Shown here: positions 1 to 64,000 of the stretch, in pieces
Position numbering within the stretch: position 1 is the first letter of the stretch
How the letters are laid out: the number at the start of each line of letters is the position of its first letter
From: an uncultured Acidimicrobiales bacterium
GTDB taxonomy: Bacteria; Actinomycetota; Acidimicrobiia; Acidimicrobiales; SZUA-35
Direction of reading: 5' to 3'
DNA: 64,000 nt
Assembly: GCA_963723995.1 (NCBI GenBank)
Contig: CAVRSZ010000007.1
Coordinates: 557,580-621,579, forward strand
The notes under the pieces: model-generated
Seen by the model: the letters and a program-made list of their open reading frames with translations, nothing else
Told to the model about the DNA's origin: nothing
Database searches by the model: none
Program-made: the position numbers and the translations under genes

Positions 1-4
1 GCGC

Positions 5-718
5 GTGCTGACCAGCTACCTCGGACGTATGCGGGCTCAGCGTTTCTGGGGAGGGATCGTCGGCGTACTGTTCGCCGTGGTCTTTGGCATTCGGTGGGAC
101 GGCTCAGTACATCTGGGCATCGGTGACGGTCACCCGCTTGCCGACGTTCTGTATTGCGGGCTCGCAGGTGTGGTGGTGGGCGGCCTTTCGGCCGAGAGCT
201 TCCGACTGAGCGAACCCCGCTCGACAATCGTGGCCGCCTCACTCGAACCACGACAACTCGAGGTGCCTGCCGTGAGACAACGAGCCAGATTGCTGGCTGG
301 TGTCACCTGTGTATGGGCCATGGTGCAGACCGTTGTCTGGAGCAGATGGACACCGTTGCTCGTGGCCACGGCCGGGCTGGCATTGGCCGGTATCGGCGAG
401 GCCACCCACCGGGCCATCGAGACTCGTCGCCGTCCGCTGTTGTCCGATGAGGCGCTGGCCGTCGACCGTCATCTTCGTCGGTTTGCGGTGTTGAATTCGG
501 CCCGTCTGCAACTGTCGGCCGCCTACCTCACCGCGGGCTGGGTGGTGAGCAAGAGTTCGTGGGACTTCGTCCCTGAGGCCCTTGCGCCGATTCAAGCCGC
601 CACCTCCGTTCTCATCGTGTTCGGCTGCCTGTTCTGGTCGGTTCGCCAGCTTCGTCGATCCGCCCCGCGGCCTCCTCGAAGCTGGAAACCACCGGTCACC
701 GAAGGAGCGGCTCCGTGA
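5..718 (+). CDS. hypothetical integral membrane protein
   Basis: 237-aa ORF with several hydrophobic segments (GGIVGVLFAVVFGI, TPLLVATAGLALAGIG, SVLIVFGCLFW). Its stop overlaps the GTG start of the next gene (GTGA at 715-718). The true start could lie left of the window. Confidence 0.45.
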   Translation: MLTSYLGRMRAQRFWGGIVGVLFAVVFGIRWDGSVHLGIGDGHPLADVLYCGLAGVVVGGLSAESFRLSEPRSTIVAASLEPRQLEVPAVRQRARLLAGVTCVWAMVQTVVWSRWTPLLVATAGLALAGIGEATHRAIETRRRPLLSDEALAVDRHLRRFAVLNSARLQLSAAYLTAGWVVSKSSWDFVPEALAPIQAATSVLIVFGCLFWSVRQLRRSAPRPPRSWKPPVTEGAAP

Positions 719-1080
719 TCGTCCAGATCGACCATGCCTCGGCCGTCCCCATCTTCGAACAGCTGCGACAGCAGTTCGTGCGACTCATCGCCTCCGGCCA
801 GCTGACCGCCGGGGACCTCCTTCCTCCCATGCGCCACCTGGCCTCCGACCTGGACATCGCCCGGGGAACCGTGAGCAAGGTCTACGAAGCGCTGGTCCGC
901 GACGGATACGTCGAGACCAACGGCCGCCACGGCACGATGGTGCTGGCCCAGGCCGATCCGACGGTCACCCAGGGAGATCTGGCCGCCGCGGCCGACACGG
1001 TGGCCGTGGTGGCAACCCAGCTCGGCCTCGATCGGCCGGCCGCCCACCAGGCGCTGGACGAAGCCTTTGCACGACTGTGA
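715..1080 (+). CDS. GntR-family transcriptional regulator (short, winged-HTH only)
   Basis: 121 aa. N-terminal PIFEQLRQQFVRLIASGQLTAGDLLPPMRHLASDLDIARGTVSKVYEALVRDGYV is the classic GntR winged-helix signature. Confidence 0.8.
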   Translation: MIVQIDHASAVPIFEQLRQQFVRLIASGQLTAGDLLPPMRHLASDLDIARGTVSKVYEALVRDGYVETNGRHGTMVLAQADPTVTQGDLAAAADTVAVVATQLGLDRPAAHQALDEAFARL

Positions 1081-1302
1081 ACAGGTAGCGCATAGGCCGC
1101 CAAACCTCCGAGTCTTCCACGTCGCACGCCGTGCGTGGGCTCCAGGCGACCCGGTGCGTCGCGGTGATGAGGCCCGGTCACCCTATGCTGGCGGTCCGGG
1201 GAGCCGACGACGCATGCGCAACTCGGCGCCGATGACACGCCAGCGTCACGCGCCGCTGACCGGCTCCGAGGGAGGAGACAGCGAAGATGAGAGAAGCTTC
1301 TC

Positions 1303-1857
1303 GTGTCGATGGGGGTCGTGGGCATTGTTCTCGCCGCCTGCGGCGGCGACGACGGCAGCGAGTCCAGCTCGACCGATGTGGTCCCCGACGCTGACGCCGG
1401 TTCCGACAACGGGCCCGCCGATGCTTCGGCCGGTGATGGTTCAGCCAACGCTGTGGTCAACGCAGCACCACCCGGTCAGGCCACGGCGTCGGTCGACGGA
1501 CTCGATCTGTCCTTCGAGCTGCCCGGTGCCCTCGACTGTTCGATCTCCGACGATGCAATAACGTTCTCGTACCGGGTCGGGGACAATGAGATCACCCTGG
1601 GCGCCGGTGCCAATCGCGTCGACGACGGCTGGATGGGAAGCATCGCCTTGAGCGTTGCCAATCCGGACACGGAGCCCGGGCCGATCGGCTACTACCCGGC
1701 CCCGGGCGTGAACGGAGTCGTCGACGAGTCGCTGTTCGCAATCGACGGCGCAAGCATGTCGTATGTGGGCCCGATGCTGAAACAGCCGGCCAACGACGGC
1801 AGCAATCCCTCACCGGTCGATGTCGGCATCGGTACGATCAGCGCCACCTGCGGATAA
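1303..1857 (+). CDS. putative lipoprotein
   Basis: N-terminus MSMGVVGIVLAACGGDDG (hydrophobic core plus LAAC lipobox), then an acidic low-complexity linker and a small domain. Confidence 0.55.
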   Translation: MSMGVVGIVLAACGGDDGSESSSTDVVPDADAGSDNGPADASAGDGSANAVVNAAPPGQATASVDGLDLSFELPGALDCSISDDAITFSYRVGDNEITLGAGANRVDDGWMGSIALSVANPDTEPGPIGYYPAPGVNGVVDESLFAIDGASMSYVGPMLKQPANDGSNPSPVDVGIGTISATCG

Positions 1858-1935
1858 GGCGCCAACCGACGCAGTGCCGATGGGGACACTCCGGCGGTGA
1901 TCGCCGGCCCACTGGACGCCGGGATCCGGCAGGAC

Positions 1936-3021
1936 TCAAGGCACTTCGCCTCGGCCCCGATCCGCGTTCGGCAGGGAATCCGGGGCGAAGAAACCCGTGT
2001 CGGTGAGCTCTCGAAACAGCATGCGGCCGATCGCCACCAGCGGCGCGGCCAGAATCATGCCGACGACACCCACCAGCAGACCGCCGGTCACCGTGGCGAA
2101 CAGCACGACAAGGGGATGTAGCGCCAAACTGGACCCGAGCAGGGCGGGCTCCAGCAGGTTCTCCAAACCGACGCTGATGCCGATGGCCGCAACCAACATG
2201 AAGACCGCAAGACCGATCCCCCCGACCGAGAGGGCCATCAGGACAGCGAACGCTCCCCCGATGAACCCTCCGATGTAGGGCACGTAGGCGCCGAGGAAGT
2301 TGACAATGCCGATGGTGAACGCCAGCGGCACGCCGGCAACGGCGGCCACAATGCCCAAGGCGGCGCCCTGGACGACGGCGAGGATCGTTCGGCCCTTCAC
2401 GTAGGAACGAATGCTGCCGGCGGCGTCGAGGAGAATCCGATCGAGTCGACCGTCGCTCTCGCCACCCAGCTTACGGCTGATTGTCTCGGCCAGCTTTGGC
2501 CCGTCCTTCAGTAGGTAGTACAGCACCACGGCGGCGAGAACGGTGCCGGACACGAAGCCTCCGGCCGTGCCGATGGCCGAGCCGACCGTCGAACCGAGAC
2601 CGTCCCGAAGGAAGGAGCCCGATCCCTGGGCGCCGTCGAGGACCGTTTCCACGATGTCGGTGAGGGCGCTTTGCTCGAGGAGGTCCTCGACTTGGGACAC
2701 GACATCGGCGAAACGCTCCCGCAGGTTTTCCTGTTGATCGACGATGCCGACAACCACGGCGCCGATGGCAACGGTGACGACGGCGGTGATCAACAGCAGG
2801 ATGATGAGGGCGCCGACCGCCCGCGGTACACGACGCTGTGCAAGCCATCCCACCGCCGGTGAGAAGACGACGGCAAGGAAGCCGCTGAGGACGACGGGAA
2901 TCACGACCTCGCGGACGGCGCCGAGCCCCACGACAACCAGACCAACCGCCAGAACGGTACCGACAAAGGCCCAGCTGATCGTCGATATCGTCCGCACCCA
3001 TGTCGGTACCTGCGGCGCCAT
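1936..3021 (-). CDS. AI-2E family transporter (PerM/UPF0118-like)
   Basis: 361 aa and polytopic. The length, the TM layout and the C-terminal block GAYVPYIGGFIGGAFAVLMAL...LLEPALLG are typical of the AI-2E family. Confidence 0.75.
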   Translation of the reverse strand: MAPQVPTWVRTISTISWAFVGTVLAVGLVVVGLGAVREVVIPVVLSGFLAVVFSPAVGWLAQRRVPRAVGALIILLLITAVVTVAIGAVVVGIVDQQENLRERFADVVSQVEDLLEQSALTDIVETVLDGAQGSGSFLRDGLGSTVGSAIGTAGGFVSGTVLAAVVLYYLLKDGPKLAETISRKLGGESDGRLDRILLDAAGSIRSYVKGRTILAVVQGAALGIVAAVAGVPLAFTIGIVNFLGAYVPYIGGFIGGAFAVLMALSVGGIGLAVFMLVAAIGISVGLENLLEPALLGSSLALHPLVVLFATVTGGLLVGVVGMILAAPLVAIGRMLFRELTDTGFFAPDSLPNADRGRGEVP

Positions 3022-3205
3022 CTAGCTGATTCCCGGGGCCGGTCGAGATCTCGTTGCCGCCGGTCCGATGAAGGCTGGAAATCGAAGGGTCAAGTACACG
3101 AAGCGGCCCTCCCGTCGGTGTCATCGGCTCGGTCGGTGGTGTGGGGCGAACAATGATTGAGCCTTAGCTTAGTTTCGCTTGGTGGCTTGTATGTTCACGA
3201 TCAAG

Positions 3206-3593
3206 TCAAGTTTCGGTCCGGCCCACCGACTGGACCTCAGCCATTGCGTAGCCCAGTAGTCGTCGCGATCGGAGATCGATCACGGTGGCCAGATACAGCC
3301 AGCCCTGGTCGGTTGGGATGTAGGAGATATCGTCGGACCCAGGCGACATCGGGTTCACCGGGAGCGAAGTTGCGTTGGACCAGATCCGGCAACGGTGGGG
3401 CCTCGTCGACTCCCCGACATCGAGCCCATCGGCCACGCTCTTGATCGACCGGCCACCTCGATGACCATCCGAACCACCTCAGCTTTGAACTCAGCAGTGA
3501 ACGAACGACGAGTCCTAGGCGCCGGTCGTGAATCAATGATTGACATATCTACCTCCTAATCGAGGTGACCGGCCAACAGGGGGAGGCCCAGTT
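3206..3593 (-). mobile_element. IS3-family insertion sequence relic (orfA N-terminus plus orfB core fragment, 3-prime half lost)
   Basis: AGGAGG RBS, then ATG at 3546. orfA residues are RRSFTAEFKAEVVRMV and VADGLDVGEST. orfB pieces DLVQRNFAPGEPDVAWV and DISYIPTDQGWLYLATVIDLRSRRLLGYAMA are spread over three frames. The relic ends near 3206. Confidence 0.75.
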
Positions 3594-3631
3594 GGGGTCT
3601 GACGAGGATCGGTGCAGGATCCTGAACGACG
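3594..3631 (+). repeat. Tn3-family terminal inverted repeat (left)
   Basis: GGGGTCTGACGAGGATCGGTGCAGGATCCTGAACGACG. Matches the reverse complement of 8859-8896 at 31 of the first 32 nt. Confidence 0.8.
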
Positions 3632-3766
3632 TTGGGTGGTCAGCGACGACCGTCACCCACCGCTCGGGCGGGATTATCGCTCGGTCGGCCCAGGCCAGTA
3701 CGCCGGGACTGTTGCGCCTAGATTCGGTCTCGAATTGCGAGCGAGTGCCCAGGCAAAGCGGGCAAA

Positions 3767-4562
3767 ATGGGCCCCGTGGTCGCCAGCAGGCTCGACGGTC
3801 AGGTCGCTTACGTGACGGGAGCCAGCCGTGGTATAGGCCAGTTCGTTGCAAGCCAATTGGCCAACGCTGGTGCCACGGTCGTAGGCATCGCGCGATCGAT
3901 CGAGAGTCTGACAGGTGGGGGTCGAGCGTGCGGATGTCAGCGACCCGGAACAGATCGGATCTGCCTTCGAACGAGCCATCGACAGGGTCGGTCCCCCAGA
4001 CCTCGTCCTGACGTTCGCTGAGGTCGCTGAAGCACTCGGGCCGATCCACACCGTCGACGTGGATCAATGGTGGCGAGCGGTTGAGATCGACCTACGTGGA
4101 ACGATGCTCACCGTCCGCGAAGCGCTCAAGACCATGCTTCCCGTCGGCGCCGGTCGTGTGGTGACGGTCTACGGCAACCTCGGCGACCGCCAAGGCACGA
4201 ACGTGTCAGCCTTCGCCGGTGCGAAAGCTGGGATCGCCAGGTTGACGGAGATGGCAGCAGCCGAAGTGGCTGGGACCGGGGTCGTTGTTCTCGGTATCCA
4301 CCCCGGTTTCGTCCGCACCCCAATGACCGAGGCACTAGCGTTTAGCGAGGCAGGTACTACCTGGCTCCCATCATTTGGCGCCCGGGCCGAGGATCGATGG
4401 GGTGGAGCCGAGGCTGCTGCCGGCCTCGTTCTCCGAGTCGCATCCGGTGAAGCCGATGAACTATCGGGACGCATTCTGAGGGTCAACGACGACATCGCCC
4501 GCTTGGTCGACCAGTCGAACGAGAACTCGGACCACCGCCGACTTCGTCTCGATTTGGACTAG
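3767..4562 (+). pseudogene. short-chain dehydrogenase/reductase (SDR), frameshifted
   Basis: N-terminal Rossmann motif VTGASRGIG is in ORF 3767-4021. The rest (ADVSDPEQI...VVTVYGNLG...NVSAFAGAKAG...IHPGFVRTPM) is in ORF 3915-4562, in another frame. The junction lies at a G-run near 3914-3922. The usual catalytic Tyr position reads Phe (SAFAGAK). Confidence 0.7.
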
Positions 4563-4847
4563 TGCAACTGTCCGGCTCACTACCTTGGTGCAGGAAAATG
4601 TTCGGCTGGGCCGGCTGAGTCGGACTTGTCCTGGTTTGGCCTCGATCGCGTTCAGGCCGCGGTTGGCGTACCACCAGGCGGCAAGCCACGCCCCGAACGA
4701 CAAGAACCCAATAGGGAGTCCGAATCGATCACCCATCCACACTGAGCTTGAGAGCGCCGTCGATGCCAGGGCGGCGCCGAGGACAACGAGCACGAGTGGA
4801 ACGACGAATCTCGGGACGACTCGTCGTCTGTCGAGAAGCGGCCCCAC
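4461..4847 (-). CDS. hypothetical small membrane protein (doubtful)
   Basis: 128-aa ORF with two hydrophobic stretches. It overlaps the SDR 3-prime end on the opposite strand and abuts the TnpA fragment, so it may be non-coding. Confidence 0.2.
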
Positions 4848-5437
4848 AGCCGGTAGCCGAGGAGTTCGGTGAACGCGAACCGGATTTCGGGTTGGCCATG
4901 GCTGTCGACGTAGTTGGCGTCAACCTCAAGGCTGGACTGATGTCGTAGGAGTCCCTCGATCATGGCGGCGACTTCTGACGTGGAGCATGACTTGAATTGG
5001 CTGTGGACGCAGAGCGCCTTACGGTCGACGTGCCAGTAGATCATGACACCGGGGCCTCGGTGGCGGGTATGCCATTCGGTGAGCGAGTTCTGGTCCCACG
5101 CTCCGGACTTGGTTGAGTCCGAGGCGGTAGTTGTCGCTCCGCCCCAGAGGCTCTACTGGCGGGTATCGAGAGTTGTGTCGATGACTGCAGTGATAGCGCT
5201 CCGCAAGTTGGAGGGGGTCAGATAGCGACGTCGCACGTAGTGCAGGTCGGATTCGGTTGCAGGGTCGTTGGCTGCTATACGGCGGATCCCGGTGTTGGTC
5301 CGAAAAGACCCTACCCAGGTGGCCCCATACCGTAGCTTCCGCCGCGACACCCCTGCTAGCGGTACCCGGTCACGGCGGGCCGCCTTGGGCGGACTCAGGA
5401 CCTTCGCCACTGTCGTTCGACCAAGCCGAGTGCTCAA
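4847..5437 (-). pseudogene. Tn3-family transposase (TnpA) C-terminal fragment
   Basis: My translation reads HYVRRRYLTPSNLRSAITAVIDTTLDTRQ(stop)[102 protein letters not shown]. This is the conserved DDE-Tnp-Tn3 region. There is an in-frame stop near 5150, and both the N-terminal ~700 aa and the C-terminal tail are missing. Confidence 0.8.
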
Positions 5438-5466
5438 CTGGCATTGTGGGCGTCGGAGTGAACGAC

Positions 5467-6405
5467 ATGATATGTATGCGTGGCTTGCTGGCGGTTGTCA
5501 TCCTCACCGCTGCGCTGGCGGCTGGATGCGGCGAGGGGGGCGCACCGTCGGCAACGGACACGGCGGATCCGACCCCACCTGCGCTCTCCGTCTCGGACCC
5601 GCTCCCCGGGGCGTGGGTCACGACGGCCTCCTACACGTTCACAGGCACCACGGAGGCCGGCGCTGATGTGGTGGCCGCCGATCGCTATCCGGCGGAGGTC
5701 GACCCTGATGGAGGTTGGAGGGTCGTCTTAGTGCTCCAGCCAGGCCGCAACGTCGTTTCGTTCACAGCGATCGACAATGCAGGCAACGAGACTGTTCGCG
5801 ACCTCACTGTCTTCTATGAGATTCCGATGGCGGAACTCATCGTGGGCTCGTGGATCGGCGAGGTGGCCGTCCCACGTGGTTGGTCACCGATAGCCGATTT
5901 CTGGGTCGAGTTCCGAGCCGACGGCTCGTACTCTGCCGATGCGGCCGGGGGAGAGCCGCCGTTCTCCTTCGGCTACCCGAATGATGACTATCCGCAGAAG
6001 GTCTTCGGTGTGGACGGATATTATCCTGACGGCCAACCGGGATCGGGGTGGATCGAGATCGTGTGGGATGACGAGGGTTCGGTCACGACGACGCGAGGAT
6101 CCCTCGAGAACATCTCGTTCTCCGAGGGCGGCGATCGACTGCATTTCGAATTCTGGGCCACCTGGGGTGGCCGTTTCGGTCCTTTCGTAAATGACCTTCG
6201 ACGTGGTCCCCGGCCGCCGCAAACCACCTCGACGACCGCAGTGACATCGTCAACAACCGCTACAACACCACCACCGCCATCGTCAACCACGCTGCCAACG
6301 ACCACGACACCGACAACGTCAACCGCCCCGACATCGTCAATGACACCCACCTCGGAGGCCACCATCACCACCCCGGTGGCAACTTCGATCATACCCCAGC
6401 CCTGA
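5467..6405 (+). CDS. lipoprotein with Thr/Pro-rich C-terminal tail
   Basis: Internal start MICMRGLLAVVILTAALAAGCGEGG (lipobox LAAGC). C-terminus is TTSTTAVTSSTTATTPPPPSSTTLPTTTTPTTSTAPTSS. Confidence 0.6.
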   Translation: MICMRGLLAVVILTAALAAGCGEGGAPSATDTADPTPPALSVSDPLPGAWVTTASYTFTGTTEAGADVVAADRYPAEVDPDGGWRVVLVLQPGRNVVSFTAIDNAGNETVRDLTVFYEIPMAELIVGSWIGEVAVPRGWSPIADFWVEFRADGSYSADAAGGEPPFSFGYPNDDYPQKVFGVDGYYPDGQPGSGWIEIVWDDEGSVTTTRGSLENISFSEGGDRLHFEFWATWGGRFGPFVNDLRRGPRPPQTTSTTAVTSSTTATTPPPPSSTTLPTTTTPTTSTAPTSSMTPTSEATITTPVATSIIPQP

Positions 6406-6915
6406 CCCACATGGCCCCAACCAGCTACGTCGCATCAGTCTGTATCGACGTTACGATTCCACCACCCACCGCCAGCACCGCCCAGTGGACGAGCAGCTGT
6501 CGGGAGGATCAAGTGACGATCCGTTCCACGCGGCCGTCGTTCTCTCTCAACCCAGGACCAAGCCATGTCGCCGAACGTGGCGACTCATCGCATCGCCGCC
6601 TTGAACCAACGTCGCCAGCCGAGCAGGTGCCCGGCAAGGCCCAATGGCCCGCCTCCCTCGGGAGGCGGCCCTTTCACCTGCGAATGGCGACCTGGATTGT
6701 GGGTTGTCCTAGGTGGGCGGCTATGGTCACGTGGCTCTCAGCTGGTGCTCAGTCGACCTGCCGACTGGGCTTTGCCGGCGAACCACCTTGGCACGGTGTG
6801 GCGTCGCACGCTCGCCGTGAGACCTAAGCTAAGCGTCCGGCGAGGGGCGGTGAGGACCTTGGGCCCTGCCTACCGGACGGGCCAGAGTCGCATGATACGG
6901 GGTAGGAGCTTGAAC

Positions 6916-7773
6916 ATGCGCTGTTGCCGCACGGTCTTGGTGGTCTTGGCCTTGGTGTTGACGGTCGGTGCTTGCGGGGCGGACGACAGCTCGATCGCCG
7001 GCCCGACAATCTCCCAGTCAGCCGCCACCACCTCCGAGTCGCTTGCGTCGATGGACACGACGTCCACGGTCGGGACGGGAACGGGGCCCCCGACGACCAG
7101 GCCGCCGGCCGGTACCGGGGCTGAGGACGACGGCGGGCAATCGACGAGCTCGCAGCCGGCTACCTCGGCAACGCCGACACCTACGAGTGAGATCTCGACG
7201 ACTTCGACGACTGCTGGGGGCACGGCCTCGACGGCGGCGACCATGACGACCATTTCGTTCCAGCTCATACTGAGGCCTGACGGTCTCGGCGATCTCGAAT
7301 TCGGCGAACCGACCGATTCGGCGATGCAGGTCCTTGTCGATCTCTTAGGTCCGCCGGATCCTGGCCAAGAATACCCGTACGGCGGTCATCCCCTCCGCCA
7401 TGTGTACTGGGAGAATGTCGGTCTGGCTGTTGTCTTCAGCGACTACGACTTCTACCGCGATGACGGTGAAGAGCATTTCGCCGCATGGGCCCACAGCCTG
7501 TACATCGGTGACCTGGCGGGATGGGATCACGGTCCCGCTTCGCTGCCCCTCGAGACGGTCGAGGGCATCGGCATCGACTCCACGTTGGCCGACATTCAAA
7601 CGGTTTATGGCGACCAAGTACAACTGGAAGCCGAGTGCGACCCGGGCGGCCCTCCCACTGCAGCTTACGTACGCGGTCAGATCTCATCCATTCGCTTCCA
7701 TTTCCGGGACGTGCCGCTCGAGCCCACCTCACGCATCGGCAGCATGGGTGCCGGAGCAGGACCCGGTTGCTAG
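6916..7773 (+). CDS. lipoprotein with Ser/Thr-rich linker
   Basis: Internal start MRCCRTVLVVLALVLTVGACGADD (lipobox), then a long S/T/P-rich linker and a ~170-aa globular domain. Confidence 0.6.
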   Translation: MRCCRTVLVVLALVLTVGACGADDSSIAGPTISQSAATTSESLASMDTTSTVGTGTGPPTTRPPAGTGAEDDGGQSTSSQPATSATPTPTSEISTTSTTAGGTASTAATMTTISFQLILRPDGLGDLEFGEPTDSAMQVLVDLLGPPDPGQEYPYGGHPLRHVYWENVGLAVVFSDYDFYRDDGEEHFAAWAHSLYIGDLAGWDHGPASLPLETVEGIGIDSTLADIQTVYGDQVQLEAECDPGGPPTAAYVRGQISSIRFHFRDVPLEPTSRIGSMGAGAGPGC

Positions 7774-8041
7774 CCAATCTCATCGTGTTCCACTATCACG
7801 CTGACAGCGATCGGATAGCCCCTGAAGGGGTGGACGTAGAAACGGAACGAAACGCGTCGGTCGTGAACACGGTGCGTGGCCTTGGGAATCACAGCTCTGG
7901 ACGAACCGCCGTGATTATCGCGTGGCGTGACCACGAGAGAACGCCGGTGATGCGTGGTGCCGGCTCCGGCGATCTGATGGAGCGTCACCCTTGCCGATCT
8001 CTGTTGACATTCGTATTCGATGCAGTAGTAGCGTTGTTGAC

Positions 8042-8497
8042 GTGACAATCCTGGAAGTGGTGCGATCCGTCGAGATCGAACGGGACGCCGAGGTGGTGCG
8101 TCGCCAGTTCGGTGACGTTGCGCACCATGCGGCTACGGGCGTCCACCAGGGCGTTGCGTTCGAGGTGATCGAAGACGACGGGGTCCGCTGCTACTACCGA
8201 CAGGTCACGACTGTCGGTCCACTGAAGCTCCGGCAAGAGGTCGAGCTCGATCGCACTGAGAACGGTCCTCTGGTCAACCGAATCGTGGCAGGTCAGTTCA
8301 CTGGTGGCGCGATCACGTTCGACGTCGAATCGCTCGGTGAGGGTAGATCGGTCGTCGAGGCCCGACTGACAGCGTCCATCTCGCGTGTCATGCGAATAGC
8401 GGCTCCGATCCTTCGGGCACAGGTCGGCAAGCAGCTGGCGGTGGCACTTCTTGAGGACAAGGCAGACCTAGAGGCCGGAGCCTACGGCCAGGCTTAG
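8042..8497 (+). CDS. SRPBCC-superfamily (polyketide cyclase/START-like) protein
   Basis: ~150 aa. The pattern VVRSVEIERDAEVV...QFGDVAHH...VIEDDG...QEVELDRTENGPLVNRIVAGQFTGGAITFDVESLGEGRSVVEARL is typical of this fold. Start is uncertain (GTG at 8042 or 8057). Confidence 0.55.
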   Translation: MTILEVVRSVEIERDAEVVRRQFGDVAHHAATGVHQGVAFEVIEDDGVRCYYRQVTTVGPLKLRQEVELDRTENGPLVNRIVAGQFTGGAITFDVESLGEGRSVVEARLTASISRVMRIAAPILRAQVGKQLAVALLEDKADLEAGAYGQA

Positions 8498-8858
8498 CAG
8501 GCGGCGCCACACCCGAGCACTGGTACGTATAGGACCGCGAGTCGCACCTCATCTTGGCCGGTTCGGACTGTCACCCATGGTTGCACCGGCCCCTCCGATA
8601 CCGGCACTTACTCCGTGCGGACAACCCACCGCTCTCCGTAGTGGCCGGACCGGCCGAGAGTACCGAATACGGTCCTTTTTGGTACTCCTCCGCCAGCACC
8701 CAGAATCCGGCCGAAACCGAGTACCAAAACCCCGTTCAGAATCAAAGTTCCAAAACTTCGCATGGCTACCGTTTTTGAAACGGTCGCCCCTGCACGCCCC
8801 CGGAGTTCAACGGCAAACAGAACGGCGAGCTTCGTCGACCAGGCCGTGCTGGGCCGCT

Positions 8859-8896
8859 ACCGACTCAGGATCCTGCACCGATCCTCGTCACACCCC
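8859..8896 (-). repeat. Tn3-family terminal inverted repeat (right)
   Basis: The reverse complement reads GGGGTGTGACGAGGATCGGTGCAGGATCCTGAGTCGGT. Confidence 0.8.
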
Positions 8897-9067
8897 CAGT
8901 TCGGGTTCAGGTTCGAGGGCTGGTTTGTCGGCGAGTCACGCCTCCACACGACGACGGTTCCGGCCCGGTCAGACGCCCACACCCCACCGAACATGCACCG
9001 ACAGGTTTAACTACAAATAGTAATCTACTTGGTTGTGTATAGAACATGTGTTTGCTATAGTGAACAC

Positions 9068-9582
9068 ATGACCGACGGCGGGTTGCCACCACAACCACAC
9101 AGCGACGATCTGACGCTGATGGAGACCGCTCTCGATGCGATGGTGGCAACCGACCCCGCCTGCCTTCCTGTGGCCGAGCTGCTGGACCGAGCCTGTCGAC
9201 TACAGAAACTGTCAGCCAGGATCGACGCCGCCCGAGCCGCGGTGTTGGCGGCCGCCGACACCGCCTTTGAGGCACCGGGCGTGCTGAGAGAGCTCGGGTT
9301 CAGAACTGCGTCGCAGGTTGTGGCCGCCGAAACCGGGGCACCGGCCCGGGAGATCCACACCACCGCCCGCACCGGGCGATGGCTCGATGAGTTCCCGATC
9401 TTCGCCCAAGCGGCCGCTGAGGGGGTGTTGACCCTGCGGCACCTGCGAGAGTTGAAAAGCTTGGACACACCCGACCGGCGAGACGCCCTGGTTGTGTCCC
9501 AGGACGAGTTGGTGGCTGCTGCTCGGGATCATGACTTTGCGGAGTTCACCAACCGCCTCACCGTGTGGTTGATCAACCACAC
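9068..9582 (+). pseudogene. DUF222/HNH endonuclease gene, 5-prime half (interrupted by IS21 element)
   Basis: MTDGGLPP...ELLDRACRLQKLSARIDAARAAVLAAAD...REIHTTARTGRWLDEFPIFAQAAAEGVLTLRHLRELKSL is the DUF222 domain of 13E12-type HNH endonucleases. The native reading ends at the IS21 end (9583). Confidence 0.75.
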
Positions 9583-9663
9583 TGTGAGCGCTCAGGAGAA
9601 TCGGTGATTGATGCTCAGCGAAAGTCGCGTTGGCGGCTTGGGGCTGGCTCGGTGTTGGTGATG

Positions 9664-10449
9664 TTAGCTGGTCTCCTTCGGGTTGGGGTTGGTGGCGGCG
9701 AGTTCGAGGCCGTTGTGTTCGCGTAGACGCCAGGACGGGCCTTTGATGTTGAACACGATGGCGTTGTGCATGAGCCGGTCGAGGATGGCAGCGGCGACGA
9801 CGGCGTCACCGAACACGGTCCCCCAGTCGGGCAGGCCCCGGTTGGTGGTCACCAACGTCGGATGCCCTTTCTCGTAGCGGGTGTTGACGACCTCGAAGAA
9901 CACGGCGGAGGCGTCGCTTGATCGCATTGGTAGCAGTCCGACATCGTCGATCACCGAGACGGTCGGCGCGGTGTAGGTCTTCATCTTGGTGGTCAGGTGC
10001 CCGTCGTTGCTGGCTTTGACCAGTGTTTTGGCGAGGGCGTCGGCGGTGGTGAAGTAGCCCCGGTAGCCGGCCTCGACCGCCAACGTCGCCAATGCGACGG
10101 CGAGGTGGGTTTTCCCGCAGCCTGGCTGACCGAGGAACAGGATTGGACGGTTCTCGTCGATGAACCGGAGGGTGGCGAGGTCTTCGACGAGTTTGCGGTC
10201 GACACCGGGTTGGAAGTCGTAGTCGAACTCCTCGATCGACCGGCGGAACGGGAACCGTGCGTAGCGCAGACGTGCTGCCAGGCGCCGGTCCCGATCGGCG
10301 GTTGCTTGTTCGGCGACGAGGCGTGCCAGGTAGTCGATGTGGGTCCAGTCCTCGAGCCGGGCCTGTTCGGCCAGGGTCGCGAACGATGCCTGCGCGGCGG
10401 TGAGGTTGAGGTAGCCGAGGTCGGCTTTGATCTGCTCGTAGAGACTCAT
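9664..10449 (-). CDS. istB: IS21-family helper ATPase IstB
   Basis: 261 aa. Walker A is FLGQPGCGKTHLAVAL, Walker B is VSVIDDVG, and the conserved C-terminus is DRLMHNAIVFNIKGPSWRL. Its start overlaps the istA stop. Confidence 0.9.
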   Translation of the reverse strand: MSLYEQIKADLGYLNLTAAQASFATLAEQARLEDWTHIDYLARLVAEQATADRDRRLAARLRYARFPFRRSIEEFDYDFQPGVDRKLVEDLATLRFIDENRPILFLGQPGCGKTHLAVALATLAVEAGYRGYFTTADALAKTLVKASNDGHLTTKMKTYTAPTVSVIDDVGLLPMRSSDASAVFFEVVNTRYEKGHPTLVTTNRGLPDWGTVFGDAVVAAAILDRLMHNAIVFNIKGPSWRLREHNGLELAATNPNPKETS

Positions 10450-11817
10450 GCTCCGACCTCCCCGTCATCGTTGATGTCGAGGGGGTAGCGGGCAGCGAGG
10501 TCGGGTGGTTCGACGTCGAACCCGTCCCCCAGCTCGAGGCGGCCTTGTTCGGCTTTGTCGATGGTGTCGGTGATGAGACGCAGCGCTGGCCGGACCGGTT
10601 TGTCGGCCATGGCCGCGGTTTCGGCTTGGCGCCGGTGTGTCGGGTCCCAGACATCGACGTTGGTGCCGGCGACCAGGGTGTGGGTGGCGATGATCTTCCC
10701 GGCCCAGCGGACTTCGAATCGGGGGCTGTCGACCGGTCGTCGGATCTCGACTTTGTGGCCCAGCACGTTGGTCGGGACCGAGTAGCGGGACCCTTCGACC
10801 GAGATGAACGGCAGGATGTTGTGGACTCGGCGGGTCTCGACGTAGTCGGTGTCGAACCGGTCCTTGGGCAACGACGCGAGGAAGCTCCGCTCGAGGGTGA
10901 GTCGTGCCGCTGGGGCTTCACCGGTGGTGCGGGACGCAATGGCGTGGACACGTTCGTCGAGCCAGGAGGCGGCACGCCGGTTGAGTTCGGCGATGTCGGT
11001 GGGGATCCCGTCGATTTCGACCTCGGGCAGGAACGTTTCCTGGAGTTGACGGAACGGCCTTTCGACCTTGCCTTTGCGTTTCGCGTCACGGGCCTTGCAC
11101 GCAGTGATCGCCGTCGAATGATGCGCAGCAAACCCGACCGCCGGCGGATGCAACACGAACCGGACGCCCTGGGATCGGCCGAGAGCGCCCATGCGGTCGG
11201 TCCGACACGCCGCGGGGACACCGCCCGATGCGTGTCGAAGAAGCGGGCCATGCCCTCGAAGGTGTGATGCTGATCCTGCGAGGTGGTGAACCACCAGATC
11301 CGCTGCCGACTCCAGCACAAGATCATCCCGAAACAGAACAACGGCGCCGACCAACCCCAACGGGCCGCCCAATCACTCGAGATCGCAGAAATCGAATTGG
11401 GCTTCCTCCCCCGGGTCAGTGTGGATCGGGACCGACACCCGATCAGCGGCCCGGAACCTCGGACCCCGCACGACACGAAGTTGGCGGGTCACCGTCGAGT
11501 AACCGCCATCGAACCCTTCCGAACAGAGGCGGTGGAACACGCTGATCCCGAGCAGTCTCGGCCACTTCATCAACAGCTCATCGATCCGGGACTGCCAATG
11601 CTGGTTCATCACCAACACCTCATCCGGCACCGCCCGCCGTCGCCGGCGGGCCCTCAGCAGCGAGATATCTGGCGATCGTGGCCGGATGAAAACCGGTCTC
11701 CTCGCCGATCTCCTTGTTCGTCCAACCCTGTTTCTTCAATTCTTCAATCTTCACGTACGTCTCCTGGTTCATCATGGAGCCGGCTCCTCTGGCATGTCGT
11801 GCTTGGTCGCTCGACAC
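10446..11817 (-). pseudogene. istA: IS21-family transposase IstA, three frameshifts
   Basis: The HTH part (YVKIEELKKQGWTNKEIGEETGFHPATIARYL) is in ORF 11620-11817. The next part is in 11373-11630. DWAARWGWSAPLFCFGMILCWSRQRIWWFTTSQDQHHTFEGMARFFDT is in a third frame. The catalytic/C-terminal part (GGVPAACRTDRMGALG...KARDAKRKGKVERPF...) is in 10446-11372. Confidence 0.8.
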
Positions 11818-11936
11818 GCTGGAGGGGCCACCCCAACAAGTGGTGGATGCTTCGATGCCGGGCCAGAAGACCCCCGGACACCAACGCGAATTTCAGTGAG
11901 CGCAGATCGCGAATCTCACCGAGCGCTCACACACAC

Positions 11937-12645
11937 CACATCCGACGAGGTGCAAGAGCAGGTCAAGAAGACCTCCTGCACCTGGAACACCAACACCGAC
12001 GGCTCCATCGACGGCCGGTTCCACCTTGACCCGCTCTCAGCGACCGCGGTCGGCACCGCGCTGGGTGATGAGATGCAGCGACTATTCCGCCAACAATCCG
12101 AAGGCGACGGCAAGGCTGACACCCCCAACCGGCGGCGGGGCCAAGCCCTCATCGGCCTGATCGTCGGTGGGGCTGAAGCCCCGGGGTCGGCCACCACCAC
12201 CCCGCTGGTGAACCTGGTGATCGGTCAGAAGGTCTTGGAGAACTTCCTGGAGCGGTACCTGGACCCGGGCACCCCGCTCGTACCGATCGATCGGGATGAT
12301 CCCGATTACCGGTGTGAACGCATTGATGGCACACCCATCCATCCTGATCTCGCGTTTGTGGCCACGGCGGTGGCCGAGTTCGAACGGATCGTGCTCGATG
12401 AACGATCCCGGGTGATCGACATGTCGGTCAAAGCCCGGGGGTTCCCGGATTGGATGAAACGGGCCTTACTGATCGAAGCCAGAGGCAGATGCCGAACCCG
12501 GGGCTGTGATTCGCCGTATCACTGGCTGCAAGTTGATCATGTCGAACCCCATTCGAAGGGTGGTGCAACGTCGCTCGCCAACGGTCAGATCCTGTGCGAC
12601 CCGGACAACAAATGGAAGCGCGACCACGTACAGACCGTGGCCTGA
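11937..12645 (+). pseudogene. DUF222/HNH endonuclease gene, 3-prime half
   Basis: Continues in frame from 9582 once the IS and one CACAC copy are removed (..WLINHTTSDEVQEQVKK..). The C-terminus RGCDSPYHWLQVDHVEPHSKGGATSLANGQILCDPDNKWK is an HNH nuclease motif. Confidence 0.75.
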
Positions 12646-13115
12646 CGGCACTCCGCGCCGCTCCACATCTGCACCTTGAAAACCGAATAGACCCGGGCCG
12701 AGGCCGGCCGCCGGGAACGGCATCAACCTTGGGGCTGGACACCCCGGCTGACTGCATCCCCATGCCAGGACTGACCCGAAGTCCAAAACCAACGGGGCTC
12801 AGGCGCCGGGCCAAAAACCAGCCGGCTGTTGCGACCTATGCGAGCCACGTCAACAGTGTGGGTGACCGCCACTCGGCGTCACGGTCGTCGCTCGAGCCAC
12901 GCCACCGCCGCTACCAGCTGGCCCGGCATCCACAACAGGACGGCCGAAACCGCAAACACCTTTCTCACCTCTGCAACCGTTAGCAGCTGGGAAGAAGCTG
13001 ACGGAAACCGTCGGGTAGCGGTTCGCCCGCCACCACCGGATCGTAGGACGATGACGCGGAGGCGTGGGGGATGCCGCGTCACGAGGCTGTGAAGAAGAGC
13101 ATGCCATTGTTGATG

Positions 13116-14846
13116 TTACTGGTGTGCTCGTTCGAACTCGCCGAGCGCAGTTCGGGCCAGGCTCCGCCGCTCCTGGAATTCCCTCTGCACCGATGGGCTG
13201 TCTCGAGGTGCGAGACGCCTGTCCGGCCCGAGGACGGCTGCCGGCACCTCGAACCGGTAGACGAACTCATCGCAGGCGTCCTCCATGCTCACCCCGGGCC
13301 TTGTCAACACCGAATTCACCCGCTTGTCGTAGGGGGCCGAGTGGAGTTCATGGACCAGATAGGCCATCTGGGCGTCGAACCGGAAGAGGATCCCGGTATC
13401 GAGAACCTGGCCCTGGAATGGATGAGTGAAGAGGTTGCTTCGACGCGGTTCGGACGTCCACTGGGCGAGTCCGACCCCCGGCGCCCCGGGTCCCTGTCTC
13501 GTGGCCCGGTTGCGGTCCCTGACCTGTTCCGGCGTCCAGGTCCGAGGGTTGCCATCGAAGTCCGGCGATCGCAGTGGAGTGTCCGCTCTACTCCCCTCCA
13601 GACGGTTGGGCATCACGCCCGATTCCTTCATGAGGTTTCCCACCACCCCGGCGGCCGCCTCCTTGGAGTAGCCATAGGTCGAGGTGAGCAGATCCATGGC
13701 GAGAAGGCGCCGCGTGGCCGCGCCGACCTGCGACCAGTCCTGGGCGATGGCGGCGTCGGCCGGCGGCTCCTCGGGCGTCGGAGACGGGCCGGCAATGGCC
13801 GGGCCGAGGAAGTGGGCGTTGACCCAGGCCGGACCTGAAGTAGTGGCGATTTCCCGCCACCGGCCCGCTCCGATCATGGCCACCAGACCGGTGGCGGCGA
13901 CCGGTGTGCCGGCTTCGAGGGTTAGGAGCACGGCGTTGCCGGTACCGGGCCCGAACCGAACATTCAGGCGGTCCCCGGGAGCGACCCTGACCGGAAAGGT
14001 CCCTGCATCTTCGTCCCAGAACCGGCACAGGAACCGCTCGTTCACCCAGCCCCGCCGGGTCTCCCCCAGCTTCACCTCCCGCCATGGGGAAGAGCCGACC
14101 AGAACAGGGCCGGAGCCGGCGACCTCGATGTCCTTCTGCCCGCTGGCAAAGGTTCCCACGATGTCGTTGGCCACACCCGGCCCGCCCCGACAGTTGAGGT
14201 GATCGTCGGGCCCGACGTTGTTGACCATGTAACGGTGCTCGGCCGTTCCGACCGGGTGCTCGCCCGGTACGCCGATTCCATCGTTACCGATGCCGAGTAG
14301 CCGGTCGATGGGGATGAGGCCGGGATCCCAGTGGTCGTTCTCGGGCACGTGCTGGTGCCCACACCAGCCGTTGAACGAGTTCCACTGGGCTGTGGTCATG
14401 CGGGCAGCTCCGTTGATGCCGAATGCCGCCGGTCCCCGGAAGGCAAACGGCGCCACCCGTCTCACCCCGGTCTTGTCCTCCACCCAACGCATCCATCGGG
14501 CCAGCTCCACAAGTAGTGGATCCGAGAAGGACGATGCGTTCCTGGCCCGGCCCACGATCTCGATCTGGATGGCATTGGCACGATTCGTCTGCACCCCGCC
14601 AGGCGAGTTACGTAGGGCCCGTGCTGCTTTGGCAATCGTGATGTGTTGGTAGATCTCCACCTTCGGGCCCTGGTGGGTGATCGTGAAATGGGGAAAGGAC
14701 TTGTGGCCGAAGTACGTCGACGGTGCCGGCGTGAACGTGTCGGACTCTGTGGTGTGGAGTACACCCCGGAACGGGTTTCCCTTGAATGCGCCACCGGTCA
14801 GCGGTGAGCGGTTCACACGCGCTGGCGGGTATTCCGGCAGTGACAT
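13116..14846 (-). CDS. modular cell-wall hydrolase: amidase_2 (PGRP-type) + two SH3b-like repeats + phage-tail-lysozyme-like domain
   Basis: 576 aa with no signal peptide. The N-terminal block is VLHTTES...NAIQIEIVG...GHQHVPENDHWDPG (N-acetylmuramoyl-L-alanine amidase signature). Two repeats end in GWVNERFL and AWVNAHFL. After a Pro-rich linker, the C-terminal part is AAAGVVGNLMKESGVMPN...GVGLAQWTSEPRRSNLF. Confidence 0.7.
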   Translation of the reverse strand: MSLPEYPPARVNRSPLTGGAFKGNPFRGVLHTTESDTFTPAPSTYFGHKSFPHFTITHQGPKVEIYQHITIAKAARALRNSPGGVQTNRANAIQIEIVGRARNASSFSDPLLVELARWMRWVEDKTGVRRVAPFAFRGPAAFGINGAARMTTAQWNSFNGWCGHQHVPENDHWDPGLIPIDRLLGIGNDGIGVPGEHPVGTAEHRYMVNNVGPDDHLNCRGGPGVANDIVGTFASGQKDIEVAGSGPVLVGSSPWREVKLGETRRGWVNERFLCRFWDEDAGTFPVRVAPGDRLNVRFGPGTGNAVLLTLEAGTPVAATGLVAMIGAGRWREIATTSGPAWVNAHFLGPAIAGPSPTPEEPPADAAIAQDWSQVGAATRRLLAMDLLTSTYGYSKEAAAGVVGNLMKESGVMPNRLEGSRADTPLRSPDFDGNPRTWTPEQVRDRNRATRQGPGAPGVGLAQWTSEPRRSNLFTHPFQGQVLDTGILFRFDAQMAYLVHELHSAPYDKRVNSVLTRPGVSMEDACDEFVYRFEVPAAVLGPDRRLAPRDSPSVQREFQERRSLARTALGEFERAHQ

Positions 14847-14910
14847 CGTTCCCCCTCATCGGTAACATAACACCTACTCCACCTCGGGCCCAGCGGGAAT
14901 CCAGGGTCCA

Positions 14911-15759
14911 GTGGAGGAACCAAAGGGGCCAATCGTCATGTCGGATGCAGCGAATTCGCCCGATGACACGGCGTCGGCGCCGCAACAGCCATGGTGGCAG
15001 CGGCTGGGTTTCTGGGTAGGGGTCTTTGCCTTCGGCATCGTTCTCTCCGGATTGATCGTCGCCTTATGGAACGCCGTGCTCGACAGAGGCCGGGACGAGG
15101 AGATCATCACCGTCCTCCTGGCCACCATGTTGTTGCTGTTGCTCGTGACGTTCGCCCTGGTGGCGGTGGGTTTCAAGCGGGCAGGCCTCGCCGTTCCGGA
15201 TCAGGCGCTGGGACTGCCCCAGGGCAGCGTGCGGGCCCTGATCGCGTTCGTCCTGCTGCTCATTTTCTCGATGCTGGCGATCTTCTTGTTCGCCGGGGTG
15301 GACAGCCTCACCGAGGAGATCGAAGGGGTCTCCCCCGCCCAGTTCGAGGGCCTCGATCTGGCCGACGTGGCCGGCGCTCAAGCGGTGCGAGACGACGATG
15401 GCACCATCGTCGAGTACACCGTCACGCTACGACGACCGAACGCCGCTCAAGTCGATCTAGCGAAGCAGCTCACGACCGCCATGATCACGTTGATCACCGC
15501 CATCTCCGCCTTCTACTTTGGTGCCCGCACCAGTACGACATCGACGGATGTCCTCGCTCACCGTGTCTTCGGGCTCGATGCCCACAACGAGTTCGCGGAG
15601 GCCCCACAGCCGGCTGAATCGGCAGAGCCACCCCCGTCGCCGGCGGCCTCTGAAAAGCATCCCGAAGAGTACGAGGTACCCGAGGACTACGAGGTGCTGG
15701 AAGGGCATCCGCTCGACGAGCCCGATGACATAGGCGAGGCCGGCAACACGGTGGGTTGA
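14911..15759 (+). CDS. hypothetical membrane protein (about 4 TM, acidic C-terminal tail)
   Basis: 282 aa with TM-like stretches (LGFWVGVFAFGIVLSGLIVALW, ITVLLATMLLLLLVTFALVAVGF, ALIAFVLLLIFSMLAIFLFAGV, AMITLITAISAFYFG). Divergent from the hydrolase gene. Confidence 0.5.
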   Translation: MEEPKGPIVMSDAANSPDDTASAPQQPWWQRLGFWVGVFAFGIVLSGLIVALWNAVLDRGRDEEIITVLLATMLLLLLVTFALVAVGFKRAGLAVPDQALGLPQGSVRALIAFVLLLIFSMLAIFLFAGVDSLTEEIEGVSPAQFEGLDLADVAGAQAVRDDDGTIVEYTVTLRRPNAAQVDLAKQLTTAMITLITAISAFYFGARTSTTSTDVLAHRVFGLDAHNEFAEAPQPAESAEPPPSPAASEKHPEEYEVPEDYEVLEGHPLDEPDDIGEAGNTVG

Positions 15760-15806
15760 CCGACGACGCGACCAAGACGGAGAAGTCACAGATTTCGTGT
15801 CCGAGA

Positions 15807-16790
15807 TCAGCAGACGGCAGCGTTGTTCCAGCGAGTGTCCTCGAAGATCCGATCGCCGTGGTCGCCCCGCAGGATCCGCTCCCGAGCCTGGAGCCACAGT
15901 GCCTGCCAGCGTGACCAATCTCGGAGTTCGGACTCGGGATGAAACCGGCTGCGGGCCACAAACCCCGGGAACGCCGGCCGCCCCGTCGGGTGACCGGTCG
16001 GTGAGTAGCGCAGATCCATGCTCCAACGAATGGCCGACGATCGGTTTGGCCGCGAGCAGTGGACATTCAGTTTGTCGAACAGGATGATGCCACCCCTGGC
16101 CATCGGTAGCGGTTGCTGTTCCATCCCGGCCAGGGCGGCGGCAGGCACGTTGGGCTCGGAGGCCAGTTCTGCGTTGGCACAGTGAATCTGTGGGCCGAGC
16201 CGATGTGATCCCGGGATGGAGACGAGGCACCCATTGGTCTCGTCGGCGTCGCTCAGGGCCACCCACACGGTGACGATCGGGGTGTCATCGGCCTCGGGCA
16301 GTAGGGCGACGATGTCCTGGTGCCATGTGGTCGACCCGACGTTGGAGTGGACCTTCAGGTCACCATCGATACCGGCGATCGGGGGCTTGATCCGCATTTG
16401 CTGCACCGGATTCGACAGGATCTCGGGACCGATCACCGACTCGACCACGTCGAGGATCCGGGGATGACGCAGCAGGTCGAACACCGCCGGCCCGGTGTGG
16501 ATCTCGTAGCGGTCCGGATCGACGCGGCCGTTGATCAGAGGCAGCGAGATGTTGAAGTACCGGTGGAATTCCGGTTCGACTCGAAGCCCGGCCAGGAACC
16601 GCTCGGTGAAGTTGCCGGCAGGCCGAGCCTCCAGTAGCCCGTCGGCCACCAACCGACCGAGCTGGTCGTCGACGAGCTGGTCGTACTCGGCCGTGATGGG
16701 GGCAAGGTCGTCGTCGGACAGGACTCCCGGAACTGGAAGGAAGCCGTCGCGACGGAACTGCTCGAGTTGAGCCTCGTTGAGCCCGTTCAT
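15807..16790 (-). CDS. phytanoyl-CoA dioxygenase (PhyH) family Fe(II)/2-oxoglutarate oxygenase
   Basis: 327 aa. N-terminus is LNEAQLEQFRRDGFLPVPGVLS. The metal motif is TTWHQDI (HxD), with a distal His in IPGSHRLG and RWSMDLRY. Confidence 0.75.
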   Translation of the reverse strand: MNGLNEAQLEQFRRDGFLPVPGVLSDDDLAPITAEYDQLVDDQLGRLVADGLLEARPAGNFTERFLAGLRVEPEFHRYFNISLPLINGRVDPDRYEIHTGPAVFDLLRHPRILDVVESVIGPEILSNPVQQMRIKPPIAGIDGDLKVHSNVGSTTWHQDIVALLPEADDTPIVTVWVALSDADETNGCLVSIPGSHRLGPQIHCANAELASEPNVPAAALAGMEQQPLPMARGGIILFDKLNVHCSRPNRSSAIRWSMDLRYSPTGHPTGRPAFPGFVARSRFHPESELRDWSRWQALWLQARERILRGDHGDRIFEDTRWNNAAVC

Positions 16791-16796
16791 CCCGCC

Positions 16797-16946
16797 TTAC
16801 CTCCGACCTCGAACGACCACTTCGGCCCCCGGGGCCTCCGGCTCGTCATCGATCCAGGCCCGCACCGCCAACCGGTAGTCGTTGCGCAACAGGCTTGACG
16901 CCAGTTCGTGTCCCACGTTTCCAAGACCGATAAACCCGACGTTCAC
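16797..16946 (-). pseudogene. 49-codon remnant of an NAD-binding 3-hydroxyisobutyrate/6-phosphogluconate dehydrogenase-type N-terminus
   Basis: My translation is VNVGFIGLGNVGHELASSLLRNDYRLAVRAWIDDEP...(stop). It has the GFIGLGNMG-type dinucleotide-binding start but stops after 49 codons, 7 nt before the PhyH ATG. Confidence 0.4.
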
Positions 16947-17445
16947 CGAACCCCTTTCCTTTACCCACTCGGTGGTCCCTTCGAGACCTCTGACTGATGA
17001 TCGTAAACACCGTCGGAGGGCGAAGGAAGTGAAATCTTGGTGGCCTGAAGCGGCAACTCCTACCGGTTGTTGGGATCGCCACCCCGGCCGTCACGGCTGG
17101 GACCACCAGCAGCCGCGAGTCGACGGTGGCCAACGAGGTGACCCGATCCGGGGCCGGCCCGGCAGCCGAACGGGGAACGATTCGTCCCCCACCGGATCGG
17201 GCAGTTGCAGGAAGAGCTGGCCTCCACTGAAGCCGTTCCGGAACGTTCCCCGGGCCGACATCGAGATGCTGCTCCCTTCCACCGAGGTCCGGTTTCCGAC
17301 CTATCGACGCCGTCATCACGGAGTCCCCGCCCTGGTGTCGGGCCTCGTCGTGCTCACAACCAAATTGCCGCCGACCACCGGATTGATCGCCGAGACCCGG
17401 TCAGGTTGCCTGGCCATCGCCGGGCGACCGACAATGTGATGAGTC

Positions 17446-18075
17446 ATGGGCTGTGCGACGTTTCGCTGCTACGGAGAGCTGATCGACTTCCTGTCCGACG
17501 AGACCTACCTGCGGTCGGTGACCTTCGATGATCCGCCGAGCGTCAAGGATCGAATCGAGGCGAGCGGGGTCCCCCCATCGCCGAGCCGGTAGGAGAAGTC
17601 GACCGGCCGGCCATCGACCACAATGAGATCAACCTCGGTGTGGGTCAACGTGTATCCGGTGTTCAGATCGCTGGAAACCGGATTCAGTCTCCGTCCCGAC
17701 CCACCGGTCGGCCGCTTCGTCGTGGACGTGAACCTGGGCAAGCTGGCCAAGTATCTGCGTTTGGTGGGATTCGATGCGGTCAGTGACGGCGCACTCCAAG
17801 ACAGCGATCTCGCCCACATCGCAGCGGAGGAGGACCGCATCCTCCTCACCAAGGACCGCAATCTGCTCAAGCGGCGGATCGTCGTCCACGGCTATGTCGT
17901 GCGGGCGGTCCTCCCGGCCGACGAGTTGGTCGAGGTCGTCCAAAGATTCGGGCTCGCCAAGTCAGTGCGACCGTTCGCCCGCTGTATGGAATGCAACGGG
18001 AAGATCGTCCCCGTGGCCCAGAGCGACCACCTCGATTCCGTGGTGGCCAGGGTGCAGTCCGAGACCTGGCCGTAG
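17446..18075 (+). pseudogene. Ub-Mut7C + Mut7-C (PIN-like) RNase gene disrupted by a 68-bp internal inversion
   Basis: 17446-17574 encodes MGCATFRCYGELIDFLSDETYLRSVTFDDPPSVKDRIEASGVP. The expected continuation HTEVDLIVVDGRPVDFSYRLGDG is encoded on the opposite strand at 17642-17575. 17643 onward encodes VNVYPVFRSLE...RFVVDVNLGKLAKYLRLVGFD...LLTKDRNLL...CMECNG, in the same frame as the first part. Confidence 0.8.
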
Positions 18076-18254
18076 TGGCCAGGGCGGAGGGATCCCGGAC
18101 ATGAGTGAGCGGCTTCCGGCCCCGTAGCCGACGCCGCCGGTCGTCGTTCGCATCCCGGACGGGTCCTGTTCGGACCCGCCGCAATCCCCAGAGTCTTTTG
18201 GCCCTACCGGCATGCCCCGAGCTGCTTGATGTTGAAGGTACAAGGAGTACCTCC

Positions 18255-19763
18255 ATGGGCGTGTCGGATCACACGATCATACGGAAGCCGGCCTTCAGGG
18301 TGGGCATCCGGGCCAAACTGGCCACCGTCACGGTTCTGGTGCTGCTGGTGTCGATCGTGGCGGCGGTGGTGCCCGCGCCGACCGCTGCTGCTCCGGGAAA
18401 ACCGGTGGTGTACTTCACCTTCGATGACGGCCCGGACAGTTTCGTCACAGACCGGGTGCTCAACACCCTGAACCAATACGGGGCCAAGGCCACGTTCTTC
18501 GTGGTCGGCAGTCGCATCAACAGCTATCCCTCCGTCGCCCGCCGCATCGTGGCCGGCGGCCACGCCATCGCCAATCACTCCTACACCCATCCCACTCTCA
18601 CCGCCCTGACCGACGCCTCGGTGCTGAGCCAGTTCACGCGGACCAGTGCTGCTATCACCGACGCGACCGGGGTGGTACCGACCTGCTACCGGCCCCCTTA
18701 TGGGGCGGTCAACGCCCGGGTCCACAGCCTGGCCGTACAGGCCGGTTTGCCCAATGCCGGCTGGACTGCCGGTTACTCCAACAGCCACTGGGGACTGTGG
18801 GATATCGATACGAGGGACTGGGAGCTCGGTTTCAGCCGTACCTGGTACGAGCTCTCCAAGGTGTCGGCCGGTGACGTGGTGCTGATGCACACTCTCAAAT
18901 CGTTCTCGGCCGACATCTTTGCCCAGTGGATGGCCCAGAACGCGTACCGATTCGACTTCCAACCCCTCCCGGGGTGCAGAGCCGGGACCCAACCCCCGAC
19001 GCCCACGCCAACACCCACACCAACCCCCACACCCTCGCCGACAACCCGACCCACACTCCGACTGGGATCAACCGGACCCGCCGTCCTCGAACTCGAACAA
19101 CGCCTCACCCAACTCGGCTACAACCCCGGCACCCCCAACACCACCTTCGACACCACCACCCGCAGCGCCGTCATCGCCTTCCAAACCACCGCCCGCATCA
19201 GCCGCGACGGCATCGTCGGACCCATCACCTGGTCCAAACTCGACAACGCCACAACCACGCCCACGCCAACACCCACACCAACCCCAACCCCCTCACCGAC
19301 AACCCGACCCACACTCCGACTGGGATCAACCGGACCCGCCGTCCTCGAACTCGAACAACGCCTCACCCAACTCGGCTACAACCCCGGCACCCCCAACACC
19401 ACCTTCGACACCACCACCCGCAGCGCCGTCATCGCCTTCCAAACCACCGCCCGCATCAGCCGCGACGGCATCGTCGGACCCATCACCTGGTCCAAACTCG
19501 ACAACGCCACAACCACGCCCACGCCAACACCCACACCAACCCCCTCACCGACAACCCGACCCACACTCCGACTGGGATCAACCGGACCCGCCGTCCTCGA
19601 ACTCGAACAACGCCTCACCCAACTCGGCTACAACCCCGGCACCCCCAACACCACCTTCGACACCACCACCCGCAGCGCCGTCATCGCCTTCCAAACCACC
19701 GCCCGCATCAGCCGCGACGGCATCGTCGGACCCATCACCTGGTCCAAACTCGACAACGCCTGA
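18255..19763 (+). CDS. secreted polysaccharide deacetylase (NodB domain) with three C-terminal peptidoglycan-binding (PG_binding_1) repeats
   Basis: AAGGAG RBS before ATG 18255. Has an N-terminal TM/signal segment. NodB motifs are YFTFDDGPD and IANHSYTHP. Then comes 3x (TP-linker + LRLGSTGPAVLELEQRLTQLGYNPGTPNTTFDTTTRSAVIAFQTTARISRDGIVGPITWSKLDNA). Confidence 0.85.
   Translation: MGVSDHTIIRKPAFRVGIRAKLATVTVLVLLVSIVAAVVPAPTAAAPGKPVVYFTFDDGPDSFVTDRVLNTLNQYGAKATFFVVGSRINSYPSVARRIVAGGHAIANHSYTHPTLTALTDASVLSQFTRTSAAITDATGVVPTCYRPPYGAVNARVHSLAVQAGLPNAGWTAGYSNSHWGLWDIDTRDWELGFSRTWYELSKVSAGDVVLMHTLKSFSADIFAQWMAQNAYRFDFQPLPGCRAGTQPPTPTPTPTPTPTPSPTTRPTLRLGSTGPAVLELEQRLTQLGYNPGTPNTTFDTTTRSAVIAFQTTARISRDGIVGPITWSKLDNATTTPTPTPTPTPTPSPTTRPTLRLGSTGPAVLELEQRLTQLGYNPGTPNTTFDTTTRSAVIAFQTTARISRDGIVGPITWSKLDNATTTPTPTPTPTPSPTTRPTLRLGSTGPAVLELEQRLTQLGYNPGTPNTTFDTTTRSAVIAFQTTARISRDGIVGPITWSKLDNA
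18999..19763 (+). repeat. three tandem coding repeats (periods 258 and 252 bp), cores identical at DNA level
   Basis: The string CCGACAACCCGACCCACACTCCGACTGGGATCAACCGG recurs at 19038, 19296 and 19548. The ~210-bp cores read identically by eye, and only the TP-linker length differs. Confidence 0.9.
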
Positions 19764-19787
19764 CAGGACGAGCGCTCGGGCAGGGGC

Positions 19788-20822
19788 CTACACCAGGGGA
19801 CGCGTCCCTTCGTGTGTGAGCGGCCTGATCATCAGGTCCCTGGCAACATCGGCGACCGGTTTGTCCTCGTAGAGCACGGCATACACCTGGTCGCAGATGG
19901 GCATCTCGATACCAACGGACTCCGAGAGCTGCTTCACGGCCTTGGTCGTCTTCACTCCCTCGGCCACCATGTTCATCTCGGCTTGGATGTCGTGCAGGGA
20001 ACGGCCGCGGCCCAACTCGACACCGACGGTGCGATTCCGGGAGAGCCCCCCGGTGCATGTCAAGATGAGGTCACCCATGCCCGACAGACCGGCGAAGGTG
20101 AACGGGTCACCCCCGAGGGCGACACCGAGACGCGAAATCTCGGCCAGACCTCGCGTCATGAGGGCGGCCATGGTGTTGTGACCATAGCGGAGGCCTTCCA
20201 CGACTCCGGCCGCCAGCGCAATGACGTTCTTCAGCGCTCCCCCCAATTCCGCCCCGGTGACATCGGGGCTCGTGTACACGCGAAACACCTCGGAGGAGAA
20301 CAACTCCTGGACGAGTCGGGTGCGGTCCACATCGGCGCCGGCGGCGACCACGGCGGTGGGGTGGCGGGCTGCGACCTCCCTGGCGAACGACGGGCCGGAC
20401 AGGGCCACGATACGACTCGCTGCTCCTTCGCCGAGCACGTCGGCGAGGATCGCGGACGGCGTCGCCAGCGTGTCGATCTCGATGCCCTTCGAGACCGTGA
20501 CGACCAAGGCCTCAGCCGGCACCACGTCGGCCACGCCCGACCAGACCGCCCGCACATGCTGGGTCGGGACCGAACTAACGATCACTTCGGCTTCCCGAAT
20601 CGCACGCCTCAAGTCGCCCGTCGCCGACAGCGAGTCATCCAATGTGACATCCGGCAGAAAGATAGGGTTCTCCCGTTCGGTGTTGACGCCCTCGACCACC
20701 TCGGGCTCTCGAGCCCAGATCGTCGTCGGCTCACCCTTGGCCGCCAGATGGTTCGCCAGGGCCGTTCCCCACGAACCGCCTCCGACGACCACCGTCGGCT
20801 TTGCACGTTCCATGGTGGTCAA
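19788..20822 (-). CDS. gpsA: NAD(P)H-dependent glycerol-3-phosphate dehydrogenase
   Basis: 344 aa. VVVGGGSWGTALANHLA, ENPIFLPDV, GALKNVIALAAG and NMVAEGVKT are canonical GpsA blocks. Confidence 0.9.
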   Translation of the reverse strand: MTTMERAKPTVVVGGGSWGTALANHLAAKGEPTTIWAREPEVVEGVNTERENPIFLPDVTLDDSLSATGDLRRAIREAEVIVSSVPTQHVRAVWSGVADVVPAEALVVTVSKGIEIDTLATPSAILADVLGEGAASRIVALSGPSFAREVAARHPTAVVAAGADVDRTRLVQELFSSEVFRVYTSPDVTGAELGGALKNVIALAAGVVEGLRYGHNTMAALMTRGLAEISRLGVALGGDPFTFAGLSGMGDLILTCTGGLSRNRTVGVELGRGRSLHDIQAEMNMVAEGVKTTKAVKQLSESVGIEMPICDQVYAVLYEDKPVADVARDLMIRPLTHEGTRPLV

Positions 20823-20973
20823 TCCTACCTGCGGGCGATTCCGCCGCAGGAATCACGATCGACCCAGCGTGGCGGAATCCAGCCGGGGGCCGACTTTCAC
20901 CGGCCGCGTTCGACGTCCAGCGACCGGTCCGCGCCGCACGGCCGATTATCGTCGTCGGCCGTCCATGGGCCCG

Positions 20974-21699
20974 TCAGGCCGGTCTTCGCTTGGCCAGCAC
21001 GTACGTCAACGCGCTGAGCGCGACCAGCATCTCCGCTGCCTCGTCGAGGTGGTTCACCACCTCGTCGAGCCTTGCGCTGGGAATGGCGAACTCATGGAAC
21101 AAGTCCAGTCCCGAGTGACCGGCGATTACGACGAACCATGGCCAGATCCACGCCGGTGGGCGTACCTCGTCGGGTATGAGATTGGCGAGGCCGAGCGCGA
21201 TCCCGATGAGCCCGCCGATGGCAAAGGTAAGCGGATAGACCTCGAGGAAGGACACCCCCTTGAAGTCGTAGTTGTGGAGAGTCAGCTCGTCTTGGGTGTT
21301 GCGTTCGCGCCACGCCTCGGGCGTGGGGAAGCCGAAGAATTGCTGGCCCCAGGAGATCTCCTCCATGGCCAGGAAAAACATGGCAGCACCGAAGAGGACG
21401 TAGAATCCACGAGCCAGGCCGGTCGTTATGTGGGCCTGGCGGAGCAGGCCGAACGAGACGATCGCAGCTGCCATCGCCGCCAAGAACGAAGCAAGCTCGA
21501 TGGGATGGTTCTCTTCCAGCAACCATATGGCAACGGGCTCCGTCACGTCGACGAGCAGCAGCATGCTCAGAACGCCCATCACAACGATTGGCACCAGGTT
21601 CGAGCGGTGCTCCATGATCGAACCATCCGCACCTAGGTCGATTTCCACAGTAATCAAGGCTAACAACCCCAGCCACGGCCGTTGGCCGTGCCAAGGCAT
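20974..21699 (-). CDS. hypothetical integral membrane protein
   Basis: Polytopic ORF (LVPIVVMGVLSMLLLV, LASFLAAMAAAIVSFGLL, FYVLFGAAMFFLAMEEISWGQQFFG, LTFAIGGLIGIALGL). Start is uncertain (ATG 21699 or 21615). An AT-richer promoter-like stretch lies upstream. Confidence 0.5.
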   Translation of the reverse strand: MPWHGQRPWLGLLALITVEIDLGADGSIMEHRSNLVPIVVMGVLSMLLLVDVTEPVAIWLLEENHPIELASFLAAMAAAIVSFGLLRQAHITTGLARGFYVLFGAAMFFLAMEEISWGQQFFGFPTPEAWRERNTQDELTLHNYDFKGVSFLEVYPLTFAIGGLIGIALGLANLIPDEVRPPAWIWPWFVVIAGHSGLDLFHEFAIPSARLDEVVNHLDEAAEMLVALSALTYVLAKRRPA

Positions 21700-21863
21700 A
21701 TAGGTACAAGATCTTAGGTGCTTGTTGATGACAATACTTTGAGGACCATGCTCCCGAGATCCGGGCTTCGGCCTGTCGTCTCGTATCGACGAGACAACGC
21801 GGATACCGACGCTGGTCGGCTCCACGACATCCTCGCCGAGACCCCCGCGTTAGCCTCCGCAGC

Positions 21864-23129
21864 ATGGATCCATTCGAGAATCTGACCACCGATCATCCCA
21901 CGTTTGTCACCCATCTCGAGTGCAGCGCGACCGGCGAGCACTACGAGGCCGGCCGGCTCCACGGTCTCTCGAACGCCGGCAAGCCTCTCCTCGTACGCTA
22001 CGATCTCGACGCCATCTCCGCCGCCATCGACAAGCAGACCCTGGCGGCGCGCCCGCCCGACATGTGGCGCTACCGCGAGTTCCTGCCGGTTCGGGCCGCC
22101 GAACACATCGTCTCACTCGGGGAGACCATGACCCCGCTCATCCACCTTCCGTCCGAGGAGGCCCGTCTCGGGACGTCATTCATCGTCGTCAAGGACGAAT
22201 CGCGGCTTCCCACCTCCTCGTTCAAGGCCAGGGGGCTCGGAATGGGGGTCACGATGGCCCATGAACTCGACGTCAAGCGGGTGGCGATGCCGACAAACGG
22301 CAATGCCGGAGCGGCCCTGGCGGCCTATGGCAGCCGCGTCGGCATGGAGGTCTACGTGTTCTGTCCGGCCGACACGCCGGAAGTGAACGTGCGAGAGATC
22401 GCAATGCTCGGTGCACGGGTATGGCGGGTCAACGGTCTGATCAACGATTGCGGGAAGATCGTCGCCGCCGGCAAGGACGAGATGGGGTGGTTCGATTTCT
22501 CCACCCTCAAGGAGCCCTATCGCATCGAAGGCAAGAAGACGATGGGGCTCGAGCTCGCCGAGCAGATGAACTGGGATCTTCCCGACGTGATCTTCTATCC
22601 CACCGGCGGTGGTACCGGCATCATCGGTATGTGGAAAGCGTTCAACGAGCTCGAGGCCATCGGCTGGATCACCAAGAAGCCCCGACTCGTCGCCGTGCAG
22701 TCGGAGGGGTGTGCCCCGATCGTCAAGGCCTATCAGGAAGGCAAGAACCATGCCGAGCTGTGGAAGGACGCCGCCACCGTCGCAGCCGGTATTCGCGTCC
22801 CGGCCGCGATCGGAGATTTCCTGATTCTCGAAGCCGTGCGCAACAGTGGCGGCTTCGCCATCGCCGTGTCCGAGTCCGCCATCAAGCGGGCCCAGGCCAC
22901 CGCCGCGGCCCGCGATGGGGTCATGACGAGCCCGGAAGGTGCTGCCACGCTGGCCGGCTTGGAGCGGGCATTGGAAGAAGGCCTCGTCGACCGGAACGAG
23001 CGCATGCTCCTGTTCAACTGTGGCCATGGGCTCAAATACCCGATGCCCCCGTCAGACCAGGCGCTGGATCACACCGCTCCGATCGATTTTACCGCCCTGG
23101 CCGCGGAGGCTCCTCCATCGGATCTCTGA
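21864..23129 (+). CDS. threonine synthase-family PLP-dependent enzyme
   Basis: 421 aa. The PLP-lysine motif is TSSFKARG, with PTNGNAGAALAAYG, YPTGGGTGIIGMWKAF and EGCAPIV. The layout matches ThrC-like fold-type II enzymes. Confidence 0.75.
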   Translation: MDPFENLTTDHPTFVTHLECSATGEHYEAGRLHGLSNAGKPLLVRYDLDAISAAIDKQTLAARPPDMWRYREFLPVRAAEHIVSLGETMTPLIHLPSEEARLGTSFIVVKDESRLPTSSFKARGLGMGVTMAHELDVKRVAMPTNGNAGAALAAYGSRVGMEVYVFCPADTPEVNVREIAMLGARVWRVNGLINDCGKIVAAGKDEMGWFDFSTLKEPYRIEGKKTMGLELAEQMNWDLPDVIFYPTGGGTGIIGMWKAFNELEAIGWITKKPRLVAVQSEGCAPIVKAYQEGKNHAELWKDAATVAAGIRVPAAIGDFLILEAVRNSGGFAIAVSESAIKRAQATAAARDGVMTSPEGAATLAGLERALEEGLVDRNERMLLFNCGHGLKYPMPPSDQALDHTAPIDFTALAAEAPPSDL

Positions 23130-23399
23130 TACCCGACATCCTCATCACCGAATTCATGGATGACAGGGCGGTGGCCGGCCTGACCCGGGATCTGGATGTG
23201 CGGAGACCGACTGGAATTCCGACCCCTGCTAGAGTCGTCCGATGTGGTCAGCTTGCACGTGCCGTTGATCGACTCGGCCCGCCATCTCATCGATGCCGAT
23301 GCGGTAGACGCGCTACCCGACCATGCAATCCTTCTCAACACCTCCCGGGGTGATATCACGGCCGCGAGCATGCGGGCCGCTCTGGCCGGAGCGCCGTGA
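23130..23399 (+). pseudogene. relic of a D-isomer-specific 2-hydroxyacid dehydrogenase
   Basis: Two frames carry IPDILITEFMDDRAVAGLTRDLDV (N-terminus) and LEFRPLLESSDVVSLHVPLIDSARHLIDADAVDALPDHAILLNTSRGDI (NAD-domain end). About 230 aa of a normal enzyme are missing. Confidence 0.6.
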
Positions 23400-24292
23400 C
23401 CACCGTCGTCTGCATCGGGATCGCCGTGCTCGACTACGTGTTTCAGGTGGACGAGTTTCCCGCCGGCGAGGGGAAGTTCTATGCCCGAGGCTACCGGGAG
23501 ATAGGCGGCGGGGTGGCTGCCAACGCCGCCGCCGCCGTCGCCAAGCTGGGCGGGAGCGCCCGGTATGTCGGCCGGGTTGGAGCGGACCGGGCCGGTGAGC
23601 GCATCACGGCCGATCTTGCCGCGTTGGGTGTGGACGTGTCAGCCGTGGAGTCCATCGACGGGGTGGCGTCACCGGTGTCGGCGATACTGGTGGATACCGC
23701 AGGCGAACGGATCATCGTCAACCACACTCCCCCGGACTTGTTTGCCGGTGGATCGGTTGATCGGGCCGCTCGGATCGCCGGTGCCGACGCAATACTCGTC
23801 GACGTGCGGTGGCCGACCGGGGCTGCTACGGCCCTGGCGGCGGCGCAGGCGGCCGACATCCCCTCCGTGTTCGACTTCGACCGCCCGATGGAGGATGGAG
23901 GGCAGGAACTCGTTGGGCTCGCCAGCCATGTCGTGTTCTCCCAGGGTGCTCTGGCGGCGACGGCTGGAACCGCCGATGTCGTTGTCGGACTCTCACGAAT
24001 CCGGGAGCGCTCGCCGGCCTGGCCGGCGGTCACCACCGGCGCCGACGGGGTGTGGTGGCTGGATGATGACGGGACACACCACCGGGATGCCTTCCCGGTC
24101 GACGTCGTCGACACGGTCGGGGCCGGTGACGTGTTTCACGGTGCCTTCGCCCTTGCTCTGGGAGAGGGGCGTTCGGAGCACGAAGCGGTCGAGTTTGCGG
24201 CCGCGGCGGCGGCCATCAAGTGCTCCCGACCGGGAGGGCGGGACGGGACGCCGAACCGGGACGATGTGGAACGCCTCCTCGGAGCACACTGA
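23396..24292 (+). CDS. PfkB-family carbohydrate kinase (ribokinase-like)
   Basis: 298 aa. VVCIGIAVLDYVF, GGGVAANAAAAVAKLGG and the C-terminal DTVGAGDVFHGAFALAL signature are present. Confidence 0.8.
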   Translation: MTTVVCIGIAVLDYVFQVDEFPAGEGKFYARGYREIGGGVAANAAAAVAKLGGSARYVGRVGADRAGERITADLAALGVDVSAVESIDGVASPVSAILVDTAGERIIVNHTPPDLFAGGSVDRAARIAGADAILVDVRWPTGAATALAAAQAADIPSVFDFDRPMEDGGQELVGLASHVVFSQGALAATAGTADVVVGLSRIRERSPAWPAVTTGADGVWWLDDDGTHHRDAFPVDVVDTVGAGDVFHGAFALALGEGRSEHEAVEFAAAAAAIKCSRPGGRDGTPNRDDVERLLGAH

Positions 24293-24515
24293 CGCAAGAA
24301 GGATTTGGAGATCCTCGATGAGCCTTGGAGTGATGGCGCTCGCCTACCCAAGCACCAGTACGGGCTCGTGTACGGGAGGGCATGAGGAGGAGCTGCTGGC
24401 CCTTGCCGCCCACTCGAGCCTCCCGGTCGTCAGTCCGACCTAGCCGGAGATGAATCTGCGTCGTTGTTCACCGTATGAGCATCATGGTGTCCGCCGCCGT
24501 CTGACGAGCTTCAGC

Positions 24516-25028
24516 TCAGGAGAACAGGTCGGTGATCAGCTCGGTTCGATCGATGTTGCCGACGTGGGTGACCCATTCGTCCTGCAGCTTGTAGAGCACG
24601 ACGAACACCCAGATTCCGACGCGATGCCGACTGTAGATCTCGGCGACCCGCTCGGGTCGAAAGTGTCGGATCGTGGCATAGATCAGGAACAACGGCTCCA
24701 GGAAATTGGGGAAGAAGAAGAACACGATCTCAGCGCTGCTGATGAAGAACAGCAGCTGTCCGACAGTGCGGAAAAGGAAGAGCACGATCACCGTGCGTCT
24801 GATTTTCCAGTTCCGGGCGGCGACAACCATGCCCACGTAGGTGAACCAGTCGGCGGCCTTGTCGATCAGCTGGTAGGGCTCGTCATCGAGGCCCAGCGGG
24901 ATGAGCAGGTCGCCGTCAACGGTGTCGAGTACGAAGTTCGCCCATCCTGCGGCGAATGGGAACGGCACGATCAACACCGGAACGATGAACTTCGCCGCGA
25001 TAATGACGGCGATCGCGATCCATTTCAT
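24516..25028 (-). CDS. hypothetical integral membrane protein
   Basis: 170 aa with 4-5 hydrophobic helices. Codon usage is visibly less GC-biased than in its neighbours. Confidence 0.45.
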   Translation of the reverse strand: MKWIAIAVIIAAKFIVPVLIVPFPFAAGWANFVLDTVDGDLLIPLGLDDEPYQLIDKAADWFTYVGMVVAARNWKIRRTVIVLFLFRTVGQLLFFISSAEIVFFFFPNFLEPLFLIYATIRHFRPERVAEIYSRHRVGIWVFVVLYKLQDEWVTHVGNIDRTELITDLFS

Positions 25029-25552
25029 GGCCTACCTCGCACCATCAAGATGACTTCGATACTAGGCAGTCGGCGGGTCAATGGGTGTATTGAGCATGCA
25101 TCACTGATCGGAAACGGTTCGCTCCACGCCTGGGGGTGATGGATGCTCCACGATGCCTGCGTCGACTACTTCGACCGCGATCTGGAACCAGGCCCGTCAC
25201 GTCCACTCAAACCTGCGATCGTTCCCGGTATCCCCCGGAGGACCCGTACCGCCAAATCGGCCGATTTCGTTCTCCTGCTCGGTCCGATCGTCCCCGTGCG
25301 ATCCATTGTGGGAGTTGCGCTGGACGTCGGGTACTGCGGTCGTGATCGACGAGATCGTCCGGTTCGAAGGTCCGTCCGATCCGGGCGACGAGACGATCCC
25401 GGACACCTTCACCAGTCGATGCGGGACAAGACGCAACCTATGGCCCGGGACAGGCCCCACTAAAGGGAGAGCCCGCCACAATCCGACCGGCGCCGGTCGA
25501 CAACGTTTCGGCAAAGCCGAGACTCTGCTGCGCCGCCCCAGGCGGCAAAACG

Positions 25553-25595
25553 TGGACTGTACTGAACTTGAACCTGTGACCTCACGCGTGTGAGG
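25553..25595 (-). repeat. 43-nt copy of the 3-prime half of tRNA-Val(CAC) (att-like, distal)
   Basis: TGGACTGTACTGAACTTGAACCTGTGACCTCACGCGTGTGAGG matches 41462-41504 at 39/43. It covers the discriminator through the anticodon loop only, and no 5-prime half is present. Confidence 0.75.
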
Positions 25596-26165
25596 GCTCA
25601 GACCCTGCTCGAGCGTGCGAAATCGGCAGGAGTACCGCCGCTCGATCGGCAACCGACCACTCGTATCCCCGGGACTCGCCCACGAAGCATCGACCTGAGT
25701 GTTCGAGACCCAACGGCGAAGGCCCCCGGGCGTCGGTCAATACGTCGACAGCCGAGGACCCCGATGCCCGAGCCGATCGCACACGAACCTCCCGGAACGC
25801 TATGCCGCCTCTCGAACTGGTGGCAGCCCGGTCGAGCCACTGGCGAGGGCTTTCCACGGAGCGTCCATCCCGGTCGAGTTCGACGAGAGATGCAGTCAGG
25901 TCCCGAACTGCGGCAAGCCATCATCATCAACGCCCCAGCCCGTGCTTGGCCGGCTGGGAGCGAGAACGCGGCATCAGTCAGGGCCGCACGCCGCCAGCCT
26001 GATGATTCCCCAAGCCGATTAGGTCATCGGGGCTATGCAACCTTCGAGTCGCCGTGTCGACATACCGGGAGTATCGGTTGGCCAAGCATCCAAGGCCACT
26101 GACAAGGAACCGGACGGCGCAGACCATCAGACCGTGCGTTGTGGGACCGATGAGACGAGGACACC

Positions 26166-29102
26166 ATGAACATCTCCTATTCCAGCGGAAGACAGCCGGT
26201 TCAATCGTCACGGGGCTGGCAATGGCGGGCCGGCCTCGCCTTCATGGCCGCAGCATTGGTGGCATCAGCCGCCTTGACCGCCGGTCCGGCGAGCGCGACC
26301 GACCTCGACTCGATCGAGGCGTCCTTCCGCTCCCAGCAGGATGCGCTGGCCGAGCGACAGCTCCTGGAGCTGGCCCGGCTCGACAGCTACTGGGACCAGA
26401 AGATCTCGGAGCGTGAGGCTGAGGCGGCGGCCGAGCAGGCCGACCTCCAGCGCAGGCTCGACGCCGCCGTTGCCCCGGTGCTGGCCCAGCGCGACGACCG
26501 GCTGGCCGATGTGGAGGCCCGCCGACAGTCTGCGCTCGAGCTCGTCGATGAGGTGTACAGGACAAAGCGGGCCGAGAAGGAAGCATGGGTGGCTGAGCAC
26601 TCGTCGGATCTGGCGGCAGACGCCAAGCCGTTGTCGGACGACGCGGCGAAGATCGTCGAGGCCGAGATGAAGGAGGCCCGCAAGGCCGAAGAGGAGCCGA
26701 TCAAGGTGGCGGAGAAGGACACCATCGATCCACTGAAGGAGCAGTACAAGGCGGTCAAGGATCACGCGGAGACCGACCGGAAGGCGCTCGAGGCTGATCA
26801 GAAGACGTCTGCGGCGGAGCTGGCCGAATCCTACGAGCGGCTTGTCGCCGCCACAGAGACCGAGTCGGAGGATCGGCTCGCCGATCTTGAAGACGAGGCC
26901 GACAAGCTCGAGTTCGACTACAAATCAACCAAGGATGAACTGACCACCCGGTCCAAGGTCGAAATCGACGAGGCCAAGGACGCGGGCGAGGACACCGGAG
27001 CGATGAGCGAAGCCTGGAAGGCCCGCCTGACCGAGCTGAAGGCGCTCTACGAGGAGCAGTCGAACGACTTGGAGGAGCAGTTCGACACGACGAAGACGGC
27101 GACGAAGGCCCAACTGAGCGCCCTGAAGGCAGACAACGATGCGCAAGCCAAGTACCAGGACGAGGTCGACGATGCTCGGCTCGACAACTTCGATGCCGAC
27201 ACCGACGAGCTGTTGCTGTCGCTCACCATCGTCATCAAGGAGACCGAGGCGGCGTTCAAGGTCCAGCTGGACGACCTCAAGGCCATCTATGAGGTGAAGG
27301 AAGCCGTTGCCGTCTCGGAAACGGACGCCTTCCGTTCGGCACTCGAAGGCATCGTCGACCTCGTCGACAAACAGCACGCCGATGCCCGCAAGAGCGTCGA
27401 GGACAATGCCAAGAATGAGCACGACATCATCGACGTGCAGACGGAAACCGAGATCGTGCTCGTCGAGGCGCCGTTCCAGCGGCGGCTCAACGACAGCCGG
27501 GTTTCCCTCGAGAGCGACATCGTCAACCTCAAAGCCGATCACGACAACGCCCGCTCGGCTCTGGAACGACGCCACCTACGTGAGGAACTGCTCGCCTCGA
27601 CCGACTACCAGATCCTGCGCACACGGACCAAGAAGTACCTTGACAGCGCTGCTGGGGCCACAGTCCCTCTCGACAACTTCTATGATCCGACAAGCGACAT
27701 CGGCTCCATGTTCAATGTGGCCAAGACCATCGGGGCCGACCACACGGCACTGACCGGCGCCGGGGTCAAGGTCGCCCTGCTCGACACCGGTGTGGCGCCG
27801 GTCAACGGTCTGGCCCAGGCGAATGTGGTTCTCGGTCCCGATTTCTCGTTCGAGGATCTCGACGACGACCTCCGAGGCATCGACACAAACGGCCACGGGA
27901 CCCATCTGGCCGGGATCATCGTCGGGTCCGATGATGCCTGGCTCGCCGGTGACCAAACCCGAACCGAGTCGCGGTCGCTGGGTATCGCACCCGACGCCGA
28001 ACTCGTCGCAGTCAAGGCAGCAACCGCCACCGGCGCCACCGACGTCTCCCAGGTCATCGCCGGGATCAACTGGATCATCCGCTACAACCAGGAGAACCCG
28101 ACGAGTCCGATCAGGGTGCTGAACCTGGCCTACGGCACCAACAGCGAGCAGGACTACTCGATCGACCCCCTGTCGTACGCCGTCGAGCGGGCCTGGAAGG
28201 CCGGAGTCGTGGTCGTTGTCGCCGCCGGCAACGAAGGCTGGGACTCTTCACACCTGACCAACCCGGGCCGAAACCCCTACGTGATCGCCGTCGGCGCTTC
28301 CCAAGCTGCCGGCAACAAGACGGTCGTCGCCGGGTATTCCTCGGAGGGCTCGCCGGATCGCGGTGTCGACCTCGTGGCCCCCGGCCGTTCCATCGTGAGC
28401 CTGCGCAATCCCGGCTCCTTCAGCGACACGGTCAACGGGCAGGGTCGGGTCGGCGACCGCCTGGTCCGGGGTTCGGGCACGAGCCAAGCCACAGCCGTGG
28501 TATCCGGCGCCGTGGCGCTACTGCTCGAAGACCGGCCCTCTCTCACGCCCGACCAGGTCAAGACCCTGCTCATGGCCACCGCCGATCCGATCGCCGACGG
28601 CGACCCGCGGGCCAACGGTGCCGGGGTTCTCGACATCGGAAAGGCGCTCGACACCGACACCATCTACAGCTCACCGCAGGCCTGGACGCCTTCGGACGGC
28701 TCGGGCAGCCTCGAAGCCGCCCGGGGCTCGAGCCACATCCCACTTGACGACGGCACCCTGCTCTTCGGAGACACCGACGTGTTTGGCAACACCTACGCCG
28801 ATGACGGCTGGGCCACCGATGAGTGGACGGGGCGGACCTGGCGGGCCGCCGGCTGGCGTGGACGGACGTGGCGAAGCGACAGCTGGGAGGGACGCAGCTG
28901 GCGGGGCGACAGCTGGTATGGCCGGAGCTGGCGCGACGACGGCTGGGTGGGACGCAGCTGGCGGGCGGAAGACTGGGAGGGACGGACCTGGCGAGCCGAC
29001 CGCTGGGAAGGACGGACCTGGCGCAGCGACGCCTGGGAAGGGCGCAGCTGGCGGGCCGAAGACTGGGAGGGACGGACCTGGCGAGGGTTTGGCTGCTTCT
29101 GA
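26166..29102 (+). CDS. secreted S8 (subtilisin-like) serine peptidase with ~450-aa N-terminal coiled-coil region and C-terminal Trp/Arg decapeptide repeats
   Basis: 978 aa. The signal-like N-terminus is WRAGLAFMAAALVASAALTAGPASA. A long E/K/D/A-rich helical region follows. The catalytic triad blocks are VALLDTGV (Asp), NGHGTHLAGII (His) and GSGTSQATAVVSGAVALL (Ser). The tail is 9-10 x [x-D/E-x-W-x-G-R-S/T-W-R], ending GFGCF. Confidence 0.85.
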   Translation: MNISYSSGRQPVQSSRGWQWRAGLAFMAAALVASAALTAGPASATDLDSIEASFRSQQDALAERQLLELARLDSYWDQKISEREAEAAAEQADLQRRLDAAVAPVLAQRDDRLADVEARRQSALELVDEVYRTKRAEKEAWVAEHSSDLAADAKPLSDDAAKIVEAEMKEARKAEEEPIKVAEKDTIDPLKEQYKAVKDHAETDRKALEADQKTSAAELAESYERLVAATETESEDRLADLEDEADKLEFDYKSTKDELTTRSKVEIDEAKDAGEDTGAMSEAWKARLTELKALYEEQSNDLEEQFDTTKTATKAQLSALKADNDAQAKYQDEVDDARLDNFDADTDELLLSLTIVIKETEAAFKVQLDDLKAIYEVKEAVAVSETDAFRSALEGIVDLVDKQHADARKSVEDNAKNEHDIIDVQTETEIVLVEAPFQRRLNDSRVSLESDIVNLKADHDNARSALERRHLREELLASTDYQILRTRTKKYLDSAAGATVPLDNFYDPTSDIGSMFNVAKTIGADHTALTGAGVKVALLDTGVAPVNGLAQANVVLGPDFSFEDLDDDLRGIDTNGHGTHLAGIIVGSDDAWLAGDQTRTESRSLGIAPDAELVAVKAATATGATDVSQVIAGINWIIRYNQENPTSPIRVLNLAYGTNSEQDYSIDPLSYAVERAWKAGVVVVVAAGNEGWDSSHLTNPGRNPYVIAVGASQAAGNKTVVAGYSSEGSPDRGVDLVAPGRSIVSLRNPGSFSDTVNGQGRVGDRLVRGSGTSQATAVVSGAVALLLEDRPSLTPDQVKTLLMATADPIADGDPRANGAGVLDIGKALDTDTIYSSPQAWTPSDGSGSLEAARGSSHIPLDDGTLLFGDTDVFGNTYADDGWATDEWTGRTWRAAGWRGRTWRSDSWEGRSWRGDSWYGRSWRDDGWVGRSWRAEDWEGRTWRADRWEGRTWRSDAWEGRSWRAEDWEGRTWRGFGCF
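28800..29084 (+). repeat. 30-bp-period coding repeat (W-x-G-R-S/T-W-R decapeptides)
   Basis: DDGWATDEWTGRTWR AAGWRGRTWR SDSWEGRSWR GDSWYGRSWR DDGWVGRSWR AEDWEGRTWR ADRWEGRTWR SDAWEGRSWR AEDWEGRTWR. Confidence 0.9.
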
Positions 29103-29136
29103 GGGCCGTCGCTCCCCGGTGGGTGCCCGGACCTGC

Positions 29137-31677
29137 TCAGGCAGAACCCGGGATTCGGGTCGATGCCCGGACCAACCGGGTGACGAGCCAGTCCGTCAGC
29201 TCGTCGGCGGGAAGCGGCCGAGACAGGTAGTGGCCCTGAACGATGTCGCAACCGAGGTCTTCCAGAATGTCCCAGGTGACCCGATCCTCGACCCCCTCGG
29301 CCACCGAACGCATGCCGAGGGAGTGGGCGAGCTCGATCACCGTCCGGACGATCGATGAGTCTTCGATGCTGTCGGTGGCGAGCGGTTGGACGAACGACTT
29401 GTCCACTTTGAGCTCGTCGGCCGGCAGTTGACGCAGGTAGGAGAGCGAGGAGTAGCCGGTGCCAAAATCGTCTATGGCGATGCGAAAGCCGCGGTCGTGG
29501 AGCCGCCGGAGCGACGAGATGCAATTGTCGAAGTCCGTCATCATCTCGCTCTCGGTGACCTCCAGCGTCACCCGAGAACGGTCGATGGCGGATTCAGAGG
29601 TCCTCGCATCCAAAACATCGAGAATGTCGGCGTCCACGAGAGTCAACGCCGACAGGTTGATGGCGACTCCGAGTCCGAGCCCTGCCTGGTCCCAGGCTCG
29701 GACTTGGTCCAGTGCCTCTTCGATCACGAACCTGGTCAAACCGGGCATCAGGCCGACTCTGGCCGCCAGGGCCACGAACTCCTCGGGAGCGATGAGGCCC
29801 AGCGTGGGGTGCTGCCAACGGACAAGGGCCTCGACTCCTATGATCTGACCTGTGCCGATCGCCGCCTTCGGCTGATAGTCAACCGTCAGGAGGCGGCCGG
29901 CGATCGCTTTCGACAACTCGCCGGCAAGAGCGAGCCGTTGGGTCGAATGCTGATCACGCTCCTCCTGGTAGCGCTCGATGCCGGCGGACCCGGGCTCCTT
30001 GGCGGTGTACATCGCAATATCTGCGCGCTGTAGCAGCAGCGATGCGTGATCGCCATCGGTCGGAAACGATGCGATACCGATGGCGGCGCTGATGGCCAGG
30101 GAGATCCCTCCGAGTTCTATGGGCCGTCTGAGCCGTTCGCGAAACCGAGCGGCGACATCGACGGCTTCTTCGATGTCCGACACCGAGGGCAACAGCACGG
30201 CGAACTCGTCGCCGCCCAGTCGAGCGAGCTGGGCCGACACCGGCGCCACCGCCGAGAGCCGACCGGCAACCTCCTCCAGAAGCAGATCGCCGGTGCGATG
30301 ACCGAGTGTGTCGTTGACCTCCTTGAACCGGTTCAGATCCAGGAGGAGAACACAGACCTTGTCGGCGTTCCTCGCTGCCCTCTCGACGGCGCGGTCGGTC
30401 CACTCGACCAGAGCCTGCCGGTTCCCGAGACCGGTGAGCTGGTCGTGGGTGGCGTTGTACTCGTTCTCCGCTACCTCGATTCGGAGTCGATCGGCCAGCG
30501 TGCTCCTCTCTATCGACATCGCCGTCTGGTTGCTCAGCGCCGCCAGCACCCTGGCATCCTCGTCGTCGTAGGAGCGCACGTCACCAAGCCGGTTCCATAC
30601 GATGAGAGCGCCCCGGATATCTCGACTGTTGGTCAACGGGGCCGCCATCAGGTCCCGGGCATCCCTCTCGGCAAGAAGGGCGGCCTCGCCCTCGTCTCCC
30701 GGCTTGCGACCGATCACCAGGGGCTCCTGGCGGGAGTCGAACGCCTTCAAGATCAACTCTTCATCGATCTCGTCGACCGCCCTCAACTGCAGCACGCCAT
30801 CCTGGTCGACCCGGGCGCAGAACGGTGGGCTCTCACCGGTGGCGTTGACCACGACGAGTTCGGCCCACTCGGAGTGGAGCACGTCCCGGGCGCGATCCAG
30901 ACCGAGCCTCATGGTGCTGGTCAGCTCCGGGGCCTCACTCAAGCTCTTCGTCACCTCGTACAACTGCTGCAGGGTCCGATGGCGCTGTTGGATCGTGAGC
31001 AGTGCGCGGTAGCCGAGGTAGGCGACCACCAATGGGGAGGCAACGAGTAGACCACCGGCGACATGTACCTGCAGCATCGTGGCAGCGACCAGCGCCAGAC
31101 TGGCGACGGCGAGCTCGCCAAGCGAGCCGACGGCTCCCACCTTCATCGTCAGGTTCAAATCGGGACGTTCGGCCTCTTTGAGGCTTATCACCGCCGTCAC
31201 AGCCAGCGTGCCGGCGATGCTGGTACACAGCGCCGACGCCATGGCTGCGAGCCACACACCGACGACGCCGTCGACGAGACCGACGACCCAGTAGTAGGTA
31301 CCGATGGCGAGCGCTATCTCGAACAGAAAATAGCCTGAGTTGAAGATGAGTTTCAGCCTGGACTGTCGCGACAACAATGCCAGCGACGCGATCCCCCCAA
31401 CGAGCCGGGCCGACACCAGGGTGACGGGCGAGGTGAAGAGCAGCCCGATGACGATCGCGAGTTCCACGAACGACAACGAATGGGCGTTGTCACCGAATTC
31501 GACGTGAACGGCAAAATGCTCGGCGGCCACGAACGCCGCGACCATGACGAGCCACGGGACTCGAACGTCCGGCTCCGGTCCGGTGAAGTCCCCAATCACC
31601 AGAAGCAGGATGCCGGCTACCGCAAGACCAAGGCTGAGCGCAGTGACCCTGCGGGCCGTTTGGCGAGCTGATGGCAT
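29137..31677 (-). CDS. membrane-anchored GAF-GGDEF-EAL signalling protein (c-di-GMP turnover)
   Basis: 846 aa with an N-terminal polytopic region. The GGDEF block is LARLGGDEFAVLL and the EAL block is GVEALVRWQHP...ELKVDKSF...VAEGVE. Confidence 0.85.
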   Translation of the reverse strand: MPSARQTARRVTALSLGLAVAGILLLVIGDFTGPEPDVRVPWLVMVAAFVAAEHFAVHVEFGDNAHSLSFVELAIVIGLLFTSPVTLVSARLVGGIASLALLSRQSRLKLIFNSGYFLFEIALAIGTYYWVVGLVDGVVGVWLAAMASALCTSIAGTLAVTAVISLKEAERPDLNLTMKVGAVGSLGELAVASLALVAATMLQVHVAGGLLVASPLVVAYLGYRALLTIQQRHRTLQQLYEVTKSLSEAPELTSTMRLGLDRARDVLHSEWAELVVVNATGESPPFCARVDQDGVLQLRAVDEIDEELILKAFDSRQEPLVIGRKPGDEGEAALLAERDARDLMAAPLTNSRDIRGALIVWNRLGDVRSYDDEDARVLAALSNQTAMSIERSTLADRLRIEVAENEYNATHDQLTGLGNRQALVEWTDRAVERAARNADKVCVLLLDLNRFKEVNDTLGHRTGDLLLEEVAGRLSAVAPVSAQLARLGGDEFAVLLPSVSDIEEAVDVAARFRERLRRPIELGGISLAISAAIGIASFPTDGDHASLLLQRADIAMYTAKEPGSAGIERYQEERDQHSTQRLALAGELSKAIAGRLLTVDYQPKAAIGTGQIIGVEALVRWQHPTLGLIAPEEFVALAARVGLMPGLTRFVIEEALDQVRAWDQAGLGLGVAINLSALTLVDADILDVLDARTSESAIDRSRVTLEVTESEMMTDFDNCISSLRRLHDRGFRIAIDDFGTGYSSLSYLRQLPADELKVDKSFVQPLATDSIEDSSIVRTVIELAHSLGMRSVAEGVEDRVTWDILEDLGCDIVQGHYLSRPLPADELTDWLVTRLVRASTRIPGSA

Positions 31678-32507
31678 CTCCGTGTCGCACGCTTCCGGAT
31701 AGGGACGCCCCTTGCGTCCGATCCCGATCCATCGGCGCGAAGCGAACTTCGCTGAGCGGTAGGCGCCGCCGCCAAGGGCGGGGCGATCTCCGTCCCATCC
31801 AGAATTGGGCCATCGGGGCCATTCGGAGTGGCCGGCTCGGTGCCGTTCTGTCCAAGGATCAGTCGCCCCTCGATCGGGCCATCTCCACCTGCATCAGTCG
31901 TCGTGCTCCCGGTCAGGGCTCGATCGTCGAGCTGGCCGACGGCGGCCTCGACGAAGAACGTACCGTGGATGACCGGAAGAGCGCCTGCCTCGATGACCGC
32001 CTCTCCCTCGAAGCCGAACCGGTTGCCGACGTCGTTCGCCCGGAAGCGGTTGAAGTCGTCCTGCCATGGATGGACGTCGGTGACCAATTCGCGCCCCACC
32101 GCCCAGAACTCGGCGACGTTGTAGAGGCTGGTGTCCTGGCCCTTGAGCACATACGAATCCCTTGCGAAGTCCTGGACCATACCGTCGATCACCTCGATCG
32201 TGCCGGTGTCGTGGAGGGCGGTGTACTCGGCGAAGTACTCCCAGTCGGTGTCGCCGATGAACGTCGGTGGGACGGTGGAGAACACGACAATGTCGTAGAT
32301 CCGGTGGGGGTTGATCTCCCAGGTGCGGGTCCACACCACGTCGGCGTTCGCAGCGTTTGAACCAGGCTGGTACCCGGCGTTCAGGACCAGCTCCATAGCA
32401 CCGGTGAGCACTTGTTGCCGGGAGCGTTCGTGGGCATAGGCGGGCACCGCCAGCCCCAGCATCACCAGTCCGAACACCGCCATAAGCCCGAAGAGTCGCT
32501 TGAGCAT
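31617..32507 (-). CDS. secreted protein of unknown function
   Basis: 296 aa. The signal peptide is MLKRLFGLMAVFGLVMLGLAVPAYA. The 3-prime end overlaps the annotated start of the GGDEF-EAL gene, so one of the two boundaries is probably shorter. Confidence 0.5.
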   Translation of the reverse strand: MLKRLFGLMAVFGLVMLGLAVPAYAHERSRQQVLTGAMELVLNAGYQPGSNAANADVVWTRTWEINPHRIYDIVVFSTVPPTFIGDTDWEYFAEYTALHDTGTIEVIDGMVQDFARDSYVLKGQDTSLYNVAEFWAVGRELVTDVHPWQDDFNRFRANDVGNRFGFEGEAVIEAGALPVIHGTFFVEAAVGQLDDRALTGSTTTDAGGDGPIEGRLILGQNGTEPATPNGPDGPILDGTEIAPPLAAAPTAQRSSLRADGSGSDARGVPIRKRATRRCHQLAKRPAGSLRSALVLR

Positions 32508-32611
32508 GACTGTCCTCGTTCATCTGGTCGGACCCGGCCCCGTCGCCGAACTGAGTTCCATCGTCCGCGCCGGGGTCCCGCCCTGGTAGCGGCGATGGTC
32601 CCGACCCGTCG

Positions 32612-32803
32612 ATAGTCCGTCCGTCCGATGGTTTCCAGCCACCGGACGCCCTCCACGGTGAACGTGCCGGTGAAGGTGTTCGGCCCGGTCACGCCGCCCG
32701 TGTACCCGAGCACGTTGCCGACGTCGTCGACACCGAATCGGTGGTAGTCGTTCTGCGACCGGTGAGACCCATCAGCCCGGTCGCACGAATCGCCGAGAAG
32801 GTG
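32612..32803 (-). pseudogene. fragment paralogous to the secreted protein at 31617-32507
   Basis: HLLGDSCDRADGSHRSQNDYHRFGVDDVGNVLGYTGGVTGPNTFTGTFTVEG aligns by eye with FWAVGRELVTDVHPWQDDFNRFRANDVGNRFGFEGEAVIEAGALPVIHGTFFVEA. No N-terminus or signal peptide is present. Confidence 0.45.
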
Positions 32804-32999
32804 GGCATCGAGCCGGAGGTGCCGACTGGGCCCGGCAACCGAGAGCGGCCGACCGGGATTCCCGAGCAGTGATATCGAACGCCAGCGTGAGGCTGTTCGT
32901 AGGGTCGGGCGCTGCGTGCCGCGGGTCGAGAGCAAGCTGTGGTGAGAGGGCTGCGTCGACGGCATGCGGCGAGACGAGCACGTGGCTTACGCTGACTGG

Positions 33000-35737
33000 A
33001 TGCCGGTGGTGACAACCAAGCTGAACCTGCCATCGCTGCGTCGGCGACTGGTGTCGCGTGCCCGTCTGACCGAGGAGCTGGAGGCAAACCTCGGTGACGG
33101 CGTGCGAATGGTCTTGGTCGCGGCGCCGGCCGGTTTCGGCAAGACGACTCTTCTGACCCAGTGGCTCTCCGTGCTCGATCCATCGGACCGCAAGGTGGCC
33201 TGGTTCGCTCTGGACGCCGCCGACAACGAACTGGCCAGGTTTCTTACCCACCTCGTAGCGGCGGTCCAGAAGGCTGATTCCGCCATCGGCCTCGAGGCGC
33301 TCGCCTTGCTCGAGTCCGGCGGAACGGCCGGCTCGGATGCAGTGTTGAGCAGCCTGGTCAATGATCTCGACGTCCTTGCCGGTCCGATGGTGGTGGCGCT
33401 CGATGACTACCACGTCATCGACCAGGCCGACGTTCATGCAGCCGTTCAGTTCCTGCTCGAGAATCTGCCTGGGCAGGTGATGCTGGCCGTCGCGACACGG
33501 GCCGACCCACCGCTGCCGTTGTCGCGTCTGCGGGCTCGTGGCGAACTTGTCGAGGTGCGTGCCAATGAACTTCGGTTCACCACCCAGGAGGCTGAGGAGT
33601 TCCTCAATGATGTGATGGGTCTGGAGCTGGATCCAACGCTGACCGCTGCACTCGAGAGGCGTACCGAGGGGTGGGCGGCAGGACTGCAGCTGGCTGCCCT
33701 TTCGGCCCGCTCCCGGGTTGACGCCGATGACTCTGGTGGCGTCGCCGGGTTCGTAGAGGCGTTCTCGGGGAGCCATCGGTTCGTTCTCGACTACCTGGTG
33801 GAGGAGGTGCTTGACCAGCAGTCGGACGACGTGCGGTCGTTCCTGCTGGATACCTCGGTGCTGGAGCAACTGACCGGCGGGCTTTGCGATGCCATCACTG
33901 GTCGTGGCGATGGTCAGTCGATGCTCGAGGCCCTTGAGCGCGACAACCTGTTCGTCGTCGCTCTCGATGGGGATCGTCAGTGGTACCGCTACCACCATCT
34001 CTTCGCAGAAGCTCTGCGTTCCCGGCTTGTAGCCCGAGACGCCGAGCGGGTCGGCGAGTTGCATGCTCTCGCCAGCCGGTGGTTCGCCGAGGGCGGCTTG
34101 CTCACCGACGCTGCGAGCCATGCCATGGCAGGCGGCAATCAGGAGCAGGCCGCTGACATGGTCGAACTGGCGGTCGCCGACTCGCGCCGGAGGCGTCAGA
34201 TCCGCCAGCTGCGCGATTTGCTGGTTGCCTTGCCGGACCACCTCGTGCAGGCTCGGCCGCTTCTCAGCACGTACAGGGGGTGGAGCTGTCTTGTCGACGG
34301 TGACGTCGAGGGCGTAGAGGTATGGCTTGCCGCGGCCGAGGCCGGGCTAGGTGAAGCACCCGAACCCGTCGGCGTCACACCAGATTCAACAGGTCCCCTC
34401 GCCGTTGCCTCGAGGGATCGAGAGGCTGAGATCCGCTCGTTGCCGGCGATGATCGACGTCTACCGGGCCTCGGTTGCCCAGGCCCGGGGCGACGTCGGGG
34501 GAACAATCGCGCATGCTCGGCGGGCGCTCGAGCTGGTCGGACCTGAGGATCACTTTCCTCGCGGTGCCGCTGCCGGGTTCCTCGGCATGTCTGCCTGGGC
34601 CGCTGGTGATCTCGGCGCTGCGGTCGAGACCTTCAGCGAGGCGGTCGCCGGCCTGCGCGCCGCGGGCATGGTTGCCGATGAGCTCGGGGCCACCGTCGTG
34701 CTGGCGAACATGTGGCTTGCTGGCGGACGTCCCGACACGGCGCGCCAACTCTACGAGAGAGCCTTGGCGGCCGCCGAGAACCATCCTGGTGGCGTGCTTC
34801 CGACGACTGGTGACCTCCATGTCGGCCTCGCCGACGTCCTCCGAGAGCAGAACGACCTCGAGGGCGCTGCGCATCACCTCCGAGTCGCCAGTGATCTTGG
34901 GGACGCGGCGTCGCTGATCGAGAACCGGCACCGCTGGTTCATCACCGCAGCCGCGCTTCGGCTCGCGCAAGGCGATCTCGACGGCGCTCTCGCAATGCTC
35001 GATTCCGCTGAGCTGCTCTTCCTTCGGGGCTTCTATCCAGACGTGCGACCGATCGCCGCAATGAGAGCGAGAATCCAGAGACTTCAAGGCCGCCTCGACG
35101 AGTCGAGGGAATGGATGCGCGATCGACGGCTCTCGGCAACGGATCCGTTGACCTACCTGGCCGAGTACGACCAGCTCACCGTGGCCCGGCTGCTCATCAC
35201 CGAGGGCGAGACCGACGAGGCACTGGCCCTGCTCGATCGCATCCTCGACGCCGCGACCGACCGTGACCGCGAGGGCAGCCTGATCGAGGGCCGCATGGTG
35301 CGAGCGCTTGCCTATCACGCAGCGGGACACACAAAGTCGGCGGTGGCTGACCTCGCTGACGCGCTCAGTGCCGGAGTACCCGTCGGCTACCGACGGATTT
35401 CTTGGACGAGGGCCCGCCGATGGTCGAGCTCCTTGCCCTCGTCGCCCAGACCGTCCCGGCGCAGGTGGGCCGGCATGTCGAGCAGTTGCTCGCCATCGCC
35501 CAGGTACCTTCGACCCCACCGTCAGTGATCGGCCCCGTCGCCGAAGACGACCTGACGGACCGGGAGCTCGAGGTGCTGCAGAAGCTTGCGACCGAGCTGA
35601 CCGGGCCCGAGATCGCCCGCGAGCTGTACGTGTCGGTGAACACCCTGCGCACCCACACCAAGCACATCTTCACCAAGCTCGGCGTGAAGACACGTCGAGC
35701 CGCAGTAGCCCAAGGTGCCGCTCGCGGCCTGCTGTGA
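33000..35737 (+). pseudogene. MalT/LAL-type large ATP-binding LuxR-family regulator, single frameshift before the HTH domain
   Basis: N-terminus is KLNLPSLRRRLVSRARL...VLVAAPAGFGKTTLL (Walker A), followed by long TPR-like helical repeats. The C-terminal LuxR HTH (LTDRELEVLQKLATELTGPEIARELYVSVNTLRTHTKHIFTKLGV) sits in ORF 35402-35737, in a different frame. Confidence 0.8.
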
Positions 35738-35861
35738 GCCGATCGTATCACCCTCATATCACCCTCGAATCACATCATCTTGTGATGCGGGCTCACCAAG
35801 CCGGTTCGTAGGTTGCGAGTATCGCCGGAACAGGTCCGGCGCTCACGACCAGGAACCCGAA

Positions 35862-36536
35862 ATGAACCTCACCACGAGCCGCCTCACTGCAGCTGCCGGC
35901 CTCTGTGCTGCAGCAGCGGGCGCCATCTTCATCGGCGTCCAGATCAACCACCCACCAGTCGACGTCGATCACCTCGGCACCGCAGAAATGACCGCCCGCG
36001 AGACAGCGAAGGCCCTCATGAGCGTGCTGGCTTTGGCCGGTATCACCGGCATGTTCGTCCACAACCGTCGCCGGTTCGGCGCCGTTGGCCTCGCCGGCTA
36101 CCTGTTGTTGAGTGCCGGCTACCTCGCCATCTTCGCCGTCCAATGCATCGTCGGCTACGTGCTGCCGACCATCGCCCCGACGAACCCGGCCTACGTGCAA
36201 GATGTCCTCGACGCCGCCCTGGGAGGGAGCCCCGAGGGCGACATCGGCTACATGAACGAGCTGCTCCTCGCTTCGGGTCTCGGATTCGCATTCGGGGGCC
36301 TGCTTTTCGGTGTGGCACTCTTCCGAGCCGACATCCTCGCCCGCTGGGCCTCGGCCTTGCTGGCCTACGGCACCATCTCGGTCCTCGCACTGTCCGCATT
36401 GCCCGAGTCGTTCAACCGGCCGTTTGCGGTACCGACCGGCGTTGCGCTGATCGGCCTCGGCATCTCGCTGTGGCGTGATCAGCATCAACCCGTCGAGACG
36501 CCAACCACGGCCCCGGTCGCGACCGCCACCAACTGA
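35862..36536 (+). CDS. hypothetical integral membrane protein
   Basis: 224 aa from ATG 35862, with about 6 TM helices. The stop abuts the next start. Confidence 0.5.
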   Translation: MNLTTSRLTAAAGLCAAAAGAIFIGVQINHPPVDVDHLGTAEMTARETAKALMSVLALAGITGMFVHNRRRFGAVGLAGYLLLSAGYLAIFAVQCIVGYVLPTIAPTNPAYVQDVLDAALGGSPEGDIGYMNELLLASGLGFAFGGLLFGVALFRADILARWASALLAYGTISVLALSALPESFNRPFAVPTGVALIGLGISLWRDQHQPVETPTTAPVATATN

Positions 36537-37195
36537 TGGGCGCCCACGAGCGGGGCTGGCCCGTGCCGCTGACACTCGTCCTACTCAGTGCAATCCCGCT
36601 GGCCGCCGGGGCACTACGACTGGTGCAACTCGCCGGCGGCCCAGCTGTCATACCGGCCGACGACCGATTCGCCAGCTTCCCGGTCCTGGTCGTCGTCCAC
36701 ATCGTCGGCGCTGCGGTCTACGCCCTCGGCGGAGTCGGACAACTCATGCCACGGCTCCGGCGTCAGCACCTCGACCGGCACCGCCACAACGGTCGAGTGG
36801 TCGGCGCAGCCGGCCTGCTCGTCGCAACGTCGGCGCTGGGGATGACGCTGCTCTACGCAGCCAAGCCCGGCACCGGCGACCTGCTCTACCTACTGCGACT
36901 CGTCTTCGGGACGGCGATGGTCGCCTCCCTGGTGCTCGGCATCAGCGCCGTCCGCCGACGCGACATCGCAGCACACCGAGCCTGGATGATCCGTGGGTAC
37001 GCAATCGGCCTTGCGGCCGGCACCCAAGCCTTCACCGAAGGCATCGCCGGCGCCCTGATTGGCACCGACGTCTTCACCGCCGACCTGGCCAAGGGAGCCG
37101 GGTGGTTCATCAACCTGGCCGTGGCCGAATGGGCCATCAGCCGCCCAACACGCCGCCGGGCCACCCACCTGCACCACGAGAGAGTGCTCGCATGA
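36536..37195 (+). CDS. DUF2306-like membrane protein
   Basis: 219 aa, polytopic. The VRRRDIAAHRAWMIRGYAIGLAAG block is typical of the DUF2306 family. Confidence 0.5.
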   Translation: MGAHERGWPVPLTLVLLSAIPLAAGALRLVQLAGGPAVIPADDRFASFPVLVVVHIVGAAVYALGGVGQLMPRLRRQHLDRHRHNGRVVGAAGLLVATSALGMTLLYAAKPGTGDLLYLLRLVFGTAMVASLVLGISAVRRRDIAAHRAWMIRGYAIGLAAGTQAFTEGIAGALIGTDVFTADLAKGAGWFINLAVAEWAISRPTRRRATHLHHERVLA

Positions 37196-37467
37196 ACGCG
37201 ACCTACGTCGTGCGCGTGCAGGGCCATCTCGACGACCACTGGGGAGCATGGCTGGGCGAACTCCAGTTGACCCACCATCAGGACGGTACAACCACCCTCA
37301 CAGTAGAACCCGGGGATCAGGCACGACTCCACGGACTGCTCGCTGCGCTCCGCGACCTCGGCGCCGTACTCCTCGAACTCCGGACGACCGAAACGCCCGC
37401 CACCGATCAGGAAGGCCAGAACGCGACGCAAGAATCAGGTGGAGAGTCAGGAATCCGAACCCGCTAG
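37192..37467 (+). CDS. small conserved hypothetical protein
   Basis: ATGA overlap with the upstream stop. MNATYVVRVQGHLDDHWGAWLGELQLTHHQDGTTTLTVEPGDQARLHGLLAALRDLGAVLLEL resembles a widespread small actinobacterial protein family. Confidence 0.5.
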   Translation: MNATYVVRVQGHLDDHWGAWLGELQLTHHQDGTTTLTVEPGDQARLHGLLAALRDLGAVLLELRTTETPATDQEGQNATQESGGESGIRTR

Positions 37468-37642
37468 TGGTGGCCTGGCTAGGAGACGAGCCCAAAGTTG
37501 GAGGGTCTCAGGCCTGATGTTGGGCCTCATGAGTCCTACCACGCCACCCCCAGCCCCGGGCGCACCCCACCGAACGAGCGTTCTAGCCGACGACGTTTCG
37601 GAGGAGCCGAAACTCGAGTTTGCCGCCTCCGGCGGCAAAACA

Positions 37643-37685
37643 TGGACCGTACTGGACTTGAACCAGTGACCTCTCGCATGTAAGG
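37643..37685 (-). repeat. 43-nt copy of a tRNA-Val 3-prime half (att-like, middle; anticodon position reads TAC)
   Basis: TGGACCGTACTGGACTTGAACCAGTGACCTCTCGCATGTAAGG matches 41462-41504 at 41/43. No 5-prime half is present. Confidence 0.8.
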
Positions 37686-38127
37686 CTGCTCGGACGATGC
37701 CCTGGCATGCGAAATCGGCAGCAACGCCTCAGCCCGTGCCTGGTCGGCTGGCAGGGAGAACGCTGCGATGTCAGTCATGGACGCCACAACAGCAATCGGC
37801 TTACCAACACCCGGGCGGCCTGCAGCTGCTTGCATCACCATGCCGTGGGCACCCGAGTCGACGCCGGCACCGATGTCCTGCTCGGCACCCTCACCCTAGC
37901 CCGGCGTACCCTCACGAGGTTGTCCTTGGCCTCCTACGAGCCAACCCGGGAAGATGCGACTCTGAGAGTGGGCAGACTCCGACGACCGCAGCGTGCCCAA
38001 TTGGGATTCCCGATTGGTGGTTATCCGGCCGTTCGACGGCCAAATCCAATGGACTGCGACCACCGGCTTCGGGCGTGGCATGATCGACCCGCTGCTTCCG
38101 TGAGGCGTTGCGGATCATTTCCGCTAG

Positions 38128-38394
38128 ATGTACGATTCGTACATGAGCGAAGTGGCAGTCAGCGAAGCCCGCAACCGGCTGGCCGAAGTGATCGAAGAGT
38201 CCCGTCGCTCCGGTGAACCGATCTCGGTAACGCGTCGCGGGCGACGCGTGGCGGTGATCATCGACTCCGATGCGTTCGATCGTCTCGTCGAGATCGCCGA
38301 TGACGTTGACGATCGTCGAGAACTCGAGGCAGCCAGAGCCGACGACGACTACGTGCCCTGGGATGATGTGAAGGCGATGCTGGGGCTCGAGTGA
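38128..38394 (+). CDS. type II antitoxin, Phd/YefM family
   Basis: 88 aa. VAVSEARNRLAEVIEESRRSGEPISVTRRGRRVAVIID is the YefM/Phd N-terminal signature. A 4-nt overlap links it to the toxin gene. Confidence 0.8.
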   Translation: MYDSYMSEVAVSEARNRLAEVIEESRRSGEPISVTRRGRRVAVIIDSDAFDRLVEIADDVDDRRELEAARADDDYVPWDDVKAMLGLE

Positions 38395-38651
38395 GCCGCT
38401 ACCACGTGGAGGTCGCGCGCCGTGCGGTGAAGTCGATCGCCAAGCTTCCACGAGCCGAACAGCAGAGAGTGCGGGCTGCGATTGATCTCCTCGCGGACGA
38501 ACCTCGCCCCCCGGGTTGCACCAAGCTTGCCGGGGAGGATTCGGTGTATCGAGTGCGTGTCGGCGACTACCGGATCCTCTACGAAGTCATCGATGCGCGC
38601 CTGGTGGTTCACGTCGTGCGAGTCGGCCATCGCCGTGACGTCTACCGGTAG
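38391..38651 (+). CDS. type II toxin, RelE/ParE family
   Basis: 86 aa. AKLPRAEQQRVRAAIDLLADEPRPPGCTKLAGEDSVYRVRVGDYRILYEVIDARLVVHVVRVGHRRDVY matches the RelE/ParE fold pattern. Confidence 0.8.
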   Translation: MSRYHVEVARRAVKSIAKLPRAEQQRVRAAIDLLADEPRPPGCTKLAGEDSVYRVRVGDYRILYEVIDARLVVHVVRVGHRRDVYR

Positions 38652-38858
38652 CGCCCCCACGCTCATTCGCAGTGGACTCATTACCGAGCGGCTTGGCCTG
38701 GCCGGATCGCCGGTTTGTCAGCGGCTCTTCGGCAGAGGGATGGGGACTCCTGCTGACATCTTGCCGGCCATCGCGGGCGCCGTGGATGCACGTCCGCGGA
38801 GCAGCAGGAGTAGACCGACAGTCGTGCTTGCCATGCCAGCGAGGACCCAGCCGGTTAA

Positions 38859-39592
38859 CAGGCAGTCGGCCACGGTACCGATGGAGGGCCGGGCGCCGAT
38901 CTCGTCGAGACGTTCGGTGAACCGGATCGAGATGAATTGGGATCTGGCGTCGGAGCGGGCGACCAGGCCGAACCAGACGTCTCGATCCCCTGGAGCGGCG
39001 TGCCATCTCGACCGCGTCGAGCACCATGGAGGTCTGCATGTGGGTGGCGACCCGCCACCCCTGACCCCGGCGATGGCGAGTTCTCGCATCAAGCGGGTCC
39101 CGGCCGATCTCATGTCCAGCCCGCCGTGTCGCCTTCCACAGCTTGCGGGCGCCGCACACCTTCCGGTTTGCCACCCACAACCCCACAAGGACCGGCATCA
39201 ACTGGGCGTCCGAGATCGCCCGTGTCGAGACTTCACGCTGGCGACGCTTGGCGGCGTAGTAGGTGCTCGTAGGCCGCGTTGTGCAGATGGACTCGACCCC
39301 GAACTCGTCAGGGTCGGTGTCGATGAACTCGACAATCATCGGTGTTGGCGGTCGAGTTCCGCCCCGAAAAACTCGCTGCCCGCCGCAGGATCTCGTTGGC
39401 TCGTTCCAACTCCCGGACCTTGGCCTCGAGGTCTTTGATCCTGGCTGCGTCCTCGGTCTTGGTGCCCACTCGATCACCGTCGTCGATGTCGGCCTGACGG
39501 GCCCACGCCCGAAACGACTCGACCCCGTAGTCGAGCTGGTCGGCAACCTGTTCCCCAGGACCGGCCCCACCCCTTCTGACCTGATTTCCTAA
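38859..39592 (-). mobile_element. second IS3-family relic (orfA C-terminus, orfB with internal deletion and frameshifts)
   Basis: orfA end is QADIDDGDRVGTKTEDAARIKDLEAKVRELERANEILRRAASFF. orfB pieces are FIDTDPDEFGVESIC...YYAAKRR...VCGARKLW, LMRELAIAGVRG, MVLDAVEMA and SDARSQFISIRFTERLDEIGARPSIGTVADC, in different frames. Confidence 0.7.
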
Positions 39593-41461
39593 GTCTTGTC
39601 AAGGGATTGTTGTCACGCTGGGTGGCCGCGCTGGGGTTGGCCCGATGGCGGTTCGCTCGGGTGCAGGTGGTGAGCGCTGGCTGGTCTGGGTGGGGACTGC
39701 CGGGGTTGCTGGTGTGCCCGTGGTGGCCGTTCCTCGGGTTCAGGTCATGGGGTGAGTCGTCCTTGCCGGGTGGCTCGGTTCCGGCGGCGGGTGCCGGCGG
39801 GGACGGCCAGCTCGGCGCAGATCGTCCGAGCGGTGGCCCGATCGATGGAGTTGCCGTCGAGGTCGCGGACCTCGTAGGGCTTTTGATCCTGGAGGACTTT
39901 CCAGGCCCGGCCGGCCAGCTTGCGGGCAACGGCGGTAGTGGCCGAGATGTGGGTGTGACCCCGATCGCACATGAGTTTGCGGTAGTGGGCAGCCAGGTCG
40001 GGGTCGTGGTGGCGGGCAACGTTGGCCGCCTGGTAGAACGCCAAGCGGAGATCGGCCGGCCCTTCCTTGGTGATGTGACGTGACGGAGACCGGTATTGCC
40101 CGGACTCCCACCGGGAAGGGTTCAACCCGACATGAGCGGCGGCGGCCTTGGCCGACCGCAGATGAGTCCCGGCCCCCCACCAACCCCGGATCGACGCCGA
40201 ACAGATGGGCCCGATGCCGGGAATGGTGCACAGCACGTCGTCGGGCCACATCTGTTGCCAGCGGCCCAGGGCCCGGTCGGTCACGGCGGCGACCCGAGCA
40301 TCGGCGATGGCGATGTCGTCGAGGCACTCACCGATTTCCCAGGCCAGATCGTCCAGGTCCAAACGACCGAGCCAGAACTCGCTCCACCCACCCGCTGCAG
40401 CCCGGATCCGCTTGGCCCGCCGGGTCGGGTCGGTGTCGCGGGAATGAGCCGCCACCTCCTCGGCGATACTGGCCGTCCGAGCCCTGGCCAGGGCCCGAAT
40501 GTCGCTCCAGCGGCCCAGAACCGGCTGGGCGACACCGTGACCGCCACAAGCACGCCACAGATCAGGGAACGCCCACGCCGACAACGCCCACAGGCGGCAG
40601 TCAGCCCGGTGGGCGTCCACGATGGCCCGGTGACGGCGTCGCATCGCCCGCCGCAACCCGATCTGACCGGCCAGTGGCACCGGTACCTCCCTCACGCCGA
40701 GGATCTCGGGGCTGCGGGCCAACATGTCCGCGTCGATCACGTCGGTCTTGTTCGCCCCAGCGATCGCTTTCCGCAGCCGGGCCGAGTCCCGGTTGGCAAC
40801 GAACCCGACCCGACACCCTGACTCCGACACTGCGTGCAGCAACGGCAGCCACGTCCCAGCGGTCGGCTCTGCCACAACCATCGCCGGTGCCCAGTCAGCC
40901 AGGCGGACCGTCAACTCTTCCAGCCCGGCCAACGTCGGCTGAACCCGGAAGTCTTCTGCGATGCCCGGTCCTCGGATGGCGACCTGGTGGGCTGCCACTA
41001 CGGCGGCGTCGATCCCGATCGACACGACCGGATCTTGATTCTCTATCGTGTTCATGGAGGGCTCTCCCTATCACTTGGAGTGCCGGACGAGGCCCGTCGA
41101 GTGCCAGCTCACAATCGAGTCTCGGACAGCACACTGTTCTGGTCGACGGGAGAGCCCTCGAGCACGCTCAACTCGAAGTGGGCGTTCTCCCGACACCACC
41201 CCGAACACGGATCCTGGCGAGCCCGTAGCCCACCCAGCCATGTGATTCATCCGGTGCACCGGGCCCCGACCACCGGGTCCGCGAGCCCCACCAATTTCCT
41301 CAACCGGGTCTGCTCGGGAGACGAGCCCTGGCGACACTCAGGTCAACGAGCCCAAAGCTCAGGGCTTATGCGTCACCACCAGGACCCCTCCCAAGGCCAC
41401 GCTACGTGACCGCCAACCCCAAACCGGGGAGGCCCTGTAATCAATACAAGGGGTTTTGCAG
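39593..41461 (-). mobile_element. IS110-family element (bounds approximate)
   Basis: The transposase gene has ~150 bp of non-coding DNA downstream and ~400 bp upstream. The left bound is taken from where the IS3 relic is cut off, and the right bound cannot be fixed before the tRNA gene. Confidence 0.35.
39745..41055 (-). CDS. IS110-family (DEDD) transposase
   Basis: 436 aa. N-terminal blocks are VSIGIDAAV, VVAEPTAGTW and NKTDVIDADMLAR. The C-terminal blocks are LCTIPGIGPICSASI...HVGLNPSRWESGQ...ITKEGPADLR. Confidence 0.85.
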   Translation of the reverse strand: MNTIENQDPVVSIGIDAAVVAAHQVAIRGPGIAEDFRVQPTLAGLEELTVRLADWAPAMVVAEPTAGTWLPLLHAVSESGCRVGFVANRDSARLRKAIAGANKTDVIDADMLARSPEILGVREVPVPLAGQIGLRRAMRRRHRAIVDAHRADCRLWALSAWAFPDLWRACGGHGVAQPVLGRWSDIRALARARTASIAEEVAAHSRDTDPTRRAKRIRAAAGGWSEFWLGRLDLDDLAWEIGECLDDIAIADARVAAVTDRALGRWQQMWPDDVLCTIPGIGPICSASIRGWWGAGTHLRSAKAAAAHVGLNPSRWESGQYRSPSRHITKEGPADLRLAFYQAANVARHHDPDLAAHYRKLMCDRGHTHISATTAVARKLAGRAWKVLQDQKPYEVRDLDGNSIDRATARTICAELAVPAGTRRRNRATRQGRLTP

Positions 41462-41535
41462 TGGACCGTACTGGACTTGAACCAGTGACCTCTCGCGTGT
41501 GAGGCGAGCGCTCTAGCCAACTGAGCTAACGGTCC
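41462..41535 (-). tRNA. tRNA-Val (anticodon CAC)
   Basis: The reverse complement folds as a 74-nt cloverleaf. Acceptor GGACCGT/ACGGTCC, D stem GCTC/GAGC, anticodon stem CTCGC/GCGAG with loop CTCACAC, T arm ACTGG-TTCAAGT-CCAGT, discriminator A. CCA is not encoded. Confidence 0.9.
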
Positions 41536-41583
41536 GAACAGGATCTACAGCCTAACCGAGCGGTGAGCGATTCAACCCCGGTT

Positions 41584-42198
41584 TCAGGGCCGGGCGGCGA
41601 TGACCACATGGTCAATGGCATTGACCGTGCGCTCGGTGCCGTCATCATCGGTGACCGTGACCGGCCGCAGCACGGTTTCGGCCCGCTCGACCTGCAACCG
41701 CTCCTCTTGGAGCAACGCCTTCAACTCCTCCGGCGTGGTCAGGACGGCAGGCTCCTGGGGGCCGCCATGGCCATGTTCGATGTTGGTCAGATCGTGACCG
41801 ATGATGACCAGTCGCCCGCCGGGAGCCACCCAGGAGGCGGCCCGGCGCAGGAACGGCTCCCGGGTCTCCTTTCCCCAGTGAAGGTAGACGTGGGCCACCA
41901 GATCCCACCGCCGATCGCCGGGATCCCACTCGGCCAGGTCGCCCACCACCCACTCGACATCCACCCCCAATTCCTCGGCTCCGACTCGACCCCGGTCGAT
42001 GCCCACGGCAGAGAAGTCGACCGCCGTCACCGTCCAGCCCTGCTGGGCCAGCCAGACCGAATTGCGGCCCTCGCCGCAGGCCAGGTCGACCGCAGTGCCG
42101 GGCTTCAGACCGTCGACGATCTCGGCGAAGAACCGGTTGGGCTCGACGCTCCACAGTCGACCCTCGGCGTAGCGCTCGTCCCAGTCGGCGGCCTTCAT
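41584..42198 (-). CDS. class I SAM-dependent methyltransferase
   Basis: 204 aa from ATG 42198. Motif I is VDLACGEGRNSVWLAQQGWTVTAVDFS. Confidence 0.75.
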   Translation of the reverse strand: MKAADWDERYAEGRLWSVEPNRFFAEIVDGLKPGTAVDLACGEGRNSVWLAQQGWTVTAVDFSAVGIDRGRVGAEELGVDVEWVVGDLAEWDPGDRRWDLVAHVYLHWGKETREPFLRRAASWVAPGGRLVIIGHDLTNIEHGHGGPQEPAVLTTPEELKALLQEERLQVERAETVLRPVTVTDDDGTERTVNAIDHVVIAARP

Positions 42199-42304
42199 GA
42201 CAATCGATCTCCCGGTGTGATGACCTGTTTCCATGGTGATGCACTGTTTCGCGTTGGCTTGTACCGTGCGCGGACCGAAGCACTGAATGGTTCTTCGGCG
42301 TCGC

Positions 42305-42991
42305 TCAGGACGTCGATCGTAGACAGGCCACGACGCCATTGCTCAACTCGACCTGTGATGTCGTGAACGGTGGGCAGACCCCGTCGCCGAGATGGGCGCC
42401 GACGACCTGACCGTCGGCGGTGGCAGTACACGGCACCTCGAGCAGCGCCGGACCACCGATCACGTCGACACAATCGTTGGCCTCGATGCCGGCCCCCAGC
42501 GGGGGGCCGGGCATTGTGGTCGGAGTAGGGCCCCGCACCTGGTTCGTGGCATAGGCGGTGAAGATGAAGATCCCGATCAGGAGGCCGAGCACGGCCAGGA
42601 CCGGGGCGACCCTGAGGGCCAAAGCGCTGCGATCGGAGATCTCCCGGAGCTGGACGTCTCTGCGAGCGGCCAGGAACTCCGGGTCGAGCAGGCGCGGGTC
42701 GATCCTGGTGATCCCGTCATCGACACGGATGCCGTCGAACGACGAGGGCCCGTGGTCGAAGACCTCGAGGTCATAGTTGCGGCGGGCGGTGGCGTTGCCA
42801 AGGGTGGCCCACGCCTCGTTGACCCGTCGCATCGCCACCTCGGCCCGAGCCGAGTCTTCGGGCGGACGGCCGGCGAACCGATCAGGGTGCCACTTGCGAG
42901 CAGCGGCCAGATAGGCGCGGCGGATCTGGCCGGCGTCGGCAGTTCGGTCGACACCGAGAACTTCATAGTGGGTGCGAGGCTTTTCAGCCAC
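42305..42991 (-). CDS. J-domain (DnaJ-like) membrane protein
   Basis: HYEVLGVDRTADAGQIRRAYLAAARKWHPDR (HPD motif), then one TM helix (VAPVLAVLGLLIGIFIFTAY) and a Cys-containing C-terminal domain. Confidence 0.75.
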   Translation of the reverse strand: MAEKPRTHYEVLGVDRTADAGQIRRAYLAAARKWHPDRFAGRPPEDSARAEVAMRRVNEAWATLGNATARRNYDLEVFDHGPSSFDGIRVDDGITRIDPRLLDPEFLAARRDVQLREISDRSALALRVAPVLAVLGLLIGIFIFTAYATNQVRGPTPTTMPGPPLGAGIEANDCVDVIGGPALLEVPCTATADGQVVGAHLGDGVCPPFTTSQVELSNGVVACLRSTS

Positions 42992-43072
42992 CGGAAACGG
43001 GCTCCACAGAGCCCCAGCCTACTTGCGCCCCCTGTTGACGGGCACCTCCGGCCCGCACACGCCGAGCGACCG

Positions 43073-43810
43073 TCAGGCGCTGGTGACCGAATTCTCGGAC
43101 CGGGCCCACTCCACCGAGGGGGTCACCACCGGTCGCAACTCGGCCTGTGCGTCCAGGCCGACTCCCAACCGATAGGTGGAGGCCAGGACGGCCACGACCA
43201 GGGCCACACCCCGAGCCACGGCGAAGCCGGCCACCGCCTCGGCCGACAACGACTCCGCCAACGACCACACCAGCCAGCCGACGGTGAGTTCGAACCCGAG
43301 CAGACCGGCCAGCCAGGCGAAGGCCGTTCCCCCTTCATGGCCCGACCGGGTCAGCCATCGAGGAAGGAGTAGCCCGGCGACGAAGGCGAAGACGGCAGCC
43401 GTCGACCAGGCGACCACTGCGGCCGAGCCCAGCGACGGGGCGACCAGAGCGCAACCGGTGGCCGCCATCAGGAATCGTAGGTGGGTGGTCCACCGACCGA
43501 GGCTTCCCCACGAGCCGATGGTGAGGGCCGACAGCCCTGGAATGTGGTCCCAGGTCCTTACCACCCACATCGCCCCGACCAATAGGGTGAAGATGGCCAA
43601 CACGACCATGGCGGCCCGGGCCACCGCCAGGTAGCCGGTGAGGGCCATCGGGGTGATCGACCCGAACAAGGCCCTGGTTCCGCCGACGGTCATCAGCATG
43701 GCCGGAGCCGCCCACAACAACACCAGGAGCCGGACGATCACCTGGCATGAGACTCCGGCTCGAACCTCATCGAGCAGACACGGTGGGGGGCTGTGGTCGG
43801 CGGCGGTCAC
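43073..43810 (-). CDS. hypothetical integral membrane protein
   Basis: 245 aa with about 6-7 hydrophobic helices. No recognisable motif. Confidence 0.45.
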   Translation of the reverse strand: MTAADHSPPPCLLDEVRAGVSCQVIVRLLVLLWAAPAMLMTVGGTRALFGSITPMALTGYLAVARAAMVVLAIFTLLVGAMWVVRTWDHIPGLSALTIGSWGSLGRWTTHLRFLMAATGCALVAPSLGSAAVVAWSTAAVFAFVAGLLLPRWLTRSGHEGGTAFAWLAGLLGFELTVGWLVWSLAESLSAEAVAGFAVARGVALVVAVLASTYRLGVGLDAQAELRPVVTPSVEWARSENSVTSA

Positions 43811-43956
43811 ATCTCAGACTTCGGCGGTGATGGCCCGGCCTTGACCGAGCTCGGCCATCGTTTACCGAACTGCAAGAAAATCGAGCCGCCTCGCGGCCGT
43901 TGCCTGGGAGTTGCCGCAGACAAGCTCCGGTTGGCCGAGCGAAGCGCGGCCGGACG

Positions 43957-44832
43957 TCAACCTCCGGCCAGCACCAGACCGAGGGCCAGCATGACGCCGG
44001 TGGCCATCTGGACCCTGCCGGTTGCGGCCAGGGTGATGATGAGTTCCAGGCCTCCGGCTCCGTCCAACACCGAGCGGATCGGGGCAATGGCCGGGGCCAG
44101 GCCCACCAGCCCCAGCGCGGCCCACGGCTCAATGGCGGCGCAGGCCACGATGAAGGCGGCGGCCACCGCCATCAGTGAGGCGTACATCCACCGAGTGGCA
44201 CGATCGCCGATTCGAACCGCCAGCGTCTTCTTGCCGGTGACCGAATCGGTGGGGATGTCCCGCAGGTTGTTGATGACGAGCAGGGCGACGGCCAGTAGCC
44301 CCATGGGCACGGCGGCCAGCACACTCAGCGCGGTGATCGACTCGGTCTGGACATAGGTCGACCCAACGGTGGCCACCAGGCCGAAGAAGACGAAGACGAA
44401 GACCTCACCCAGGCCGTAGTAGCCGTAGGGTCGAGGCCCTCCGGTGTAGGCCCAGCCGGCGATCATCGACGCCGCGCCGACCACGAACAGCTCGGGGCCG
44501 ACGGCCAGGGCCAGTGCCCCTCCGGCAAGACCGGCCACGGCGAAGCCGACCGCCGCCGCCACCTTGACCTGGGTTGCCGTGGCCTGCCCGCTGGCCACCA
44601 ATCGGGTCGGGCCGACCCTGGTGTCGTCGGTGCCCCGCTGCCCGTCGGCGTAGTCGTTCACGTAGTTGGTGGCCACCTGGAGGGCCAGGGCCACGATCAT
44701 GGCCGCCACCGCCCGCCACCAGATGATGGACCCGTCGATCGACGCCGCCGCCGTACCCACGGCCACCGGGGCCACCGCCGCAGGCAGGGTTCGGGGACGG
44801 GCCCCGTCGATCCACGGTTCGAGTCGAGTCAA
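43957..44832 (-). CDS. menA: 1,4-dihydroxy-2-naphthoate polyprenyltransferase
   Basis: 291 aa, UbiA fold. ARPRTLPAAVAPVAVG, NYVNDYADGQRGTD and INNLRDIPTDSVTGKKTLAV are MenA blocks. Confidence 0.85.
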   Translation of the reverse strand: MTRLEPWIDGARPRTLPAAVAPVAVGTAAASIDGSIIWWRAVAAMIVALALQVATNYVNDYADGQRGTDDTRVGPTRLVASGQATATQVKVAAAVGFAVAGLAGGALALAVGPELFVVGAASMIAGWAYTGGPRPYGYYGLGEVFVFVFFGLVATVGSTYVQTESITALSVLAAVPMGLLAVALLVINNLRDIPTDSVTGKKTLAVRIGDRATRWMYASLMAVAAAFIVACAAIEPWAALGLVGLAPAIAPIRSVLDGAGGLELIITLAATGRVQMATGVMLALGLVLAGG

Positions 44833-44849
44833 GGCCCCGGCTCAGACCG

Positions 44850-45056
44850 TCAGTCGCAGCACGAGTCGCGCCACCCGCAGGCCCGGCACCGGTAGTGGGC
44901 GTGTTCGGGGGCCATGGCGCCGCCGCAGTGCGGGCACTCGGAGAACACGGCGTAGCGGGACGCCGTCGAACCCATACGACAGGTGGTCGACTCCGGCGAT
45001 GCCGGGACTCGGCCCGCCGCCTCGATGGGTGCGGAACCGCGGGGTGATGCCGTCAT
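44850..45056 (-). CDS. small zinc-ribbon protein
   Basis: 68 aa from ATG 45056, 10 nt after the murF stop. The C-terminus is CPHCGGAMAPEHAHYRCRACGWRDSCCD (two CxxC pairs). Confidence 0.45.
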   Translation of the reverse strand: MTASPRGSAPIEAAGRVPASPESTTCRMGSTASRYAVFSECPHCGGAMAPEHAHYRCRACGWRDSCCD

Positions 45057-45066
45057 GGATCCGACT

Positions 45067-46521
45067 CTAGTCGGCGCCGACGGTGGCGTCGCCGACCTGG
45101 GGCGCGACAGCGGGTTCGATGAGAATGTGGGCCAGCCGCTCGAGTCCGGCCACCCGGCTTCCTTTGACCAGCACGGCGGTGCCGGCCGACGGAGAGCCGA
45201 TCCGGGCATGGGCCTGTTCGATGGTGTCGACGTGGTGGACCGATGGACCGTAGTCGGGGGCGGCCACTGCGATCACGGTGATACCGGCGGCCGCCGCCTC
45301 GTCGGCCACGGCCCGGTGCTCGACCGCTCGCTCGTCTCCCAACTCGGCCATCTCCCCCACCACGGCAATCAGCCGGGCCGCGCCGGTGTCGGACAGTGCG
45401 GACAGGGCGGCCCGCATCGAGGTTGGGTTGGCATTGTAGGAATCGTTGATGACGGTGGCGCCGCTCGGGGCCGTCGTCACCTCCATCCGCCACGGCGAGA
45501 GCTCAACCGAGCCCAGATTGTCCACAGCCTGCTTGAACTCGATGCCGACGGCCAGGGCGGCGGCCACGGCGGCGGCGGCGTTGACCGCCATGTGGGCGCC
45601 CCGCACAGGCAGTGTCGTGGTGTGTCGACGCCGCGGTCCGTCGTCCGCCGAGACGTCGAACGTCACCGTCGGTCGCAGGTCGGGCTCCATCTTCAACTCG
45701 GCCACGGTGACATCGGGCCGGATGGCCTCGGAGCCGTGCACGCCGGCCACCGTCACCCCCGGCCCGAGACCGAAGGTCATGACCCGGGCCCGCGTTCGAT
45801 CGGCCATGGCCGCCACGTACGGGTTGTCGCCGTTCAGGACTGCGACGCCGTCGGCCGGCAGGGCCTCGACCAGCTCCCCCTTGCCCTCGGCCACGGCCTC
45901 GATGGAGCCGAACAGCTCGGAGTGGGCCAGAGCCACCGCTGTCACCATTCCGATCGTCGGCCGGGCCATCTCACACAGGTAGCGGACGTGCCCCACTCCC
46001 CTGGCCCCCATCTCCACGATCACGACGGCACCATTGTCGGGGGCGTTGGCCAGGGTGAGCGGAACGCCGATCTCGTTGTTGAACGACTTCTCGCTGGCCC
46101 ACGGAGTGGGCCGACCGGGCACCGTGCAGGCGGCCCGGGTCAGGTCCTTGACCGAGGTCTTGCCCACACTTCCGGTGATGCCGATCACCGGGCCGGTGAG
46201 CCGGTCCCGACCGAGCCGCCCGATGGCCACCAAGGCCCGGTCGGTGTCGTCCACCCGGATGCCGGGAATCGAGGCGTGGCGGGCAGCGACTTCGACGTCG
46301 CGGCTGCACAGATAGGCTGCGGCTCCTGCGTCCAGTGCGGCGTCGAGGAAGTCATGGCCATCCCGCTCGGCCATCAGGGGCACGAACAGTGAGCCCGGTT
46401 GGAGGGCCCGGCTGTCGATGCCCACACCATCGACCATCATCTCGTTCGGTCTCGGGCGCCCCTCGCCGGGCAGAATGGTGCCGTCGACGGCGGTGGCCAG
46501 TTCCTCCAGTCGGAATCGCAC
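45067..46521 (-). CDS. murF: UDP-N-acetylmuramoyl-tripeptide--D-alanyl-D-alanine ligase
   Basis: The Mur ligase layout is present: VIGITGSVGKTSVKD (P-loop), NNEIGVPLTL, EMGARGVGH and INDSYNANPTSM. The GTG start at 46521 is chosen by homology to the usual N-terminus; the ORF track extends to 46614. Confidence 0.85.
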   Translation of the reverse strand: MRFRLEELATAVDGTILPGEGRPRPNEMMVDGVGIDSRALQPGSLFVPLMAERDGHDFLDAALDAGAAAYLCSRDVEVAARHASIPGIRVDDTDRALVAIGRLGRDRLTGPVIGITGSVGKTSVKDLTRAACTVPGRPTPWASEKSFNNEIGVPLTLANAPDNGAVVIVEMGARGVGHVRYLCEMARPTIGMVTAVALAHSELFGSIEAVAEGKGELVEALPADGVAVLNGDNPYVAAMADRTRARVMTFGLGPGVTVAGVHGSEAIRPDVTVAELKMEPDLRPTVTFDVSADDGPRRRHTTTLPVRGAHMAVNAAAAVAAALAVGIEFKQAVDNLGSVELSPWRMEVTTAPSGATVINDSYNANPTSMRAALSALSDTGAARLIAVVGEMAELGDERAVEHRAVADEAAAAGITVIAVAAPDYGPSVHHVDTIEQAHARIGSPSAGTAVLVKGSRVAGLERLAHILIEPAVAPQVGDATVGAD

Positions 46522-46663
46522 ACTACCGGTGTATCGGGAAGTTCCCCGATTCCCGCCGGGGTTCGCTCCGAGCCGTGACCTCGACGGGGTCGTCGATCGT
46601 GCACCGATCTGCACACCCGGTCCATGCCCCCATCAGGCGAGGGATGCCCATTACCCTGTTGGC

Positions 46664-47764
46664 GTGACCTCCTCTCAGCCCATTCGCCTCATCGTGCTGT
46701 TCGGCGGCCAGTCGGCCGAGCACGATGTCTCGTGCACCACCGCAGCCCATGTGCTGGCGGCCGCCGACCCCTACCGCTACGACATCCACCCATTGGGTAT
46801 CACCAAGGAGGGCAGGTTCGTCACCGCCGCCGACGCCACCGCCCTGCTCCCCGCCGATCGAGCGCCGGATGCCCCCATTACACCGCTCCGGCCCGAGGGC
46901 CCGGGCACCGAGCTGATCGCCACCGTAGAGGCCACCCCACCCGACCAGCAGACCGTGGTCCTGCCCCTGCTGCACGGGCCTCTGGGCGAGGACGGCACGG
47001 TCCAGGGGCTTTGTGAGCTGGCCAACGTGCCCTATGTCGGGGCCGGTGTGCTCGGCTCGGCCGTGGCCATGGACAAGGCCATGGCCAAGACCGTGCTCGA
47101 CGCCGCCGGTCTGCCCCAGGCCAGGTGGCTGTCGTTCACCGAGTCGGAGGTGGCCTCGGATCAGGCCGGGGTTGTCAAGACCATCGTGACCGAGCTGGGC
47201 CTTCCCTGTTTCGTGAAACCGGCCAACATGGGCTCGTCGGTCGGGGTCGGCAAGGCCAAGACCGAGGACGATGTGGCCCGAGCCCTGGCCACCGCCTTCG
47301 TCTACGACGAGATCGTGGTGGTTGAGGAGGCGGTCACCGCCCGGGAGATCGAGCTGTCGGTGCTGGGCAACCACCAACTCGAGGTGTCGGTGCCGGGCGA
47401 GATCGTGCCGGGGGCCGAGTTCTATGACTACAACGACAAGTACCACGACGGTACGGCCCAGCTCATCATTCCGGCCCGACTGCCGGCCGGGGTGACCGAG
47501 CAGCTCCAGCAGCTGGCCATCGAGGCCTATCGGGCGTTACGGGTTGAGGGTATGGCACGGGCCGATTTCCTGTACGAGGAGGGCGGCCGCGGTCCGCTCA
47601 TCAATGAGCTGAACACTATTCCCGGATTCACCCCGATCTCGATGTATCCCAAACTGTGGGAGGCCTCGGGCCTGCCCTATTCCGATCTCATCGACCGGCT
47701 GGTCGACCTGGCCATCGAACGCCACCGGCGACGGGTGGTGAAGCGCACCACCGACCGGGCCTGA
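46664..47764 (+). CDS. ddl: D-alanine--D-alanine ligase
   Basis: 366 aa from GTG 46664. IRLIVLFGGQSAEHDVS, LHGPLGEDGTVQGL, FVKPANMGSSVG and LNELNTIPGFT are canonical Ddl blocks. Confidence 0.9.
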   Translation: MTSSQPIRLIVLFGGQSAEHDVSCTTAAHVLAAADPYRYDIHPLGITKEGRFVTAADATALLPADRAPDAPITPLRPEGPGTELIATVEATPPDQQTVVLPLLHGPLGEDGTVQGLCELANVPYVGAGVLGSAVAMDKAMAKTVLDAAGLPQARWLSFTESEVASDQAGVVKTIVTELGLPCFVKPANMGSSVGVGKAKTEDDVARALATAFVYDEIVVVEEAVTAREIELSVLGNHQLEVSVPGEIVPGAEFYDYNDKYHDGTAQLIIPARLPAGVTEQLQQLAIEAYRALRVEGMARADFLYEEGGRGPLINELNTIPGFTPISMYPKLWEASGLPYSDLIDRLVDLAIERHRRRVVKRTTDRA

Positions 47765-47786
47765 ACCGATCCGACTCGGACCGAGG

Positions 47787-50150
47787 CTAGAATCCGCCGC
47801 TGCTGCGGCCGCCGCCGAAACTATGGCCACCGCCGCTGAACCCACCGCCGCCGAGACTATGGCCACCACCGCTGAGGCCACCGCCGCCGATACTCCGACC
47901 GCCACCGCCAAATCCGCCGGTGGTGGTGTGGCCGAATCCGCCGCCGCCGACGACCACCCAGGTACCACCCCGGCGCCGGCGGGCGATGACGCGTTCCTGG
48001 ATGGCCAGCGCCTCATCGGCAATGTCGGCGGCGGCGTCGGCCCGCTCCCCCGGTTGCTCGGGCAGTCGTTGCAGCCGCTCCTCCAACCGTTCGAGGGCGT
48101 CACCCATGCTTGACTGAAACAGTTCCCATCCCAGGGCCCGCCGAGCTCGAGCCACCGCTCGCTCAGCCCTGGCAACCTCCCTTTGGGCCTCGCGCCGCAT
48201 GGCCTGCATCATGGCCTTCTCGTCCTCGGCCTTGGTCATGACCTCATCCATCTGCCTGTTGAGAGCGTTGCCGGTGTCGGCCACCCGCAGGTAGTTGGGC
48301 TTCACCTGGCGCAGCTCCATCTCCAGCCCGTCCAGAGTCTGGGCGAACTCGGCCGGTTCGCGGTTGAAACTATCGTCCAGATCGTCGTCGCTGGCTTCGA
48401 TGAAGCTGGCCAGCTCGCTCAGAATCTCGCGACCCTGGGCCATGATCGTGGGCGCCTCCTCCCGGGCATGTTCCAGATCCACCATGAGGTCTTCCATCTG
48501 GTCCAGGTAGTGGTCGGCGGTGATGATGTGCAGACCGGCCTGCTCCAGCTCCCGGCCGGCGTCGTCGAACCGCTGCCGGCTGAGGGTCTCGGTCATGGTC
48601 ACGGCCCTGATCTTCCGGGCCTGTTCGATCTCGTCCACCGCTTGTTCGGCGAAGTCGGCGGCCCACCGCCAGGAATCGGCGGCGTGGAGCGACGCCAAGG
48701 ACGTGAAGCGACGGCGTACATCCTCGGAGCGGGCCAGCTCGAGCTCGGCGGCCGACTCCAGTTCCTGATTCCATTTCTTCAACGACTCCACTCGAGACGG
48801 CAGAGCCTGGAGGTAGTGGCTGGTCGCGAACAGCTTGGCTTCGTTGCCCTCGACGTTTTCGCTGTGGGCCAGCCAGTCCTGTTCCAGCGATGCGAACTCG
48901 AGTGCCGACAGCCCGGTCTGCATCTTCTCCAGTTCGTTGACCTGGCCGGCCACGGCCCAGCCTTGGGACGCCCGCTGGCTGGCAAGCGACTTGGCTCCTT
49001 CGATCTCCTCCAGCAACAGCTCACGCTTGGCCGGTACCGCCACCCGGAGATGATCAAGGTGTGCCCCGAATGCGACAAGCCGATCGAGGGCCTCGTCGTT
49101 GAGGTCGAGGGCTCGGGACAGCTCGACCACACGCAGGCGGGCAGCCTCCAGGGCGGTTCGGTCGGCGCTTCCGACACCGCCGGGCAGCGACTGGTTGAGC
49201 AGCGCAGCCGCTCGTTCGGTCTCGGTGCGGGCCGAGGAGGTCTGACGGCGAAGATCCGACAGCGACTCGCTGGTCCGGCCCGACGTGACCTTCTCCCAGA
49301 CGTCGGCCTGGGCCGACAACCGGTCGTCCCTCTCCCGGAGTACGCCGACCCGGATCTGGGGCCCGGCCATCGAGCTCTGCAGGCGTTGGCGGGCCTCGGT
49401 GAGTTTGCGCCGGCGGTTGACGGCCACGAAAACCCCGGCTCCCGCCCCCAGCACGCTCAACCCACCGGCCACGGGAAGTAATGAAATGCCGTCACCGTCG
49501 GACTCGGGGCCAACCTGGCCGTCATCGGCCACCCCTTGGTCCTCGGCTCCGGGGACGAGTTCTCCGTTGTCTTCGCCCGAACCCGTGGCGGCGTCGATTC
49601 GGGACGAGATCTCCACGATGGCGTCGGTCATCGCCTCGGTGTACTCACCGTCACGAGCCCGGTCGCCGATCGTTTTCTCCCGGATGGCATCGGCGTCGCC
49701 CACATCGGCCAACCAGCGATCACCGATCCACAGGTCGGACTGCCGATCCTCGATGGAGAGGCTGATCATGACGGTCGAGTCGTCCAGTCCGTCCTCACCG
49801 CCGCTGAAACACTGGGCCACGATCTCGTTCACAGCATCGACCAAATCACCGCCGGGGGCACGGTCGAAGCCCCGAACGACGAAACGGACATCGGGAGGAG
49901 CCGAGTTCAGTATCGACTCGTTGATGGTGTCGACATTGAACTCCCCGCTGGTGTCGACCACCGCCTGGTCACAGTCGAATGGATCCTGGGCCAGGGCAGG
50001 AGCGGCCGACATCATGGTGAGGGTCAGGGCGAGAACGGCCATCGCCGTTGCGGCCGACGCGGTCGACGAGAGCACCCCTTGCCCGACCGGCCCGGCGATC
50101 GACGACCGGACTACACGGAGGAAGCTCGCCCTGGTGTTCCCATCAGTCAT
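47787..50150 (-). CDS. TPM-domain / long coiled-coil / Gly-rich-tail envelope protein
   Basis: 787 aa from ATG 50150. It has a signal/TM segment, a TPM-like domain (..VVDTSGEF...VMISLSIEDRQSDLWIGDRW...GEYTEAMTDAIVEI), a TM helix (LLPVAGGLSVLGAGAGVFVAV), a ~450-aa helical region, and a C-terminal GGGGFGHTTTGGFGGGGRSIGGGGLSGGGHSLGGGGFSGGGHSFGGG tail. Confidence 0.6.
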   Translation of the reverse strand: MTDGNTRASFLRVVRSSIAGPVGQGVLSSTASAATAMAVLALTLTMMSAAPALAQDPFDCDQAVVDTSGEFNVDTINESILNSAPPDVRFVVRGFDRAPGGDLVDAVNEIVAQCFSGGEDGLDDSTVMISLSIEDRQSDLWIGDRWLADVGDADAIREKTIGDRARDGEYTEAMTDAIVEISSRIDAATGSGEDNGELVPGAEDQGVADDGQVGPESDGDGISLLPVAGGLSVLGAGAGVFVAVNRRRKLTEARQRLQSSMAGPQIRVGVLRERDDRLSAQADVWEKVTSGRTSESLSDLRRQTSSARTETERAAALLNQSLPGGVGSADRTALEAARLRVVELSRALDLNDEALDRLVAFGAHLDHLRVAVPAKRELLLEEIEGAKSLASQRASQGWAVAGQVNELEKMQTGLSALEFASLEQDWLAHSENVEGNEAKLFATSHYLQALPSRVESLKKWNQELESAAELELARSEDVRRRFTSLASLHAADSWRWAADFAEQAVDEIEQARKIRAVTMTETLSRQRFDDAGRELEQAGLHIITADHYLDQMEDLMVDLEHAREEAPTIMAQGREILSELASFIEASDDDLDDSFNREPAEFAQTLDGLEMELRQVKPNYLRVADTGNALNRQMDEVMTKAEDEKAMMQAMRREAQREVARAERAVARARRALGWELFQSSMGDALERLEERLQRLPEQPGERADAAADIADEALAIQERVIARRRRGGTWVVVGGGGFGHTTTGGFGGGGRSIGGGGLSGGGHSLGGGGFSGGGHSFGGGRSSGGF

Positions 50151-50781
50151 GGTGTCTCGCTTGCCGCTCGGGGTGGTACGTGGCTGGGGGCCCCGGCGTC
50201 CCCGGTACCAACACAGCTTCCAAAAACGATAACAAAGTGCGACGCAACCCGGCCGCCACCCGGACATCGAGCGTCAGGCCCATGATTCTCAATACCTCGG
50301 GCTCGGTGACCACGCCGGACACCACGGCATACGCCGAAGCCAACAGCAGCCGGGGATCGTGGGGGCCGAACGCACCGGTCTGCATTCCCCGGCGAAGTCC
50401 ATTCTCGGCCTCGGCCACGATGGATTCCAACCGATCGACTGCGGATCGGGACCACGGTGGGCCCAGGCGGCTGGTCTCCCGTAGCACACCGACCAGCTCG
50501 GGGCGACGCAGGGCCAGCGCGAAACTGGCCCTCACCGCGGCCTCGACCGAGGCCCACCCCGGCGCGGAATCAGCGGTGGCGGCCCGCAATTCGGTTACCA
50601 GATCATCGGCGGCCCGACTCAGCACGGCCTCGATCAGCCCGTTCTTCGACCCGAAATGGTAGAGGATCGTCTGCTTGGTGACCCCGAGCTGACCGGCCAG
50701 GGCGTCGAGAGAAGTGCCGGCCACGCCCTGTTCGGCGAAAGCGACGGTTGCCACGTCGAGTACCCTATGCTTGGTTGTCAC
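50143..50781 (-). CDS. TetR-family transcriptional regulator
   Basis: 212 aa. The HTH is VLDVATVAFAEQGVAGTSLDALAGQLGVTKQTILYHFGSKNGL. An 8-nt overlap links it to the downstream TPM gene. Confidence 0.85.
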   Translation of the reverse strand: MTTKHRVLDVATVAFAEQGVAGTSLDALAGQLGVTKQTILYHFGSKNGLIEAVLSRAADDLVTELRAATADSAPGWASVEAAVRASFALALRRPELVGVLRETSRLGPPWSRSAVDRLESIVAEAENGLRRGMQTGAFGPHDPRLLLASAYAVVSGVVTEPEVLRIMGLTLDVRVAAGLRRTLLSFLEAVLVPGTPGPPATYHPERQARHHD

Positions 50782-50871
50782 TTACCAAATGGTAGACGAA
50801 CCGTCGGCACCGTGGACAGGACTTCCTGGCCGACAGCAACACTCAGCACTTGCGCAAAGACACATGAAGCG

Positions 50872-53195
50872 ATGATTGCAGACGAACTGGCAGGAAAACG
50901 TATCGCCGTCACCGGGGCGACCGGCTTCCTCGGCACCGCCCTGGTCGAACGCCTCCTGAGGGGTGTACCCGAGTGTCGGATCGTGCTGCTGATCCGTGCC
51001 GGGCGACGATCGTCGCCCAAGCAACGGGCCCGCCGGGAGATCTTCCGCAACGACGCCTTCCGTGGCATGCTCCAGGATCGGGGCAAGGACGCCTTCTGGG
51101 ACGAAATCGAACGCCGGGTCGATGTCATCGAAGGAGATGTCAGCCTCGATGGCCTGGGTTTGACGACCGACGGTCGGCGCATCCTGGCCGATTGTGACAT
51201 CGTCATCCATTCTGCGGCCACGGTCAGCTTCGACGCCCCATTGGATGGCGCCGTCGAGGTCAACCTGTTGGGCCCGACCCGAATCGTGGCAACCTTGCAT
51301 GATCTGGGCGTCGCCCCTCATTTCGTCGCCGTGTCCACTTGCTACGTCGCCGGCAATCGTCGGGGCCACGCCCCGGAGCAGCTGCTGAGTGACAGCCCGT
51401 TCCACATCGACGTGGACTGGCGGGAGGAGGTCACCGCCGCCCGCCGGACCAGAGCCGACTTCGACGCCCAATCACGGGCGGCCGAACACCTGGAGGACTT
51501 CCGCAAGCAGGCCCGCCACGAACTGGGGGCAGCCGGCACTCCCCTGCTGGCAGCCAAAACCGAGCAACTTCGCCAGCGTTGGGTCAACGACCAGCTGGTG
51601 GAGGCCGGGCGGGCCCGGGCCGCCTCGCTGGGATGGCCCGATGCCTATGCCTACACCAAGGCTCTAGGTGAACGGGCCCTGGACGAGACCAAGGGCGATG
51701 TCCCGGTGTCCCTCGTGCGCCCATCGATCATCGAGTCGGCGTGGTCCGAACCCCATGCCGGCTGGATCAAGGGCTTCCGCATGGCCGAGCCCATCATCAT
51801 CAGCTACGCCCGGGGTCTGCTCAAGGAGTTCCCCGGGGTTCCCGAGGGTGTCATCGACGTGATCCCCGTCGACCTGGTGGTCCACGCCATCATCGCCGTC
51901 GCCGCCCACGGACCCCTCCCCGGCGACATCGTCCAGGTCGCCTCCGGCACCCGCAACCCGCTGTACTACCGACGTCTGGTCGACCTGGTCAGCGGCTGGT
52001 TCACCGAGAACCCGCTCTATGACCGCAAAGGTCAGCCCATCTCGGTCCCCGAGTGGTCGTTCCCGGGAAGGGGGGCGGTGGAACGGCAGCTCAACCGGGT
52101 CCACCGAAACCTGGAGTGGGCAGACCGTACGTTGAAGTTGCTGCCGCTTCGAGGGCGACAGGCGCTCCTCAACGCCGAGCTCGAGGGGCGCCGGGACGAG
52201 GTGTCCCGGGCCGTCGGCTATGTCAAGATCTACGGCGCCTACGCCGAGTGCGAGGCCCTGTACGGGGTGGAGAACCTGCTGGCGCTCCACGACTCACTCG
52301 ATCCCGCCGATCAGGAGACCTTCGGATGCGATCCGGCCGTCATCGACTGGGATGTCTATGTCCAGCAGGTCCATTTGCCGTCGGTGGTGGAGCACGCCAG
52401 GGTCAAGACCACGGGTGAACGTTCGGATCCCGACGCCCGCACCGGCCGGCTCCGGAAACGGGTGCTCTCTCCCGATCGCCATCTGGCCGCCTTCGATCTG
52501 GAGAACACCATCATCGCCTCCAACGTCGTCTTCAGCTATGCCTGGCTTGCCACCCGCAACCTTGGGGCCGGTGACCGCATGCGCTTCACCTTGAAGACCC
52601 TGAGTGAGGCCCCCGGTCTGCTGGCCCTGGACCGCAGGGACCGAACCGACTTCCTGCGCCACTTCTATCGACGCTACGAGGGCGCCTCGGTGGCCGAGCT
52701 GGACGAGCTGGGCTCCGAATTGCTGGCCGATCACATCCTGACCAAGGCCTTCCCCGCCGCCCTGCGCCGGGTGCGGGAACACCGTCGCCTCGGTCACCGC
52801 ACCGTGCTGATCACCGGAGCGTTGAATGTCGTGGTCAACCCGATTCGACCACTGTTCGACGACGTGATCTGCGCCGAGATGACCCAGCGCGGCGGCCGCT
52901 ACACCGGCGAGCTCCTCACCGTGCCTCCCACGGGCGAGGTCCGGGCCCAAGCGCTTCGGGACTACGCCGATCTCCATGACGTCGATCTGGCCGAATCGGT
53001 GGCCTACGCCGATTCCTCCTCCGACCTTCCCCTGCTGGACGCCGTCGGGTTTCCGGTTGCGGTGAACCCCGAGACCCGGCTGGCCTCGATGGCGACCAAG
53101 CGGGGCTGGTTGATCGAGTACTGGTCCAAGGCCGACGGCGGCACCGACAAGCTGCTGCCTCTGGGACCGCTGCCCACCATGCGACGGAGCCGCAA

Positions 53196-53199
<4 letters not shown>
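50872..53199 (+). CDS. fusion protein: fatty acyl-CoA reductase-like (NAD_binding_4/SDR-e) domain + HAD-IB hydrolase-like domain
   Basis: 775 aa from ATG 50872. It has VTGATGFLGTALVERLL, STCYVAG and YAYTKALGE (YxxxK). The C-terminal half has AAFDLENTII, LITGALNVVV and YADSSSDLPLL (HAD-IB layout, with the second Asp of DxDxT replaced). Confidence 0.7.
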
Positions 53200-54881
<1,682 letters not shown>

Positions 54882-54907
54882 TAGCGAGGACGGGGTACGA
54901 ACGACAA

Positions 54908-55801
54908 ATGGGCTGGTTGCGATTCATCACCCAACCTCCTCCAACTCCCCGCGGGGTGGAGCGGCGGGAAACCGAACCGAGGACCGGGGTTCACTACGAC
55001 ACCGAATGGGCGCAGCGACCGGTGGCCAAATGGGTTCGCAAGGCCGGAGTCTGGGGGTTCTTCAAACCGGCCATCGCCATCTACTCCAGTCCCCGGGTCA
55101 TCGGCCTCGACCGGCTCGACAAGGTTGAATCGCCCGTCATCTTCGCCGCCAACCATCACAGCCATACCGACACCAGCCTGCTGCTGGCCACGCTGCCGAG
55201 CCGGCTGAGGGACGATCTGGCCATCGCCGCCGGTGCCGACTACTTCTTTCCCAACCGGGTGGCCGGCGCCATCTCGGCCCTGTTCATCGGAGCCATTCCG
55301 ATCGAGCGTCAGAAGCTGTCGAAGCTCTCCATCCGCAATAGCCTCGACGCCCTGGAGCGGGGCCAGAACCTGTTGATCTTTCCCGAAGGCGGACGGAGTC
55401 CCGACGGCTGGAGCCAGGAGCACCGACCCGGCGCCGCCTACCTGGCCAAGAGGACCCAGGCCCCGGTGATCCCCGTGTACCTCGACGGCACGGCCAACGT
55501 GCTGCCAAAGGGCAGGACCTGGCCGTCACGAGGGCGCTGCGCCGTGGTGTTCGGTGATCCCATGCAGATCGAGGCCGACGAGAATCCTCGGGTCTTCGCC
55601 AAGCGAGTGGAGCAGCGGGTGAACGAACTGGCCGACGAGTTCACCTCAGGCTGGTGGGAAGCCCGCAAGAAGGCCTACCGCAACGCCACTCCCGGCACCA
55701 CGGGCCCCGAGGCCGGAGCCTGGCGGCGCCGGTGGGCTCTGGGCCCCAAGCCGGGACAGCACCGTTCGAAGCCGGGGCGTCGCCGCTGGCCCGAGCTCTG
55801 A
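54908..55801 (+). CDS. 1-acyl-sn-glycerol-3-phosphate acyltransferase family (PlsC-like)
   Basis: HxxxxD motif ANHHSHTDTSLL, plus LLIFPEGGRSPDG and VIPVYLDGT. Confidence 0.8.
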   Translation: MGWLRFITQPPPTPRGVERRETEPRTGVHYDTEWAQRPVAKWVRKAGVWGFFKPAIAIYSSPRVIGLDRLDKVESPVIFAANHHSHTDTSLLLATLPSRLRDDLAIAAGADYFFPNRVAGAISALFIGAIPIERQKLSKLSIRNSLDALERGQNLLIFPEGGRSPDGWSQEHRPGAAYLAKRTQAPVIPVYLDGTANVLPKGRTWPSRGRCAVVFGDPMQIEADENPRVFAKRVEQRVNELADEFTSGWWEARKKAYRNATPGTTGPEAGAWRRRWALGPKPGQHRSKPGRRRWPEL

Positions 55802-55871
55802 GCACTTTGGCGTCCGGCCAACCGTCGCTGAGACCTGACGTGGTCGTGAACATCCAAGCCGCCAAACGAAG

Positions 55872-56420
55872 CTAGGGAGTCTCGGCCTCGGTGTCGAGTG
55901 CACGGCAATCGAGCACCCGGTTCCGATTGCCGCAGGTCAGCCCGAACTGCTCATACTCGCTTCCCACCGGTGACTGTTCGAACAGGAGGTCACAAGCCTC
56001 ACCGTCGCCGGCCTCACACCCGTCCCACAGCCGGTCGAGCGCACCGTCATCGCCGTAGTCCATGGGCTGATCGTCGCCGAAGGCCAGCCCAGTTCCCGAT
56101 GGTTCGCCACCGACCGAGGTGTCGGGTTCGTCGTCGGATCGATCCAACACCTCCTGAGCCCGCTCGCAACTGGCCACCAGTTCCTCCTCCATGACGGAGT
56201 CCAGCGGTCCTCGCCGCAGTTCATCGGTGGCGAGCTGCAGGACACAATCGGTCACCTCGTCGGCCACATCGGCCCCACCCAGACGCTGACGAAGCTCGAC
56301 CTCCGGAGCCGGATCGGCCGAGTCGTCGCCACCGGCACAGGCGGCGAGCACCAGGCAACACGCAGCGAGCCCGGCGGTGGCCCGGCGACGGATCCCCGAT
56401 CGAATGCGGTGGTGTGGCAC
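55872..56420 (-). CDS. putative lipoprotein, acidic and Cys-rich
   Basis: RRRATAGLAACCLVLAACAGGDD (lipobox), then an Asp/Glu/Cys-rich domain. Start is uncertain (GTG 56420). Confidence 0.45.
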   Translation of the reverse strand: MPHHRIRSGIRRRATAGLAACCLVLAACAGGDDSADPAPEVELRQRLGGADVADEVTDCVLQLATDELRRGPLDSVMEEELVASCERAQEVLDRSDDEPDTSVGGEPSGTGLAFGDDQPMDYGDDGALDRLWDGCEAGDGEACDLLFEQSPVGSEYEQFGLTCGNRNRVLDCRALDTEAETP

Positions 56421-56520
56421 CCTGTTCTCATCGGACACGACCTTCGAGCCGTGAGCCGCCGGTCGGACGTCACCGCCGGGCACCAACCGGACGACGACCC
56501 GGAAGCAGCGAGGAGCAGCC

Positions 56521-57180
56521 ATGAAGTTGAACCTGTCGGCCGACGAGGTGCTGACCACCACCCGCTCGGTGCGAAAGCGGCTGGACTTCGATCGCCCGGT
56601 CGAGGCGACGACGGTGCTGGAGTGCATCGACATCGCCCTCCAGGCCCCGACCGGGTCGAATCGCCAAGGCTGGCAGTGGATGGTGGTGGCCGACCCCGAC
56701 AAGAAGCGGGCCATCGCCGAGATGTACCGAGCCCACTTCGCCGCCTATGCCAAGCTGCCGCCGCCGGACTACGACCCGGCCGACACTCGGGCCCGGCGAC
56801 GGGACCAGGTGCGGTCGTCGGCCAACTACCTGGCGGAGAACTTCGAGCGGGCACCCATGATGGTCATACCACTGATCGCCGGCCGCCTCGGCCCGGGAGC
56901 CGAGACCTTCCAACAGGCGTCGGCCTGGGGTTCCATCCTGCCTGCGGTGTGGAGCTTCATGCTGGCCCTCCGGGAGCGAGGCCTCGGTTCGGCCTGGACC
57001 ACCCTGCACCTGCCCGACGAGCGCGCCGTGGCCGACATTCTCGACATTCCCTTCGACGACTACACCCAGGCCGGGCTGTTCCCCGTCGCCTACACCAAGG
57101 GCACCGACTTCAAACCGGCGCCCCGACTACCGGCGGTCGAGCTTACTCACTGGGACACCTGGGACAATCGGGCCTTCTGA
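56521..57180 (+). CDS. nitroreductase-family protein
   Basis: 219 aa. VLTTTRSVRKRLDFDRPVEATTVLECIDIALQAPTGSNRQGWQWMVV is a typical nitroreductase N-terminus. Confidence 0.75.
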   Translation: MKLNLSADEVLTTTRSVRKRLDFDRPVEATTVLECIDIALQAPTGSNRQGWQWMVVADPDKKRAIAEMYRAHFAAYAKLPPPDYDPADTRARRRDQVRSSANYLAENFERAPMMVIPLIAGRLGPGAETFQQASAWGSILPAVWSFMLALRERGLGSAWTTLHLPDERAVADILDIPFDDYTQAGLFPVAYTKGTDFKPAPRLPAVELTHWDTWDNRAF

Positions 57181-57182
57181 CA

Positions 57183-58451
57183 TCAGCGCAGAAGGCCGGC
57201 GTTCACCTCGATGAGCTGAACCCACGTCCGGCCCGGGGTCAGCTCGATCACATCGCCGTCGGTGGAGGTGAGGGTGGCCACACTGTCCAGGCTGGGTCGG
57301 GTCCAGACGCCGTCGAGACGCACCCCGTCGGTGTAGACCGTGGCCGGTCCGGTGCCGACATAGACGAACTCCGGCACCTGTCCACCGGAGGCGTCGACCA
57401 TGCCGGTTCCGACCCGATCGGCTTCGATCACCACCACGTTGGCCGCCGTCACCGGTTCACCGGTGTCGAGTTCGTGACGCTGGCCCCGCTGGTAGCGGAT
57501 CCATTCCTGACCCGTCCATTGCCACGAGGCGGGAGAGGCGGCGTAGTCGATGGCGAACTCGGTGACCGACTTCCCCTTGGCCGGTTCACCTTCGTTCCGG
57601 TAGGCGAACTGGGGCGGCGGTGGGCCTCCGAAGGCCGAGGCCCAGTGGGGGGCGGTGTCGGTGTAGAGATTGGAGGGAGCCCGCCGCTCTTCGTCACGCC
57701 AGTACCCAGACGAGGTACCGAAGCTTCGATTCTGGATGCGGGGCTGGCGACGGAGGATCATTTCGGTGATGTCGTTCGCCCCCGAGTACATGAGCAGCGG
57801 ATCGCCGAGGCTGCTGATCAGGCTGATGTCGGTGGTGCGGGCCGAACGGACCGGTCCGACGATCGATGGCCGGCTGTGAAAGATGGCGGCAAACCGGGTC
57901 ACGCCACCCTCCACCTCCTCCTCGATGACGATGTCGGCGGCGTTCAGGCCGGTCTGGGGGTAGGCCGCCGGACCGTTGTCGATCTTGACCACGGCGGCGG
58001 CCCGGTCGGGGACCTCGTCGCCGATGGCGTCGGCGGCCCGAACCCCGGTCAGCGGGAGTACACCGGGCTCGACCGTGGGAGGCGGCACCACGGGCGTGAC
58101 CACCATCTCACTGAGGCCGAGTTGGCCCAGCCGGCCGGCATAGATGTTGTCCGGGTCGCCGCCGGGCCATCCGACAATCGTGGTCACCGGGGGCAGGCCG
58201 CTGCCGGCCGTGGTTGGCGTGGTCGAACGCCCACTATCGTTCCCACCGGCACCGTCGACCGGGGCACTCGTGCCGTCCTGGTCCTCGGACTCGGCGAACG
58301 GCAGGTCCTCGACCGATTCATCGTCGCCGGATCCACAGGCGACCAGGACGAACAGAGCCAGGATGGCGGCCATGATGACGGCCGAAGCTGAGAATGGTGG
58401 TAGCTCCCCGGTGGGCGATGTTGGCGGCGACTCGGCTGTGTCCTGTTCCAT
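57183..58451 (-). CDS. DUF3048-family secreted/lipoprotein
   Basis: 422 aa with an N-terminal TM/lipobox (AILALFVLVACGSG). VVKIDNGPAAYPQTGLNAADIVIEEEVEGGVTRFAAIFHS is the DUF3048 signature. Confidence 0.7.
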   Translation of the reverse strand: MEQDTAESPPTSPTGELPPFSASAVIMAAILALFVLVACGSGDDESVEDLPFAESEDQDGTSAPVDGAGGNDSGRSTTPTTAGSGLPPVTTIVGWPGGDPDNIYAGRLGQLGLSEMVVTPVVPPPTVEPGVLPLTGVRAADAIGDEVPDRAAAVVKIDNGPAAYPQTGLNAADIVIEEEVEGGVTRFAAIFHSRPSIVGPVRSARTTDISLISSLGDPLLMYSGANDITEMILRRQPRIQNRSFGTSSGYWRDEERRAPSNLYTDTAPHWASAFGGPPPPQFAYRNEGEPAKGKSVTEFAIDYAASPASWQWTGQEWIRYQRGQRHELDTGEPVTAANVVVIEADRVGTGMVDASGGQVPEFVYVGTGPATVYTDGVRLDGVWTRPSLDSVATLTSTDGDVIELTPGRTWVQLIEVNAGLLR

Positions 58452-58604
58452 GACCTCTTCCGCGACTCAGCGGGTGGTTCGGGCTCCGCTGATCCCTGTC
58501 GGCCCGCGGGCGCGACCGATGAGTCGTTTCGACTAGGCAGGACTACCCAGTCCGGTCCCCCGGGCCGGGACAGGCCTACCTGATACGGCGTTTGGTTGCG
58601 GCGA

Positions 58605-59399
58605 TCAGCCGCCCTCGACCAGACGAAGGCCGGGGCGGTCCAGGGTTGAAGGTAGCTGAGCCGGGAGCCCCGGGCGCGGCAACTGGGCAACAAACTCTGT
58701 CAGGTGCCCGGGGAAGACGTGTTCGGCCATGAGAATGGGGTGACCGTCGTGGTCGAACGAGGTCCGCCTGACCACCAGGGCGGCGCTGGCCTCGGGGACA
58801 TCCAGCAGGGAGGCGTCCTCACTGTTCATCAGCTCGGCGCCTATCGTCTGGGTGGCACCGGCGGCCCGAACCGCGAGCAGATCATAGAAGCTGTGTTCGG
58901 AGACGTCGGCCTGGGAAATGTCGACGGCCAGATCATCACGGCACCACACGGTGACCCTGGCAAAGGGCGAACCATCGACCAGGCTGAGCCGTCGAACCTC
59001 CAGCACACGGGGGCCGAGAACGGGGGAAACCGACATCGGAGCGTCGACGAAACGGAACTCGAGAACCTGCCGCCGGTGGCGCCGGCCGGTCTCGGCCAGG
59101 CGACGCTCGATGGTGACGAGGGTGTCCAGATGCTGGACCACCGGTTCGGCCGACACCATCCAGCCGAACCCCTGGCGGGATTCGACCAGGCCGTCAACCC
59201 GCAACTCTTCGAGAGCCTTGCGAATGGTGACCCGACTGGCCTCGTGCATCCGACCCAGTTCGGCTTCGCTGGGCAACACCTGGCCCGGCCCGTACCCGCC
59301 GCGCTCAATTCCGTGACGCAGCGTCTCGGCGATTTCCTTGTAGCGAATACTTCTCATCTCGGCAACCGGCAAGCGGGGCATTGTCAGCCCACTCGACAA
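58605..59399 (-). CDS. GntR-family regulator, HutC subfamily (UTRA domain)
   Basis: YKEIAETLRHGIERGGYGPGQVLPSEAELGRMHEASRVTIRKALEELRVDGLVESRQGFGWMV plus a UTRA-like C-terminal domain. The real start is probably an internal Met. Confidence 0.8.
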   Translation of the reverse strand: MSSGLTMPRLPVAEMRSIRYKEIAETLRHGIERGGYGPGQVLPSEAELGRMHEASRVTIRKALEELRVDGLVESRQGFGWMVSAEPVVQHLDTLVTIERRLAETGRRHRRQVLEFRFVDAPMSVSPVLGPRVLEVRRLSLVDGSPFARVTVWCRDDLAVDISQADVSEHSFYDLLAVRAAGATQTIGAELMNSEDASLLDVPEASAALVVRRTSFDHDGHPILMAEHVFPGHLTEFVAQLPRPGLPAQLPSTLDRPGLRLVEGG

Positions 59400-59400
59400 C

Positions 59401-59419
59401 TTGTATTATAGTTGTATTA
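59401..59419. promoter_or_regulatory. AT-rich direct repeat TTGTATTA-TAG-TTGTATTA (candidate operator / -10 region)
   Basis: This is the only AT-rich patch in the gntR-aconitase divergent intergenic region. It contains TATAGT at 59407-59412. Confidence 0.35.
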
Positions 59420-59599
59420 GCGCCCTGGAGCCAGTCATGAACGGCACCGCTGTCCACTCGTGTCGGTTCCGTACAACTTGGCCGGAAATCCTGGGTCACC
59501 GGCAATCGATCGGATAGAACCCACGAAGGCAGCCCCATATCCGGCCGGATCGGGCTTTCACGTCTCATCATCCCCAACCCGACAGAAATCGAGGCAACC

Positions 59600-61915
59600 A
59601 TGGCAGCCAGCGATACGCCCACGTCCACCGTTGGACCTGAAACCCCGATCGAGCTGATTCGGTCGGTGTACGCAACACTGGACGAACGGGTCGGCGCCTT
59701 CCGCACTCGGGTCGGCCATTCCCTGACCTTGGCCGAGAAGATCCTGGCCAACCATCTCGACAGTCCCGACGCCGACGTGGAGCGGGGTGTCAGCTATGTC
59801 GACTTCCGTCCCGATCGAGTGGCCATGCAGGACGCCACGGCCCAGATGGCGTGGCTCCAGTTCATGACGGCCAAGCTCCCTCGGGTCCAGGTTCCGACCA
59901 CCACCCACTGTGATCACCTGATCCAGGCCAGGGTCGACGGCAAGCGTGATCTGCTGGCCGCTCTGGACGCCAATGACGAGGTTTTCGACTTCCTCGAGTC
60001 GGTCTGCGCCAAATACGGAGCAGGGTTCTGGAAACCGGGAAGCGGCATCATCCACCAGGTCGTGCTGGAGAACTACGCCTTCCCCGGCGGCATGATGATC
60101 GGCACCGACAGCCACACCCCCAACGCCGGTGGCCTGGGAATGGTGGCCATCGGGGTCGGCGGCGCCGACGCCGTCGATGTCATGACCGGCTTCCCGTGGA
60201 ATGTTCGCTGGCCCAAGCTGATCGGCGTGCATCTCACCGGCGAGTTGGCGGGTTGGACCGCACCCAAGGACGTCATCCTGAAGGTGGCCGAGATCCTGAC
60301 GGTCAAGGGTGGTACCGGGGCCATCGTCGAATACTTCGGACCGGGGGCCAACTCTCTGTCGGCCACCGGCAAGGCCACCATCTGCAACATGGGGGCGGAG
60401 ATCGGGGCCACGACCAGCCTCTTCGGCTACGACGATGCCATGGCCCGCTACCTCAAGGCCACCGGGCGGGAGGCCACAGCCGACGCCGCCAACGCTGTCG
60501 CCCATCATCTGCGAGCCGACGACGAGGTGCTGGCCGATCCCCAGCAGTACTTCGATCAGGTCATCCACATCGACCTCTCCGAGCTCCGGCCCCACATCAA
60601 CGGACCTCACACCCCGGACCTGGCCCGCGAGGTCTCGGCCCTCGGCGACGAAGCCAGGGAGGCGGAATGGCCCATCGAGATCAGCGCCGCCCTCATCGGC
60701 AGCTGCACCAACTCGTCCTACGAGGACATCACCAGGGCGGCCTCCATCGCCCGCCAGGCTACGGCGACGGGCCTCAAAGCCAAGACCAAGCTGATGATCA
60801 CACCGGGCTCGGAACAGGTCCGGGCCACCATCGAGCGCGACGGGCTGCTGGCCGACTTCGAGGCCCTGGGTGCCGTCGTCCTGGCCAACGCCTGCGGACC
60901 CTGCATCGGCCAGTGGGACCGCTCCGATGAACGGGAACCCGGTATCCCCAACGTCATCGTCACCTCCTACAACCGCAATTTCCCCAAGCGCAACGACGGT
61001 GACGCCGCCACCCTTGCCTTCGTCACCTCGCCGGAAACGGTCATGGCCCTGGCCCTGGCCGGCACCCTCGACTTCGATCCTCTCACCGAACCGCTGATCA
61101 ACGACAACGGTGAGGAAGTCATGCTCGACGTTCCTCAGGGCGTCGAGCTGCCGGCCAAGGGCTTCGACCAAGGCGACAGCGGTTTCATTGCTCCCCCGGC
61201 CGACGGATCAGGCATCGAGGTCAAGGTGTCGCCCGACTCCGATCGGCTCCAACTGCTGGACGCATTCCCTGCCTGGGACGGCAAGGACTTCGAGAATCTC
61301 CCCATCCTGGTCAAGGCCCAGGGCAAGTTCACCACCGACCACATTTCGATGGCCGGGCCATGGCTGAAGTATCGGGGCCATTTGGAGAACATCTCCGGCA
61401 ACCTCTACCTCGGTGCGGTGAGCGCCTTCCACGACGGCATCGTGGGCCAGGGCAAGAACCAGCTCACGGGCGAGATGATGAGCTTTCCCGACATCGCCGA
61501 GGCCTACCACATGGCCGGACAACGCTGGGTGGCCATCGGTGACGAGAACATGGGTGAGGGCTCGTCCCGGGAGCATGCGGCCATGGAACCCCGGTTCCGG
61601 GGCGGCGTGCTCATCCTGGCCCGCTCCTTCGCCAGGATCCATGAAACGAACCTGAAGAAGCAGGGCATCGTGCCGCTGACCTTCGCCGATCCCGCCGACT
61701 ACGACAGAATCGGCGAGAACGACCGGATCGGCACCCAAGGTCTGGCGGAGCTGGCCCCGAACAAGCCGGTGACCGTCACCGTGACCAAGCCTGACGGCGA
61801 GACCTGGACCTTCGAAGGCAACCACACCTTCAGCCCCGAGCAGATCGGTTGGTTCAAGGCCGGTTCAGCACTGGCTGTCATCCGCCGGCAGGTGGAGCGG
61901 GGCGAGATCGACTGA
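59600..61915 (+). CDS. acn: aconitate hydratase (mitochondrial-type, ~770 aa)
   Basis: [70 protein letters not shown] and GSSREHAA are the Fe-S cluster and substrate motifs of aconitase. Confidence 0.9.
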
Positions 61916-61999
61916 GCAGCCGACTGGCCCGGCTTTCGCAGCGACTTCTGACGAATCGGCACATCGCCGGGTCACCGAAAACCCGGCAACGGCCGCCCG

Positions 62000-63394
62000 T
62001 CATTCGGAGGCGGGCGCCTTGCCGGGCGGGTAGGTCAGGGCAACCTCGGCGTCGGTCGGCTCCCGCTGGACCTTGGCCTCGTCGGGAAGCAGATCAACGA
62101 TTCGCTCCATGATCTCGGCCGTTGCCTCCTCCGGATCCTCCGATGCGGGGTGGTACGGTTCGCCCACCTTCACGCTGATGGTGGGCGGATTGGCCAGGTT
62201 GAGCACATAGGGCACTCGGCTGGAGCGGGGCCAGGCCTTCTCGGAGCCCCAGATTCCCACCGGAACCACCGGAGCTCCGGTCCGACGCGCCAACCGGGCA
62301 GCACCATAGCGCCCCTTGAGCACGGGATCGAAGAACTCGGGGCCACGGGGAATGGTGCCCTGGGGGAACAGAGCCACCAGCTCACCAGCGTCCAGCAGGC
62401 GAGCAGCCTCGTTCATGGGCTGGTCGCTGCCGCTTCCCCGATCGACGCGCACGGCACCCAGGGCCTTCACGATGGAGCCGACGACGGGGGCGTCGGTGAC
62501 CTCCTTCTTGGAAAGGAATCGGGTAGGACGGTTGCGACGGCTCGCGGCATGGGCCACCACCAGCGGATCGAGATAGCTGCGATGATTGGGGGTCATGATC
62601 ACCGGCCCCTCGGCCGGGAGGTTCTCGATCTGCCGGACCTGGATGTCGAGCCAGGGCCAGAGCTGGGGCTTTGCGATCTTGTTGACCACCTCCTGCAGTT
62701 CGATGCCGACCGGTTTGGGAACCCCCTCCGGGGCGTTGAACCAGACCCGCGGCCAGCCCCTTAGCGCGGCGTAGGCGAAGAGCCGGGGGTCGGGGTTGAC
62801 CGCCACCGGATTTCCGACTTTGGACAGCATGGGAATGTCGAAGAAGCTGTCGGAGTAGGCATAGCTTTCGGCCAGATCGACCAGGTTGGCCCGAGCCCAC
62901 GATTCGATCAGCCGGGCCTTGCCCGTCGACCAGACGAACTCACCATCGATCGAGCCGTCGTAGCAGTTGTCGGGGCCGACCCGATAGCGGGTGGCCAGTA
63001 CATCGTCGAAGCCCATGAGATCGGCGAAGGGCTTAACCACATCAAAGGGCGTCGTTGTGGCCAGAACGATCTTGCGACCTTCGGCCTTGTGGTCCTCGAG
63101 CGTGGCTCTTGCGAACGGTTCGACCTGGGCGGCCAAGGCGGGGGCAAGATCGATGCCGGCTGCCTTCGTAGCCTTGACCGACCACCCCTTGGCCGCTCGC
63201 GCCCCCTGACGGGTCAACAGCATGGAGGGCAGGGTCTCACCGAACAGATTGAACACGGCGAAGGCAAGGCCCTCACCGGGCAGCGACTCTTGCCGCAACA
63301 AGCCGTGATGTCGCAGGGCCTTGGAGATGGTGGGACCACTGGCCCCCAGCAGCAGGGTGCGGTCGAGATCGAAGAACGCAGCAGAGTTGGCCAT
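62000..63394 (-). CDS. bifunctional HAD-IB hydrolase / lysophospholipid acyltransferase
   Basis: 464 aa. The N-terminus is AAFFDLDRTLL (DxDxT) and the C-terminal half has NHRSYLDPLVV (HxxxxD) and LFPQGTIPRG. Confidence 0.8.
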   Translation of the reverse strand: MANSAAFFDLDRTLLLGASGPTISKALRHHGLLRQESLPGEGLAFAVFNLFGETLPSMLLTRQGARAAKGWSVKATKAAGIDLAPALAAQVEPFARATLEDHKAEGRKIVLATTTPFDVVKPFADLMGFDDVLATRYRVGPDNCYDGSIDGEFVWSTGKARLIESWARANLVDLAESYAYSDSFFDIPMLSKVGNPVAVNPDPRLFAYAALRGWPRVWFNAPEGVPKPVGIELQEVVNKIAKPQLWPWLDIQVRQIENLPAEGPVIMTPNHRSYLDPLVVAHAASRRNRPTRFLSKKEVTDAPVVGSIVKALGAVRVDRGSGSDQPMNEAARLLDAGELVALFPQGTIPRGPEFFDPVLKGRYGAARLARRTGAPVVPVGIWGSEKAWPRSSRVPYVLNLANPPTISVKVGEPYHPASEDPEEATAEIMERIVDLLPDEAKVQREPTDAEVALTYPPGKAPASE

Positions 63395-63624
63395 ACAACC
63401 CCCAGTCTACTGAAGGAGCCAGAGCCCGGGTACTTGGAGTAGATGAGGGTCGGCCACTCGACGGGGCGGCCGACCAACGATGCAACAGAGCCGGCCGCTG
63501 AATGCGACCGGCTCTGTCGTACAGAATGCTCGGGCTGAAGGGGGGACAAAGCCCGAGCTCGATGCAGTTGCTGGAGGGGGAACCAGACTGATCGATTAAC
63601 CAAAGTCTATGACCGGTCCACCAC

Positions 63625-63648
63625 ATCTGCCAACTAGTTTCGGCAGAT
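63625..63648. promoter_or_regulatory. palindrome ATCTGCC-N10-GGCAGAT (LysR-type T-N11-A-like box)
   Basis: Perfect 7-bp arms, 66 nt upstream of the LysR-family start codon. Confidence 0.4.
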
Positions 63649-63713
63649 AATGCGCATCATTCAAACAGATCTCCCCATCCATCACCATTGCAGTTGTGCG
63701 ATCATCTCTGGCG

Positions 63714-64000
63714 ATGGATCTACGACAACTGCAAGCCTTCCTGGCCGTTGTGGAACACGGTGGATTCACCGCCGCCGCCCGGGCCACGCACACCGTGCAG
63801 TCCAACATCTCCACCCATGTCGCCCGTCTGGAGAGGGAGCTCGAGGCGACGCTCATCGATCGAGCCACCGGCAAACCGACCGAGGAAGGTGAAGCGGTTC
63901 TCACCCGGGTCCGACGGATCCAGACCGAGCTGGCCTCGCTCCAGGCCGACGTGTCGTCACTGCGGGGATCACCTCGGGGTACGGTGCGGATCGGAGTCAT
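63714..64000 (+). CDS. LysR-family transcriptional regulator (partial, runs off the window)
   Basis: My translation from ATG 63714 is MDLRQLQAFLAVVEHGGFTAAARATHTVQSNISTHVARLERELEATLIDR... This is the canonical LTTR HTH. It is absent from the ORF track because there is no stop in the window. Confidence 0.85.
   Translation, partial: MDLRQLQAFLAVVEHGGFTAAARATHTVQSNISTHVARLERELEATLIDRATGKPTEEGEAVLTRVRRIQTELASLQADVSSLRGSPRGTVRIGV

Follow-up and report, generated by a model that had tools for sequence, protein, structure and literature searches.

A probably fixed, non-programmed 68-bp inversion in a decaying Ub-Mut7C/Mut7-C gene of an uncultured Acidimicrobiales bacterium

Why is a gene that is uninterrupted in its homologues read here as two short open reading frames (ORFs), with part of its coding sequence found on the opposite strand? 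The question is raised by the remnant of a Ub-Mut7C/Mut7-C gene, a putative RNA-binding or RNase gene, at positions 17446-18075 (+) of a DNA stretch of 64,000 nucleotides from an uncultured Acidimicrobiales bacterium. This whole stretch is referred to as the window. A sequence-only reading of the locus had claimed a 68-bp inversion within the coding sequence, at 17575-17642, and had offered three explanations for it: a template-switch or hairpin-mediated mutation, an assembly artefact, or a rare on/off switch for a potentially toxic RNase. The inversion itself stands, on the evidence of the ORFs, the translation of the minus strand and the matches in related loci, which for this segment are found in reverse orientation only. 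The likely reading is that the inversion is fixed and not programmed and that the gene, now decaying, was inactivated recently; the locus is most plausibly a pseudogene.

The + strand ORF at 17446..17592 encodes 48 amino acids, MGCATFRCYGELIDFLSDETYLRSVTFDDPPSVKDRIEASGVPPSPSR, and ends in a premature stop codon (TAG, 17590-17592). A second ORF of 150 amino acids at 17623..18075 (+) shares its frame. The minus strand of 17575-17642 encodes HTEVDLIVVDGRPVDFSYRLGD followed by 2 nt, corresponding to codons 44-66. Both the TAG and the fortuitous ATG at 17623 are the + strand reading of the flipped segment. This means that translation would meet the TAG at 17590 after 48 codons and that the downstream ORF would start at an ATG made by the flip. 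The coding sequence is thus split into 48 and 150 amino acids, whereas the homologues are uninterrupted proteins of 237-290 amino acids. The downstream frame is kept because an inversion leaves the length unchanged, which is trivial.

Flipping 17573-17644, 17574-17643, 17575-17642 or 17576-17641 gives one ORF of 209 amino acids, with an identical product each time. The position of the breakpoints is therefore ambiguous by a few bases, between a C-run at 17571-17576 and GGG at 17642-17644, and the C/G microhomology at the breakpoints in the window amounts to 3-4 nt.

The identity of the gene was evaluated with domain profiles before and after flipping, as the sequence-only reading had proposed for the restored protein. 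The score for PF14451 (Ub-Mut7C) rises from 28 bits unflipped, covering positions 3-45 of 81, to 78 bits flipped, covering positions 3-80 of 81, and PF01927 matches the flipped protein with E=1.5e-31 over profile positions 2-118 of 146, so that both expected families are found. The 5' part of the coding sequence (17446..17574, +; codons 1-43) holds the N-terminal half of the Ub-like beta-grasp domain; this part accounts for the 28 bits and has 80% forward DNA identity to the related loci L001, L002 and L084. A contiguous Ub-like domain is absent from the + strand, and becomes complete only upon flipping 17575-17642, apart from an Asp that is 95% conserved. The remainder of the coding sequence (17643..18075, +) comprises the end of the Ub-like domain, the Mut7-C core matched by PF01927, and the native C-terminus and stop codon. 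The N-terminal (PIN/TOPRIM-like) part of the Mut7-C core is present, with the invariant motifs GRFVVD.NLG and LLTKDR kept. Gene callers annotate this remainder as the 150-aa ORF starting at ATG 17623.

After flipping, domain order and sequence are alike those of Ubl-fused Mut7-C proteins such as Rv0579 of M. tuberculosis and TM_0779 of T. maritima, which combine PF14451 and PF01927 (PMC1779556, PMC11347159). The copy in the window differs in being interrupted, in having lost the Asp that is 95% conserved, and in retaining only the first half of a Cys4 zinc finger. Its sequence marks the locus as what is left of a Ub-Mut7C/Mut7-C family gene, not as a working member.

Comparison with related loci was carried out at both the protein and the DNA level. 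With the segment flipped, the closest intact homologues have 242-243 amino acids and 79-83% protein identity. In all homologues aligned, the HTEVDL...YRLGDG block occupies an identical position, as the sequence-only reading had assumed when it treated the block as part of the family at this place. In DNA comparisons, 17404-18026 is matched in forward orientation by four related loci (L001, L002, L084 and L085) with 78-80% identity. The same four loci match 17573/17587-17644 in reverse orientation only (blastn, 90-92% identity, E 1e-17 to 1e-25). These reverse matches of 58-72 nt sit exactly between the forward-matching flanks, and this describes an in-place reverse complement. Given such alignments, the reverse orientation of the segment is far beyond what could be expected by chance and cannot be a chance match.

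Additionally, we have used a genome collection with 410 relatives of the gene, the best having 65% identity. All of the 80 retained from these 410 match the query as a single continuous stretch, and a sister strain is absent among the 410. Among 5.8 billion clustered proteins a 100%-identical intact protein was not found, the best full-length matches being those at 79-83%. A metagenome scan with a conserved 20-mer of the segment, CCGGTCGACTTCTCCTACCG, in either orientation gave one match, by chance, in an MFS transporter gene. Among homologues and loci, the best-named ones come from Acidimicrobiia MAGs; the G+C content of the window is 65%.

The inversion is not the only lesion in the gene. 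At the right junction (17641..17646), 6 nt, either GGGACC or GACCGG, have been lost compared to all close relatives in the DNA alignment. The relatives read GGC GAT GGG GAC CGG ATC GGC GTG TAT, and the flipped window reads GGC GAT GGG GTC AAC GTG TAT; the corresponding proteins are GDGDRIGVYPV and GDG--VNVYPV. The lost nucleotides are the codons of D67, which is the Asp conserved in 95% of 117 homologues, and of the next residue, and with them most of the right arm of a short inverted repeat, GGGGACC, is gone. These 6 nt were removed either in the inversion event itself or in another one at this place. At the left junction (17568..17576) the arm GGTCCCC is retained, followed by a C-run with two C beyond what a simple exchange would leave.

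A separate lesion is a 99-nt in-frame deletion at 18026..18031, where positions 1132-1234 of L002 correspond to 18027-18030 of the window. It takes out VDHLLEPLT...C..C..YW.GSH.., comprising the residues between the two Cys pairs of the Cys4 zinc finger, the second pair and the motif after it. The residues lost include C215 and C218, which are 100% conserved, and W223, G225 and H227, which are 98-99% conserved. The zinc finger is consequently incomplete: it keeps its first Cys pair, CMEC, but has neither the second CxxC pair nor W.GSH. In MUT7-C the four Cys form a zinc finger that links the N-terminal part of the domain to its C-terminal part (PMC11347159). Because of the 6-nt loss and the 99-nt deletion, a normal protein is not regained by flipping the segment back. 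The sequence-only reading had called the inversion precise and restorable in frame; the 209-aa ORF is indeed restored, but with 6 nt and 99 nt missing it is not an intact family member. The lengths of both deletions are divisible by three, for which the chance expectation is about 1 in 9.

Two further run-level assemblies were used as an evaluation of the junctions. The exact 48-aa and 150-aa products were found on separately assembled contigs of ERR12037369 (4,309 bp) and ERR15459714 (1,649 bp), and on both contigs the ORFs are spaced by 30 nt, as in the window. The 48-aa product spans the left junction, and the 150-aa product starts within the flipped segment and spans the right junction. 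Since both split products were recovered, both junctions are reproduced and the contigs are contiguous through the site; the junction identity across assemblies is defined by exact protein products, that is, at the protein level rather than the nucleotide level. The 4,309-bp contig furthermore carries the 327-aa PhyH gene, the 655-nt upstream gap and a downstream gene 180 nt past the stop codon. One orientation is thus found in three separate assemblies. In the window itself, which comes from a 700,841-bp contig, the 150-aa product is identical to protein P0004.

The DNA upstream of the gene is also rearranged. Between the PhyH gene (15807-16790, -) and the Mut7-C start lie 655 nt that harbour no intact gene and form a patchwork of fragments. 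These fragments in the upstream 'intergenic' DNA, as well as the two deletions, had been overlooked by the earlier reading. Next to the PhyH gene, at 16797..16946 (-), lies an orphan N-terminal fragment of 49 codons with the Rossmann motif VGFIGLGNVG, probably from an NAD-binding dehydrogenase; the match to PF03446 is weak (E=3.9e-4; at 20.9 bits it stays below the cut-off of 21). It is followed at 17063..17225 (+) by an inverted fragment of a DUF3754 gene, made up of 62 nt of its upstream region and its first 33 codons, as identified by tblastn (ERFVPHRIGQLQEELAS) and by a match to L002, in which positions 336-495 match 17224-17063 in reverse (78% identity, E=4e-32). A second DUF3754 pseudogene piece, corresponding to residues of about 182-235, occupies 17227..17388 (+) and matches PF12576 with E=3.5e-8 and the protein P0122 with 67% identity over 54 amino acids in tblastn. 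Codon 33 is thus joined straight to residue ~182, with about 150 codons deleted, and three-frame translation of the second piece reveals a +1/-1 frameshift pair.

At 17397 the sequence switches to the upstream region of Mut7-C. In L002, an intact DUF3754 gene is found on the opposite strand, divergent from Mut7-C, and homologues of this gene carry PF12576. In L002 the DUF3754 homology borders on the Mut7-C homology in the middle of a perfect 14-nt palindrome, GACCGGCGCCGGTC. Each of the two junctions in the window retains half of this palindrome (CCGGT...), and the two halves are in direct orientation, which an inversion with a break at the palindrome's centre would produce. DUF3754 and Mut7-C were also considered as a conserved gene pair lost together, and this was rejected: the two genes are adjacent only in L002, and the adjacency is absent from L086, L087 and 80 other loci.

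A hairpin at 17403..17430 (+), 16-43 nt upstream of the ATG, is kept in the window and in three relatives. The consensus fold has -16.9 kcal/mol and 15 pairs, two of them with compensatory changes. Homology among the four loci begins just 5' of this hairpin, at about 17397-17404. Gene order differs among all relatives of the locus in the window. In L084 and L085, the 3' end of the gene found at 14911-15759 in the window adjoins Mut7-C directly, without PhyH, and in L001 the sequence of the GpsA side (19774-19979 in the window) lies downstream of Mut7-C, without the deacetylase gene. This variable context fits the published lack of a conserved neighbourhood for Ubl-Mut7-C genes (PMC1779556), and in this respect, too, the locus in the window resembles its family.

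The timing of inactivation was addressed with substitution data. The dN/dS of the flipped gene in the window against its relatives is 0.19-0.25, compared to 0.16-0.25 among the relatives. In columns with at least 95% conservation, the window has one substitution (F8C), and other family members have a mean of 0.9. Neither dN/dS nor the deviations in conserved columns give a signal of relaxed selection; this points to structural lesions that are recent. Judged by these substitutions, the gene has been under purifying selection through most of its history and its lesions are recent. The relaxed-selection test is neutral on the status of the locus as a pseudogene.

Three other explanations of the split gene were weighed against this evidence. 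Small inversions can be produced by chimeric reads, and the orientation of the segment might accordingly be an artefact of sequencing or assembly. With both junctions matched at the exact-protein level in two other run-level assemblies, we regard such an artefact as extremely improbable, and this explanation of the earlier reading can be dropped on account of the identical split products, spacing and neighbours in the contigs of ERR12037369 and ERR15459714. A programmed, reversible inversion within the gene would make the segment an on/off switch for a potentially toxic RNase, and its sole support is that flipping turns an interrupted ORF into a continuous one and back. Programmed inversion switches have flanking inverted repeats of roughly 10-30 bp or more, a site-specific invertase encoded nearby, and both orientations coexisting; phase-variable inversions driven by an invertase include intragenic 'invertons'. 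Invertons resemble the present case in that a segment within a coding sequence alters the product when in opposite orientation. They differ from it in their long inverted repeats and their invertase gene: no inverted-repeat pair of at least 10 nt bracketing 17575-17642 was found, in agreement with what the sequence-only reading had stated on invertase-type repeats, and the about 30 predicted proteins scanned from 1303 to 41055 include neither a serine nor a tyrosine invertase. Nor is the exchange conservative, since a net 6 nt are missing on the right and the left C-run is irregular compared to all close relatives, a loss that a conservative recombinase would not cause. The 'on' state would still be without its zinc finger and hence non-functional, all three assemblies have the same orientation, and the protein database holds no identical intact protein. 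With the repeat, the invertase, the junction and the zinc finger all against it, a switch of this kind is scarcely credible.

A quite improbable alternative is that the gene has been remodelled rather than lost, and that the ATG at 17623 made by the flip allows expression of a stand-alone Mut7-C core of 150 amino acids, possibly together with the 48-aa peptide. The conserved N-terminal Mut7-C core is whole in this ORF (PF01927, E=6e-32), both deletions are in frame, damaging substitutions are not in excess, and prokaryotic MUT7-C is mostly a stand-alone protein (PMC11347159). However, the Ub-like domain is missing from this ORF and its zinc finger is halved: two of its four zinc ligands have been lost, along with the W.GSH motif that is 98-99% conserved. 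No purine-rich ribosome-binding site is found in the sequence upstream of ATG 17623 or of GTG 17638, the neighbouring genes are plainly dead, and a recent inactivation explains the lack of excess substitutions equally well. A fixed inversion in a recently inactivated gene therefore remains the preferred reading.

How the inversion arose can be approached from the sequences flanking it. The left flank in the window is GGGGTCCCC, and three of the four relatives have GGGGACCGG immediately to the right of the segment. In the reconstructed ancestor these flanks contain an inverted repeat of 7 nt, GGTCCCC/GGGGACC, whose inner edges lie 0 and -2 nt from the segment's boundaries; the right arm of this repeat is taken from relatives that are only 80% identical and is not observed in the window. 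A repeat as good as the ancestral one is matched by 4% of random 68-nt placements, and the 6-nt repeat of L001 by 3%; in L002 and L084 the inverted repeat is only 5 nt and 3 nt, respectively. In described microinversions, the flanking inverted repeats measure 3-75 nt and their edges are no more than a few bases away from the boundaries (PMC8755829). [quoted passage not shown] The short inverted repeat gives modest support to a template-switch origin.

Two routes to the present arrangement may be proposed. One would be replication template switching, or MMBIR, between GGTCCCC on the left, which is kept, and GGGGACC on the right, which is largely deleted. The other would be two close double-strand breaks rejoined in the wrong orientation. 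A simple exchange at the repeat leaves a mismatch with what is observed, the left junction having 2 additional C and the right junction lacking 8 nt, for a net of -6. Because the junctions are imperfect, it has to be assumed either that slippage occurred in the C/G runs or that the ends of two double-strand breaks were processed, and slippage in these runs would be required under both routes. A hairpin or cruciform model was dropped for want of support, as the DNA of the ancestor and of the relatives folds no better than shuffled sequences (z -0.5 to +0.9). Among the three explanations of the sequence-only reading, a template-switch or hairpin-mediated mutation is the favoured one, with the qualification that a hairpin centred on the segment is not borne out by these z values. 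A quasi-palindrome at 17598-17618 lies at the exact centre of the flipped segment.

No paralogue that could have served as donor of the flipped segment was found in the window. The earlier statement that there is no recombinase gene nearby is correct for about 6 kb on either side; within the window as a whole there are mobile-element genes, namely IS21 istB (9664-10449) with an istA fragment (10446-11192), an HNH endonuclease (11950-12645) and an IS110 transposase (39745-41055), all of them at least about 5 kb from the flipped segment. The entire window was also screened for small inversions using a codon-usage model and pairs of ORFs in the same frame. This screen recovered the 68-bp case and otherwise gave antisense shadows and adjacent genes, being too noisy at the 60-nt scale.

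The case resembles described microinversions with short inverted repeats (PMC5453318; PMC8755829) in being an in-place reverse complement of some tens of bases, in needing no dedicated enzyme and, if the 7-nt repeat of the reconstructed ancestor is right, in having the inner edges of an inverted repeat at the boundaries. The described cases are mostly from primate genomes and 17-33 nt long, whereas the present one is bacterial and has 68 nt. Furthermore, it is not 'pure', with 6 nt lost at one junction and a C-run 2 nt over a clean exchange, and it is located within a coding sequence with other rearrangements alongside. A second related class is that of bacterial quasipalindrome and spacer-inversion mutations, for which the Ripley model is cited in PMC5453318. 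These mutations share with the present case a replication-linked strand switching at inverted repeats by which a spacer can be inverted, and the larger neighbouring inversion in the window has a breakpoint in the middle of a perfect 14-nt palindrome. The classic cases are imperfect palindromes being corrected or short loops being inverted, in contrast to arms of ~7 nt and a spacer of 68 nt in the window, where moreover the predicted hairpin is no stabler than that of shuffled sequence.

It may also be asked whether all lesions were made together, in one replication accident with multiple template switches, instead of in separate events over time. In such an accident, 68 bp would have been inverted with a loss of 6 nt, and a further stretch of at least 334 bp with a break at the palindrome centre; internal stretches of ~470 bp and 99 bp would have been deleted, and a hairpin loop perhaps flipped. 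At least five structural lesions are found within about 1.3 kb, breakpoints coincide with a palindrome centre and with a short inverted repeat, and the point substitutions indicate no long period of relaxed constraint, which is in line with lesions that arose recently and within a short span. Against this, the two small frameshifts in DUF3754 are typical of gradual decay, the gene content is unlike in all four relatives and thereby suggests a long history of turnover, and relatives at 80% identity are unable to order the events. We therefore hold a single accident to be rather unlikely. If true, it would be a bacterial counterpart, at the kilobase scale, of the complex replication-based rearrangements of eukaryotes, in a wild uncultured actinobacterium.

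The inversion is a known kind of mutation and reveals no new biological system. It provides a clean, cross-validated natural bacterial example of a microinversion, a class that is well modelled and has rarely been documented beyond primates and laboratory reporters in E. coli. At 68 bp it is longer than most described microinversions, and it occurs within a cluster of palindrome-associated rearrangements. Aligners and gene callers mistake microinversions for a frameshift or for two unrelated small ORFs, as happened here with split genes being called in three assemblies; such loci would be annotated correctly if pseudogene detection admitted local reverse-complement matches. The locus also presents a two-gene neighbourhood dismantled by non-homologous rearrangements with breakpoints at palindromes.

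The apparently intergenic gap at 16791-17445, directly upstream of the Mut7-C gene (probably a recent pseudogene, at 17446-18075), was found to be a mosaic of gene pieces. One piece, from the 5' part of a DUF3754 (PF12576) gene, lies inverted at 17063-17225 and is fused to a second piece at 17227-17388, which corresponds to DUF3754 residues ~182-235 and contains a +1/-1 frameshift pair; about 150 codons are absent between the two. A possible orphan N-terminus of an NAD-binding dehydrogenase is found on the minus strand at 16946-16797.

Four related loci carrying intact Mut7-C genes (L001, L002, L084 and L085) were used for comparison, and the upstream neighbours of Mut7-C are different in all of them. 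In L002, where DUF3754 is intact and divergent from Mut7-C, the two genes are separated by a sequence containing a perfect 14-nt palindrome, GACCGGCGCCGGTC (L002 490-503). The centre of this palindrome is the breakpoint of a larger inversion in the window, and half of it is left at each of the two junctions, at 17060-17066 and 17397-17403. A comparison of the region 15782-17403 with L084 and L085 showed that Mut7-C is directly adjoined in both by the 3' end of the 14911-15759 gene. The PhyH dioxygenase gene (15807-16790), together with the patchwork, is an insertion with respect to these two loci.

A conserved hairpin is located at 17403-17430, 16-43 nt 5' of the Mut7-C start codon, with counterparts at ~186-213 in L001, ~504-530 in L002 and ~267-294 in L084, and homology between the genomes starts just 5' of it. 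This hairpin may serve as an operator, a 5'-UTR structure or a terminator. Its loop reads CATC in the window and GATG, the reverse complement, in L001 and L002, a difference that could stem from a tiny inversion of the spacer or merely from two substitutions. Furthermore, the hairpin 12-mer CCATCGCCGGGC (17414-17425) is identical in 11 of 12 positions to CCATCGCCGAGC (17575-17586), the first 12 nt of the 68-bp inverted segment inside Mut7-C, and in L001 and L002 the two corresponding places both have GGCGATGG, in which the core shared by the two window sequences is in the opposite orientation. The likeness between hairpin and inverted segment is probably a coincidence.

A separately assembled Logan contig of sequencing run ERR15459714 covers approximately 17380-19028. 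It begins ~17 nt 5' of the junction at 17397, where the DUF3754 fragment gives way to sequence from upstream of Mut7-C, and this starting point could reflect strain variation at the junction or simply low coverage. The other end falls within tandem repeats (18999-19760) of the polysaccharide deacetylase gene at 18255-19763. The end of this gene consists of three 258-nt units, each coding for a Pro/Thr linker and a PG_binding_1 domain, and as the units are 98% identical their expansion is very recent. At the corresponding position in L001 this gene is missing.

Mobile elements are also present in the window. An IS21-family element (9664-11630) has a seemingly intact istB (9664-10449), and its istA is probably truncated or split, since the only ORF corresponding to it is one of 248 aa with the Mu-transposase C-terminal domain (10446-11192). 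The window's single tRNA gene (41462-41535) is situated ~400 nt away from an IS110-family transposase gene (39745-41055). Additionally, an HNH endonuclease gene (11950-12645) adjoins a gene for a multi-domain cell-wall hydrolase of 566 aa (13116-14816) with Amidase_2, SH3 and phage tail lysozyme domains, and the gene that follows has a sub-threshold match to a phage tail chaperone. The region 11950-14816 may be a prophage remnant.

On our crude gene map several further gaps of 0.6-1.35 kb were seen, e.g. 25029-26243 and 38395-39744. A 917-nt gap holding no confident gene lies 5' of the short-chain dehydrogenase ORF at 3915-4562, which matches its Pfam profile only from position ~50-56 onward and may be another truncated gene.

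Follow-up and report, generated by a model that had tools for sequence, protein, structure and literature searches.

Elements that use a tyrosine recombinase to integrate into tRNA genes classically share with their target an att identity segment, in direct orientation, that covers the tRNA from its anticodon loop through its 3' terminus (PMC2440964). In Streptomyces, actinomycete integrative conjugative elements (AICEs) accrete together with decayed remnants at tRNA genes, with tRNA-Arg as a hotspot, while the tRNA-Val element AICE03 has direct repeats of 46 nt (PMC9513070). The related concept of cis-mobilizable elements (CIMEs), derived from ICEs of the ICESt1/ICESt3 type, was defined in PMC5704250; the hallmark of a CIME is that a functional element arriving next to it mobilizes it in cis. 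AICEs of the FtsK/TraB type were reported as absent from the Acidimicrobidae in a survey from 2011 (PMC3218068). Accretion of decayed elements is a known phenomenon and a well-known genomic scar; here, we consider it in a little-studied lineage, at a tRNA-Val(CAC) gene of an uncultured sediment Acidimicrobiales bacterium.

We analyzed a 64-kb stretch of DNA from this organism (the window). The only tRNA gene detected in it by ARAGORN and Rfam is tRNA-Val(CAC), located at 41461-41535 on the minus strand (RF00005, 70.7 bits). A previous reading based on the sequence only (the sequence-only reading) had noted that the last 43 nt of this gene recur in direct orientation at 37643-37685 (41 of 43 positions identical) and at 25553-25595 (39 of 43). 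Reading the sequence directly bore this out: in both partial copies, the repeat spans the anticodon loop to the discriminator, and BLAST lengthens each copy by 1 nt (42/44 and 40/44, respectively). Using these BLAST limits, att core copy 1 is the 3' part of the intact tRNA-Val (41462-41505), copy 2 lies at 37643-37686 and has TAC at the anticodon position, and copy 3 lies at 25552-25595; all three are on the minus strand. The gene is intact at only one end of the array: both partial copies lack a tRNA 5' half, as had also been stated, and the 5' strand of the anticodon stem is already unrelated in both. A 31-nt core pattern allowing up to three mismatches matched the window at the three cores only, all on the minus strand, and gave no match in 100 dinucleotide-shuffled controls. 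Using nhmmer, no fourth copy was found in the window. The exact 35-nt core was absent from IMG/VR viral contigs, and the 241-nt module matched phages in the tRNA T-arm only and matched no plasmid. The proposal that copy 3 marks an older event than copy 2 is not supported by the mismatches, as four versus two are too few to show this.

The similarity between copies 2 and 3 extends beyond the tRNA. Self-BLAST identified homologous arms on both sides of the two copies, with 37588-37721 matching 25498-25629 (134 nt, 79%) and 37719-37784 matching 25925-25987 (66 nt, 80%). These two blocks were the only ones found and no genes are duplicated, which speaks against the larger segmental duplication that the sequence-only reading had named as an alternative to integration. 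Based on BLAST and nhmmer, the far-end (P-type) arm of the 3.8-kb segment between copies 1 and 2 maps to 37687-37784 and that of the 12.1-kb segment between copies 2 and 3 to 25596-25987, both on the minus strand; in the latter arm, ~295 nt of unrelated DNA separate two blocks (25596-25629 and 25925-25987) with homology to 37687-37784. On the other side, two small hairpins directly follow core 2 (37588-37642, minus strand) and are common to copy 3 (z = 11.6 compared to shuffles). The integrase-side (P'-type) arm of the 12.1-kb segment (37453-37568, minus strand) is homologous to DNA of L162, a relative at 83% amino acid identity. It matches L162:2322-2438, which directly follows an intact tRNA-Val there, with 79.5% identity over 117 nt (E = 1.5e-25, z = 42), and has two GAGGCC-like boxes 12 nt apart, a spacing also found beside the integrase of a second relative, L164. 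A search for the arms in Rfam returned nothing.

Comparisons with relatives linked the arm after copy 2, by way of L162, to an arm beside a recombinase gene. In L164 and L165, the UbiA-DnaJ-methyltransferase-tRNA-Val context is as in the window, and the tRNA is directly followed by an element encoding an integrase (Int), an HTH_17 excisionase (Xis), an FtsK_SpoIIIE protein, and a DUF2637 protein; Int matches Phage_integrase with 24 bits, and its gene is frameshifted in the 2x long-read contig. As recognized only at the level of Pfam signatures, the layout of the L164 element appears to be that of an AICE. Between tRNA-Val and the integrase gene, L164 has an arm that, like the L162 arm, contains a common hairpin and a pair of GAGGCCT boxes (z = 10.6); the boxes are at offsets +62/+74 and +63/+75 in L162 and L164, respectively. 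[quoted passage not shown] In the distant relative L163 (68% amino acid identity), the tRNA is followed by a terminator hairpin and then by unrelated core-like genes, while the L001 and L161 contigs stop at the tRNA; the L162 contig, the only one from a close relative to continue past it, ends after 510 nt. Among the contigs recovered for close relatives, no empty tRNA-Val site joined to the left flank of the window was found, nor was an attR of the L164 element present within its contig. In a scan of metagenome contigs using the flanking methyltransferase, no relative exceeded 52%.

The distal flank ends differently. Copy 3 is not adjoined by conserved chromosome but by a stub (25042-25551, minus strand) that starts with two hairpins as after core 2 (25498-25551) and continues with ~450 nt without a match in relatives. 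The close relative L166 (88-93% nucleotide identity) is collinear with the window at 16352-25041 only; it carries none of the 16 kb, and its contig is without a tRNA. Because collinearity with L166 resumes ~510 nt to the left of copy 3, stopping at 25041, we interpret the distal flank as a deletion junction. The ~510 nt of arm-like DNA followed by this junction make a third, truncated remnant likely, and the stub probably represents the start of that element. A relative represented among the metagenome contigs (X2) diverges from the window at 25232. We note that the source genome has many deletions relative to L166.

The lengths of the two segments and the genes listed for them in the sequence-only reading were correct. 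The content of the 3.8-kb segment is limited to a Phd/ParE pair and two insertion-sequence features, an IS3 relic and an IS110 element. Its tRNA-proximal arm (41314-41460, minus strand) resembles the DNA downstream of the tRNA in L162 in the first 13 nt, while the rest is weakly similar to the other arms, with alignment z values of 1.9-2.5 that do not establish homology. The IS110-family insertion sequence (39576-41313, ends approximate, minus strand) lies ~150 nt from the tRNA and encodes a transposase (39745-41055) with DEDD_Tnp_IS110 and Transposase_20 domains in Pfam. Its edges are visible in public sediment metagenome runs (X1-X4): at the low-coordinate edge, X1, X3, and X4 contigs split into three contexts at 39575-39577, and at the high-coordinate edge, identical X2, X4, and X1 contigs of higher depth stop at 41255-41313. 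The IS3-family relic (38652-39575, minus strand) was recognized by eye in open reading frame translations, has an OrfA-like leucine-zipper fragment at 39308-39469 followed by a degenerate frame, and had no match in Pfam. The type II toxin-antitoxin pair (38128-38651, plus strand) consists of a Phd/YefM antitoxin (38128-38394; PF02604, E = 7e-15) and a ParE/RelE toxin (38391-38651; PF05016, E = 1e-12).

The 12.1-kb segment contains cargo only. It encodes an S8 subtilase (26166-29102, plus strand), a GAF-GGDEF-EAL protein (29137-31677), and a 296-aa protein (31617-32507), the last two on the minus strand; the subtilase and the GAF-GGDEF-EAL protein were assigned using Pfam. The remainder is a module on the plus strand (32964-37467) encoding an LAL regulator with AAA_16, MalT-TPR, and GerE domains, a 273-aa protein (35715-36536), a DUF2306 membrane protein (36536-37195), and a small conserved open reading frame (37192-37467), the extended C terminus of which enters the arm. 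No relic of a mobility gene was found in this unit, and its origin as element cargo is therefore inferred from its borders alone.

The sequence-only reading had also claimed that neither segment retains an integrase or excisionase, and no trace of one was found in the entire window using Pfam on open reading frames and on six-frame translations of the noncoding stretches as well as tblastn. Except for the DEDD transposase of IS110, there was no match to Phage_integrase, HTH_17, or another recombinase, and tblastn with Int and Xis of L164 gave nothing significant (best E = 0.01, 25 bits). The AICE modules, i.e., int/xis, replication, FtsK/SpoIIIE-type Tra, and Spd, are similarly absent from the window and were seen in L164 only. 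A shift in composition or codon usage at the segment borders, which had been suggested as a check, was not observed. GC contents are 0.657 and 0.661 for the segments versus 0.642 and 0.667 for the flanks, GC3 is 0.78-0.80 versus 0.80-0.83, and Jensen-Shannon divergences of codon usage are no larger for the segments than from flank to flank.

The repeat limits, the integrase-encoding element at the tRNA of L164/L165, the homologous arms, and the synteny breaks support the interpretation of the partial tRNA copies as att scars of tRNA integration. We consider it likely that the three cores reflect the tandem accretion of related, decayed integrative elements that used tRNA-Val(CAC) as attB: the cores are co-oriented, the far-end arms of the first and second units are homologous, and the same holds for the arms that follow cores 2 and 3. 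In this scenario, related elements would have inserted successively into tRNA-Val(CAC), and each insertion would have restored the tRNA with the attP copy that it brought along, displacing the earlier core and element outward. Most likely, the elements were of the AICE type, with a tyrosine integrase, an excisionase, and an FtsK/SpoIIIE-type transfer protein. In the 3.8-kb unit, the interior may have been replaced or deleted around the IS110 and IS3 insertions, leaving the Phd/ParE addiction pair and both arms. The 12.1-kb unit would have lost the integrase-xis-rep-tra block expected after the integrase-side arm, such that cargo directly abuts this arm, and the third unit would have been reduced to core 3 and an arm stub of at most 510 nt, cut by the deletion that joins it to the PfkB region. 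From these features, we infer the order of the insertion and decay events and the AICE-like nature of the lost modules.

Three other explanations account for parts of these data. A single integration could have created the 3.8-kb unit, with the arm after copy 2 as the native flank B', the 12.1 kb as ordinary chromosome, and copy 3 as a local duplication of attR. The absence of a mobility relic from the 12.1-kb unit and its core-like composition agree with this, as does the match of the arm after copy 2 to DNA past the intact tRNA of L162, possibly an empty site. However, the hairpin and the GAGGCCT boxes of the L162 arm match the integrase-side arm of L164 in their offsets, and the homology between L162 and the window past the tRNA ends after 117 nt. 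Moreover, copies 2 and 3 have homologous far-end arms, which a duplicated attR would require to have arisen by copying ~200 nt to a site 12 kb away in the same orientation, and the 12 kb are missing from the close relative L166. Thus, we regard a single integration as improbable.

Two explanations without site-specific integration fare worse. The TAC at the anticodon position of copy 2 and the deletions relative to L166 would fit decayed paralogous tRNA-Val genes, e.g., a former tRNA-Val(UAC), of an old cluster that lost their 5' halves in a gene-shedding genome. This is very hard to reconcile with two copies that are cut at the same point in the anticodon loop, are 91-95% identical to the 3' half of the CAC gene, and have non-tRNA arms on both sides that are common to both copies and to element arms in relatives, all at a locus with one tRNA-Val in relatives. 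It is similarly very improbable that the ~200-nt module of arm, tRNA 3' half, and hairpins is a dispersed tRNA-derived repeat of a MITE- or SINE-like type, even though the repeated unit exceeds the tRNA piece and includes hairpins: its only three copies in 64 kb share a single locus and the orientation of the tRNA, relatives have DNA homologous to the arm beside their tRNA, and no alternative contexts around the module were found in same-strain contigs.

These same-strain contigs are short and come from the public metagenome runs, in which the organism is present at ~3-4x. X1 short-read contigs match 25317-25695 with 0 differences, independently confirming copy 3 and both its junctions. For copy 2, X1 and X3 contigs covering 37057-37656 and 37511-37661 cross the low-coordinate junction and reach 14-19 nt into the copy; at ~3x depth, coverage has a gap at 37662-37817, around the high-coordinate junction. 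Apparent joints between 25.58 kb and 41.51 kb in the public runs turned out to be tRNAs of other organisms. In L001, L161, and one X2 contig, the assembly breaks at or within the tRNA; we rejected this as a sign of repeats there, given that several coexisting species have tRNA 3' halves of identical sequence.

Tandem accretion, our preferred interpretation, can be compared to the described systems. As in the Streptomyces arrays (PMC9513070), elements would have entered successively at one tRNA, direct repeats of the tRNA 3' end lie between them, remnants without transfer genes are kept between the repeats, and the content of the site varies by strain. Unlike in those arrays, no unit retains an integrase, Xis, Rep, or Tra, the host belongs to the Acidimicrobiales rather than the Actinomycetales, and the distal end is cut by a deletion. 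The tandem segments at the 3' end of a target gene, bounded by attL- and attR-type sites and having lost integration and transfer genes, resemble CIMEs (PMC5704250); judged by these sites and gene losses, the segments may be described as CIME-like, whereas the array has no functional partner element. With respect to the classical AICEs pSAM2, SLP1, and pMEA300 (PMC2440964), the element of L164 has the order int-xis-rep(?)-tra(FtsK/SpoIIIE) beside the tRNA; in contrast to them, the window has no AICE modules, and AICE membership can be claimed for the L164 element only.

For specialists, this is an expected pattern without surprise. Nevertheless, it marks tRNA-Val(CAC) as a probable hotspot of integration in this uncultured lineage of sediment Acidimicrobiales, and it would account for the absence from relatives of the ~16 kb at this tRNA. 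The putative AICE of L164 suggests that such elements occur in the Acidimicrobiales, in contrast to the negative result of the early survey. In an annotation, att sites would be the appropriate label for the partial tRNA copies, and decayed integrative elements that for the segments.

The array is presumably immobile now unless another element supplies a cognate integrase. That both recombinase-less segments are still functional cargo cassettes, mobilizable in cis or trans by a cognate AICE-type integrase that is either incoming or resident elsewhere in the genome, seems rather doubtful; if they were, FtsK/TraB-type AICEs would drive gene flux between Acidimicrobiia and Actinomycetes. Among the genes of the 16-kb stretch are those for an unusual subtilase and a c-di-GMP enzyme, as well as the LAL-DUF2306 module, for which the closest named homologues are in Actinomycetes. 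The cargo looks foreign: the best named homologues of the DUF2306 protein are from Actinomycetes with 70-75% identity, compared to ~50% to that class for core genes, and the module of LAL, intervening gene, DUF2306, and small open reading frame is also present on an unrelated contig with 73% GC. Its four-gene order is fully conserved in L171 and partly in L170, and tblastn with the L171 orthologue revealed that the LAL gene in the window is frameshifted near 35399.

A single tRNA gene, the minus-strand tRNA-Val(CAC) at 41461-41535, lies in the window. As claimed in the sequence-only reading, the 3'-terminal 43 nt of this gene (anticodon loop through discriminator) occur again in the same orientation at 37643-37685 (copy 2; 41/43 identical, with TAC at the anticodon position) and at 25553-25595 (copy 3; 39/43), and both partial copies lack the tRNA 5' half. 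BLAST lengthens both by 1 base (42/44 and 40/44, respectively). A 31-nt core pattern, allowing ≤3 mismatches, matched the window solely at the three tRNA-Val sites and gave 0 matches in 100 dinucleotide-preserving shuffles, and an nhmmer search of the window found no fourth copy. Short-read contigs from a public sediment metagenome run (X1) correspond to 25317-25695 with zero differences and therefore confirm copy 3 and both its junctions. Contigs from X1 and a second such run, X3, also enter copy 2 from its low-coordinate side; at ~3x depth, none spanned the high-coordinate junction. The suggestion that the distal copy is the older one is compatible with its 4 mismatches to the intact gene versus 2 in the proximal copy, but these counts are too small to show age.

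The similarity between copies 2 and 3 extends beyond the tRNA piece. They share a 134-nt block (37588-37721 and 25498-25629; 79%) comprising two small hairpins, the tRNA-Val piece, and ~35 nt past it, and a 66-nt block (37719-37784 and 25925-25987; 80%) that is contiguous with the first at copy 2 and shifted by ~295 nt at copy 3. Therefore, both partial copies are flanked on each side by a homologous arm, as expected if both bounded segments are relatives within one element family. The arms after the two copies have their first 55 nt in common (z = 11.6). We note that the DNA parting the far-end arm of copy 3 into two blocks (25630-25924; ~295 nt) is unrelated and ORF-poor.

The right-hand context of UbiA, DnaJ, methyltransferase, and tRNA-Val is common to five relatives, and collinearity with the window ends at the tRNA 3' end in all five. 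In the nearest species representative, a MAG titled Acidimicrobiales bacterium (L001; 91% aa identity on the tRNA-adjoining methyltransferase), and in L161 (86%), the contig stops at or inside the tRNA; these ends are neutral as evidence because the tRNA sequence is shared by co-occurring species. L162 (83%) continues for 510 nt after tRNA-Val before its contig ends, and in the 5.4-Mb genome L163 (68%) a long terminator hairpin is followed by NmrA, FtsJ, and other genes unmatched in the window. In the fifth relative (L164/L165, one contig; 66%), the same context leads directly after the tRNA into an AICE-like element (actinomycete integrative and conjugative element; L164:3790-11353), with a ~770-nt arm followed by genes for a tyrosine integrase (toward the tRNA), an HTH_17 excisionase, and three further proteins (510 aa; FtsK/SpoIIIE; DUF2637), the same organization as in AICEs (PMC2440964). 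The integrase scores 24.4 bits on Phage_integrase and is frameshifted; given the 2x long-read coverage of this contig, the frameshifts may be sequencing errors.

The L164 arm is element DNA because it is situated between tRNA and integrase. It shares with the L162 arm a CCCCTGGTCAGA(N)GGGGTGCG hairpin and two GAGGCCT boxes (+62/+74 in L162 and +63/+75 in L164; z = 10.6), while nothing resembling either arm follows the tRNA in the element-free L163. In the window, the DNA past the two hairpins that come after copy 2 (37453-37568) matches positions 22-138 after the L162 tRNA with 79.5% identity (E = 1.5e-25; z = 42 versus shuffles), and the arm retains GAGGCCC and CAGGCCT with the 12-nt spacing of L162 and L164. 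Of the first 13 nt of the arm after the intact tRNA-Val, 12 agree with L162; past these, the similarity is weak (z = 1.9-2.5) and was therefore left out as evidence. The arm homologies tie the window to putative integrative elements of the L164 type.

These data are best read as the tandem accretion of related elements that integrate into tRNA-Val, and their subsequent decay. Every insertion would have restored tRNA-Val and moved the older core distally; recombination, replication, and transfer modules would have been deleted afterwards, in the proximal unit in association with IS110 and IS3 insertions. What remains would be att-bounded cargo resembling cis-mobilizable elements (CIMEs), which keep their att sites and have lost their mobility genes (PMC5704250). 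We also considered a single integration with local duplication of the attR region, decay of paralogous tRNA-Val genes into the partial copies, and a dispersed tRNA-derived repeat. No one of the three accounts at once for the arm homology on either side of the copies and for the resemblance to the element arms of relatives; on the copy count within the window, the dispersed repeat is unlikely. Accretion followed by decay has the same pattern as in Streptomyces, in which direct repeats at one tRNA gene delimit several AICEs or defective AICEs and an old remnant, and a tRNA-Val carries 46-nt repeats (PMC9513070). This kind of array is already well known. A 2011 survey described Acidimicrobidae as devoid of AICEs (PMC3218068), and our literature search pairing Acidimicrobiia with AICE found no paper; the modest novelty lies in the host lineage and in the fact that all units of the array have lost their mobility genes entirely.

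Pfam searches of all large ORFs identified no gene for integration, excision, replication, or transfer in either segment, Pfam searches of the non-coding stretches, translated in all six frames with stop codons masked, detected no mobility gene remnant, and tblastn of the relative's integrase and excisionase against the whole window found no such gene. These results bear out the description of both segments as lacking integrase and excisionase, and the gene contents named for them were also found. In the 12.1-kb segment (25596-37642), the genes for an S8 subtilase, a GAF-GGDEF-EAL protein, and an unknown 296-aa protein are followed by those for a LAL regulator (AAA_16, MalT-TPR, GerE; 32964-35737), a 273-aa product, and a DUF2306 membrane protein (36536-37195), and by a small conserved ORF (37192-37467) overlapping the DUF2306 stop codon. 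A frameshift near 35399 divides the LAL gene: its orthologue in an unrelated contig, L171, is a single 899-aa protein that aligns in frame 3 to 35399 and in frame 2 beyond. The small ORF is conserved in L171 (70 aa) and in a further contig, L170 (74 aa); the window version has a ~24-aa C-terminal extension reaching into the element arm, which places the putative deletion junction of the lost integrase region at about 37390-37453.

The best named homologues of the DUF2306 protein are from Actinomycetes (70-75%; Micromonospora, Actinophytocola, Jatrophihabitans, and Nocardioidaceae), with no named Acidimicrobiia among the best 120 matches. The flanking core methyltransferase has ~50% identity to Micromonospora and 68% to Acidimicrobiia. 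That DUF2306 is far closer to Actinomycetes than the core genes of this genome are suggests inter-class transfer. The gene order LAL-X-DUF2306-small ORF is also found in L171 (73% GC; aa identities of 66%, 52%, and 77%) and, in part, in L170. Together, the DUF2306 homologues and the recurring gene order suggest, and do not prove, that the cargo was acquired. The sequence-only reading had proposed looking for compositional shifts at the segment borders; there were none, and neither segment was separable from its flanks by GC, GC3, or codon usage.

To the left, a JGI contig (L166; about 88-93% nt identity) is collinear with 16352-25041 and stops 510 nt short of copy 3, continuing with MFS and other genes missing from the window; this contig contains no tRNA and no core copy. 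A second related population (X2) parts from the window at 25232. Because the L166 collinearity ends at 25041, copy 3 adjoins no conserved chromosome; beyond it lies an arm stub that ends in a junction left by deletion or rearrangement. This arrangement is consistent with a truncated third unit, in a genome visibly losing DNA. Relative to L166, a phytase-like gene (junction 21725/21847) and a 468-aa Fucose_iso_C-like gene (24344/24351) are gone from the window, as are most of a 2-hydroxyacid dehydrogenase gene (23190/23205) and portions of a DUF3754 gene; gene loss of this kind is pervasive left of the array.

Apart from its non-coding arms, the 3.8-kb segment (37686-41460) consists of a Phd/YefM-ParE pair (38128-38651), a relic resembling IS3 OrfA (about 38652-39575), and an IS110-family element with its transposase at 39745-41055. 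Contigs from three runs part into three different contexts at 39575-39577, and identical contigs of higher depth stop at 41255-41313; therefore, the IS110 element spans roughly 39576-41313, with ~150 nt beside the tRNA lying outside it. In sediment metagenomes, the element seems to exist in multiple copies. Contigs identical to it had higher depth in runs where the remaining matches were only to 90-97% relatives.
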